A stretch of DNA of 64,000 nucleotides from Harriotta raleighana (Eukaryota), in assembly GCA_050575255.1 (NCBI GenBank), contig JBNZDD010013634.1, forward strand, positions 1,882,494 through 1,946,493, given 5' to 3'. A program made the position numbers and the translations under genes. The notes below the pieces were generated by a model. That model was not told where the DNA came from. It saw nothing but the letters and a program-made list of their open reading frames with translations, and did no database searches. This document shows positions 1 through 64,000 of this stretch, one piece after another. Position 1 is the stretch's first letter. Each line of letters starts with the position of its first letter.

Positions 1-397
1 GAACAGAGAAGATTGAGGGGAGACCTAATAGAGGTTTATAAGATCATGAGGGGTTTCGACAGGGCAAATAGAGAAAAACTATTTCCACTCGTGGGCGAAT
101 CTGTGACCCATGGTCACAGATTTAAAATAGTTTCAAAGCGAAGTAGAGGGGAGCTGAGGAGAAATTTTTTCACTCAGCGAGTTGTTCGAATCTGGAATGC
201 ATTGCCTGAAAAGGTGGTGGAGGCTGATTCGATAACAACTTTTAAAAGGGAATTAGATCTTTATTTAGGGAGAACAGGTCTATTAGGCTATGGGGAGCGA
301 GCAGGGCAGTGGGATTAAATCGCTCTTTTCAAAGAGCCGGCACAGACTAGATGGGCCGAATGGCCTCCTTTTGTGCCGTAAAATTCTATGAATCTAT
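1..397 (+). mobile_element. CR1 LINE 3' fragment (ORF2 C-terminus plus 3' UTR) in the last RPL27A intron
   Basis: ORF 13-318 reads RGDLIEVYKIMRG...GHRFK...RRNFFTQRVVRIWNALPEKVVEA...FKRELD, the typical CR1 ORF2 C-terminus. It is followed by GGGCCGAATGGCCT and a TTCTATGA-type terminal repeat. Confidence 0.9.
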
Positions 398-429
398 TAC
401 AAATCTTATTTGCTGTTTCACCTTCCTAG

Positions 430-558
<129 letters not shown>

Positions 559-581
559 ACTCTTTGGACTCTGGGTGCAAA

Positions 582-587
582 AATAAA
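582..587 (+). terminator. RPL27A: RPL27A polyadenylation signal AATAAA
   Basis: AATAAA begins 24 nt after the stop codon; a short 3' UTR is typical of ribosomal protein mRNAs. Confidence 0.8.
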
Positions 588-943
588 ACATAGCGTCACT
601 TTTCAATGTCTCATAAGCTTCATTTATCAAATATGAAAGATGGGGGGAATTCAACAAAGTGTGCCACTGTAATAGGTTTAGGCTCACCTCAGTGCTGAAC
701 TGGCAATCATCTTTGGTAATGAAATTGTAGGAAATCATTGCAGTAATGTTTAATGTTTGAGACATTAAACGACTCCCATCATGAATGGCTAACCTCCAGG
801 TGGCACTGTATATCTTGATGAGAAAAGGCTTGTTTAAAAATCTTAAAACCTGTGATTAATACCTAATTACATCTTGAAACAAAGAATCCTGCAATTTTTG
901 ATTATATTCCTAAAAGATGTAAAACCATTACCCAATGTGTTTT

Positions 944-949
944 TTTATT
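944..949 (-). terminator. DENND2B: Candidate DENND2B polyadenylation signal (3' UTR about 920-1795)
   Basis: TTTATT on + reads AATAAA on -, about 850 nt downstream of the DENND2B stop. Confidence 0.5.
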
Positions 950-1795
950 TTTTTCAAAAGAAGCAGTACATAAAAAATGTGTTGAGCCTTGCCCAATGAT
1001 GCTGTGAGTGGCAGAGTTTGAAGATTCTACACAGCTCTTGCTACCCTTCAGTTACAGCAGTGCATAACATACATGAAGGAGTTTGTGACTTATTCACCAC
1101 CCTCTTCCATGACAGCCTATGTAGTTTGAAGCCCCTCCCTCCCTCTAAAAAAGTACCACATATTTTCAGTGTAAATTTATCACATTTGTTTGTATACAGA
1201 AAGAAAAATGAACAATACAATCAGAACTCTTAGCTAGATAGGAAGAGTGGAACTGATACTTCATTGTTTTCCATACAGTGCAGGATAGGGCTATTTCTGT
1301 CAGACAGGCCACATTCATTCTCTTAATCACATCGCCAACCACTTGGATTCATTGTCAATGGCACCTTTTCACATCAGTGTGGCTTTTCTCTTATATACAC
1401 ACACACTGAAGTCCTCTGCACATGTCTCTTTGTATCATTCATACTCCTGTTAAGTGTCTCGAGCATCACAAGAACCTGTTGCAATCTGTTTGCAGATATT
1501 CAGCGGAATGACTTCTAAATCGGGTCAATAAAATACCCAAGTATTGCAATAAAATGGGTAGGAATATATTTACAATATACAATCCGATATGCACTGAAGA
1601 TGACCCAAGTTTTAAGTGTACTTTTTGCAGCCTCAGATTCATCTGATACCATTATATTCAGCCTTTAGGCGAAGAGCAGGAAGAAACCACAGTATTGATC
1701 CACTGCCTGAAACGTCAAGGATTTACAATGTTCTTGTGCAAGGTTCAGCAGCTTTTCTCACCACAACAAACCCCTGCAAGACAGTTTGAACACAA

Positions 1796-1830
1796 CTAAC
1801 TCTTCTTGTGAAGGAATTTCATTTTGTTTC
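1796..1830 (-). CDS. DENND2B: DENND2B terminal coding exon (GNKMKFLHKKS*)
   Basis: Acceptor AG at 1832-1831 and TAG at 1798-1796; phase matches the previous exon. Confidence 0.92.
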
Positions 1831-1987
1831 CTACAAGAGAAATGGAAAAAGTCCAGATTAGTTCAATTCTAGAAGATTCATCACTGGAGACAAATACAGA
1901 GTATCAAATGTGCTAAGTAGTGCTAACTACGTCAGTGCAATGAAATAAATGCAAAAGTATTCTATTACAACATCCCTTTAGTGGTAA

Positions 1988-2670
1988 TGTTAGGGAAAAA
2001 TGATTTTTAAGACATTTGTATTCCTTATTAGTATAATAGGCTCATGGGGAACACCTGGGCACTCTTGTAAAAAGAACAAGAGGGAGTAAAAAGGGCAGAC
2101 AACTGTTAAAAAGAGTTATGAATGGTAGCCTGTTAAAAAGTGATATAGGTTGCCAGGAAAGGGAGACGAGGGCCCCTCAAGGTAGAATACCATGTGGGAG
2201 GATAACAGGATGAGCAAGGCCTGCAAGGGCAACCGATAACGAAGCTAGAGAAAACATCGTTAGCAGCAACTGACATAACTTGCTGACCAAGTACAAGGGA
2301 GAACTAAGGATCGCAATAGATAAGAGTTTTGACCGGCCGGAGACATTGGGGACTGGCCAGTAAAACATTAAACAGGTGGGGAAAAAAGTGCTGGCTCGGC
2401 AATGTTCTTTGTTTGACTGAATACGTAATGTATGTACGTACATTGGTTAAGGATGGATGAAACGTTATTTTTCCTGCACCAGCAGACAATGTATAAATTG
2501 TAGCCACTCGTTGAGCTCGGGGTCTGAGTCTGACTAGAGACCTGACCCTATCTGTATGTGAGTTTACCTTGACTTGCTTACTTATAGTCCAAAATAATAA
2601 TAAATCTTACTTATTCAAACTCTTGGTATTTTCTGGGTTTCGTTGCATGCTTTGTTTCCAATTCCACATA
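1988..2670 (+). mobile_element. Candidate solo LTR (ERV or LTR retrotransposon) in the last DENND2B intron
   Basis: Starts TG. Contains ATTGG 2442-2446, TATAAA 2492-2497, a hairpin at about 2520-2548 and AATAAA 2599-2604, and ends ...TTCCACATA. Flanked by GGTAA/GGTAT, a putative target-site duplication. Confidence 0.6.
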
Positions 2671-3163
2671 GGTATTCGCAATTTACCTAAAAGTGTCTCA
2701 CTGGGGATTCCTGTTGTGACGTGCGGACATGTCTTTGTTGGAAAATGGACATTGTAATTGTTTATAAACTAATACTTTGTTCCCACCCGTCTCTTCATAC
2801 CACTACGTATTTACTAGTCATGAGGTCAGATGACTGTTCTCAAGGCTCATATAAAGATGTTTGCTGAGTGTCCCTTTTTATTTTCTCTGACTTTGGAAGC
2901 CTGTCTGCCTCATCACCAGACCTCAGCAGGGACTAATCATGGAAATAAATGCTACCGCATATCTAGAAAGTGCATCCTGTTAAAAGTCGTCCCATCTGTT
3001 CTCAAATAATTCCCAAACTTATATGGAAATAATACAAAAGGCAGCAAAATATAATGCTTGAAAGGAATCCAGGCAATCTGGCTTTAAAGACATCTTCCCT
3101 TCCTCTCCCTGGCAACCGCGTTAAGAGGATCTCTGATCACTTCTTGGGTAAGAATGCACTCAC

Positions 3164-3250
3164 CAAGACCTTTAAGGAATTTATTGACTCCGCTCTGTTC
3201 TGTATCCGGCAGCTCCTCCAAGTACTGCTCAACCCTCTGCTCAAACAAAC
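3164..3250 (-). CDS. DENND2B: DENND2B exon (GLFEQRVEQYLEELPDTEQSGVNKFLKGL)
   Basis: AG/GT boundaries, 87 nt, phase 1-1, ST5 C-terminal sequence. Confidence 0.95.
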
Positions 3251-3509
3251 CTAAGGAGAAGCAGAAACCTGGTGAGAAATACAAGTCACAGCTCTGCTGT
3301 GAACTCCCAATGCCAAACTTTCTGTTAAACTGAATACTTCTGTGTCCCAAGGAACTGGCTTTGAAAAGCCCTTGAATCATCACCTGGAATAGCAACAATG
3401 TGCATTTATATAACACCCTATTGTAGGGTAGTATATCAGCAATAAAGCAGTGAGTGCACAGGGACAAAGCTTTTTCTTCTGTCTGGTCAATATTAGCTTC
3501 CATCTCCTT

Positions 3510-3958
3510 ATGGTTCAGGTGTTTCAAGTGATAAAAGGATTTGATAAGAGAAATAGGAAATCTATTTCCTCTGGTGGGGGAAATCCAGCACAGGGGGTTA
3601 TAATAAAATTAGAGCATGGCGATTTAGGAGTGAAATTAGAAAGCATTTGTTCACACAACAACAACATCAATTTCAATGTATATAGCGCCCTCCACGCCGG
3701 ACGGCATCTCAGAGCACTTCAAAGGGAAGTGGAAATCTGGAACTCTGCCATCGGTTCCCCCTCCACAAAAAAAGGCTGTGGATGCTGGGTCAATTGAAAT
3801 TTTCAAGACTGAGGTTGAGAGTTTTGTTAGCTAAGGGTACCAAGGGATATAGAGCAAATGTGGGTAAATGGAGGTCAGGTACTGATCAGGCATAATCCAA
3901 TAGAATGATGGTATAGGCTCGAGGAGCAGAATGGCCTACTCCTGTTCCTATGTTCCTT
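3510..3958 (+). mobile_element. Degenerate CR1 LINE 3' fragment with a nested minus-strand SINE/L2 tail (about 3658-3720)
   Basis: QVFQVIKGFD...EIWNS remnants and a 3' end AATGGCCTACTCCTGTTCCTATGTTCC, interrupted by (CAA)n...TATATAGCGCCCT...CTCAGAGCACTT. Confidence 0.7.
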
Positions 3959-4319
3959 GTAGGTGTTCCAAATCATTTTATATTTCACAGGGTTACAACT
4001 TTGTTCACCTGTGAGTCATGACTGTAACCGATAGCATGGTATTTGACCACAAGGTGGCGTCATGGCTGAGCCTGATCCTGTTCTTCCCAGCACAACCATG
4101 GGAAGCAATGAGAGCTGGTTTAAGGTTCTAGTGAATAACGAATACTCAAGTATATCGTGAGAGAATCATAGAAGGATACAACATAGAAACAGCTCATCGA
4201 GTATTCCTCCACATGAGCCACCCAATCTGATCTACTCTCCTTATTCACTCCCTGCAACCTTTTTGATGACACAAGTCAGACGCACAAGGCCATACATACA
4301 CTGACTGTTTTAACCGTAC

Positions 4320-4559
4320 CTTTAGCTCTGCACTTCCGTAGTTCCCTGTCTTGTATGAACCCAGCAAACATCTGTGACTCCATGAAGACCTCGAGGAAGC
4401 GCCTGATGCTCTTGGAAGCTACTGACTTGCGGAAAGCTTCCCTTTGGAACATCCGCTCACTCCTCTCGTTTTGGGTCAGGAACAGGGAGTAGTGGCCAAT
4501 GGTTTCCACAAAGAAGCGAATGAAAGCTTCAGAGACCAGGTTATTCAGGGTGTTGGTCT
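4320..4559 (-). CDS. DENND2B: DENND2B exon, dDENN (ETNTLNNLVSEAFIRFFVETIGHYS...QDRELRKCRAK)
   Basis: AG/GT boundaries, 240 nt, phase 1-1; overlaps ORF 4276-4509. Confidence 0.96.
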
Positions 4560-5183
4560 CTGCACAAAATCAACAGAAAATTCAAGAAATCATTTAGGAA
4601 AACCTGCAAACATTTGAGTATAACAACACAGTTTATGGCATTTGTACAGCATTCCGGCCCATCCATCTCCTGCCCAGGAACATCTCTGGTTATTCAGAAA
4701 CCCTGGAACATACAGGGTTGACCTCTACCACCCGTTGTTGTAAAAGAGTTCCCGCATCTCGTGGATAATAATTTGAAATAATTCATGTAAAAATTCCTTG
4801 TATTCCCCAAAGCCATTTTACAGTGTATCTATTCTGTGAAGTGCTTTGAGATGTGATAAGGCGCTTTATAAAATGCAAGGATGGCAAATGGATGGATGTC
4901 ACACTGATCCTCATGATCTGAAATAATCCGAGGTGGAGTTCCGATGGGTTGATAGAAATTTTAAAAGGATTAAGGAAATAATATTCTTTTGTGATAAACT
5001 CAATGGGCTGTTTTTCCGCTCACCCTGAATTGCTGCATTTTGTTCCAGTGTGGAATCTCCATTCCATGTGCTCGCCCATGATTTAAACAAGCTCTGTCTC
5101 ATGTTGAAAGGAAGTCAAATTTTTGAGGGGTCGACGTTTTGTTAATGTGTTTGACAACAGAAGCATTCGAATAAATTGCTCAC

Positions 5184-5295
5184 CATCATCGGATTCACTG
5201 TCTGAATCCTGATTTGCCAACTCGTTCTTTTGCTCTAGAGCCTGCTCCAGAGCTGCCTGTAGTTTCCGTGGCAACAAGGAGTCCTCATCATCCAT
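5184..5295 (-). CDS. DENND2B: DENND2B exon (MDDEDSLLPRKLQAALEQALEQKNELANQDSDSESDD)
   Basis: AG/GT boundaries, 112 nt, phase 0-1. Confidence 0.95.
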
Positions 5296-5439
5296 CTAAA
5301 CAACCACACGATAAATATAATACACGTTCTGGACATTCAATCCTTTCCGCACACCCCTCAAATACACGGACAACTTGCATATAACTGCCTTGTGTTCCCC
5401 GAAAGAGGCCGTGGCCTCATGGAAAAGGACAGAGCTTCC

Positions 5440-5750
5440 ATCTGTACAGATCTATGACGTGATAATCCAAATTGTTCAGGCTATTTTGGGAGAGAAGGGG
5501 GCTACAATTGGCCTTAACAATCCCAGGTATACAGAGGAAAATCAGCCAGACTATTGCTCATGATTGCTCTCCAGACCCACTGTTGGAATGATGTGTGTGT
5601 GGGTGTGGGTGTATGTCAGATGAGGCTGCTTCTTGTGCATACACCACCAAGGGAAAGCCAACCTACCAGCGCTCACTGCCAACGTTCGCGCATGAATAAA
5701 GTCCGCGTCGGCCAGGTGCCAGACAGCGAATGACGTCCATGGACTAGGAA
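5440..5750 (+). mobile_element. Old SINE-like interspersed repeat (related copies near 40360-40660 -, 43570-43830 +, 45500-45830 -)
   Basis: Shared motifs across copies by eye: GGAAAATCAGCCAG, a (TG)n stretch, and CACTCACTG...CACATGAA. Confidence 0.45.
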
Positions 5751-5906
5751 CCCATTAGACATAAAAACAGTGAAGCCCTTTTCAGGAGCAGGAAAAATTG
5801 TTTCCAAAAAAGTAGAAAGGTCAAACGTCTTGCCAATATTTACCCGCTTGCATTCGGAGTGATGTACACTGTACACACGCAGCCGCCTCCGTGTTGAGGT
5901 TCTTAC

Positions 5907-5948
5907 CTGCCTCAGGAAGCGATCGGCTCCGAGATCGACCATCAGTGC
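5907..5948 (-). CDS. DENND2B: DENND2B exon (ALMVDLGADRFLRQ)
   Basis: AG/GT boundaries, 42 nt, phase 0-0. Confidence 0.93.
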
Positions 5949-6749
5949 CTGACAGGAGAGAATTGCACAGTAAAAATCACCAGGCGTTTCTGTACAACTC
6001 CCACACAGGGTTAAATACCTAAGTATTAAATACCTCGACTCTCTGCCAAGACCAGAGGCTGATTGATTGCCGCTTCTCGTCTTGGAATTCAGAATAAATG
6101 AGCCGTTAATTGTTCAGTGTCACAAGAGACTCGTGCAGGTGGAGTTGTGTAAAATGAGAGCAGGGAGCGGCAATGGGGCTTTTTTCCCCCCAAAAAAAAA
6201 TTGCAAGTCACAGAAATGTACGTACTGTCCATTTCAGTAAAGACTGTGCCCTGTTATCCATTGTGCTCTTGTTACTCCCAACTAATGGGTTCTCACTGAG
6301 CACTGCAGCAAGCCCATTGTTAATTGGTGTTTTAATCAAGCGTGTTAGCTGTGATCAGAATGTTTTTCACCGCTCACACGGGCTAGTTTGACTTAGTCGA
6401 CTATATGATACAGCATAAATGTACATTTGTAACAATGTTTAAAAGGTGCTGGCTAAAGGATATCCAACAACAACAATTTAGATTTATAGAAGCGCTCATC
6501 ACATTGGGAGGATGTCTCATTGAGTTTCATAGATGCATATAAAAGAGCACAAAGAAAGAACAGAGATTGGAGTCGATTGTTGGGTAGAGGAGCCTGCACT
6601 GGGATAAGCTCAATGAGACAAACTGCACTTTTGGCACATTGCTGAAGAGGAAGCTGAGTTGAGGATGGCATTGTTTCTGACATGAGGATTGTGGAGTTAT
6701 GGAGGGATGGAGAAAGTCCACCTCTTTACTATGGGAAAGCCTCTCTTAC

Positions 6750-6927
6750 CTCTTCCACAGGAAGCTCTTTGAGTTTGGGCAGCGAGCTGGAGAGCAGGCC
6801 CACGAGGAAAGGCGTGGGGCAGCAGACAATGTCGATCATGGAGGAGGGCAGCACTGGAATGAAGGTGTGCTGCCAGGAGAAGGGGTACAGCAATGCCACC
6901 ACAGCATGGGCACAGCTGGACAAAGTG
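6750..6927 (-). CDS. DENND2B: DENND2B exon, cDENN (STLSSCAHAVVALLYPFSWQHTFIPVLP...LKELPVEE)
   Basis: AG/GT boundaries, 178 nt, phase 2-0; carries the DENN motif LLYPFxWQHxFIPVLP. Confidence 0.97.
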
Positions 6928-8361
6928 CTGCGTGGGAAAACACATGACAACGGTACACAATTAATCCCATTGTTGAGTACAGTTGGGTCTTAAAATGACA
7001 TCTAATGCGGCCACTTAACCATTCTTTGTGAAGCATCCTTTATCAATGGATACCACAGCATCTAATAGGCAATATTCCTCCACCTGCCACTTGAATGAAA
7101 CGTGCAGTTCAAATCCAAGACTTGACTAGGCTCAGTGCCCAAGCAAGCATGTATGTCCAGTAACTGAGCGTCACCAGTCCAGTCCATAAGCAGAAAAGGG
7201 AAATTAACCAGAAAAACGTCCTCTAGAATCTCTGCTTCGGTTAATATGGCTTTGATCCTGGAATGCCCTTTTTGTCCATGGAGCACAGAAAGGTGCCAAT
7301 GCATTAAAGCAAAGTAAAATCCAGAAGCCAACATTGCCCAAAAGAAATGGTACAATCTGTGTATACTTTCCAAGATAATTTCTATTGTTAAAAACTCTGA
7401 AGGAAAACCAACCAAAGCATTTTAATGAATGTTCCTGAAATAACAAACACTCGCATGGAGGTCTGGCCAGTTGTCGGGCTGGAAATCTGAAAGTGTTTTA
7501 CTCCAATCATGAAGGATGTGTCTGAGAGCTTCATTTTACTTGTCACCAATGATCAGGCTGCATAGTGAGGATCAAATCCTTCCAGAGCCTTTGTTTTTAA
7601 GAATTAAATTTGCAGCCAAAATAATCATATGCTTGTAATTATAATGAAAGCAGACCCTAACCACTGAAATTAAATTCTTTTGAAATGAGAGAATGAAGGA
7701 ACCTGAAGAGCACTTTCAACTTAAGGTCACAACAGTTAGGATTCAGCACTGTAACTCTGGCCAGAAGTAAACTTGATTTACCCACACACCTAAACCCGCC
7801 TCTCCACTGCACATCCAGCAGGTGGTAGCATTCACTGGTCCCACAGCAGCTTTTCTGTAAACAGCAGTGGTTTGCGCAACTTTTCAATCTTGTAAATTTA
7901 CGATTTCTTGGTAAATTACTGAACCTTCCAGCACTCACTTAACACTTTAACAGGAATTAACCTCTGTTACAAGGGCTTATTTGGAGCTTTGGAGCTACAA
8001 ATGGTGTTTAAAAAGTGATCTGCGGTGAAAATATCATTATTGAGGGAACCTTTGAATGGTATGAATGATCTGAAGTATCAAAGCTATATTACAGCATTGT
8101 AAAAGGGGAATAATGTGTTAGAAAGCAATGTTTCTGTGTTTGTTGATGATGGAAGTTTGTTAAATTACAACTGGATACTATTGATCTGATGTCAGTGCTG
8201 TCATAAGAAGCTGAGCCCTGGGTATAAGCTCTCCTGGGTATAGGCTCTACTGTAGACCATGTTGGAATAAACGCTGGGCCCCTGTCAACCTTTTGCAGCA
8301 CAGCACTGATAGTTGCCATGTGCATTCCTTGCACAGCAATCATCACATGTTCAGTCCCATT

Positions 8362-8655
8362 GTGGAGTCCTGTGGCTCAGTGGTTGGAGCACTCGCCTTA
8401 CAAGTGTGCAACCTGTGTTCGAATCAAACCCTTCCTTACTCTACACGCCTAAAAATAATCAGTCAAAAAAAATTGGTCGTTTCAATCCACGACTGTTTGT
8501 GGGACACTACTGTACACAATTGGCTGCCACATTTCGCACAAATGGCTGCCATGTTTCGTTCACATATATACAAGTCAACTCATTTTACAATATATTCTGT
8601 GAAGCGCTTTGACACACTATATCAAATGCAAGAATTATTATTACTAGTAGTATTA
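8362..8655 (+). mobile_element. tRNA-derived SINE with L2-like tail
   Basis: A box TGGCTCAGTGG, B box GTTCGAATC, body GTGGGACACT..TGT.C.CAATTGGCTGCC, tail TATCAAATGCAAG(ATT)n. Confidence 0.85.
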
Positions 8656-9589
8656 TTGTGGGCCATCTAGAAGGTCCCTAAGTTAAATAAAGATAAAATA
8701 ACTAAATACAGTAATCCTACACTACTCCATCTCTCATGCCCCTCAATTTTATTTGTTGCCAAATAGCTATCTAATTCTCTCTTGAATTTGTTGACACAGT
8801 GTTTCCACCATTTCCCTAGAGTCAATTCCATATATTCACCGCACTCTGTGTTAAAGAATGAAATTTCAAGTGTCTGTTCACCTTCATTTTCTGAATAAGT
8901 CCAAACCTGCCTTGTTCTACATTTGGTAAATATATATTATGATTCAGTTTAACTATATTTGTGTTCTTAAGACATAATAACAAACAAATAAATAAATGAT
9001 CTTTGCTTTTGATATAGTCATTGATTATCACGTCATTGAGACATCACAAAGCGCTTCACAAAATTTATTGTAAAGTGAATCGACTGTGTATTTTGAATTT
9101 TCAGCACCTATACAAGAGTAATTTTGTTGTTGTGCGTGAAACATGGCAGCCAAGAACAGTCATGAATTGAGTGTCTTCAATAGCATATTTGTCAAGCCTT
9201 CCTCCAACTGAATTTTCCCAGTCTCTTCTCGTAACTCAGATGATCAGTTGCTCACCAATCTGGTTATCCTTTGTTATAGCCTCAATTGCAAGAACCTACA
9301 GGTTGTCCATGTTACTTGCCTGCACTGAGCACTGTACAGTCAGACCAAATTCTTGTTGGTGATAATCCAATGCACAGTATTTGATATTATATAATCAATT
9401 GACAACAAAACTGTGGTTTACCACAAGCAAAGCAGGATGCCATTGATCAAACATTGGGCCACCACAAACTACACGTTTGTGTGACAGAATGTCAGAGCTG
9501 TCCAAAACCTCAACCCAGGAAATAAAATCTTAAATGCTATACTTTGTCTATGAATTTAAAATGCTTGTCAGTTGGGCAAAACATACACA

Positions 9590-9911
9590 TAATATAATAA
9601 GAATCCTTGCATTTTTGATGTAGCATTTTTCACGTCTTCTAGACGTCTCAAAGCACTTCACAGAATATACTACAAAGTGAACTAACTGTATATTTGTGGG
9701 CGAAACGCGGCAGCCAATTGCGCATAGCTGTGTCCCATGAACAGTTATGGATTGAAATGACCAATTTATTCTAGGTTTTTTTGGAGGGATTATTATTAGG
9801 CGTGTGAAGTAAGGAAACTTGCTCAAGGTTTCGCCCTGAACTGTCTGGATTCGGAACACAGGTGTCACTCTAGTAAGGCGAGTGCTCTAACCACTGAGCT
9901 ACAGGACTCCA
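9590..9911 (-). mobile_element. tRNA-derived SINE (same family)
   Basis: Reverse complement of the 8362 copy: (AAT)n CCTTGCATTT...AACCACTGAGCTACAGGACTCCAC. Confidence 0.85.
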
Positions 9912-12352
9912 CATCTTGTAGACGTCAAGTATTTTTCAGTGTATCAAAGGGAGAAATGCTACCTGGGTCACAAGATGGAATTTGTACCTAGTTTTTAGTA
10001 AAAACTAAAATATGAAGTTGTAACAGGCGGGATTGCACAGTTGTTGACCTCCCTGACAGGCCTTGTTTCGTGATCTGATAACTTGCCTCACATAACAATC
10101 TACCCCACCACAAAGCTTCTGTAGCGATCGAGAACAAACGCCCTAGATGGATGACTCTCCGATGATCAATAAATTATAGACCTTGACTTGTCTTATTCTC
10201 TGCTGTCGGGTAAATTTACTGATGTTGCTGCTGTGAGATTAAGAAGCCAAATCATATAAAATCACATTCCCAAATTGGGTAAATAATCATTGTAAAATCA
10301 CCCTTTAGGTTTTCAAATTATAGTCCTAGGAAAGCTCTTATTTATTCACTATGGGAATGTATATGAGCATTTAAAAAAAATTAAACCTAGACCTCCATTA
10401 TAAACATTCCAATTTCAAAATTTATCTTGATTTACACAAATACTGACCATCAATTTTCTCTCATTACAAAACTCATGTTATTACCAAGATTATTACACAC
10501 AGACTTTCAGTATAAAAGACTTTTACTGAAAAGCTTGTACTGTATTAGCAAAGCACAAATCCTCACGATAAACCTTCATTGCAAAGTTTGTACTATGGGG
10601 CATCCTAAAAATCTGTTCAAAAGGTAAATAAATTTAGTGTGATTTACTGCTAATCTATAACTCCACCCCCCACCCACCCACACACAGAAACACACATATA
10701 CATTCTCAGCTGTAGCACTCATTATCTTTTCAATAACATGCTGAACAAAGAGGCATTCATTCAGACAAAGATTCTTTTTTTATTATTAATATCCAGTTTC
10801 CTTTCATTTGCCCTTTAAGCTTGGCAAATATATTTTCTTACTCAATTTTAACATTGTTAACAGCCTGCAGAATACAAAGTGAGATTTCCTTCATTGTGCA
10901 GTTTCAAGCTCAGCCCTGGTTCACCAGGCTTGGAGCAATCCAAGGTTGTATTTTGCGGCATTTTCATAAGGGGAAATAGCCCATTGCCAGACAGGTTTGA
11001 ACTACATTTAATTAAACAAACAGTACAGCATTCAATTGAAAATTCTATGGAAACTGACTATTTTTCTTAAGAAATCTGCTATTGGGATACTATGAATTGG
11101 AGAGATGCATAAAAAGGAACAACTTGCATGACAAGTTTTGGGGTAAGAGTGGGAGAGCGAAACTAGCTTGATAGCTCCTTCAAACAGTTGATACAGGAAC
11201 AATAAGAATCTTGTAAATCCCTGCACCTTCACGAACTATAAGATGAGACAATATCTACGGTAAAGGTAGCTGGAATGTGGGGTAGCAGGTGGTGTGGTGA
11301 GTTGGTAAACTGTCCCTTCCTCTCTGTAAAAGTTCCACAGTTTAAGGTTTTCAGTAATTGTGGGGTTGCAGCATGAAGCAGCCTGAATTAACTTCATTCA
11401 GAAAGACCACAGGTTGGCAGAAATTCCAGTCGAGCACCTTCAACAATTCCACAGAGGAAATCCCATCAGCAGCAGCCATCACCAAAGGTGCTAAGTGTAA
11501 CTCCGACCAGAATTTCAGTCCACTTTCAAGTGTTTTGGGAACACAGCAGTTACGGGAATTTTTCTATAGTTGGGCCACTACCCATTGTTCAGCTAAGTGG
11601 CTTAGCTGTTGGTCGTGTGATGTTTGCTATGTGATTATGTGACATTGACACTGAAATAATGGTTATCATCTTGTGGAGCACAAGAATGAATTTGAAACAA
11701 TGAGGAATGTTGTGGAAAGGGGAGATTCTGTTGGGAGCAGTTCATTGCTTACACAATTGGGTACTTCATGCTTAAAAACTGAACAGTACCACAGAGTCTT
11801 GTCTAGAACCTTTTTGATACCATAACCTGAACAGAAACACTTCATAATCATAATCTCTGAAGTAGGGCTCCCAAAGTGATTTCAATACTCTCACGTTGAA
11901 TTGGACACTAAATTCATTTGATTTTTAATAATAATCTATGTGAAGGTCAAAAATACATGGAACTGGGATCGCCGAGGTTAAAAGGAGCAGCAAAGAATTC
12001 TATTAGGATAGATGCATTAGGATGTACGCATGACGCACAAACCTTTTGAAATGAACAGATCCTGGAAAACATGTTGTAATGAGAATGAAACGTACTAATT
12101 CAATATTGTTGCAAGTCTATACTTCTCCCACATCCTCCAAACCCATTTGATTCATATAATACCAGAGATCAAATGCATTTCTACATGTTGATGCAAGTAG
12201 CTTCTGCACTTTGAGAGCCAAGCATAGCATCAGGAAAACAAAGATAGAGCTTCCAAAGACTTCATAAACATTCAAATCAATTTCATGGGGTTTTGGAGAT
12301 TTGCCAGTGGCTTTGTGGATCTGACCTTCTCAACCTGACCCAATGTATTCTC

Positions 12353-12571
12353 AAAACGCAAAATATAGCAGATGCTGGAAATCTGAAACAAAACAGAAAT
12401 CACTGGGAACTCTCCACAGGTCAGGCAGCATCTATGGAGAAAGTAAAAGTGAGTCAATGCTTCAGGTCCAATGTCGGGTTCTGATGAAGGGTCGTGGACC
12501 CGAAACGTTGACTCCCTTTTCCTTTCTCCACAGATGCTGCCTGATCTGCTGAGTGTTCCCAACGATTTCTG
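12353..12571. mobile_element. Palindromic Penelope-like element relic (inverted terminal repeat arms)
   Basis: Arm 12394-12470 is the imperfect reverse complement of 12495-12571 (CAGGCAGCATCTATGGAGAAAG / CTTTCTCCACAGATGCTGCCTG), with a hammerhead motif at the centre. Confidence 0.7.
12476..12514 (+). ncRNA. Minimal type I hammerhead ribozyme motif
   Basis: GGGTT-CTGATGA-A-GGGTC-GTG-GACCC-GAAA-CG-TT-GACTC: core CUGAUGA and GAAA, stem II GGGUC/GACCC, stem I GGGUU/GACUC, palindromic AACGUU in place of stem III. Confidence 0.6.
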
Positions 12572-13524
12572 CCAATTGTGATTGTATTCTCATCTGGAGA
12601 GTGGCAAGGCTTCCATTGTGTAAGCTTTTTAATGTCTGATCTCAGTTAAACTTATTTTGCCCCCATACAGACCGGAACTGAAGAACCTTCTCTCTCTCTT
12701 TCTAAGTGCGATGATGAATTATTGACCCCGCATCCACCCTTCACCGCCCCTCCCTCCCCCCCTCCCATTCCCCAACCACACTACTAGGCTCCATTGTTTT
12801 TGATATATTTTCTCCACCATACAGACAATGTCCTATTATCTAATCTCTCGCCAGCCAAAAAGGGACACAAGTGATGGGTTTCCAAGTCTCATACAATGCA
12901 ACAACATACACACTTATCAGCTATAGAAACCATATTTTATAGAGGTCTTCTTGAAACAAGGCTCGAATTGGGTAGACTGTTTTGATAATCAATGAATTAT
13001 TTTGTTGACTAATAAACTATTCCCCAAAGATGCGTTGAACCCTCATCTAACCACACCATATATTAATCACTTAGTGGGGAAAGTATGAAGGTTGTTTCTG
13101 GAATTGTTTCTGCTTCTGGTCTTTACGGTCATTAATTGCTTGGGGCTTATCCCCGAGCTTACAATTTGAGCTCAATAGCGCACAAGGGGAATGGAACTCA
13201 GCACATATACACCCAGCTCGTATTTTAGGAGGTGAAGGGAAGAGGTCAAAATGGGATCATTTTAATTCAACAATTTCTATTTCCTCCATGTAGTCTTAGA
13301 AAGATTTACGTTCTGTTTCTGCCTAAACCTTATTTTCCTGCTACTTATTTTTAACCCTGTGCCTTCTTAGACAACTAAGCATCAGAATGGTAGCTCAGGC
13401 CATAGCTAACAATGTGTATCACAAACTCAGCTGTTTGCACTCTCTCAGTGCTGTTTGTATAAAGGGGTGCATCTGTTTCTGGTTGCATTGTATACGAATA
13501 TTGCAATCATGGCTTGGGTCAGGA

Positions 13525-13652
13525 CGGGGAGGGGGAAGGGGGAGGGGAAAGAGGAGGGGGGAAGAGGAGGGTGGGAGGAAGATATGGGGGGAGAAAGAGA
13601 AGGGCGTAGAAAGAGGAGAGGGGAAAGAGAAGGTGGGGGAGAAAGAGGGGAA
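13525..13652. repeat. Purine-rich (G/A) low-complexity tract
   Basis: About 125 nt of almost exclusively G and A with many GGG runs. Confidence 0.85.
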
Positions 13653-15512
13653 ATGAACAACAGGCAAGAGTTCTGTTTAAACCCAGCCTTTCCAGATAAG
13701 CAGGCTAAACAAATTATTTTCAGAAACAATGCCAAATACTGTGGCATGAGCTATTCTGTACTTCAGTGGGAGGTAGGATGGTTGAAAACACTTTTGTGAG
13801 TTTGATTTGCAGGACTCAAGATTGCACTAAAACTGTAATTACACAGGAAGGATGTTATTTCCCCAAGACATTCAGTGAGATCCCCAGAAATTCCGATCGC
13901 AGAAATTCCGATCGCCAAAATAAGTGTGTTACCACTATAGTTACCATAAATTTGTCATTATATTCCATGAAGCACTTTGAGATGTCTGGAAGATGTGATA
14001 AGGTGCTTCAATTCACTTTACAGTATATTCTGTGAAGTGCTTTGAGAAGTCTAGAAGATGTGAAAAGCGCTATATCAATGCCAGGATTATTATATATTGT
14101 TATTTTAATTGCAGAATTTAATCATTTTTATTAGAAATAGCAATCGGCTCGCAAATTCACTATCATATCAATGCCTCCTCCTTGTATTTAGCTTTCTGAG
14201 CCCTTTAATTAATAAGAGGAAGACTGAACTGGTTGCAGTTTTTCCACTCTGGATCAGGGTTGAGGGAGCAAGGCGTGTGTGTATGTGTTGGTTGGGGGAG
14301 AGGGAGTGGTAAGAAGTAAGAGCAGTAGAAAGAAAAATGATCAAATATTACTCCAAAATTTGTGTCCACAGGTAAAATGTTTCCATCCTGTGAAATTAGT
14401 GAAATCGGAGTTAAATGAAGTTTGAGGACAAATTTGTTAACAAGTTTAACAGGACTGAAGGGGTCTCGACTTAAGACTGGTGGGTTGTTTAGTTGGTTGG
14501 ATGGTGTGTGGGGGAAGGAGAGTGGGGAGAGAATGCTTTAAAGGGGATCCCATTTTTGTCTCAATGTTACATTCCAAACAAAGCGAAGCAGATATTCGCT
14601 TGAAAATAAAGAGACTTCCCACAAGATTGTCGCTCTTGAATCTGTTCTGGGGCTCACACCTCAGGTTGTGGGGTGGGGTGGGGTGGGGGAGGAAGAGGAG
14701 ACTCTGCTCTGTTCTTGATCAGCTTTTTGGGTTCTTGATTACGGTTGCACATTGAGGTTGAAAGGGAGTGTGGAATCCATGATTGGCCGGGGTTGACTGG
14801 GCAGTGAAGGGAGACGACCAAATTACCCTATAAAATATTGTCTCATTCCATGCTTTTTCATAAAGAGGATTAAAGATTTACTGGCAGCACCTCATTACCT
14901 TGCATGTGCTCTGTAGCGTCTTGCCCTCATAAACCGTCTTTTAATTTCCTCCTTGGTCTAACAGCAGCTATTTGTGGCTGTGTCGGCAAACTATCTTCAC
15001 ATTCTATTCATATCACTTTGAAACTGTTTGTCCTTCTCTTGATAAGAGACGAAGATCAACGACACAGAAAACGATGCTGGGTTTTTCAAAGTTATTGCAG
15101 TAGTTACGCGACAAAAACCTTAACGAGCAGAATCACTGCAGCTCTACAGCTTTTAGCAACTTCCTATCTGTCCAAGCGTTATTTTGCGGATGTAGAATCT
15201 TTTGAGCAAACATTTTTTTCCCACAGGGAGAGAATACTGTACTGACACAGGTCCCACTTTGGCAGAGAAATCTGGGTTAAAGTTGGGGTCTTCTTTCTTA
15301 AGGTTAAAAGGGAACAAGCTGCAAAGGTAATCGGTATGCATAATATAATAATAATCCTTGCATTTGCTACAGCATATCAGAAGGACATCTCAAAGCATTT
15401 CACAGATGCGGTGACTGTGAAACGCGGTAGCGCAATTGCACACAGCCAGTGTCCCACAAAGAGTTCCCCAGTGCCTAATCAACGTAAATAAAATGTGGGC
15501 ATTGCCTGTTAC

Positions 15513-15661
15513 CTCAGTTTGTCTGCGATGAATATCACTCGTCGCTCAAGCAGTAGAGAAGCAAAGATCCTGATGACCTGCCGGACGCTGAGGCAACTGA
15601 AGAGACAATCAAAGTCCACGTGCTCCAACCGAGAATCCATGGGACGTCGCAGTTCAATAAC
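15513..15661 (-). CDS. DENND2B: DENND2B exon (VIELRRPMDSRLEHVDFDCLFSCLSVRQVIRIFASLLLERRVIFIADKL)
   Basis: AG/GT boundaries, 149 nt, phase 0-2; translated by hand because it is absent from the ORF track. Confidence 0.96.
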
Positions 15662-16548
15662 CTGCAGTAACAACAACAACATTTATATAGAGTCCTTCAC
15701 ACAAGCTAGCGTCCTGGCAGCGATAACAGAGTTGGAGTGTTTAATCACATATAGTTCCAACCTATTGCTCTAGGACACGGGTAAGCCTTATACAGTATTC
15801 AACTATCTTTATTATTCTCCACACTTGTTATTGACATCTAGTGAACATGAACCTGTGCGGATGATATCTTGACGTCAAATTGGAACAGTTTTTATCTTTT
15901 CTGCGATGTATTTTTGAAATGTTATTGGTACATCGACATTGGGATACCAAGCTTTGATTCAACATCTAGCCAAAGTTCATGATATGCCACAGAAAAGACA
16001 TTACTTCATTATGACACAGGAGTTGAAGATATATGGAAACTTTTGATATGTTCCACGCTTTTCTCTTAGTTCCCCTGGTCATGCTCAGCACTATTGACAA
16101 ATAATTGTTTAAAAAAAAGTTTATTTTTAAAAAACGTTTAAAACCTATATATTTGTAAGGAATAACTGAAACAGTGAGTTTAAGACAATGATTTGGATTC
16201 ATGGTTTTGCTGACTTAAGAGTCACGGTTTAAGTTTCTCGAACTTTACTTTTTGAGGTTTGTGATCTCAGTGGAACAGCTTGGACGGATTAAGACTTTAA
16301 AAGGCACTGCCAGACGTCCATTATCTTCCACAGCTCCGATTAAATGTGCGTTTCCAGCTCCACAAATGTATACTTTGTTTATTTCATGCATGTAATTTAG
16401 TTTTGCATTGTGCTCATTGCTCATCTTCTGGAGATGGTTTAGTACAGTGCATTCTAATGATTTTAAGCGACATTTTCAAATGAACATTTTCAGGCACAGC
16501 TAAAGAGTTAGTATCTTGTATCTACTTTATAGCAATGAATGTACCTAC

Positions 16549-16666
16549 ATTCTGATGTAAGGTCATGGACCTGAAACGTTAACTCATTTGCCTCTCTCCA
16601 TAGATGCTGCCTAACCCGCTGCGTGTTCCCATTTTGTTTTTATTTCAGATTTCCAGCGTCTGCAGT
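16549..16666 (+). mobile_element. Single-arm Penelope-like relic with degenerate hammerhead core
   Basis: CTGATGTAAGGTCATGGACCTGAAACGTTAAC...CTCCATAGATGCTGCC...TTTCAGATTTCCAGC, the same family as 12353-12571. Confidence 0.65.
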
Positions 16667-16676
16667 CACCCCTCAC

Positions 16677-16817
16677 CTCATTCCCAGCTCCTGGAAGAAA
16701 GGTCTTGACTCGTATTGTCCTTCCTGGGGCTGGGAAGGGAGACTCCATAAGGCTCCTCATGAATGGATAGACCAGGGCAGCAGAAACTCCACGTCTTCTT
16801 TCCACCTCATCCAGAAT
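16677..16817 (-). CDS. DENND2B: DENND2B exon (ILDEVERRRGVSAALVYPFMRSLMESPFPAPGRTIRVKTFLPGAGNE)
   Basis: AG/GT boundaries, 141 nt, phase 0-0. Confidence 0.96.
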
Positions 16818-19800
16818 CTGGTCAGGCAGAATGTCAAGCATTATCAAAAATCCAGATCAATTTTCCCCACAGTTGTTCCTTGCTCGCTGACCACTAAATG
16901 TTTTGGACGAGACATCACATGTCACAATCAATTCCTACAGTAGTAACAGATTTGTCTTTCAGTGATCTTAATTCAGCCATTGGTAAATCTTACTTACAAA
17001 TACCCTTGTAATGGATGCAACGGGAAAAGGAATGAAGTGAGGATGAGAAGAGAGAGGGACAGTGATAGAGAGGTAGAGAAATTGGATGAAGGCTAGTGAT
17101 GAGCGAATCATCCATTGAAGGAGGATGTTCATAAGATCACTAAGTTAGTTTGGTGGAGAAGCTCACAACTCCAAGTAACTCTACCGATAAAGGGTGAACC
17201 ATCCCCTTCTGCATCTGGTTTCATTTTTATTTCATTGTGGGATTTTGAATCTTCTGTCATGGTACAGCGGCAGCCGGCTTGCTAGAAATACTCTCCAGAT
17301 GTGCTGTGCACCGTGCAAATATTTGATACCGTCTCACACAAAACCATTTGAATTATGTCATGTGCCGAGAATCATCAAGAAACTTTATTGCAATTTAAAG
17401 CTTGGATATCGTGCATCTCTTACCAGTATATTTTGGTCAATTTTCTCTCTGTATCTGGTGTGCATTAAACTCAACAATATTAAACCCCCTTGGAGTCCTG
17501 AACCAATGTGAAAAAAGAAAAGTAAAGAAAATCCATGGGCAGTTTTTGCTTGACTTCTCCTATGGGGAAATCATGTGGTATTGCATATAATGAGGGAAAG
17601 TCCATTTGTAAAAGGATACGTTGCATGGGCTTGTGTTTTGCTAAGCCTTCTAGACCCACAGAAGTGTCTCTGCTTGGTAATATCATCAATCAGAAACATT
17701 TGCAACCAATGTGTAGAGAGATTATTACCGCAGTGATGTGATCCGATTGACCACTAACCCTTGACAAACTTTCCCACTCCAAGGACTTTGACCACATTTC
17801 AAAAGTAGTCACACACATGTCTTTGGGTTGCAGTAATGCTTGTGTTCTGATGTCATACTGTCTCTATTTGGGTCTGCGAATGAATGGATGAACTCCCCTT
17901 GAGCTCAGTGATTAAACTATGCAACCCTCCCCACACCCCTTCCCAGCAAAGAAGTTCTTGAATCACACATATTGGCAGTTAAACTGGGATGTCCTCCCAG
18001 CCTGAAAGGCGCTAAACAAATGTAATTTTGTTTTTGTTGTTTTTATACACTAATAAACTAACTATCTCAAGTGTCATTTTCTGGAGGTTTTCATGCAATG
18101 TACTTGGGGATAATATTTCAGCTGGGCAACAAGGAAAGGGTTAAATGCGCATTTCTTCCTGCCAACATGGCTTAATATATATATTTTTAAAAGCTCTTTA
18201 CAAAGCTACGGTTCGTCTAGCAAGAGAAACCTGAGCTGAACAGACTGCTGAGCCATCCAGGAGTCAGGACCAGCTAATATGCAACAGGCCTGAAACACGT
18301 TCTTGAAATCTCAACTCTTACTGATACTCCTTTGCCCAGGCATCCAGGTCAACCTGCCGTCTTTTTGACATTTCCGGAAATATACAGAACAAGTCCAAAA
18401 ATTAAACAAATATTTTATCAGCTTCCTGCTTGACCCAGTTCCCTGTCTCATCTTCCGCTTATGTCCTTTCATCATAACATCTGCTGTGTTTGGCTCTCTG
18501 TATCCCCCTAGTCTGGAACACTTAGCGCACCAGCCCTATACCATAAACCCTATGAGCTTCTATGAGTCCCCTATGGCTTCTCGCTTCAGTTTAGCTCTGA
18601 AATTTTAAAAGGAGATAGAATCAGCAGATACACTGTCTGCCTACTCTATATTTTTAGGTGAAAGGCTCTCTGATGTTGTGTCTCCAAACTTTAAGTGCTG
18701 TTGTCTCAGAGAGCAGACACTGGCTTGCAACAGAGTAAGGAGAGTGTGACTGCTTATCATTTTACTAAGGATTATTCCAAAATGTTTTTATAATGGGTGC
18801 AATCGGTAAAAATATTTATTTTACTAGTTTCTTATTTTTAGGTATTGCTGTGTTATAATAAAATTCCTTGCATTTGATACAGCACCTTTCACATCAGGCG
18901 AACTTCTCAAAGGGATCGACAGGGTTTACTCTGTACACGTTGGCAAAGCTGAACAAAAAATCCATTGCATTCTTTTCTGTTTCAAAATGCTTAGGTTGGG
19001 TTTTTGTTCTTCCAACTTCACCATTTGCAGTTATTCTGTGAGCAATACACATCTCGCAAAGCTCTGCCTCGCTACTTCCTCTGCCTCCTTCTAATTTCCT
19101 CTCAGTGTTTAGAATTTCTTTTGGGACCTAACTGCTATTCTTCTGGTCACAAGCTTTAATCGGGATTCCTTTCCCAAACCACACGGCCAATTTCATTCCA
19201 TTGGGTTTTTAAAGGGAACTTTTGTTTCAAGGTTCACAAGTTTTGAAATCGAATCTGTATGGGGTCAACCAGCACCATCCCTTTAATTGGGGGGAAGGGG
19301 AGATTTTGCCATTTCCCACTGAAGGAGAAATGCTTTTGTGCTAGACTGCATCTCCTCCAGACAAACATTGGGGATCATTACTGCAAATTAAACCCCAGCA
19401 ATGCTTAGTGATTTCCAAGCTTGCTGATCAGAACCACCACGGGCAGACTCAGAGCTAACGTGGAGCAAATCTTGCCTCTTCCAGCATTTTAGTTCTCTCA
19501 ACAATTCCCAAGTTAAAAAAAATCATTTTCATAACAACTTGTTAAATCCACGTTGCAAGGTAACTATCGAATGTGGTAGCTATTCCCGCAGCCAAGAACT
19601 TCAGCCCAGCAAGGTCCCACAAACAGCTGTGAGGTAGGTGAATGGCCAATTCATCAAAAGATTGTACTCAACATTTCTTATAGTTCTTTGCCCCGAATGT
19701 CTATTATCTGTCAACTCCCTGCCCTCTCTGCTCATTTGTGCTTTCTCTCTCCATTTGGATGATGAGCTAAGAGTTGGTAATTCATTGGTGGTATTTCATG

Positions 19801-19829
19801 TTGATACTGTTCACATCTTGGCAGATGGA

Positions 19830-19995
19830 TAACAAAGATGACACTATTTTGAAGAACAGAGAGTTTGCCAGGTGGCCATGCTCATCCACATTCATCAATG
19901 AAACAGATTAAATAGTCAATCATTTTACTGCTGAGTGTAGGAGCTCACTGAGGTGGATTAACTACTCTGTTTCCTTACATAACACTACCTGTGCG
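19830..19995 (+). mobile_element. Deu-domain SINE fragment
   Basis: CACTATTTTGAAGAACAG...AAACAGATTA..GTC..ATT...GCTG resembles the DeuSINE central domain. Confidence 0.45.
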
Positions 19996-20184
19996 TAATC
20001 ACAAAGAGATATTTATCAAAAAAGAATCCTTAGAGGCAGTAGTTTTAATAATTCATACAAAGCCATTTCCCTTTGTATGGATTTTTGATTTGACCCCGGT
20101 ACTCTCTCAGTAATCATTTGTATCAATGTCAAGGAGATATCAGCTAAAGTTTATTTTCCTGCCCCTTAAGTTATAAGCCTTTAC

Positions 20185-20262
20185 CTTTGAGAATAATGTG
20201 AAGCAGCCCAGCCGACTGATAACGCAGTAAACCTCCGGTAAGCGAGGCCCTTTTCCACTTGG
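20185..20262 (-). CDS. DENND2B: DENND2B exon (PSGKGPRLPEVYCVISRLGCFTLFSK)
   Basis: AG/GT boundaries, 78 nt, phase 0-0. Confidence 0.96.
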
Positions 20263-20489
20263 CTGAAAATAAGAGTAAATAAAGTCAGCACAGAACAAGC
20301 TGTATGCTGTTAGCACCTTCATGATTTGGCATTAAAAGCAATGGTATTATTCTATTATGGTCAACTGGTGTCCTACCAAAGGCATAGGCCTCAAGAAAGT
20401 TGGCAATGATGTCACATATTGCCACCACTACTTTCTGAAAGCATCTTGTATTACACCATTACATCGAATGCTTGTTTCCTGGGAAAACA

Positions 20490-20799
20490 TAATAAAAATA
20501 ATCCTTGCATTTGATATAGCGCTTTTCACATCTTGCAGACGTCTCAAAGCGACTTCACAAAATATACTGTAAAGTGAATTGACTATATATGTGGGCGAAA
20601 CATGGCAGCCAATTGTGCACAGCAGTATCCCACAAACAGTCGCTGAATGAACATGACCAATTTATTATTCTTTTTAGGGATTATTATCAGGCGTTTGGAG
20701 TAAGGAAATTTGCCCAAGGTTTCACCCCCTGCCTGGAATCAAACCCAGGTCTCTCACTTGTAAGGCATGTGCACTAAGCACTGAGCTGCAGGACTCCAC
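20490..20799 (-). mobile_element. tRNA-derived SINE (same family as 8362)
   Basis: ATAATCCTTGCATTTGATATAGCGCTTTTCAC...CACTGAGCTGCAGGACTCCAC. Confidence 0.85.
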
Positions 20800-22774
20800 A
20801 GAGTCAAATACTATCCTGCAAGTGTCAGCTTGATTTCCAGCTCCTCAAATTATATACTTTGTTGGTTTTCAAAAGAATTTTTAAGCATAGCAGCTCTGTC
20901 ACAGCAACTTGGCTGGGCTTGAAACCAATCATGTTAGAGGGTTACTTACATTAAGTCCTCCCTTCAATCACCTCCTCTAATAGGCCATTGAGGACCTTGG
21001 TCAGTTCAATAATGTGCTGTTTGTCTTCTTCTAACAAAGGAATTGCTAGTTGGTGCCCAAATTGACTCTACTTCCTCCCCGGCTCGTCACCAAGCTCCGC
21101 AACTTGATAAGTGCTTCTAGACTCTCTACTTTGTGAATGGTACTACACAAATGGAAATTGCTGGTTAGGAATTGTTAACCTCACTAGAGCTGGGGTCTGA
21201 ACGCTGGGGCTGAAACCAAAGGCAATATTTCCTAAACAAATTGTTAAAGAGTGAAATGCAAAAACAAATGTAAATATCTCTCTATGTTTGCCTTTGAGAC
21301 CCGGCATAGAGAGAAGAGTTGTTTGAGCCTCACAGCAAACTAGCTACTCGCCTTCTGTTACAAGCCAAGATCACAATTCGATATCATCAGTATCTAGAGC
21401 ATCTGATAACAAGCAAAATACGAAAAGACTGTGAAATAAAACGAGTGGGTGCAAGAAAGTCAAAAGTTCAAATCAACTTAAATCTCGAGTCAGATCTTTT
21501 GCATACTTTTCACATATGTATCACAAGGAATCATTGTAAGAATAAGTAACACACAATAAGAATGAGTGGTGTTTACTTCAGCTGGGAGAATCTAGTCCTC
21601 TTGAAACCTACCTAGCTTTGTTGTGTAGCCGAGCTCCCAAATTAAAAGCACCCATTGTACATGATCGATGCCCCAAACCCTTCCATGACACAATAATCTA
21701 AAGAGGAATTTTGTTGGTTAATGCCACAAATTACGAAGCCAAAAATGGAGACTGATCATCAATAATAGCCTTTATAAACACAAATATTCTCTCACTTGTA
21801 TAACTGAAAATGATTTATTATATATACCAAAAAGGATGGTGTTTCCATGACCAATGATTAGGAGATGGAATAAAACATAAAATTTGCAGAAGTTACCCTA
21901 AAACATCCTTCTTCACAATGGGTGGTGGCTGTGTTATAATACTCACACTTTGTGCTCTTACTACTGCTAAAAGGAAACAAAACTTTGCCCTGGGCTACTA
22001 TGAGGTGCAATTTAATGAATATATTAATAGATCATAGCTGGTGGCTGCAGCTCACATCTGCCTGAAGAGATGAATCTTTTTCCCTTATTAGGCAATGAAC
22101 TTGTTCGGAACGCTCTGACTGATTAAATCAGCTATGTGGAGTTTATGCTTAGAATCAAATCCACTGGAATGTCGACACCTTGCCAGCGGCCTTGGATAGC
22201 CACCAGGATGTAGATGTTTTTGATAAACGCCAATAAAAATACTTAGTTCTAAGAACATCGTTACAAACTGAAATGCTTTTTTTTCTTTAAATTGAGAGAA
22301 TTTGTATAGCCACGAAGTAACTGAGCCTCAATGTTTTCTTCGAGAGAAAAAATCTTGGTATATACTTTATGAATTGAACAAACTGAAACATTCAGTGCCA
22401 CAGATTTGATCTTTTCCATTCTGTTCGAGGACCATTCCCCAGCACTGCCATGCACATCTGGCAACAGGGGGGCAACCTGGTCCAGGGAAGCAGGTAGCCC
22501 CAGTCACCAAAAACAGTTCAGATTCCGTTGGGATTAACGTTAGGCAAGCAAGCAGAACTGTGCTAAAGTTCCTACAGTGGGACAGCAAACCTCCACTTGT
22601 ACCAGTCCGTGCTTGATAAAGGATTGATACAATGCGCTATTCTTGTAGTTGTTAAGATTGCTGTTTTGGCTAAAACTGGAAGACCATGAGCCCAACCTTG
22701 TCATATAAGCCGCTTCGCAACAGCCATCTAAATGGCTTATTACAATGAGGTAACAACAACAACTTAATAACAAG

Positions 22775-22930
22775 GATAATAGGAGACCATTCGGCCCATT
22801 AAGTCTGTTCCGGCTATTTGAAAAGAGCTATTCAAAGTCAATCCCACTCCCTGGCTCTCTCCCCATAACCTCGCAAACCCATTCTCCCCAAATAACCATC
22901 CAACGCTCTTTTAAAAGCTGTTATCAAATC
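22775..22930 (-). mobile_element. CR1 LINE 3' end fragment (copy at +2600)
   Basis: GGAGACCATTCGGCCCAT...TTTGAAAAGAGC...ATCCCACT is the reverse complement of the CR1 3' UTR seen at 300-370. Confidence 0.7.
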
Positions 22931-22954
22931 GGCGCCCTACATTTCCCCACATTC

Positions 22955-23250
22955 TTTATATAGTGCCCTACACTCCGGGCAGCGTTTCAGAGCGCTTAAC
23001 AATGTCAGAGCTCAAGGCTGAGCCAGGGTCGGTGGAAGGTGACCATAGGTGCTGTTGAAGAGAATGTTCTTCAGGCATGATGTGAAGATGGGGAAGGAGG
23101 GGGTGAGATGCAAGGATTGATAGAGGGAGTTCCAAAGTTTCTGGGCATAGTGGCTGAAAGCACAGCCGCTGATGGTGAAGTGGAGGATTAGAGGGACAAA
23201 GAGGAGGATGGAGCCAGTAGAGCGGAGGCAGTGTGAGGAGGAGTAAGTGA
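22955..23250 (-). mobile_element. L2 LINE 3' fragment (copy at +2600)
   Basis: Minus-strand translation AFSHYAQKLWNSL...SFPIFTSCLKNILF resembles the L2 ORF2 end; an L2-type tail follows. Confidence 0.7.
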
Positions 23251-23876
23251 TGCGGATGCCTGATTCACTTAATAAAAGCTGTGTTTCCACAGGGATTAAC
23301 TGTCAGTGAAACAGGAATGTAGGAGATGCCAATAAAGAAAGGTAATCTGAAAGAAGCCTTCTTGGGATTTTACAGAGTTTACTGTAACTATTGTATTAAA
23401 AAGATATGTTCTCCTGCCAATAAGATTGGCATCTCAAAACATAAACTATTCCTGCAACTCAATTAAATTCAAGTTGCTGCAGTCTTGTCAAAGTTAGCTC
23501 CTGTATTTATATTTTATTGTCCTGTGTCAATAAATTCAAGAGGGAATTAGATAGGCTTTTGACACAGAAACCAATGGACTGATAGACGGAGTAGTGGAAT
23601 TTTTTCTCTCTTAAAAAAAATTATGAACTGGCCAGTTTGTGATCTTTTCTGATCCTGATGATTCCTATTCTTAGCCACAATGCAACGAGCAACTGGGAGA
23701 TAATCAAGAGGAGCAACATTATACTAATGACCATTTCTGATTCAGGAGTAGCGTTAACTGACTCGGATAACATTGGACAAGACTTAATATTCAAAGTGGT
23801 CCAAAGTAGTCGACAAATTCAGGTGTCTGAATTCCAAATTCAGGGATGTCCTCCCGATGTGAAAGGCGCTATATAA

Positions 23877-24210
23877 ATAATAATAATAATAATCCTTGCA
23901 TTTGATATAGCGCTTTTCACATCTTATCAACGTCCCAAAGTGCTTCACAGAGCATACTGTAAAGTGAATTGACTGTATATTTGTGGGCGAAACGTGGCAA
24001 CCAATTGCGCACAGCAGTGTCCCACAAACAGTCATGGATTGAAATGACCAATTTTATTATTGTAGTTTTTTTTGAGGGATTATTATTAGGCATGCGGAGT
24101 AAGGAAACTTGCCCAAGGTTTCGCCCAGATCTGCCTGGATTTGAACACAGGCCTCATACTTGTAAGGCATGTAAGGCGAGTGCTCTAACCACTGAGCCAC
24201 AGGAGCGCCA
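23877..24210 (-). mobile_element. tRNA-derived SINE (duplicated at 26477-26810)
   Basis: (AAT)n tail, family body and tRNA head AACCACTGAGCCACAGGAGCGCCAC. Confidence 0.85.
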
Positions 24211-27200
24211 CAAAGGTATGATCGTTGCATAAAGGTAAGTTTGGTGTTATTGTTGTCTTAAAAATTGGGCAGTAAGTCACCAATTCTGTGCACAAGCACA
24301 ATACATGCCTCTGTCTATATACTCCACTGTTTCTCTTTCATATTGTAAGAAATGGTGATAATCTANAGCCTTTATAAACACAAATATTCTCTCACTTGTA
24401 TAACTGAAAATGATTTATTATATATACCAAAAAGGATGGTGTTTCCATGACCAATGATTAGGAGATGGAATAAAACATAAAATTTGCAGAAGTTACCCTA
24501 AAACATCCTTCTTCACAATGGGTGGTGGCTGTGTTATAATACTCACACTTTGTGCTCTTACTACTGCTAAAAGGAAACAAAACTTTGCCCTGGGCTACTA
24601 TGAGGTGCAATTTAATGAATATATTAATAGATCATAGCTGGTGGCTGCAGCTCACATCTGCCTGAAGAGATGAATCTTTTTCCCTTATTAGGCAATGAAC
24701 TTGTTCGGAACGCTCTGACTGATTAAATCAGCTATGTGGAGTTTATGCTTAGAATCAAATCCACTGGAATGTCGACACCTTGCCAGCGGCCTTGGATAGC
24801 CACCAGGATGTAGATGTTTTTGATAAATGCCAATAAAAATACTTAGTTCTAAGAACATCGTTACAAACTGAAATGCTTTTTTTTCTTTAAATTGAGAGAA
24901 TTTGTATAGCCACGAAGTAACTGAGCCTCAATGTTTTCTTCGAGAGAAAAAATCTTGGTATATACTTTATGAATTGAACAAACTGAAACATTCAGTGCCA
25001 CAGATTTGATCTTTTCCATTCTGTTCGAGGACCATTCCCCAGCACTGCCATGCACATCTGGCAACAGGGGGGCAACCTGGTCCAGGGAAGCAGGTAGCCC
25101 CAGTCACCAAAAACAGTTCAGATTCCGTTGGGATTAACGTTAGGCAAGCAAGCAGAACTGTGCTAAAGTTCCTACAGTGGGACAGCAAACCTCCACTTGT
25201 ACCAGTCCGTGCTTGATAAAGGATTGATACAATGCGCTATTCTTGTAGTTGTTAAGATTGCTGTTTTGGCTAAAACTGGAAGACCATGAGCCCAACCTTG
25301 TCATATAAGCCGCTTCGCAACAGCCATCTAAATGGCTTATTACAATGAGGTAACAACAACAACTTAATAACAAGGATAATAGGAGACCATTCGGCCCATT
25401 AAGTCTGTTCCGGCTATTTGAAAAGAGCTATTCAAAGTCAATCCCACTCCCTGGCTCTCTCCCCATAACCTCGCAAACCCATTCTCCCCAAATAACCATC
25501 CAACGCTCTTTTAAAAGCTGTTATCAAATCGGCGCCCTACATTTCCCCACATTCTTTATATAGTGCCCTACACTCCGGGCAGCGTTTCAGAGCGCTTAAC
25601 AATGTCAGAGCTCAAGGCTGAGCCAGGGTCGGTGGAAGGTGACCATAGGTGCTGTTGAAGAGAATGTTCTTCAGGCATGATGTGAAGATGGGGAAGGAGG
25701 GGGTGAGATGCAAGGATTGATAGAGGGAGTTCCAAAGTTTCTGGGCATAGTGGCTGAAAGCACAGCCACTGATGGTGAAGTGGAGGATTAGAGGGACAAA
25801 GAGGAGGATGGAGCCAGTAGAGCGGAGGCAGTGTGAGGAGGAGTAAGTGATGCGGATGCCTGATTCACTTAATAAAAGCTGTGTTTCCACAGGGATTAAC
25901 TGGCAGTGAAACAGGAATGTAGGAGATGCCAATAAAGAAAGGTAATCTGAAAGAAGCCTTCTTGGGATTTTACAGAGTTTACTGTAACTATTGTATTAAA
26001 AAGATATGTTCTCCTGCCAATAAGATTGGCATCTCAAAACATAAACTATTCCTGCAACTCAATTAAATTCAAGTTGCTGCAGTCTTGTCAAAGTTAGCTC
26101 CTGTATTTATATTTTATTGTCCTGTGTCAATAAATTCAAGAGGGAATTAGATAGGCTTTTGACACAGAAACCAATGGACTGATAGACGGAGTAGTGGAAT
26201 TTTTTCTCTCTTAAAAAAAATTATGAACTGGCCAGTTTGTGATCTTTTCTGATCCTGATGATTCCTATTCTTAGCCACAATGCAACGAGCAACTGGGAGA
26301 TAATCAAGAGGAGCAACATTATACTAATGACCATTTCTGATTCAGGAGTAGCGTTAACTGACTCGGGTAACATTGGACAAGACTTAATATTCAAAGTGGC
26401 CCAAAGTAGTCGACAAATTCAGGTGTCTGAATTCCAAATTCAGGGATGTCCTCCCGATGTGAAAGGCGCTATATAAATAATAATAATAATAATCCTTGCA
26501 TTTGATATAGCACTTTTCACATCTTATCAACGTCCCAAAGCGCTTCACAGAGCATACTGTAAAGTGAATTGACTGTATATTTGTGGGCGAAACGTGGCAA
26601 CCAATTGCGCACAGCAGTGTCCCACAAACAGTCATGGATTGAAATGACCAATTTTATTATTGTAGTTTTTTTGGAGGGATTATTATTAGGCATGCGGAGT
26701 AAGGAAACTTGCCCAAGGTTTCGCCCAGATCTGCCTGGATTTGAACACAGGCCTCATACTTGTAAGGCATGTAAGGCGAGTGCTCTAACCACTGAGCCAC
26801 AGGAGCGCCACAAAGGTATGATCGTTGCATAAAGGTAAGTTTGGTGTTATTGTTGTCTTAAAAATTGGGCAGTAAGTCACCAATTCTGTGCACAAGCACA
26901 ATACATGCCTCTGTCTATATACTCCACTGTTTCTCTTTCATATTGTAAGAAATGGTGATAATCTAATTTGAACAAGAATTCAATTGAATGATATATAATG
27001 TAGGGCTTTTTTTTTAAGAACAAAACACCTTGCAAAGTGGCTGTAGAGCTCAGTGACTTGACTGTGATCCTTCTCAATGGTCCTTTCTGGAAGCACACTA
27101 AGAAAAGGCAAGTGTTTTTTCCTCAGACCTCTGTCAGTGCTCCTCTGGGACTAGCCCTGAGAAGGTGGAAAGAGTGAGCCTGGCTCCAACTACATAGGAG

Positions 27201-28729
27201 GGGCCACGAGAGCTTTGTCTGGCCTTTGGTAGTTGAGTGGCTGAATGTTGAATCATTGATGCTGGTAATATTGATGGACTACGTGATCTAAAGGGAAGAG
27301 TCTGTCTAATCCCCAGTGGTATAAAAGGCAGGTGTATCCAAAGTGTGGTAATACAGAGCATGGTTGCCTCTATATTCCTCAGTCGTCTAGAAAAAAGATG
27401 CCATTGGGATCCAAATCTAATTCTCCCCTCTATTACTGACAAACTAATCTGTTTATGTAAAGGTATTAATACTTAGCGTGTTCATAAAGCACCCAAGTTT
27501 TAACTGGTCACCGATGTAATAACATGGAGTGTGGTCGGTCACTCAGGATTCACATGCAGTACTAAATGGATCCACATGTGGTCCGAAACTTCTGACACTC
27601 CAGGAACATTTCTCAAGTTGGTATAATAAATACAGCACAATGGTAGCTCAGATAAGGCTGATGTGTTTATTGAAGAATGGCCCGTACGGTATATTTATAT
27701 TGGAAACGGAGAGACCAGAGAAACAGTAGAGCACCTGGCAACAGCTGGATTCTCTTTTATGTGAGATTAAAAGGAAATGATTCTTTTTCTTATTAAGTTG
27801 ACAGTGTTAGACTAATAGGACTGATTGGACTCGGGGGAGGTTGGTCTTGTACAGGATAAAGCAATCTTAACATGGAAGCCTGCAAAGCGAGTGCTAACAA
27901 GTTATTCAACCACAGGTGAACTTCAACCAAATTCAATCCTGTTCGCCCACTCACACTTGCTGACTATGTGTTGTCATACTCTGGGCTGGCAAAGCTCATA
28001 CAGCTCCCTGGCTACTGTTCTTGCTTATTCAGCGACTTGGAGCAAGGGGAGCGGTGTGGAAACATTTGACCTCTGATCCCTCTACTTTTCTTTGCCTAAG
28101 TATTTGGCATTGGCCCATTGCCTCCTGACTGGCAAGACTAAGTGTAGAAATCACAGACATTAGTATCAACTCCTGAATTAGTTGTATTGCACATCATCAG
28201 TGCTCTTCAGAAGGAGGGTTGCTTGAACGGAGGGCGGGAGGGAGATCAGGGTTGCTTAAGCTTCAGCACACAAGGAGGCCATCTGACCCTTTGTGCTGAT
28301 AGGACTATGACAGCCCTCCAATGTAATTGGCGAACAGAAAACCAGGCACCTATCAAAGAAACACATGAACACTGTACCTCCTAACTGCCTTCAGGCAGTT
28401 TGGTTCCTAACCACTGCACTACATCTGGTAACCTGACTTCAGAGAGTCTAGGCTAATCCACGTGGCAGGAAGCTGGGAGGTGGAGACGCCACAAGACCCA
28501 CTTAGGCTCATACGTGTCCAATCAGCCACCCAGTTTCCTTTGTGTACTCGGGCCAGATGTTTGAGAGAGCGTCTCGAGGAGAAGACTACTGCAATAAGAA
28601 ACAAACTCTGACCTCTGGAGCTGCGGGAAGAATGACTGGAATTTAAGTGTGCATTTACACTTCCACAGAAAACCAGAATAGTACGGCTCAAATAAGAGTT
28701 AAACATCCAACGTATAGAAGCAAACTCAC

Positions 28730-28799
28730 CAACAATCGGCGGCAGTAGCCAAAACGTCTGCTTCCATCTTCCCCAGTGAGCATAAACGAGAATGTTTCA
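28730..28799 (-). CDS. DENND2B: DENND2B exon, uDENN (ETFSFMLTGEDGSRRFGYCRRLL)
   Basis: AG/GT boundaries, 70 nt, phase 2-0; uDENN motif FxFxLTxxDGxRxFGYC. Confidence 0.96.
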
Positions 28800-29677
28800 C
28801 TGCAAACACACAATGGTCCAAAAGGTTACCCAACAGCGAATTAACAGAATATAGAGCTGGTTAAGAGCTTTTTCTCTTGCTGATAGTTTGCATTCCTTCA
28901 CTGCTTTTGTACTCTAAGGAAAATAAATCGAACGCTTTGCCCCCAATATGATGAAGCTTCCATGAGAAGTCATTGCTTTTAACTCTTTGTAGCTTGCGGT
29001 GAAACCCCGTGAACTGCAGCAACATGTCACCAAGTGAGGACAGACTGAGATAGAAAATCAACCTTACACTGCAAGCAAAACTCACCCTGACTTTTGACCT
29101 GAGCAGATGGGCTGTTTCTCCTTTCATAGAACAATTATATGGGAAAGTATTTGTAACAACAACAATAACAACAAGAACATTACATTAATATGGTGCCTTT
29201 CATGTCGGAAGCATCCGAGGAATTCTGTCTACACACAATAACCAGACCTTTGGTATCCAGTTAATGCTTCTGACCGGACAATGTGCAGATTCCTTTAAGC
29301 CAGACTTTTCCCATCACAAACCGGACAGCTGGCAACCTTATTGCTAAACTACTTGTGCTCAGCCCCCAGGAGCAGGACACAAGACCTTTCCTCCATCATT
29401 GCGTCCAGCTCATTCCAATTTGAAACCCTCTGCAATAATGGCACACACAATGAAAGCCACTTGCGTTGATGTTTCACCCGTCGTGTAAGATAGTGGCCGA
29501 CTCCAAAAAGTGCGCAGGGATAAAACACCATGAGGGGTAATGAACAACTGTAATTCTTCGCCAACATACTGGGGATATTTAACCAGAGAATTATCTCTCT
29601 TCTTCTTCCCCACACACACAAACACATCTATGCGACTCGTGATATCTATGATTGACTTTCCTATCTTGTTTAAGTAC

Positions 29678-29787
29678 CTGATAAAATCTGACACTGGAGC
29701 CCAGTCCTTAGCATCTGGGAAGCAGAATTGTGGGATAGCTTTCAGGCGTTCTTCAGCCTCACGCACTTGTTTTGTTGGCCTCTCTAG
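29678..29787 (-). CDS. DENND2B: DENND2B exon, uDENN (LERPTKQVREAEERLKAIPQFCFPDAKDWAPVSDFI)
   Basis: AG/GT boundaries, 110 nt, phase 0-2; IPQFCFP motif. Confidence 0.96.
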
Positions 29788-31503
29788 CTGTGGAGGGGAA
29801 ACAAAACCATGTCACTTGCATATAGCGAACAGTAGTAAATGTGATTCTGTAAACTGGTAACAATATTATTCAGTCTTTAACAGTGCCCCAAGGTAACGCT
29901 ATTCAATTCTTGCGGTTTGATAGTGGAATTGTCAACCCTTAATAGTACTTGATGACAAGCTCATTCCTCAACCATACCAGCATATCACAATCAACCCTTA
30001 ACAGTACTTCATGTAACACTTGTATCTACCATGTAACCTCTGTACAAAGTTTGATAAAAGATTCAGTGTAACTAAATAAAACCTACAGTGTAGTGCAGTA
30101 ATATACAAATATTCCTTAAGCGAGTGTTGATGGGCTACTTGAACATGGCAGTGGGAACTTCCTGACCCTGTACATTGCAGTATTCATCCAAAATTGCCTT
30201 TGCCCTTTGCTCTGCCACCTGGGCACTTGTGACAGGGGTCCTTCCCTGGACTGTGACCAGGAGCAGGTAGTGAGTAAGGGTGTTTGAGACCAAGGCACTG
30301 GAGTCATTCATAAAACCTCTTGATGCTGTGATGGGAAAATGGAAGATGGAATGTAGTCTTGTACAGTGTTTCATCTGTTTTCTAGTTACACTGTCTTGTC
30401 AGATACTAATCNNNNNNNNNNNNNNNNNNNNNNNNNNNNNNNNNNNNNNNNNNNNNNNNNNNNNNNNNNNNNNNNNNNNNNNNNNNNNNNNNNNNNNNNN
30501 NNNNNNNNNNNNNNNNNNNNNNNNNNNNNNNNNNNNNNNNNNNNNNNNNNNNNNNNNNNNNNNNNNNNNNNNNNNNNNNNNNNNNNNNNNNNNNNNNNNN
30601 NNNNNNNNNNNNNNNNNNNNNNNNNNNNNNNNNNNNNNNNNNNNNNNNNNNNNNNNNNNNNNNNNNNNNNNNNNNNNNNNNNNNNNNNNNNNNNNNNNNN
30701 NNNNNNNNNNNNNNNNNNNNNNNNNNNNNNNNNNNNNNNNNNNNNNNNNNNNNNNNNNNNNNNNNNNNNNNNNTAAAATCTGACACTGGAGCCCAGTCCT
30801 TAGCATCTGGGAAGCAGAATTGTGGGATAGCTTTCAGGCGTTCTTCAGCCTCACGCACTTGTTTTGTTGGCCTCTCTAGCTGTGGAGGGGAAACAAAACC
30901 ATGTCACTTGCATATAGTGAACAGTAGTAAATGTGATTCTGTAAACTGGTAACAATATTATTCAGTCTTTAACAGTGCCCCAAGGTAACGCTATTCAATT
31001 CTTGCGGTTTGATAGTGGAATTGTCAACCCTTAATAGTACTTGATGACAAGCTCATTCCTCAACCATACCAGCATATCACAATCAACCCTTAACAGTACT
31101 TCATGTAACACTTGTATCTACCATGTAACCTCTGTACAAAGTTTGATAAAAGATTCAGTGTAACTAAATAAAACCTACAGTGTAGTGCAGTAATATACAA
31201 ATATTCCTTAAGCGAGTGTTAATGGGCTACTTGAACATGGCAGTGGGAACTTCTTGACCCTGTACATTGCAGTATTCATCCAAAATTGCCTTTGCCCTTT
31301 GCTCTGCCACCTGGACACTTGTGACAGGGGTCCTTCCCTGGACTGTGACCAGGAGCAGGTAGTGAGTAAGGGTGTTTGAGACCAAGGCACTGGAGTCATT
31401 CATAAAACCTCTTGATGCTGTGATGGGAAAATGGAAGATGGAATGTAGTCTTGTACAGTGTTTCATCTGTTTTCTAGTTACACTGTCTTGTCAGATACTA
31501 ATC
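29682..31503. repeat. 730-bp duplication across an N gap (29682-30411 / 30774-31503; gap 30412-30773), including a second copy of the 29678-29787 exon at 30774-30879
   Basis: Offset 1092; about 4 substitutions; the donor end of the second exon copy runs into the gap. Confidence 0.93.
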
Positions 31504-33403
31504 CCCCCCCCCCCACCCCGCAACCCCATGCATAAAAGAGCACAGTGTTTTTCCCATGGGCTTTTACATAGTTTATAACAAAACTGAATATCTGGTTCGA
31601 AAATACAACTTCAGACATAACATCACACAGTGTGTCCTGGTTGCCCAATGTCAGCAGTTGTACATTGGTTACAGCCAGCCTGAAGGTAACAACAATATCG
31701 GCACTGAAGCCTTCAGATCATTTTCAGGGAAACCAAGTCATTGATTCCAGTCCTAACCTTGAAACTGCTTTTCCGTAACTCTTAAAAGAATTGGCATCAA
31801 AATGAGGCTGTATATAAGAAGTTGCCAATCTCTGGAATGCTCTGTAATTTAACATAAATTGAAACAATCATAATCCAGGTGGAATTTCTCTATATCAATG
31901 TGCTAATCTGTTAGGAACCTATTAAGAAACATTTCAGTGTTCATTTCGTAATGTGATCAGCGTAATTCAACCACTGCAGGAAGTCTGCGTGATGGCTTCT
32001 TAGATTTTTTTTGTAATAGGCTGCGATGGTGAATGCCTGTGTTTCAAAGACTCCCTTCTTGTGTTACCATTGTTGAAATAACTTGCATTTTTACATACAG
32101 CTTTTCAGCTATTAAAGGAAATGTTATGCAAATTTCATCTCTGAAATCAATCTGTAGAGACTAGTAAAACAGCATCCAGCCACTCCTGGTGAACTGATTT
32201 ACGTCCTGTACTTTTTCTCTGAGCTTTTATTGGTAAAGGATTGTTATATCCTCAACTCCCCATGTTGCTACGGCTGCTGGCGTGAGGCTATGAATAGCCA
32301 GTCTTGGCTACGTGAGACAAGGCCTGTTCAGTTAATTTCTACAGGATGTCTTATTAATAGTTCTACATCGTCTACAATCCCCTGTTGCGTTTCCTTTGAG
32401 CACACATGCAGATTAGAACACGCCAAAGTAAAATATGGAAAGATTGAATTGAGAGAGATATTTTGATGATACCCCTTTAAATAAATAAAATTAAATAAAC
32501 TTTGCTTGCAACATTCAAAACCCACTTTTTAACCATACTCTTTCATTTCTACCCTTTCTCCTCTTTGCATCTCGATTTGTTTTGTGTTTGTCTTGCCTAT
32601 CGATCTGGTTGCTCAATGTCAACTCTGCCCTTCCCCAGCCCCCATTGTTTTGCCTGAATTCTCCAACTCCTTGTTGTGCCCACCCTCCCTCCACACAGAC
32701 ATACATGAACACACACTCCTGTTTGCCCATTGCTATTGTAGAAGCAGCTGGAGTTGTATCTCACAGTGAACATCAGGCAAGCAGCTGGAAGGGCATCATT
32801 CATAGCTGGTCAGCTCCCCATCCCACCATCACCCCCAGAGAACAAAAGAGCAGCACAAGACTAAAAAGAACAGCATAGCCATTTCCTGTTATATCACACT
32901 TGACATTGAGGTTTACCATTTACTCCAACTCAATATTCAATCTGAAGTTATTTCAATTTGAACAAAGGATATGATGTACTACCTATTATGATTGCACTTT
33001 ACAAGGATCTTCACCACCTTGTATCTATAGAAAATACTTGGTGGAGGAGGGGGGGGAGGAACTGTTGAGAAGAGAATGTTTAAATTACCATTTATTTAGA
33101 TCCTCAAGACTGCTTAAACTATCTCATGCCTTGAATTCCAACTAGCAAGATCATTGTGTCTTGAAATTTAAGATCACAGGGATTTGGCCAAATACATCAA
33201 TGGAGTATTAGTTTGGAACTGGCTTCCAAACTGTGACTGAATTTAAATTTGATCTTTCCACAACTCAATACAATATTGAATTTTAAGGCAAAATGGGTTT
33301 ACAGGTTAAGACTAGGTGAAATAATAGGTCCCTAGCATTGATTTATATGCAGGTTTGATCACTGGTGTCTAATAAACAGTTAGAAAATGCCAGGCTGATT
33401 TAC

Positions 33404-33588
33404 CTTTGGGAACTGATAGGATACTTCAGGGATGTAACTGTTCTTTGAAGGCTTCTTCTTTAGTGCGACCACCACAAAATATTCGAAGAGTTCTCTCTCC
33501 TGCCACTCGATGAGTTCCCGTTCCAATGTTCGGTATCTGGGCGCCTTCTTTAGCACTGACTGGATGTGCACCAAGCGCTGTGTGTGTG
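33404..33588 (-). CDS. DENND2B: DENND2B exon (AHTQRLVHIQSVLKK...ELFEYFVVVALKKKPSKNSYIPEVSYQFPK), start of uDENN
   Basis: AG/GT boundaries, 185 nt, phase 1-0. Confidence 0.96.
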
Positions 33589-33629
33589 CTGGACAGTAGG
33601 TAGGAGTGAGGGGAAAAAGATCCAAATGC

Positions 33630-33778
33630 AATTCATAATTTTCAAGACAGAGGTGGACAGATTTTTGTTAGGTTATGGTAGCCAGGGACAGGGGTGATGG
33701 GGGTAATTAGAGTTGATCAGCCATGATCTAACAAAAGGCTCAAGGGGCTGAATAGCCTACTCATGTTCCTATGTTCCC
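33630..33778 (+). mobile_element. CR1 3' end fragment
   Basis: TTTTCAAGACAGAGGTGGACAGATTTTTG...GGGGCTGAATAGCCTACTCATGTTCCTATGTTCC. Confidence 0.65.
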
Positions 33779-33984
33779 ATATTAGGCCCGGTACCCAGGT
33801 CAAAATTAACAAGTGCTTTGCGAGCCAGGAAACAGCCTGAAAGGCATTACATTAGTGTGACTTGCACGGAAACAATGTTCTATCAGGTCTCTGAAGTGGA
33901 GCAGCTCAACAGAACGAGGAGATCTTTACACAGGCCGTGGGGAAGTGATGGGTGGTTGGGATCGAGTACAATGTGTCCTCTCAC

Positions 33985-34029
33985 CTTTAAACCTGTCATC
34001 CGAGTCGCTCTCACTCTCACTGTTCTCAT
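33985..34029 (-). CDS. DENND2B: DENND2B exon (DENSESESDSDDRFK)
   Basis: AG/GT boundaries, 45 nt, phase 1-1. Confidence 0.94.
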
Positions 34030-35029
34030 CTGTAAAAGAGATAAAAGATTCTAAGCGAAGGTGCCAGAGGCAAATCAACATTTAGTTTGAGAAAAATTCC
34101 AGAACATTCCTGATCATAAATTTAGACTAAACAGACTCTTGCTGCAGCTGTTAAATATTTAACCTGTTCTTTGTAAAGACGCTATGCTATCTTTGGAACA
34201 GTATTTTCTGTGTCTGAGGCAAGTGTGTGAAAATGAGAAAGACAGTGGACTCATCCCTCCAATAGCTTTTAAAGGGATGTGTGTGTTTGTATGTGTATGT
34301 CTGCGTGTGTGGGAACGGGCAGGGGAGGACGACAACATTTATAAACTGTATTCCTTTAACTCACCGTAACTGGTAGAGAGCTAACAGTATTTCTTCAAAA
34401 AAAAAGTCTCAAAGAATTCTGATCAACATTTTTTTTAACTTCCGAGAAAAGAATAATCAATAATACTTTGAAGAGGACTTGAAGGAGCTGTGTACTAACA
34501 TATACCTGCTGGTCTCATACCACCTTCTTCAACATTTCAAGAGTCTCCCTGCACCTCCACTGTAAATAATGTTTCAGGTAATATCAAACAGGCTTCTTTT
34601 GGGACTTTGGAGAGACGGGAAGTTCCTGTGATGTGTATAGTGTTGTGAATGTGACTGAAATGTATTCCACATCTGGCTGGTTTGGACTCCCCACCACCAC
34701 AACTGAGATTGGCCCCCACAATCAAGACTTGGGAAGAAGGAGGAGACATGTAGGGCAAATGTTCACCCGTAAAGGAAACCTGGCAGCATTTAACCAAAAT
34801 TACGTGAGATGATACATCATAAGATTTATTGTGGAGGAGAGTGGGAGACTGCAGGGGAGGGGAGAGGGAGAGAGAATTATTTTGGCTTCCTACTCTCAAA
34901 TTACAATCAGCCAGTATTCTGGGAAATGATGACTCCGAACTTTGGCTAAGAATTCCATCCTTGTCTTCCCATCGGCTTGATCTCTGCGAGAGGCCTGTGG
35001 CTATGAGCTCTGATCTCCCAGTATCTTAC

Positions 35030-35126
35030 CTCGCAGAGACGCATTTTCAAAATTCGACAGTGACAGTTTCTTCAGCCTCTTCTTTCCTCTCTTTGCGCTA
35101 TAAATGCCATTAATCTTCTGAACAAG
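35030..35126 (-). CDS. DENND2B: DENND2B exon (LVQKINGIYSAKRGKKRLKKLSLSNFENASLR)
   Basis: AG/GT boundaries, 97 nt, phase 0-1. Confidence 0.95.
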
Positions 35127-35720
35127 CTGGTGAGCAAGACAAGCAAGAAACAGGGAGTTATTCAATGGAAGCCCCTGTTCCGAGAGAAGCTTGTTGATAA
35201 GAACAGCTTTCTCTTGGTGCTTTTGAAGCGGTTTGCTGCTTATCATCCCAGTTACAGGGATTCATTGACTGATATAACATTGATTCTGTGCTCGTTTGAT
35301 GCTTATATTAGTATAGTCACTGAAACTCATGGTTAATTTTGCTTTTGGATCTCATGTTACTGTAATTGTTAGATTTGATAAGTGAATTACAGTGGGTAGC
35401 TTTTGGTTATTTTTTTTTTTTACAAGGTGAAACAGAAACAAAATACAACGTCAAACACTGTGGATTCTGGTGTTTTTATTTAATGTTTATTTTTATTTAT
35501 TGATTGTTGTGTTTATTTTACTGATTTATTTTTATGTTTAGCCCACAAGAGCAAAGGTTACGAGCAAAGGATCGTTGGTAGTGAACGGTGTGGGGAATGT
35601 GTTTCAGCACTGAATTAGCTGATCTGAGTAGGGTAACCAAAGGATCGGAGTGGGAGATCATAGACAAAGGGAGGTGCCAGGGCATGAAGGAGATAGAAGG
35701 AATGAATTAGGCTGGATTAC

Positions 35721-35957
35721 CTTGGGGATCCTCCTGGACCTACGTGAAGAGAGCAGATCGCTGGTTGTGCTCACGCTGTCGTCATTGATGCTGTTTGGGG
35801 AAGAGGGCACACTAAGGCGGGACAGAAGTAATACGTCATCATGGCTGTGTCTTTTGGATAGCCCCGGAAGCCTAAGCGTCTTCCTGTCAATTGTACTCGT
35901 CAGACGCAATGATAGACTGCTGGGTTTCGGAGGCAGCTTTGAGAGAGAAGTCATGGA
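35721..35957 (-). CDS. DENND2B: DENND2B exon (SMTSLSKLPPKP...KRHSHDD...SSRRSRRIPK)
   Basis: AG/GT boundaries, 237 nt, phase 0-0. Confidence 0.93.
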
Positions 35958-37309
35958 CTGTGTTAAAATAAAGCATTGTATGTAAAGCACATAACATTCA
36001 AACACTGATTCAAGCTCTATTGTTTTACAATGCAACTTCAAACACTGAATGCTTCTGTTTCAAGCAACTCAAACATTTAGCGATGTCAACAACATGTCAA
36101 ATTTATACAACATCTTTCACACAAAGAAACACCTAAAGGCTTTATAGAATGAGAAACAAAGGATAAATCGAAATGAAGTGAATGTTGTAAAAACAACAAA
36201 ATGCAGCAGCTATTTTGCACTAGCAATGTCCCAATTAATCTGATGGAGTGAATTGGAATAAAGAAGAATATAGGCCAAGTGGTGTAACGATACCACGAAG
36301 CAGGTTTGGAACCACACTAAGCGCTCATTCTTATACAATCTGGGTGAGGTCAGAAGGCGTTGGATTTAGCTTTGGACAATAAATTCACCCAGTCACAGAA
36401 AATCAAGTGCAAACTACCTATTGAAAAGTGGATCTGAACTTGCAGTGTGTCTTGAAGATAATCATTAGCGTTGTGGAGATTTATATTAGTCTGACAATTG
36501 GTCAGTTCTGATTGTGTCCTGGTGCTGGACCTATCCTATAATTCCACAAATCTCTTCTTTATTTCATCTTCAACCTAGCCCAGTTAGGTTGTCTTACATC
36601 TGATCCTTGGTTCCCCTTAGTTTACATAGTTGGTGAAACCAATACTGTGAATCTGTAAAAAATATTGTATGATTGACTCATCAGAGGATTCGGTGAGAAA
36701 TTATCTTCAGCCTTTCGTTGTTTCCCCCACCCCTACAATCTACCCTTGAAATGTAACTGTAGTTCCAGATGGGCAGGACACATTCTGAACCCCAGGTCCT
36801 ATTTCTTGAAGATGATATGCCGCAGCTTATTTGGTATGAGCATACACATGTGCTTTGCCCATAGTGGAGAGCAGTGATCAGTGAGTTATAGATTCTAGAG
36901 CCAAGCCTCACTCCATCAGCAGCAAGAGCATTGGCAAACAATAAAAAATTATGTTGTGATTTATGATGTTGTTTTTCTTCTTTGCCTTGATTCATTCTTT
37001 TTTGTATGTTATTCACTTTCCATCCATGGCTTATTTCCAAAGGAAAGCAAACTGTTGTCGTCGCCCCCAAGAAAAAAAACAATCCAAGAATTAACCCCTA
37101 ACAGTATCCTCTCTTCCCTATTAGGGATCCAAGTGATCAATGGGAATAATATGTATATATGTTTTTTCCTCTGTCTGTTTGTTTTTTCTATATATGCAAA
37201 AGGCAAACAAATTCAAAATTGAAGGATGTACTGAAGAACAAGCAAAGGGATTAACATCTCATCCAAAGGGACAGCAAAGTAATACCACCCAGTTTCTGGA
37301 TTAAATTGT

Positions 37310-38525
37310 GAGTCTTCCAGCTTCGCTCTTTCCTCTCCCCTCACTCCCTCCACAAACCCCTCCAATTGGGCTTCCATGCTGCCCACAGCACGAAAACTGC
37401 TCTGGTCAAGGTCACAAAGGGATATCCTGACCATCTGTGACCAGGACTCCCTCTGCCTCCTTATCCTCCTCAACCTGTCTGCTGCCTTTGACACCATAGA
37501 CCATTCAATCCTCTGCCTCCTTATCCTCCCCAACCTCTCTGCTGCCTTTGACACCATAGACCATTCAATCCTCCTCCACCAGCTCTCCTTCCATCTCAAT
37601 CTTCATGGTTCTGTCCTTGATTGGTTCAGGTCATATCTTTCAAATCGTCTCCACTTCGTCTCTGCCAAGCTCAACATCAGCAAGTACAAGTCTCTCCTGA
37701 TTGGCTTGCATCAGCATCTCCTCACTTCGGGCACTGGCAGCATCAGCATCCACGGCTGCACACTCCATCTCATGAAGCCAGTCAGGAACCTGGGTGTCTT
37801 ATTTGACTCTGAACTGTCCTTCCTCCCCCAAATCCGTGCCATGACCAGCATTGCCTTTCACCACCTCCAGAACATTGCCAGACACCACCACTGCTTCACC
37901 GCTCAAGCTGCTGAAATTCACCCTCACCCATGCATTCATCACATCAAGGCTTGTCTACGGAAACTCCCTCCTCATCATTCTTCCCAACTCTTCCATTCAT
38001 AAGCTGCAGATCATCCAAAACTCTGCAGCCAGCTCATGTCCTCTCCTGCACTAGGCTCCACGACCCATCACTCTCACTCTTGCCTAGTTCCATTGGCTCC
38101 CTATCCGCCAGAGGATCGAATTCAAGATCCTCATCCTCGCTTTCAAGGGCATCCTTGGTCTTATCCACTCCCGTTTCTCTGACCTGCTGACTCCCTAACA
38201 ACCTGCCTGGTCCCTCCGTTCAGCGGGCTCTGGTCCGCTCCATGTTTCCCGCCTAATCTGCCCTACCAACAGTGGCTGGGCTTTCAGCTTCTCTGCCCCC
38301 ACACTCTGGAACTCAATCCCACAGTCCCTCCGCCTCGCTTCCTCTCTTGCCTCCTTCAAGGCAGGTCTCAAGACCCTCCTTTTTGACCGTGCCTTCAGCT
38401 GCCCTCCTACCTCTCTGTCTCGCCTCACCCCTAACCCACCTCTTTCCCATGTTGGAGTCCCGACCGCTGATTGTTCATTGCCTTGGGAAAGCCTCTCAAC
38501 GTGAAAGATGCTCTATAAATATAAT
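37310..38525 (+). mobile_element. L2 (CR1/L2 clade) LINE: 5'-truncated, frameshifted reverse transcriptase remnant with 3' tail
   Basis: GF..HSTKTALVKVT, LLNLSAAFDTIDHSILL, VLDWFRSYLSNR, VRNLGVLFDSELSF, HAFITSRL.Y.NSLL, LQIIQNSAA, LWNS; tail GTGAAAGATGCTCTATAAAT. Confidence 0.9.
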
Positions 38526-38942
38526 ATGATTGTGCCTATATGATGAATTCAGGGCTTGAATCTACAACTTTCTCACACAGTGGTGAGAGTGCTAACGCTT
38601 GAGCCAAGCCTCTGAGTCAAGTGTGGGAAATCAATGGTAGTAACAAACTGGAAGACAAGTTTCCAGCGATAACAAATGGATGCCTTCAACAATATTATTC
38701 TTTTGCAAACATCTAATTCCATTTTGAAAGAGATCATGGATTTTAAACCTGATCATATGTCATCCCAATGGCTGTGCCATGTTACACGTTGCTTCCAAAA
38801 TGGATTATGAGAAGGCTATATTGCCATTTCAGGATTTACTGTTGTCTATTATACTTCAACCCTGGCAATAGCATCATAAAATATAACATCTCTTAAAAAT
38901 CATTGTTCTTTATTTCTTCATAGCATCAACTTCAACATCAAC

Positions 38943-39312
38943 CTGGCTCAGTTGCTCTCACCTCCGAGTCAGAAAGTTGTGTGTTCTCGCCCACGTAAGG
39001 ACGTTGAGTTCATATCTAACCCGGAATTGTCAAGAGGTGCCATCCTGTGGATGAGATGTTAAAGCAATGTCTTGTCTGCCAATTGAGGTGAACATTAAAG
39101 ATACTATTCAGAAAGTGGAGGAAGTTTCTCCTGATATCCTGGCCAACAATGCCCCAGATAAAATTGGTAATTCATTTTATGGCTATCTGAGGGACATTGC
39201 TGGGAGAAAATAGGCTGCAAGTTTGCCCACAAATGCTGCGGGCACTTCACCGAAACATTGCAAAGTGCTTTGAGACATTATAGGCACTTTATCAAATTCA
39301 AGATTTACTATT
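38943..39312 (+). mobile_element. Deu-domain SINE (SacSINE1/AmnSINE1/LF-SINE superfamily-like)
   Basis: tRNA-like head TGGCTCAGT, Deu-like core GGTGCCATCCTGTGGATGAGATGTTAAA...AGGTGAACATTAAAGAT...TCCTGGCCAA, and an L2-type tail. Confidence 0.6.
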
Positions 39313-41544
39313 ACTACTTTATTTTAACCAAGGCAAAGATTACTTATGACCACAGGTGGCTTTTCAAAAAAAAAACTGTGCAGTTTTACCAATGAGTAAT
39401 ACAAATATCACTATTCATTGATCCAAATGACTGAACATTAACTACGAACAAAGGCAGTGTGGCGAGTAAATGGCTCGCCATGTTGTTGCGGAGGTCAAAC
39501 ACAAGTTAACGGCTTATTGTCATTTTCTTTGCACATTTATAAGAAGCAAAGTTGTCTTAAAGCATTCCAGCACTGTGCTTTTGTAAACAGGCTCTCTCCG
39601 ATTTGTTTGTGTTTTGCAACTTTACAGGCTCGGTGCGGGGTTCACACCAATCGCCACTGGGTATTCATAAAGCAGATACAAACAATCTTTTTTGCAGATA
39701 CTTTGCATATGAAGCAGCTCTTGTTCTGCTTTGTTTGTCTACCCAAAGGTCCCTTCAGCTGAAACGCACAACAGTGTTTCTGGCACCAGTGCAAAAACGT
39801 CCGTTATCGTAATAAAGTGTTCCCTTTAGCACTGGGACACCATCGAACTGGCTCCCAGCCTCACTAAAATCTAGTGACAATTTTTTTGGGAGCCACAGAC
39901 TTCTTTTTGTTTAGATTCCAAATGTATTGCTCCATAACCTCTGCTAATTACTGCCTTGACTGGAAGCAGAAATTCCCACTCAGCAACTGTTAATCCTGCA
40001 AGACAAAGCCCCGATGGGCAGTGAAGTGGAAACACTGCTCTCAAAGACCTGCTATGCACTTTTAGCTGGTTAAACTTCAGCAGTAGCTCACTGTGCTTTC
40101 TGGAGCCTTGGCTCCTTGCACCCTAATACTCGCTGGAATTAGATGAGGTTGCAACCCTCCATGGAGAGCGCGTACAAACACTGCATTCCAGATACAGGGA
40201 AATTTGCACGTATACGGGTGGTAAACACATGTGCAACTATTTGGATACTCTACAGGGAGATGGGTTTCCACATGTGTGAAGACACCAGGCTGACAACGAT
40301 AAAAGTGCAATGAATAATGCGCAAAAACCACACTGAACGATTAGGGAGTCAAAGTACCCAGTGACCAGCCCATGTAACCATTTTTCACATGTGAGTCACC
40401 CCAGTGGTTGTCAGCAGCCTATTCAATCATGGAGGGATCACGGCTAAGCATGATCCTGTGCTCAGATATCCCCACACACACATGTCTCTCTGAATAAAGA
40501 CCTGGATCAGAAACCCTGGCTCATTCCAATTTCCTTAACCGAAGACTCCTTCAATTCAGTGATATCCTAACTGGCCTTATCCTGACTGAGACCAGCTAAC
40601 CTAACACAGAGTAAGGATGGAATGTGGAATTTTCCCGGGTCTGGGATGTGGATCAGCGTTACTTAGCAGTTAACTATTCCTCCTATCAGCAAGCACGTAT
40701 AGTAAACACATCTGCTTGTGTTAAAATGTACTGCCAGCAGTTGAAGGGTTAAAGTAGCACTTTTGCCTTGGCTCTGCTGAATTCTCACCAGGTCGTCCAG
40801 CTCACTTGGCTGTGGCTGTTCATATTATGCAGCTGAGTTTTTATATACTCAGAACTATGTAGTGGGTCTGCTTGTTTCAGGAGATCTGGAAGGCACAGAA
40901 CTGAATGCTGGCTGGCCTGCACATTCCTGCTACCATCTCCTTTAACCCTCTGAGGGCTCACACTGCACCACTATGTTGTACGTTATTTCAGAAAATTCAG
41001 AATTTAGTATAAATTGGGGCCATCCAGGGATTTTTTATTTTCATGCAGTTGGGTCATGATTCCGGACTTAAAGCAAGTAGTTGTGTGTCCTTGTGCAAAT
41101 TATAATTGCGGACTGTAATTATAATTCCCTTATGCGAATTATACACTATCATAGCTGGTTTTGTCTCCTGGTTCTTCTCTCCCTCCGCTCTGATACCTTT
41201 CTCAGACTTGCTGTTGGGGAATGGTATGAGTTACAGCTTTTCTCTCCTGATATCCACAACATCCAGCAGCGATCAGAAGCAGGAACCCTTTTCCCCCCAC
41301 CCCAAATTTTCCTGCAAACTCCACAGCTGCCCATTCCCTGCAAAAAATCACAACACCCCACTCCATCCACTCCTGGGAATGGGAATTCTTCCCACTCAGC
41401 TCCTGTTAATCCTGCAAGACAAAGCCCCCATGGGCAGGGTGGTCCAAACAGTACTCTCAATAGCCTGCTATTCGCTTTTAGCTGGTTAAACTCCAACAGT
41501 TCCTCAATGTGCTCTCTGGAACATCCGGTCCTCCATTGTTATCT

Positions 41545-41850
41545 TTCCCATCGTGTCCCAATGCAAATTGCTCTTCAAAATGTCCGCTCGCTCTCAAATC
41601 AAGCTCTCATCATTCACAATCCCATCAAAGCTCAACCTCCTCGGACTCACTGAAATCTGCTGTCCCCTAATCATCTCCTCCTCCACATTGCAGCCTACCC
41701 ATCCAGAGATACCTTCCATCATAATCCCTGCACCAAATCACTGCTTTGACGGGTTGACCTCATCTCCCTACCTCTCTCGATCTATCTCCCTACTCAGTTC
41801 CTCCCCTTCCTTCAAGCCACCTTATTCTGTATTATTCTTCTCTTTCAAGA
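41545..41850 (+). mobile_element. Degenerate L2-type ORF2 5' (APE endonuclease) remnant
   Basis: IALQNVRSLSNQALII...LGLTEI resembles the LxNxRSLxNK...LxETW start of LINE endonucleases; C/T-rich composition typical of L2. Confidence 0.45.
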
Positions 41851-42496
41851 TCCTGACATACAAGCTGTATCCAGTGCTAGGTATGGCAGTACCTGCACTA
41901 GAAAATGCAGAGCCCAGTCAATCAGGCGCAGTTTTCACACCTGTGAAATTAAAGTAGTTTATGCTAACCAAATATTAACGTTTCTTGCAGAATTTTCCTG
42001 CTCTTCAAACATCCGAAAATTAAGCTAACATCCGACGAAACCAACATGTTTTTTTTTACGACTGGTGTTTTGATTAGTTAACTTTATGTTTTCCCTGGTA
42101 ACCCATAACTTTAGTGTTTCTTGGCGCAAGATCAGAAGGGAGCCCCAAACACCATCACCAGAGTCCGGCCGGCCCGGAAACACAGTTAGTTTAATGTTTC
42201 ACAAGTAATTCCTGTTGTTCTTTTTCATTAAGATTTTAACTGTGCCTGCTTTGCCTGCCATCAATAAGTTGTGGACAAAAAACTTTTTAAACATTTTAGC
42301 TTGGTTCGGCTGAGGACCACAATAAAAATCCTTGCTTTCTCAGAGTTTTCCATTTCCACCCCTGCATCCCCACCCCCACACCTCCCACCCACTTTTCCCT
42401 GTTGCTTTCAAAATTATACAAACAAACCAAGCCAGAGGTCTTCCTGCAATGGGGGGGCTGAATAAACGTCTGCACTGAGTTAACGTGCGGAATTAC

Positions 42497-42642
42497 CTGG
42501 GGAGGTGTGGTGTACTTCCTGTCCTGAGGAGACCACATCCTGTGCAAAGACTCTAGGGAGTTCTCGGATGACAACTGTGACCTTCTGCCAGGGTAGCGGC
42601 CTTTCAGCTCCACATCTTCATAAGGGTTTTCTTTGGGTGTAT
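42497..42642 (-). CDS. DENND2B: DENND2B exon (DTPKENPYEDVELKG...SLHRMWSPQDRKYTTPPQ)
   Basis: AG/GT boundaries, 146 nt, phase 1-0. Confidence 0.95.
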
Positions 42643-45600
42643 CTGTGAAGCAGGGCAGGGGGGAAAAAACAACAGGCTGAACTGATTCAACAGAGTCATG
42701 TGAATCTAAAAATATTTCCTCGTTTGGCAGCACAAGACACACTGCTGTTTGCTGTTGTTTTTTTTAATCACTTCTGCCTTGTTCGGTGTCGCTTGAGTTC
42801 TTTTCTCTTTTTGCCCGTGTTTTGTCTGGTGCTTTGCAAAGAATGAAGTGTCATTTAAGACCGGGGCTGCTCTCTTTTAAGCCAGCCTCTTCCCGAAGTT
42901 GCATACAATAGCCGACAAAGTCAGGCAGCTCTGGCGTCATCAGCCAGGATGTGACTTCACTCCATTCCACATGGTTGTTCAAGGATTGGTTTGTGCAATG
43001 AGTTTGGTGACTCATTCTCCAAACCTTAAGATTGGACAATGTACACAACTCTACTCAACTATTCACACACATACTCTTCCATTACTCTTAAGATTCCCCC
43101 TCCCCACTCCAAAAGAAAGGTTTTACCTTTAAGAAGCATAGTTCCATGCGTTTTAGTGTCTCTACTATTGTTTCAATTAGTGGGTCAGACAAACAGTTGC
43201 CGTGGAATGTTTCCGCTGGCAGTGGGAGAGGAGAGTATCAGCTCAAGGCCAAAACATCTCGAGAGCCTCTCAGAATGAGAATTCACACATTAAGACAGTG
43301 TTTTCTGTTTCATAAAAGTAGCAAACCTTCAATCCTCCACAAAGCAGTGTTCTCAACAATGTACGAGCAACAGAAGCTTAGAAAGCATGTTGGTGCCTGT
43401 GATTTTTACAGGAAGCAAACTCATTTGGAACACTACAAGTTTCAACCTGGACAGTATGAATTGGATCCGTCCCTCCTCTCCTCTTTCAGATTAATTTTAA
43501 GAACCCAAGCTCCATTGACGATTCACTTGCTAAAGTCACTGCCAAGTATGGAACCTGAAAGTCCACACCAGGAAGGTCCTAGGTTTAATTTCTGAAGCAC
43601 ACAGTGTTAGCTCATCTCAACTAAGTGGTGGTAGGAGCTGTTAAAAGTGATCTCTGTGTTTCTGAACTAGGGAAGAGCAAAGTCAGTCAGGATTTCCAGC
43701 TGTCAATGGCTGCTGGTGACTGGTATGAGCATGTTGTTGGGTGTGAATTGTTTTGGGTTGGGCTCAGGTGCTTCCTATGGTAGAACAGTCTGTTGACACT
43801 TACTGTCCAGGTTCACAGACACTACAAAGATCACACTGTACAATGAATGGGATGAAGAGACCAACACTTAAGCACTCCCATTCACCTGAGGTTTCCACAC
43901 AACGATGCACCCCAAGGGCAATGGTAGATATTGCTTGGCGATCTCTATCTGGTTGTCTCCAGCTTTAATTCGTCACACAATAACTGAGCAGATCTGCTCC
44001 TCATACTGCTTGCTTATCGTTTGGTTTAATGTGGGTAAAATAAAAAAAAGCTAAAAAGCGAATCTCTGAGTTACGTTAAACCAAAGCTAGAAATATTTGG
44101 GTCAGCTGGAAGCAGGTCAAGAAACATGTCAAGCAATGCAATATAAATCCGAACCAGAGCTGTAACATTTCTCAGACTCCAGTCAGAGTGGCTGAATAAA
44201 ACACACATGTGGTTTCTGGCATCTGAGAGCAGAATAGGCTCAACCGCATCAACTCAGCTTTCTACAGGAGGCTGACATTGTTAACCGATTGCCTTCCAAA
44301 CCAAGCAAATTAATACCCTTCGAGCCCAAAGAAAGACTTAAGACACAAACGAGCCAACGTTCAACTGGATTCCCACAGTAAATCGGTGCAAATGGGTTCT
44401 GTTTTGCAAGATTTCTCAAACAGAAATGCTTAGCTATCAAATATCTGAATTGGGAGCGTGGAAGAACACAATTGATATTTCAGAAATTCAATAATAATAC
44501 ATTCCTTATTGACAAATACCGCAAATTAGACCCAAATATCGTTGTTTGACGGTTCTAACATGGTTGCAAGTGGTTTGGCAAAAGGCTCCTTTAGACTCTA
44601 GAGCCAATATTCAATCTCCCTTGGGACTATGAGGGTTTAAGGCATGGTACTTCTTAGTGGCACTAATGACAATGGCAGAAGCCAATGTAATAAGATAAAT
44701 ACTTGCAATTTATGAGAAAGTGCTTGATACATTGAATTACTTTCAAGGGCAATGAATGTTAAGTAAAGGCAGCAGCCAATTTGGACAACAATTGGGTCTA
44801 ATTTGCAACCGTTGGAAAAGGATTTGTAACTAGTGAACCCTTTTAGTCCTGAGATGAGTTGGCAATCGATCACATTACAATCTTCCTTTTGTATGGAGAT
44901 CATTACCCATTCACAAGGTGATGATGGGTTAACAATTCAACACACCTGCATAAAACATCAGTTGCACTAGTTACAAATCGCTATGTGACTCTTGCAAATT
45001 AAACCCCTTTATCCCACATAATGCAACGTTAATCTGATTTGTTCAGGTGAATTTTCGTGACAAAGGAATATTGGCCTGCACACACCTTTTCGACTTTTCC
45101 ATGGATAGTTTTAAATAGAGCAGATCTGACAAAACAGACGAAACCTAAGTTGAGCTTCTGATCTGAAAGTCAGCACCTCTGACAATGCACTGATTGCACC
45201 CTCAATCCTAAACCATGCGTCACTTGGCAAAATGCTATCTGGGGGATGAATTTGACTTTCACATATGCCAAGCACTGTTCAGTGCCACAACATGTGGTGG
45301 TACATTTCATTCTATTTAAACACTCTGTCCCTTGTAGTCGTGTTACTATACAAAATGGGATTTAACTGTAGTTTTTGGCTCACGAGTATTGTTTGTTTGA
45401 GAGACGGGATGGTGCAGAGTGACAGATGAATCCTTTCCAAATTTTATTCCGCTCTTCTTCTCCCAATGGGACTGAGTAATGCAGACAAATTGTTTCCATG
45501 GCTTTCAGTCACCCTCCGGCATCTCACCCAAGTGGTCATCCTGAATATGAATGTCTAACCCTAAACAGTGTCAGTGGACTGTTGAGTCCAGCTGAGCAAA

Positions 45601-46634
45601 ACCCTCTCTTGACATGCCCATGATGCAACATGAGACATTGTACAATGATCAGGATCCTTATTTTCCCTCTCTGTGCACAAAAGCATTTGAGCTCAGTTGC
45701 AACACACACTATTACATGCCTGGCTGGGATAATAATCCTTGCACTTAATCATTTCAGCTAATTCATCACAGACCAAAGTGAGAACCTGGGAATGTCCACA
45801 TCTACTGACTCTGTGCCATACAAGGCAGTACATTTACAAACAGAATCATTGGCTGAGATCTCACAAGAAGGTTTAATAAAAAAAGGAAAAGCAGAACCAT
45901 CAACAACAACCAATTGCATTTGTATAACCCCTTTCATGTCGGGAGGACATCCCAAGGCAATGTTAGCACTAATACAAAACAATATATTTCATTCCCTCCA
46001 AACGAAGGGCACATGCAATTTCCAGTACAGTGTGACTGGCCTCCTAAATGTCCCATTTTTAGGGTTGCTTTTGGACAACCTGGATCATGGGGAGAATCCT
46101 AATTCTTCAATCAAAGTCCAGTACTGATAACTGATTGAGATTTATTCATGAATTTCAAATGTATGATGTGAAATGGCTCCTGAATATATCAGACAAGAAG
46201 TCTGGGATGACATAAACCCAATGGGCGTCTCTGAATGCATCAGTTTTTGAAGCACAATGCACTGAGTCCCATCTAATATTATTATTGACAGCATTGTGAA
46301 CAGCACAAATAAAGTGTAGGTAAGTTCAATCCTTCAAAGATAACCAGAAGGTTATTAATATTTTGGGAAAACTGACTGGCTGTAACAAGTATTTTTAATA
46401 ACATTATTATTAACATGTATAATTTGTGCAAAAAGCAATTTTTTTTTTACAGATGGATTGCTAAATGCCACTGATTGTGGCCTCCCAGAATGCAGTAATG
46501 TGATGGGAGAGCAATGTACTGAGCCAGTTTCAGTTCTTGTTTCAGCTCTTGTTGTGTCAATAAACAGAATAGCAATTATATTTTGTGATATAAAGGCAAG
46601 TCTGTGGACCGTTGCCTTGACCCTTAGTTCTTAC

Positions 46635-46789
46635 CTATGATGTCTTCGTATGCATTTTCTTCTCCTAAAGTGCTTTTTGAACTGACTCTGCTGTGTGTCT
46701 CCAGAGGAGATGAAGACGTACCATTTTCAGTAGGGGAGGAGGGTTGAGAAGACCGAAGGCTGATTGCATCTTCAAACTCCTTAGATTTC
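46635..46789 (-). CDS. DENND2B: DENND2B exon (KSKEFEDAISLRSSQPSSPTENG...STLGEENAYEDII)
   Basis: AG/GT boundaries, 155 nt, phase 2-1; matches ST5 KSFEFEDA...EENAYEDIV; absent from the ORF track. Confidence 0.93.
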
Positions 46790-49006
46790 CTGTCAAAAAC
46801 AGAAGCAGGGAGTGTCAGTGGACATCAGATTGACATTTCAGACTATTCAGTCTTTAGAGCATGAGTACATTATGAGGAATAGTTTTGCTCAGACTGACTG
46901 ATCTCTCACCGCCACACTGCCATATTCTCCCCTAATCCCACTTTTAATTAGTTTTTTCAGAAGGAGAAAGTTGTCTAAAATTGAACCAGTGCAGAGGGAC
47001 GCTGATTGAGCACTTCGCTTATCACTTAGCACTAAATCCCAGGACTGTTCAACCAGGCCACTCATATCACAGATCCTTGATGAACATCCTGCCACATTGT
47101 CGAGAAATGCTCTGCTTGAATCCGGGTTTTTGTGAACCGCAGATAAAAATAACCAACTTGTACATCTCCAGACAAACAACCCACTGATCCCACAGCAGGT
47201 CGTTCACAACCCAGACAGCTGTAAACAACTTGAGAAAAGCCTTCACTTTTTTTTACACAAAACAAATGAGGTGTTTGGCACAAGCTGTAGCCTGTGGGAT
47301 GGCCTCTCATAGGCTTACCTGCCTTTCCTATGGAATTGCTCTTCTCCTGATACTCTCTCTCGGAAGGCAGTGTCTTTCCTCGGGAGTACAGTCCCGTGGA
47401 TGCCAGCATCCCTCCTGTACCTCAACCAAGTCATCATTCTGGCATGTGTAAGCCGAGACAGTGGGTGTGGGCAGAGTGTAAAATGGTGGTGGGTGCCTGG
47501 GAGGGTGGGGGAGGAGTCAGGGAACAGGAAGGAAGAATCACTGAGCCCAATCCTGTTTGCACACACCAACACATTCTCACACATCATCTAGCACCAGATT
47601 GTGATCAGGAAGGGGAACCTTGCCTAAATTTCACCCGGGGACTTAAACCAACTACATTATAATCTATATAGATATATATATATATACAGGATTTAGAGAC
47701 AGTTCAAGCTTCAGTCACAGTCAACTACATCAACCATGCCTCATGTGGAACACAACAACCACACCATAGCTCTCATTGAAAACCCAGCCTGGCCCTGTGA
47801 TGGGTTGACAGTGGGGTCAGTACTCTGTAAGGATCAGATCAAATGGACTGAAGGGCTTCCTTTGCCTGTACTTCCCCACTGAAGAGTCTCAGACACAAAG
47901 CACTACAGCAAACACCTTAATCCTATTAGAAATGCCTGAAATAGTTGAGTGGCAGCTTCATGGTTATATTTCACATTTAGCAGCAGAATATTTATTTCTC
48001 TGCGACAAACCGTAATATAAGTGAGTAAATGGATTGAACAAAATTTATAGATGTCTCAGCCCGTTTTGAAGTTGATTTTAAGATTTCAGTTGCTTTGTGA
48101 AACACTGCTGTGTGCAATTAGCTGCCACGTTTTGCCCACACAATTCACAGTCAATCCACTTTACAAAATATTCTGTAAAACGCTTTGAGACATCTCAACA
48201 ATACGATAATGTGCTATATCAAATGCAAGAATTATTCTAATTATTATTATTATAAATACATTAACACCGAACAGTCAGACTTTATGTTATGGCCTGTATA
48301 GATTAGCTTTGAAATCCAATGGACAAATGTGTCTGTGATTATCAAACATTTACCAAATCGCTCTCAGCGTTTAATCTGTCCGCTGATGATCAGAGCCCAC
48401 AAACCTCAGGATCACAATGCGCAAACATCAGCAGCAAATTTATGCAAATGGCAGCCCCTCAGAATTTGACTGAGCCTCCTTGCTTTGGAATGTAACCAGC
48501 GCTTTAGCAATGTTTATTGATGGTCTAAGGGCTTTAAGCAGCAAATCAGTCATTTTAAACCCAGAGAGGCCTCGGAGGAAGGAATCATATGCACACACAC
48601 AATGACAGTATATCCAGTTATGCGAACAACACATGTATCAGTGTACTATTGTGAGATGTTTTTGATGAATGCCATTGTGCCAGGTATTATCTTGATATGG
48701 GGCACACAAATGTGCATTGGAAAACGTCTGTCACTGTTTGACACTAATGGCTGCATATTTTCACGAGGGAACTGCTACGGTTGTACAGGATCATACAATA
48801 AATGTACAAAGGCAGATTTCACCAAGTATGACAATTCTCTTGTTCTCACATCCAACATGTAACATGAACTGAATAATAAACTTATTGTCAATGTTCATTG
48901 TACAGTATACTAAAGTAATGCCCGTGCTTTGTCCGTCATATTGGGTACATGCAGGGTCTCTCCCAGGATCTCCTTGCTTCCCACAATCAAGCTTTCTGTA
49001 GTGAAC

Positions 49007-51193
49007 AGACTGCATTAGGTAATCTCATCTCAATCTGGGTAGAGTTCCTCCACATGGTCTATTAATGGGTGGTCTGCACACTCTCCAGGTGGTTCTGCTT
49101 GGCACAGAATGAGCAACAACCCAGCCTCGTGCCACCTCCAAAACCTGGGCTCACGTTCAGTCCCATTGAAGGTGAAATTCTTGTCATCTTGACAGCTGTA
49201 CAGAGCCTAATTGAAAAATATTTGGGCAGTTTCAACCTAGCTCCCAGTGGACGGAAGTGTGCAACATAAATATCCCCTCACATTTAGCCCATTTGGCATT
49301 AGTTTGGCAATATTGTTATAGAGCCTGTAAGAACACACAGTGTAGGAAATGGAAATATCACACTAGTGACTGAGCAAAGCTCTTCTGGGCTTTGGCTGAA
49401 GGCCCTACTTTCTATTACCAGAATTTGCAATGAACCAAATCCTGCACCAATTCCTAATGATAAAAAAAACATTGATGGGATTTAAATCTGTTGTGTGGAG
49501 CAGGCATGCCCTGGATGCCACTACTGCATGCTGCCCAGATCCACATCTGTTTAGCGCTGTGAGTCACTACCCTGCGTGAAAGGCGCTATATAATACAAGT
49601 TGTTGAAATGGAATTTAGCCAAGCACCAACAGCAGCAACCATGTAAACGAAGATTAGTCAAAATCTAAGGCATAAAAAAGGAAGATTTACTGTAGAAGAG
49701 GAGCATTACAGAGAAACACCATCCGAGAGAGAGCAGCAAAGCTACCGGTGAAGAATATACTTGGCCAAAGGCCAAGCCTCCTGATGGTTTTCAATGCAGC
49801 CGTTTAAAATGATCTGGAGAAGCGAGAGAGCAACCAACACACTTGGGAATTGCTGGGAAAATTGCGAAAACCAGACATGTCACACCTCATTCGTACATTC
49901 CATAACTGGTCAGGCTAGCTCTGGAATAACATACATTTTGAAACAGAAATTGGCCAGTTGTGACTCATATGCTTGAGAATATAAAGTGCCCAAAGTCCTC
50001 AACTTTTCCCTACTTTTACCCCTTTACACCCTTACTTCCCAAGTAACTAGCCATCATCATTTTGAACATCCCAATTGATTCAGCTTTTGCTTATTTTACN
50101 AGACTGCATTAGGTAATCTCATCTCAATCTGGGTAGAGTTCCTCCACATGGTCTATTAATGGGTGGTCTGCACACTCTCCAGGTGGTTCTGCTTGGCACA
50201 GAATGAGCAACAACCCAGCCTCGTGCCACCTCCAAAACCTGGGCTCACATTCAGTCCCATTGAAGGTGAAATTCTTGTCATCTTGACAGCTGTACAGAGC
50301 CTAATTGAAAAATATTTGGGCAGTTTCAACCTAGCTCCCAGTGGACGGAAGTGTGCAACATAAATATCCCCTCACATTTAGCCCATTTGGCATTAGTTTG
50401 GCAATATTGTTATAGAGCCTGTAAGAACACACAGTGTAGGAAATGGAAATATCACACTAGTGACTGAGCAAAGCTCTTCTGGGCTTTGGCTGAAGGCCCT
50501 ACTTTCTATTACCAGAATTTGCAATGAACCAAATCCTGCACCAATTCCTAATGATAAAAAAAACATTGATGGGATTTAAATCTGTTGTGTGGAGCAGGCA
50601 TGCCCTGGATGCCACTACTGCATGCTGCCCAGATCCACATCTGTTTAGCGCTGTGAGTCACTACCCTGCGTGAAAGGCGCTATATAATACAAGTTGTTGA
50701 AATGGAATTTAGCCAAGCACCAACAGCAGCAACCATGTAAACGAAGATTAGTCAAAATCTAAGGCATAAAAAAGGAAGATTTACTGTAGAAGAGGAGCAT
50801 TACAGAGAAACACCATCCGAGAGAGAGCAGCAAAGCTACCGGTGAAGAATATACTTGGCCAAAGGCCAAGCCTCCTGATGGTTTTCAATGCAGCCGTTTA
50901 AAATGATCTGGAGAAGCGAGAGAGCAACCAACACACTTGGGAATTGCTGGGAAAATTGCGAAAACCAGACATGTCACACCTCATTCGTACATTCCATAAC
51001 TGGTCAGGCTAGCTCTGGAATAACATACATTTTGAAACAGAAATTGGCCAGTTGTGACTCATATGCTTGAGAATATAAAGTGCCCAAAGTCCTCAACTTT
51101 TCCCTACTTTTACCCCTTTACACCCTTACTTCCCAAGTAACTAGCCATCATCATTTTGAACATCCCAATTGATTCAGCTTTTGCTTATTTTAC
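49007..51193. repeat. 1093-bp near-identical tandem duplication (49007-50099 / 50101-51193) joined by a single N; probable assembly artefact
   Basis: Offset 1094 with N at 50100; one substitution seen by eye. Confidence 0.95.
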
Positions 51194-51245
51194 GTTTGAA
51201 AACTCAACCTCTTTACTGCAGTCATGCTGGATGGTGTCATATTAC

Positions 51246-52490
51246 CTGTTGTGGATCTTTCTGTGAAGGTTTAAATCCTTTTTCTGTCTCCTGGTGACGG
51301 GAGGGGCGGGAGTGGAGGGGAGAGGTGGCGGAGAGGCAGGGGGTGGTGTGGGAGGTAGGCTGTTGTTGGGTGTGCTCCTATGGTTTTTATCAGCTTCGTA
51401 TTCGAAGGTGCGTTTGGGTTTTGGCACGGGATTGACCACAATGCCGGGCGAGTCCTCGGCGGGCAACCCAGGCTTGTGATAAGAAGTGTCCGTACCCTGC
51501 CCTTGCTCTTGATGCAGTGGGGTTTGCTCCAGGACAGGTTCAGAGTCAGTCTCTGTTAGCTCTGGGTCAGCACTGACACACTTTGTGACACTACCCGTTT
51601 CCCGGACATCCTCCGAAACACTCAAGGCCAAAGATTTTCTCCTCAGTAGTTCCTTCGCGTAGCAGCTGCTGGGCAACTGTGGAAGGTCTTTATTGGGGCT
51701 TTCCTTGAGAGTTTGCTCAATTTTCTGAATCCTGCACAGTACGGCAGAAGTCTGTTTTTTCCTGGAGCATTCTTTGACGAAAGTGTTAGGAGACTGAGTT
51801 CTCCCAAGCACTTTCTCGTATCTGGCCAGTGGCTCTTTATCGAGGACCTCGTCCTCGGTCTCAGGGTACGAACACTCCGAGAATGACCTACTCATCCTTC
51901 TGAATCCCGTCAGGTCAAAAGTCTTTTCACTGCACGGTGAAGGCAGCACGCTGGGGCAGCCCTCGCTGCTACCCCTATCTCCAAGCTTTCTCTTGTCCAG
52001 CATCAGACTGCGCCTGGGAGACATTGCCTTCCTGCATTCCCATTCTGAAATCTTCTGTCTGATGTCCTGAGTCTGAGAGCGTACGCTGGTTCTGCTGAGT
52101 GAGAGGTTGCGGATTGCAGTGGCGGTTCCCAATGACAGTGCCCTGCGTTTGACCGGATTACATCCTATCCCATCCCCGCTGGGACCCTCGGCGAAATCGT
52201 CCACTGGTTGTTTCCGTTCCCCAGCTCCCTCGACCTTGTCACCTGGCCTGTTTTTCTCCAGGCACCCGATGCTCACAGCCTTCAGTAAGTGGCTGGGAGA
52301 TTCAATGTTGCACGAATGCAGGAAGCTGCTTCTTGGGGTAGCTTCTCCTGAACCGCAATCCCTCAGGCTTAGACGCGGCGCTGAGACGCGGGCATAGCGA
52401 ACGGGCCTGTAGGAGTCTTCACCGTCGCTCAGAGGATATGTGGGGCTTCTCACCAGAGTCCGCAGAGGGGCGGGAGATACTGACCGGCAC
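51246..52490 (-). CDS. DENND2B: DENND2B large exon (1245 nt), N-terminal proline-rich region
   Basis: TTCTTTGCAG acceptor at 52500-52491 and AG|GTAAT donor. Encodes RSPTYPLSD, IRQKISEWE, CPSVLPSPCSEKTFD, FSECSYPETE, RIQKIEQ, VNPVPKPKRTFEYEADKN and PPPLPSTPAPPVTRR, as in ST5. Confidence 0.96.
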
Positions 52491-52597
52491 CTGCAAAGAA
52501 ACAGGAAGCTATTAAAGATGTGAAGCGAGCTTCTGAACGTGAGATGTGGAATTCCCTGTGGGTCTTCCAGTTATCCAAAGGAAACCCTTTATTAGAT

Positions 52598-52835
52598 AAG
52601 TGTGAAATTAGGAAGTATTTTGTCATGCAAAAGGTATTGGGAATCTGGCACTCTTTCCATCCAAAAGGGTGTGGATGCTGAATCCATTAACATTTTCAAG
52701 ACTATTCAAGTGAATAGTTATTTGTTAGGTCAGGGAATCGAGGGATACAAGGCAAAGGTATAGGTCAGCCATGATCTAATAGAATCATGGAACAAGCCTG
52801 AGGGGCTAAATGGCCTAGTCTTCCTGTTCCTATAT
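52598..52835 (+). mobile_element. CR1 3' fragment
   Basis: GTGAAATTAGGAAG...GGAATCTGG...TTTTCAAGACT...GAGGGGCTAAATGGCCT...CCTGTTCCTAT. Confidence 0.65.
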
Positions 52836-53161
52836 ATGGAGTGGGGAATGGAGTTCCCTGTGGGTCTTTTGGTTATCTGAAGGAAACCTCTCTTAGATTC
52901 CACAATTTTAAAAAAACATGTGAAATGCCCGGGATTTAGACGTCACACAAAAAGTGCAGAAGAGTTGCTCAGCTGTATGCCTGACCTCAAAGCATGCTGT
53001 CTCCATGTCAGGTGCCGAATATGGAAAAAATTTCTGTTCCAAGCACTTGCCTTATAGAATGCAAAACAAATCGCAGCAAAAATGAATGTTTCAAAGACAA
53101 ATGGAGCAGAACCCTCCTAATGAATGACACCAGCAGGTATACTTAGGCGGGACATAGACAC

Positions 53162-53225
53162 GGGGGGGGGGGGGGGGGGNNNNNNNNNNNNNNNNNNNNN
53201 NNNNNNNNNNNNNNNNNNNNNNNNN

Positions 53226-53263
<38 letters not shown>
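53162..53263. repeat. Poly-G tract containing an assembly gap (N 53180-53225)
   Basis: G runs on both sides of the N stretch. Confidence 0.95.
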
Positions 53264-53264
<1 letters not shown>

Positions 53265-56200
53265 ATTGTGGGTGGGTAGTTATATGACGTTTAATTTATA
53301 GCGTCAATAGAACTCTTTAAAACTAAATCGTAAGTTGGTAATTCGTTCCAGGATATTTGCTGTGCATTTCAACAAGTGCCAAGATATTGTGTATCCGATT
53401 TAGCTAACGAGAAATAAAAGTCCTTCATAAGCCTGAAGTATCCAATGCTTCATTTAGTATTCCCCGCTAGTTTACTGTGGTGCATTCAGTGCCACAGACC
53501 ACATGCAGTAGGAGAAGTACACGAGTGCCAAAAAGACAGGGTCCCTTCAGCCACTGTTCACATCTGCCCACCATATGATGGAAATTATATAACGTACATG
53601 AGCATTCGATTGACGCACTCAATGATGGACTAAAATAGACGCCACATTTTCATCAGTTTCAATGAGGGTATTGAGCTGTGAGTTGGGCTATCTTTGTTGG
53701 TTGCTTAAGGCAGGTCTGACAGGAACTAAATACGAAATGTTAACCTCAGCGATTGACTTGTGCTGTCATGACAACCACCTCATTCATCACCTCAGAGCTG
53801 ATCAATCAAATAAGCTCCACAAATGAACCAATGCAGCAACCAACAGATTGATTGGTGGTTGAACTCCACAGCCCTTATTCAATGGTCACTTCTCTGAAAC
53901 AGAGCATCCAGAGCATCCGATTACTCAGCAAGGTGTTCAGTGACCAGCCTGCTGTATAACAGCTCCGGGACGCTACCCTGTGTGAAGGGCGCTATATAAA
54001 TGCAAGTTGTTGTTGTGCTTGTATAAGCTGTTGCTTTAAGTAGGTGTCGTTTGAAACTGAGTCCCTCCCTTTCCTAGGTTATAGATGGGATGCAGCATTT
54101 AGATAAAACACCAGCAAAACCTTTAAGCTTACAAGCACTCTTTTTGTATCGCTTATCTCCTGTCATCTCCCTACCTTGGTTTTTTCCAGCTCTCTGTCAG
54201 ATTTGACAGCTAGGATCTGTCCAGGGCCTTGGGACATCCTCCTGACATGAAAAGCTCTATACAAATGTAATTTTGCTGCTGTTGTTATCAATCCACATAA
54301 CTACCTCTGGAACCCAATTGTTTATCTTTCCATCCTCCTTCCCAAGTTTGAATCTTTATCTTGTTATTGAATTGCCGTTGAATACCATCCCATTCGCCCA
54401 CAAATATACAGTCGGTTTTTCCTACTTTCCTTCCCCCTACTCCTCCCCCACTGTTCTGATCCCTACTTGACTGTTCGGCGCCTTGGGACGTCCTCTCGAC
54501 GTGAAAGGCGCCATATAAATGTAATTTTGATTGATTGATTGATCTTGTGTTGGTCTGGAGTGTAATTCGTTGCTAGTCTATTTCTCCTGTCAGTATAATG
54601 CTTTCTCTCACACATTGCATCCAGCCGACAAGCAGCTGACGCACACAAAGCACGTCTTGGGTTTGATGAATGAGGCTGCAACAAGAAGATTCTCAGCTTC
54701 TTCAGGACAACACACACATTAGCCCAGCTGGCTCTCTGCGATTGCCAATTACACCGAAACACTTAAGAACTTTCTTAACCTCAAAAAAGAGAAAGGTCTG
54801 AAACGCTGAGGTGCGGTTGCTGTGGGTACTTTCCCTGCTTATTATAAGCCTGTATCCGTTCATTAAAAGTGACAAACGTTACCACTGTTTGAAGTGCAGG
54901 TTTATGTATCATGCATAATGCTAGGGCTCATTTCCTGATATGAGGTCGGTAGAGAGACGCCCTTTATTATTATAACTAGTCTGTGTTGGCAGATAATTTT
55001 TTTTTGCAAGGAATGACCCCTTCATATATGTATTATTGCTTTGATGGTTGTGAAAGCATTCAGCATATTTCTTCACCAGCCTTTGTGCAATCTCTCCAAC
55101 TAACCTACCCGGATTTTACTTTTGCGTTATTTATTTTTGTTATACGTCAGACTATCATCAGCTTTGAGCTGTGGCTCGTTGACAATTTGGTTCTACTGGG
55201 ATTCCTATCACAACCTGTATTATTGGCATTCGCTCAACAACAGCAACTTGCATTTATATCGCTCCCTTCACGCTGGGTAGGGTCTCTGAGAGCTTCAGAG
55301 TAGCTGACCCTGAGCCAGGCACTCACTCATCTGTATTGACAGCAAGCCTCACCCAGGACCAAAGGGGATTCGTGAAATTGCTTTGGGGTGATACTGTATT
55401 GAGTTAAATAGTAAAGGAATGCAATGTGTGAATATTCCAGACACCTAATGATATAATAAATGCCATTTTTAGTAACCTCCTTCCATGCAAAATAAACGTC
55501 AACACACTTTGCAAATAGAATGGATTAGAAATGAAAGTAAATGTTCTCGAAAGACAAATGTAACTTGTCCTGGGAGTGAATTCAGTGGATTTCAGATTCT
55601 GAAACCATCTGGATTGAGATGAAATCCGCATTGATCCAAGTGGTTTCCCCCCGTTTCTAACTTGGATGGACTTTCTTACACGGCTAGACTTGCAGCGAGA
55701 ACATCCCGTAGGACACACACTACAGAGGAAAAACCCGAAGTTGAGAGGTTATTTTGTTCGAGTTGTTTATCCAGACCGCAAGAGCAGTTTGTGATGACTT
55801 CATTGCGTCTTTGTACTCACTGCTCTGATCATCTGGCTCCTCAACACAAACAGGATGTGCCATCCCTCGGAGATACAGAAAGTACAGTGGTCAATCTTGC
55901 TGAAGTAAATACTAATTATTCTGTTTACTGTTCAAAACATATTCTCTCAGCATACAAGCTAACCTAGTCGGTGTTGAATTGTTGCTGTAGTTTTCCTGGA
56001 AGATTATAGTAAGCGATGCTTCATTTTGTGTTCTTCTTTCTTTCCCTTGCCAGCGCTTTATCACATCAAAGGAGAGCTTGCCAAATAAATACCGTACACA
56101 GTGAACATTTTTGTAAGCAAACATGGCAGTCATTAGCTCCAGCAAAGTCTCACAAACAGTTATGATGCCCAGCTCGATTGCACTCTGGCCTCGGACTCAG

Positions 56201-59200
56201 AATGTATGGGTTGAAGCTCCACGATAGAGCTGATGCTTCAGTCCAATGCTGGATTTTCACAGACACAATTTTCAGAGATCTGTTATGGAGGTGTACATAT
56301 GATTTCTATGGCTTTACAAGCAACATGTAGAAAATTCTTGGCCGTTCGGAAGGATGATGTATATTGCTTCCTGGAAGTTTGGTAAAGAATGCACACACAC
56401 CTGATTTGTGGAGGACCGATGGAGGCGAAGTATCTGTAGTATCTACTGTAGAAAAAGAACTTTGGGAAATGTTTGGAATGGAGAAGAAAAGATTGAGGCC
56501 AGGTACGCACACTGAAGATCTTCAGATCTTAGGCCAGAGCTCACAAAGAGGACCGCAGTTTCACTTAAGTTGCAATAATCAGTGTGATAGCACAAGGCTA
56601 TTCGCAACTCCGTTGGTTGAAGCATCGAGGCATATTTCAACAGAAAGTTAATCGTTTGATGATCGGAGCTCACGCTGGCATTTCCTACACCATGAAAACG
56701 TGGAGTCAATTGATCTGTTTGTTTGCAGTATCTATAGCCAGTAGCAACACCACAATACTTGTATAGAATTTCAATTCCTGCAGTGGGTTATATAAACCAA
56801 TATTTATTCAGACTTCTAGAGCTGGTAACTAGCAATGCACAAAAGACTAATTGTGGAAATGCGTCTGATAAGATCACATGATCTATTCAGTCTTTATGTA
56901 ATAATGAACCCAAGGACAACGCATGACCCAATTCAGGGGCCTGCTGATTCCTTCCCACATCCAAATTGTTAGGAACAAATGCTAGTGTCCTGAGCACATT
57001 CTGTCAATAGAATGGACCAATATCCCAAAAGGTCTCACCACATCGCGACTGTGTTACTGTGTCCTTCTCGGGTCACGGAATAGTCGCTTAGCTTATCTCG
57101 ATCCTGTGTTGAGTTTTCAACGTTTTACTTAGGAAAAAATAAATAGTGGTTTGGTCGCGCAGAATGTCCCGACAAAGCAAGTTTGTGAGCGCTTTACACG
57201 CTCTTCTTAGTGAAGGAAGATGTCTTGCACAATGAACAGTGTGATCGTCAATGGCTGGCTTTATTTGAGGAGAGAGTCATCAGCCTTCTTTGCGGGCAAA
57301 CCATATCAAGCGGCTCGTGGTAACCTCTTTCTTTCTGTCTGTCTGGCTGCAGCTACGGAGGACGTCGCTGAACCATTTCTCTCTTTACCAGCAAGTACTT
57401 TCACGCTTTGACCTGTAACACTTGCTTCTCAGATTCATGGCTACACAATGGCCAATCTGCCTCAGCTGCCATCTTTAAGCTTTCGCCATGGTGACCACGG
57501 GTCTGTCAGCCTATTAGAGCGGGGGGCTACAATAAAGGGAATGGCCTGCAGCGTTAGGAGGATGGATGGAAGTTTCTGAGAGTTTATTGTTAGTTTAATC
57601 CCATCGAGGCAAACCTGGGACTAAACAAAGAACCATTAGCTATTAGGATGTCAATCTCAGCTCAAAGCAGGCAGAGCCAGGAATGTGGCGAGATCTTATG
57701 CACATTCAACTGGGCTCGATATCATGACACTAGTTCATTTTGCTGCTGGGCAAGGTTATATTCAAGAATATATACCAGTGACTGATATTACATAACCAAG
57801 TCTTTCTCCTGGTTAGTATTTGCACTGTGAACTTGCAGTAGATTAATAAGTAACTGGTTGAGCGTAGGAAATGGAGAGTTGTTTGTTTGTGTTCATTCAG
57901 AGGCCAGAGAAACGGTCCTGTCAACTGACTGTGGACTTTTCTGTTGCCGCTTCTTCACAGAGATTCACATCGAGCTGATAAACCAGATGATAAGCCTCGC
58001 TCCTGATTTCAGCTAACAACTGGAATGCAGCAGGCAGTCTCCTGGCACATCAACTGAGGGCTGCCCTCACTACAAACCCTAGAGAAATTACATTCCTTTT
58101 GGTTTACCCTGACCTGCACTTAATTAAATCTCTTGAGGCCTGAGATTACAAATAGGCTTTAGAAAAGTTTGGTGCTTCTCTACACTGGGTTTTTCTTAAC
58201 AGAGCAGATGCCATTGCCAGTGCCACACTTTCATATAAACAACCATCCACAAGGAGGATCTCCATTCATTCACCTACAAAGTACACAGTCACTACACTTT
58301 ACAAATAAAACCCTAGGAAGCCCTCTGAGATATCCTCCCAACATAAGAGGCGTTAAATCAAAAGCAAGGATTATTCTGTCTCTGGGTGTGAGAACACTCT
58401 GCATCTCAGATCTCTTGTTCAACATTCACACACCACGTGTGGAAGAAATGTCTCATGATGTTTCTTGTTAACTTCCTCTGCTGTGATTTTCAGATGATGT
58501 CCCCCCGTTCTGGGCTTTCCTCACTAGAGGGAAGAACCTTTCTCTCGATTATTTTAAATAAAATTGATGTATTGCCATTGTAACCGATTTCCCAATCACT
58601 GGCTGGTGCAGAGCCTCTCCTGGGAGCTTCACGTCAGTTCGTCACTTAATCTCTCTACACAAGTACTTGACATTCAAGTTTTTAAATTAACCTCACCCTC
58701 CTTCAATCACAACATTTCTTTAGTGTAAATATACTGGACCCGCATCAGTAATCCACCTCAGCTACACACTACATTAACAGCAACCATTACAGAAAGGCAG
58801 GTTAACCCTCCACTTTACTTGGATCTTTGAACCTAAGGCCAGATGCATGCAGTTGTCAGTCAGGCCCGCAGCCATCCCGCTCTCCGCACAGAACACAGAG
58901 TTCAACCCAAGCCAAGGCGAATGGCTGTGCGGCTGTGTCAGCCCTCAGCTATTTCCTGTTGCAAACGGCTGATACTAAGCCTGCGGGAAAAGAACCAAGT
59001 CAGTCTGATCAAGAATATCTGTGCATAAGATATCACCGAGAGATGCAATTTGAAGCATCACAAATCTGAGTGCAAAAGCAAACACAGCGACTCTGACACT
59101 GATAGACCCGCTATACTCTCAGGCACAGGCACTGATTTGTTGTAGATTTCTCAGGTTCATTTATAGCTAAACAAGAGGACCCAGGTTTGATTCTAGGCTG

Positions 59201-60678
59201 GGGGAAACATCAGACAAGTTTCCTTATTCCATTCGCTTCTGTTTTCCAAACAGTAAATAGAAAATGGTTGTTAGTTGTTAAGGAAGATAATAATTCCTCA
59301 AAACAAAATAGGGCTATGCAATCCACGACCTTTGTGGGACACTGCTGTGTGCATTTGACTGCTGTGTTTCTCCCCCCAAATATACAATCTCTACACTTCA
59401 CAATATATTCTGTGAATCACTTTGGGACATCTCAACAACATGGTAAAGCACTAAATCAAATGCAAAAATTATTACTATTATTATAAGTGCTTTCCCAGAG
59501 CAGGAAAGTGATTTGATGTGTAGAGACATTCAGTTCCAGAGTCAAAACAACCAAGCTTCACCAAGAGTATCTGTGATATTTGGAAGATAAGGTGGAGGCG
59601 TTCTTTCAGACAGAGAGAGTGAATACAGGAGTCAGACTCTGCTGCTCATACATACCTCTTAAAGACCAGTAATCAAATCACTGCCAGGTTTCTGAGCAAA
59701 TCACTTGACTCATCCTTTCAACCAAAGAATTACTAATGACAGTTAAACTTGAAGGTGGGGGACAGGAACAAAGGCATTCAGCAATCCCACCGCTCTCACA
59801 CTTATGTGGCAGGAAATCTCTTAAAATATTATCAATTCTGTAAGAGTTTCCTTGTGTATTCATAAGACCTTGCACAGTGTCTGTTCCGAGAGAATTTTCT
59901 TAAACAAAAATACAGCTAATGGGAGCTATGCCATTGCACAGATGGATAAACACTATTTTCTGCAAGTTGCTTTTTTATATCTAGACAAGGCATTTTTAAA
60001 TATCCTTTCTCTATCCCACCTCATTTGTTCATTCTATCAATCTCTCCTTTCAGCTGATTTGCTGCATAAATTTACCAAATGCAATATTGGCTTCGGTAGA
60101 CATGAATGCGAAGCTCAAATCAATCTTGTTGTCAAGCTTTCTCGAAGCATCTCATTTAGTCACTCTGGGAAGAGTCCTCTTCCTAGGTCATTTGTTTTCC
60201 CCTCCCTCTTCTCTGAGAGCCATCGATGTTTACTGCAGTTAGTCTCTGTGACATTAATGGATTGACTGTGGCCGATGAAGCAATTTGTTGGCTTGCGTTT
60301 TGGGCGATTTGTTAACCATATGAACTTGAAAGTGAAAATTAATAGGTGACTCTTGCCCTTTCTATCCAGCCAGGAGAATACCACTAGTAAACGCCAGAAT
60401 GCAGCACATTGCCCGAGTAACTATTTTCATTTGAGCACTCAGACAAGGAGTGTTAACAGAAGACGCAAACTCAATGTGATTCTCATCCATACTCACACAC
60501 CGTCACCAATAGCTACTGAACAGCAGTCTGATTGGCAATGTTTTCTCCTACTATAGTCACTGAAAATGCAGTTGTTGAGAAAACTACATTTTTCTTAAAG
60601 AAAAAACTTAATACAACTACAGGTAAGAATAAGAGCTTAATTCTACTCCCAAGCTGCCTTAAACCAATGTTAATTTTT

Positions 60679-60846
60679 ATCTGAAACAAAAACAGAAATC
60701 ACTGGGAGCACTCAGCTGGTCAGGCAGCATCTATGGAGAAAGGATAAGATTTCCTGCCTCCATAGATGCTGCCTGACCTACTGAGTGTTCTCAACGATTT
60801 CTGTTTTTGTTTCAGATTTCCAGCATCTGCAGTGTTTTGCGTTTTT
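60679..60846. mobile_element. Palindromic Penelope-like relic with the hammerhead centre deleted
   Basis: Arms 60679-60738 and 60758-60817 are near-perfect reverse complements; same family as 12353. Confidence 0.7.
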
Positions 60847-61321
60847 GTTCATTTTTATTTGATTTGCTGATTTCTCCTGTAACTTCTAAAGAATTGTGCT
60901 CCCCAGTATTTTTTGAGGTGTATGAATAAGTTGTGATCTGGAGAGGTAACATTTGCCTTTACCCTTCCAATTGTCCACATGGCGAGGGCTTGGTCTGAAT
61001 GTAACGTGGGAAAGTGAGAATTTGTATAACTGTTCAAAGGGGACAAATGAATACTTCAATTCTCATGGGGCCAGCAGGGCGAGGAAAGTTCAAGAGATCA
61101 TTATCTGTTGGTCATCAGTTGGCAGATGCAGAACTCAGATATACTCCAACAGGAAGCTCATGGGCTACTGTCTGAAAAATTAAATAAAGCAGTAATAATC
61201 CTTGCATTTAATATAGCCCCTTTCACATTGGGAGGAGTTCTCATAGCACTTCACAGGTTATACAGTAAAAGACAACACGTTTTATAGGGCAAACACGGTA
61301 GCCACATTTAACCAATCTTAC

Positions 61322-61508
61322 TTGGGATCTTTAACGTTAACCTGAATGGGACCTCAGTTTAATGTCTTGTCAGGTGGACTGCACCTTGGATAATGCAGCA
61401 CTGTATTGGAATGTCAGTCTAGACTTGTGAGTTTAAAGTATCAATTTGAGGTTTGAACACACAGCCTTCTGACGCAGATGTGAGATTCCTGCCAACCGAG
61501 TGAGGCAG
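61322..61508 (-). mobile_element. Deu-domain SINE head and core fragment
   Basis: GGGATCTTTAACGT...GGGACCTCAGTTTAATGTCT...TTTGAAC.CACAGCCTTCTGAC.CAGA is the reverse complement of a DeuSINE 5' part. Confidence 0.5.
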
Positions 61509-61588
61509 CCACAATGTCATATGTTTTTGGATTGCCACACAATTAGGTTATTCTGCAAGAGGGAGCCTGATATCAGCATTCAGACTGT

Positions 61589-61862
61589 AATAATAATAAT
61601 AAACCTTGTATTCCATATAGCGCTTTTCACGTCTGCTAGACATCTCAAAGCTCAATATACTGTAAAGTGAATTGACTTTCCTGTAATTGTGGGCGAAGCG
61701 CGGTAGGCAATTCACACAATACTGTCCTACAAACAGTTGTGGATTGAAATGACCAAATTTTTTTTTGTTTTTAAGGGATTATTATTAGTCGTGTGGAGTA
61801 AGGGAATTTGCCCAAGGTTTCACCCTACCAGGAATTGAATCCAGGTCTCTCACTTGCGAGGC
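61589..61862 (-). mobile_element. tRNA-derived SINE (same family as 8362)
   Basis: (AAT)n tail, ATATAGCGCTTTTCAC, GGGATTATTATTAG, TTTGCCCAAGGTTTCACC. Confidence 0.8.
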
Positions 61863-63157
61863 GATTTGATGTAAGGTAAGACGGTGGAATCTTAAATTTC
61901 GAAGCTGGTTTGCCACAATTCTTTTGAAGTGGTGTCACAGGTTCTAGTCATCCCATTACATGCTGGATGACAACGTGAAGGAAATGGAACTATTCCCACA
62001 ACACACTCCATCAATGGGTAACCAGTCAGGGCGCAAAACTCGATTGACAGACCTTGAGTTCCTGGGGAAAGGGGAAGCACAGGGACTGGTTATGTTTGTT
62101 CCAGGTGCATGCAGCAGCTGAATCTTTGCATCAAGATCAGTACCAGTTAGATCCCGAGAGTAAAACATTCCATCTTATATATCTGAGTTCCTTTCAACAT
62201 GGCAGGTTGCTGGGGAAACACTGGGCAAGCGTTCATACAACCTTTAAAGATCAGACAATGAGAAGCTGGTAGCAAGCCTCAAGCTGGCATTGAGCCTGTA
62301 AGTTCCTGGCTGGTGGAGTGAGGGCTGTGCTGGTTGGTTGGCTCACCTTCGACTCGGTTTATTTATACAATGAGATGCAATGGTGCTACAATGACATAGA
62401 TAAAATGATACGAACTGATTCTATAGCACAGAATTCTTTCAAAAAGCGGGTGTAAATCATTGCGATGAACGCACCAAGGTGATCTTTGCCATCAGTTGGT
62501 GAATTATCAACCATTCAGCCTCTACTCTGGAATACCACCCTGTACTCCCACCATACTGTCCCCTTCTTCTCTCCCCTATTCTTTTCAACTGTACTTTAGG
62601 CCACCTTCTCCACCCTTCCTACCCCCACTAGGGATTCCCAGTCAACTCGTGTGAGGCCCTGTGAAGCATCCTCCTGACATGAAATATGCTATACAAATGT
62701 AAATCGTTTTACTCAAGCATAATAGAGTAACTGCATGAACTGTACCAGAAAAAAGCATCACACAATTAGATCTTAATCATTGTGAACATACGCACCACCA
62801 ATTGCCTGGGATGTGACTCACCACTCGACTGCCAGGAATCCAATGTTTCTTCCTTGGCAGCGGCAGGAGGAATGTTTGTGTTTATCAAATTGACATTGCA
62901 GTAAAATAGAAAGTTGTTTTCTATTTCAGGCCCCCGTGGTGTCAGCTGCAAGCACATAGAGGCAAAGGAAAGCTCCATTCACTCTGCCCTCACCAACATG
63001 TCAACCCAGGCGACAGTAGGGCACTGCCAACAGAAGCAATATGAACCATAATCTTTCCTGCACCAGCCGTCCTTGTGGTTTCTGACTGTCCATTTACCAT
63101 TGAACTATGGGTGGGATTGTGCTGCACACGCATGTTCACTAAAATGAGGCTGTTTAT

Positions 63158-63536
63158 AATAATGATATAATAATAATACGTGATATAGCACCTTATCACG
63201 TCTTGAAGATGTCTCAAAGCGTTTTACAGAACATACGATAAAGTGAACTGTATATTTTATGGGCAAAATGAAGCAGCCAAGCACTCACAGCAGTGTCCCA
63301 CAAACATTCATCAAATTTGAAACAGTACAAACAAAACAAACAGTAATCACTTTTTTTTTTGAAGGGATTATTATCCCCAGAAAAGCAATCCATCAATCGA
63401 CTAATACCTAGATTCCTACTTACTGCTAGATAAACAGAGGTGTGTGGATTAAGGAAATTACCTTAAAGTTTCACCTTGCCCGGGAATCAAACATGTGTCT
63501 TCTCACTTGCGAGGCGAGTTCTCAAACCACTGAGTT
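63158..63536 (-). mobile_element. tRNA-derived SINE with internal insertion
   Basis: Family tail, body and head (AACCACTGAG) in reverse orientation. Confidence 0.7.
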
Positions 63537-63554
63537 AAGGCCTTTGCCCCTTAC

Positions 63555-64000
63555 CACAGGCTGGTGAAAGCCTCATCCACAGTTTCATGATGTCGCAGCT
63601 TGACTATGCCAACCACCTGCTCACTGAATTTCCCAATTATTCCCTCCACAAACAGCAGATTATTCAGAACTCTGCAGATCGTGTCCTCTCCTGCACCAGG
63701 TTCAGAAACCTATCACCCCCATTCTTGCCCATCTTCACTAGCTCCCCATTCCTCAGAGAATCGAGTACAAAATCTTTGTACTTACCTTCAAGGCCCTCCA
63801 AAGTCTCTCTTCCCTCTATCTCTCTTATCAGCTCGTCCCCTCCCTCTGCTCGATGGACACTGACCTGTTTCGGCTAGGCACTTCCCACCCCACCATTGGT
63901 GGCCAGGCATCTCTGTCCCCACACTTTGGAACTCTATCCTGCAATTCCTCTGCCTCACTCCCTTTATTGCCTCCTTCAAGTCTTGTCTGAAGACCTTCCT
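63555..64000 (+). mobile_element. L2 LINE ORF2 C-terminal remnant, running off the window
   Basis: LIHSFMMSQLDYANHLL...QIIQNSADRV...PTLWNS...FKSCLKT. Confidence 0.85.

Follow-up and report, generated by a model that had tools for sequence, protein, structure and literature searches.

A dead head-to-head pLTR insertion in the genome of Harriotta raleighana, likely primed from both target strands, with a hammerhead motif that is likely inert

The window analysed here is a stretch of 64,000 nt on the forward strand of contig JBNZDD010013634.1 (1,882,494-1,946,493) of the Harriotta raleighana assembly GCA_050575255.1. At 12353-12582 it carries a 230-bp insertion that is bounded on both sides by a 9-bp target-site duplication (TSD) and consists of two head-to-head pLTR copies of a Neptune-type Penelope-like element (PLE), now dead (Table 1). 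It is almost certain that the insertion is real, that it derives from a PLE and that it belongs to a kind already known. The original prediction had ended the element at 12571; the TSD places the end at 12582, the last stretch of the forward arm (12572-12582) being diverged. The reverse arm (12353-12470) carries a tail of about 34 nt at about 12353-12385 and is broken inside helix II of the hammerhead motif, so that it lacks CUGANGA.

Table 1. Features of the insertion and of the surrounding window (window coordinates)
Feature	Position	Strand	Details
Left TSD	12344..12352		9 bp; exact repeat at 12583-12591
Reverse pLTR arm	12353..12470	-	family positions 136 to 18; matches the family majority at 108/118 bases
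Junction filler between arms	12471..12477		7 nt; defined by the arm gap of 7 and by the parent sequence
Forward pLTR arm	12478..12582	+	tail-less; begins at family position 1; 90/94 aligned bases match
Right TSD	12583..12591		9 bp; pairs with 12344-12352
Minimal type I hammerhead motif	12476..12514	+	39 nt
Helix I, 5' strand	12476-12480	+
CUGAUGA core	12481-12487	+
Extra A	12488	+
Helix II	12489-12501	+
GAAA	12502-12505	+
CG-UU	12506-12509	+	ACGU = 12505-12508
Helix I, 3' strand	12510-12514	+
Frame with next host DENN exon	6732..6989	-	Pfam PF02141, profile 119-178, E 8e-23
Frame with the host DENN exon that precedes the intron	15512..15682	-	Pfam PF02141, profile 68-118, E 1.3e-11
Second copy, solo	16550..16666	+	family positions 2-124; damaged core; intronic
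Third copy, head-to-head pair	60679..60847		family positions 39-108 and 41-138; without hammerhead

Minus-strand DENN exons lie on either side of the site and match consecutive profile positions; the insertion is therefore intronic, as had been proposed, with its hammerhead motif in antisense orientation relative to the host pre-mRNA. DENN and dDENN domains were found in the host gene, which we take to be DENND2-like; a protein atlas search returned no name for it. The proposal that a ribozyme-bearing family is scattered throughout this gene was not upheld, as only one of the three copies in the window passes a minimal-hammerhead descriptor, and it lies antisense to the gene.

Every element of the motif at 12476-12514 was found where it had first been placed, with cleavage predicted after U17 (12509). 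The proposed class, the minimal type I hammerhead, also stands, as far as the available part of PMC4209133 describes it: CUGANGA, GAAA, NUH, helices I and II and the palindromic 15.2-16.2 are present, together with the extra base before 10.1, the G10.1-C11.1 pair, a short helix I and the lack of a helix III. The hammerheads of that paper, in the same part of which opposite-strand pairs are already noted and no shark family is named, differ from the present one, where helix II has 5 bp and a single motif is buried in a hairpin. The descriptor gave one match in the window, both strands being searched, and none in 200 shuffled windows. An Rfam search gave no hammerhead match at E<=1. Sub-threshold Rfam matches to mir-197 and MIR6450, which are miRNA-like and located on hairpins, were set aside.

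Two details of the motif need revision. Helix I, described as GGGUU/GACUC, is present as a sequence, but its element-derived part is only GUU (12478-80); the other two bases (12476-77) are contributed by the junction filler at 12471-12477. Since these bases are filler and the parent PLE has CA in their place, helix I owes its fifth pair to chance, and its fourth pair is a wobble. The palindrome AACGUU, offered as a replacement for stem III, is better read in a dimer model drawn from PMC4209133, in which the 4-nt ACGU would form helix III and the outer A and U would belong to the core. In the genome at large the core frame of the hammerhead has 1092 matches, the first 100 of which mostly show CpG decay. 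The family is essentially a single sequence with decay at CpG sites, and stem covariation within it is weak; at pair 12-24, 6 of the 181 copies carry changes on both sides (uncorrected p 0.04). The descriptor is passed by 5 of the 66 arms that span the motif.

At this site the motif is probably inert, a judgement that draws on modelled folding and rests on its being antisense to the host DENN gene, buried in a hairpin and without a dimer partner. It had been described as central between inverted arms of about 75 bp. The arms exist (12394-12470 and 12495-12571, 77 nt, 84% complementary), but the motif is not at their centre, as 20 of its 39 nucleotides (12495-12514) lie in the right arm. Because the right arm holds the 3' half of the motif, the insertion is predicted to fold into a single long hairpin (folding z = -13.8). 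The predicted pairing probability of helix II falls from 0.22 for the motif by itself to 0.001 when the whole insertion is folded, and imposing the active hammerhead fold on the latter would cost 20.7 kcal/mol. CUGANGA is absent from the minus strand of the insertion, and no same-sense partner for a dimer was found nearby; in PMC4209133, minimal hammerhead monomers were uncleaved and dimers were cleaved weakly.

A genome-wide test for copies starting at the cleavage site showed no peak of 5' ends. After two duplicates were dropped, truncations at family positions 32, 33, 34, 35 and 36 numbered about 17, 13, 9, 4 and 10, the figure for position 32 being scaled to about 17 from 10 truncated copies among 30 of 52 matches. 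An apparent enrichment at position 33 over position 35 (16 versus 6, 22 each) was gone after three further control positions were added. The lack of a peak accords with in vitro work in which uncleaved RNA is the main template (PMC11167929), and it cautions that an intact hammerhead in such copies need not mean an active one.

The parent element was traced with a PLE endonuclease, obtained from a Pfam search, as query. A second group of matches, more distant from the query, comprises 32 loci (L104-L135); in 28 of them the pLTR lies just downstream of the GIY-YIG endonuclease and in its orientation, usually at a distance of about 410 bp. Some of these loci overlap or duplicate one another, and 20 were hand-picked from the match list. 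The pLTR occurs in RT-bearing copies as well, which supports the proposed link to Penelope. No adjacent pLTR was seen at the 18 loci of the query endonuclease's own PLE family. RT fragments are present at L125 and L126, and longer copies with RT motifs exist; parent translations include a CX4CxxC linker and a CxxC. The GIY-YIG profile match in the parent (E 0.0036) was below the cut-off, and the RT fragment had no match in Pfam, NCBIfam or PDB. The putative RT is thus called through its homologues with RVT_1 and GIY-YIG: 426 were retrieved, many with both domains, the best being from bamboo shark (63-66%). No intact ORF was found in parent copies.

The arrangement of the longer copies is that of known PLEs. 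One locus (L216) has the endonuclease end, the pLTR and an ORF in tandem, and two others (L222, L223) have inverted pLTRs with a one-sided tail that enclose RT and endonuclease, an architecture that is canonical according to PMC3846280 and PMC8557442. Four more (L141, L144, L151, L154) have pLTRs, tandem or inverted, that overlap the next unit at its 5' end. The hallmarks of EN+ PLEs, namely pLTRs in tandem or inverted, a one-sided tail of 30-40 bp and a variable TSD, were all found in this family. A CX2-5CxxC linker ahead of a GIY-YIG domain that bears a CCHH motif characterises Neptune, and the linker is common to Neptune and Nematis (PMC8557442); by its linker, and with Neptune as the linker-bearing clade reported in vertebrates, the parent appears to be Neptune-type. 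A literature search on shark PLEs, judged from its listed entries, showed no description of this family. A pyrimidine tract followed by AG was also observed past the tail and before the likely start codon, at about 2921-2965 of L216 and in L141, L144 and L151; it is possibly the acceptor of a 5' intron of the sort that other PLEs have.

In the genome (1.1 Gb) a first look turned up 4996 candidates; the 40 copies that were scored can be aligned along most of the 219 bases. A 28-base stretch of the family has 2008 exact genomic matches. Evenly spaced samples, about 244 kb in total, contained seven insertions, which points to a copy number of some 30,000, subject to a wide error. At 30 query-like loci the reverse arm has a fixed outer end and a variable inner end, and the forward arm begins one base before helix I. 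Ends were then surveyed in 148 arms from 95 loci chosen by internal pattern or position (8 duplicate loci dropped), the end calls by local alignment carrying an uncertainty of a few bases. The 3' ends (n=147) are bimodal, with 58 at 94-110, 62 at >=128 and 27 elsewhere. As for the 5' ends (n=148), 40 lie at -2 to +2, 24 reach parent sequence and the remaining 84 are truncated more deeply, and where the ends lie near position 1 the upstream sequence is unrelated between copies.

An initiator-like sequence lies at position 1 of parent copies, and 18 of 21 of them also carry a TATA-like box at a fixed spacing, some 30 nt upstream of it. Family position 1 would then be the RNA start, and the short copies would be run-off cDNAs of an RNA starting at the hammerhead. 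The TATA-less internal promoter of D. virilis Penelope (PMC2377424) counts against an RNA start at helix I. A splice acceptor at helix I was considered as the cause of the 5' cluster and rejected; CAG is kept in many copies, and there is no common upstream exon. Two side observations concern the same ends. A minor cluster of 5' ends (13/148, at pattern-selected loci) lies at family positions 9-10, before helix II, and is possibly an RT pause. At eight loci (L034, L050, L059, L156, L160, L208, L210, L226) the alignments end about 80 bases upstream of the hammerhead, with a common alternative upstream sequence; these represent a second subfamily of the parent.

The tail is distributed between paired arms by a rule. 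Among 39 head-to-head pairs (tail threshold 128) it was on one arm in 34, on neither in 5 and on both in 0 (p 1.4e-6), and a separate set of 55 pairs from 117 loci (4 loci dropped; threshold 124) gave 47, 8 and 0 (p 3e-8). Pooled, these sets, which were not selected by the query, show a tail on one arm in 81/94 pairs and on both arms in 0; in the query-selected set of 30 loci, one palindrome (L008) has both tails. The arm that lacks the tail extends further 5' in 15 pairs versus 5 (1 tie; p 0.04) and, in the second set, in 22 versus 11 (3 ties); the arms are nested in 5/21 and 11/36 of the tail/no-tail pairs. Derived variants common to both arms occur at 0.0171 per site, against 0.0088 in shuffled arms (33 pairs, p 0.001), and could reflect subfamily age or gene conversion. 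TSDs of at least 9 bases flank 10/39 pairs and 9/69 solo arms, against 1-2% in shuffled-flank controls (1.2% for pairs), and their length varies between copies from about 8 to 15 bp.

Taken as a whole, the insertion is likely a dead head-to-head pLTR pair that was primed from two strands during insertion and whose hammerhead is inert. The one-sided tail, the tail-less arm that reaches further 5', the common variants and the TSDs are most simply explained by priming from both strands, and we give double priming from both target strands a little better than an even chance. The lopsided ends hint that PLEs may start RNA copying on both sides of the cut in the DNA. The more specific version, twin priming, in which a dimeric enzyme primes both strands at two start sites of a single uncleaved RNA, is put forward more tentatively, with a chance somewhat below even.

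The process might run as follows. The pLTR with its hammerhead is seen to lie after the GIY-YIG endonuclease and, in tandem copies, before the ORF. Transcription would start from an initiator situated right at helix I and roughly 30 nt past the TATA-like box. As another PLE is known to do in vitro, the RT-endonuclease would cut both target strands and begin copying from two internal sites separated by about 34 nt. On one strand, priming at the near site would often run off at the RNA start and leave a tail-less arm with the whole hammerhead; on the other, priming at the far site would often stop earlier and leave a tailed, truncated arm. This order of priming is read from end positions alone. 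Microhomology or filler would link the two cDNA ends, and the TSD would result from the repair of the gaps. In twin priming the RNA would begin at the first helix of the hammerhead, and the trailing polymerase would displace the leading cDNA. By computation, the motif would end up in antisense to the host pre-mRNA, hidden in the hairpin if the + strand is read, and without a same-sense dimer partner.

Twin priming of L1, as Ostertag and Kazazian reportedly described it in 2001, uses two target-strand primers and leads to an inversion within one TSD, with pieces that do not overlap. The use of two target-strand primers would be shared; here the arms mostly overlap, unlike those of L1, so that strand displacement or two RNAs would be needed. 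Another parallel is PAc, the Poseidon element of Anolis, which according to PMC11167929 has two RT start sites and undergoes two-strand extension in vitro. The gap of about 34 nt between the 3'-end clusters matches the tail, and that paper ties it to the two RT start sites. Both elements have two 3' ends about 34 nt apart past the hammerhead and templates that look uncleaved; the present parent differs in its CX4CxxC linker of Neptune/Nematis, and in the accessible text on PAc the two-strand extension is not linked to inverted arms. A literature search on twin priming in PLEs matched three papers, and one restricted to 2022 onward matched nothing.

The structure itself, an inverted pLTR with a one-sided tail, is of a known kind. 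Insertions of the Pen2a_Av type (EN+ PLEs; PMC3846280 and PMC8557442) likewise have a head-to-head inverted 5'-truncated copy, a tail at one end and a 9-bp TSD; they differ from the present case, in which each arm is no more than a piece of pLTR, the whole 230 bp holds no ORF, and such stubs are very common. The locus is thus ordinary, and it is the family that provides data on how PLEs build inverted repeats with one-sided tails. If twin priming is true, the short copies, in their tens of thousands, would be its traces across the genome, inverted pLTRs, one-sided tails and solo pLTRs would come from one mechanism, and hammerhead cleavage would not shape most templates. The tail rule and the sharp 5' end lead to predictions that are testable in the existing in vitro PLE system.

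Arkhipova and colleagues have proposed a different reading, in which a single cDNA, or an antisense template, snaps back and is copied, with the endonuclease later trimming one tail; PMC3846280 so interprets the head-to-head palindromes and PMC8557442 the one-sided tail. Many junctions with short overlaps and the variants common to paired arms agree with such self-priming, and nested arms fit fold-back copying and double priming equally well. Simple fold-back of a cDNA primed at the target, however, requires nested arms, and the majority of pairs are staggered (15 vs 5; 22 vs 11), as is the copy at 12353-12582. Arms consisting only of the tail, joined to a tail-less arm, also exist (L031, L224, L252, L264, L352), and the two RT start sites of PMC11167929 explain the tail without trimming. 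We therefore regard fold-back as unlikely.

Still less probable, and by a wide step, is a self-contained non-autonomous hairpin or retrozyme-like unit that is transcribed, cleaves itself and spreads as a unit, close to what the original prediction had inferred. The abundance of the family (about 5000 first-look candidates, with the 40 scored copies spanning most of the 219 bases) would suit it, and a few diagnostic sites set the short copies apart from the endonuclease-linked ones, so that a separate source locus is possible. No junction is common between copies, however; as the inner junction varies, a fixed hairpin unit is ruled out, and 70/148 arms have no head-to-head partner. The small share of motif-spanning arms that pass the descriptor and the lack of a 5'-end excess at the cleavage site also stand against it. 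Non-LTR retrozymes (bioRxiv 10.64898/2026.07.22.740005) are likewise short, non-coding and PLE-derived, with a type I hammerhead, but are defined by arrays of head-to-tail units that each carry a ribozyme; at 12353-12582 there is a head-to-head pair with one motif and no such array. A MITE of a DNA transposon with an incidental hammerhead likeness, which the short length, high copy number, inverted arms and flanking TSD might recall, has a negligible chance, given the unequal termini, a TSD varying from about 8 to 15 bp, the variable centre and the many solo arms, and is refuted by direct continuity with RT and GIY-YIG sequence.

Several minor observations arose along the way. The Pfam GIY-YIG search of the genome also returned a bacterial ORF, a further fragment and a different PLE family. 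The bacterial ORF (650 aa, with a GIY-YIG match) lies on contig C12264 (L061, L066) and is presumably UvrC-like; the contig probably entered the assembly from contaminating bacteria or from a symbiont. The fragment we take to be SLX1-like. The second PLE family, on C13463 (L068, L086-L088), has GIY-YIG and a Cys linker and is unrelated to the pLTR of 12353-12582; no match to a relaxed hammerhead pattern was found near its endonuclease. Within the window, fragments at 37283-38002 and 63539-63877 resemble what we take to be an L2/CR1-type LINE reverse transcriptase, and a Pfam search of 37283-38002 gave no match. Another dispersed repeat of about 340 bp (75-83% identity), SINE-like or a LINE tail, occurs at 9560-9913, 20467-20803, 23871-24216, 61588-61862 and elsewhere. 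Finally, head-to-tail duplicates of 2599, 1093 and 730 bp, with 99.5-99.9% identity, lie at 21767-26965, 49007-51193 and 29682-31503, two with a single-base spacer and one with an N run; the last repeats part of a DENN-gene exon, and all three are probably assembly artefacts.
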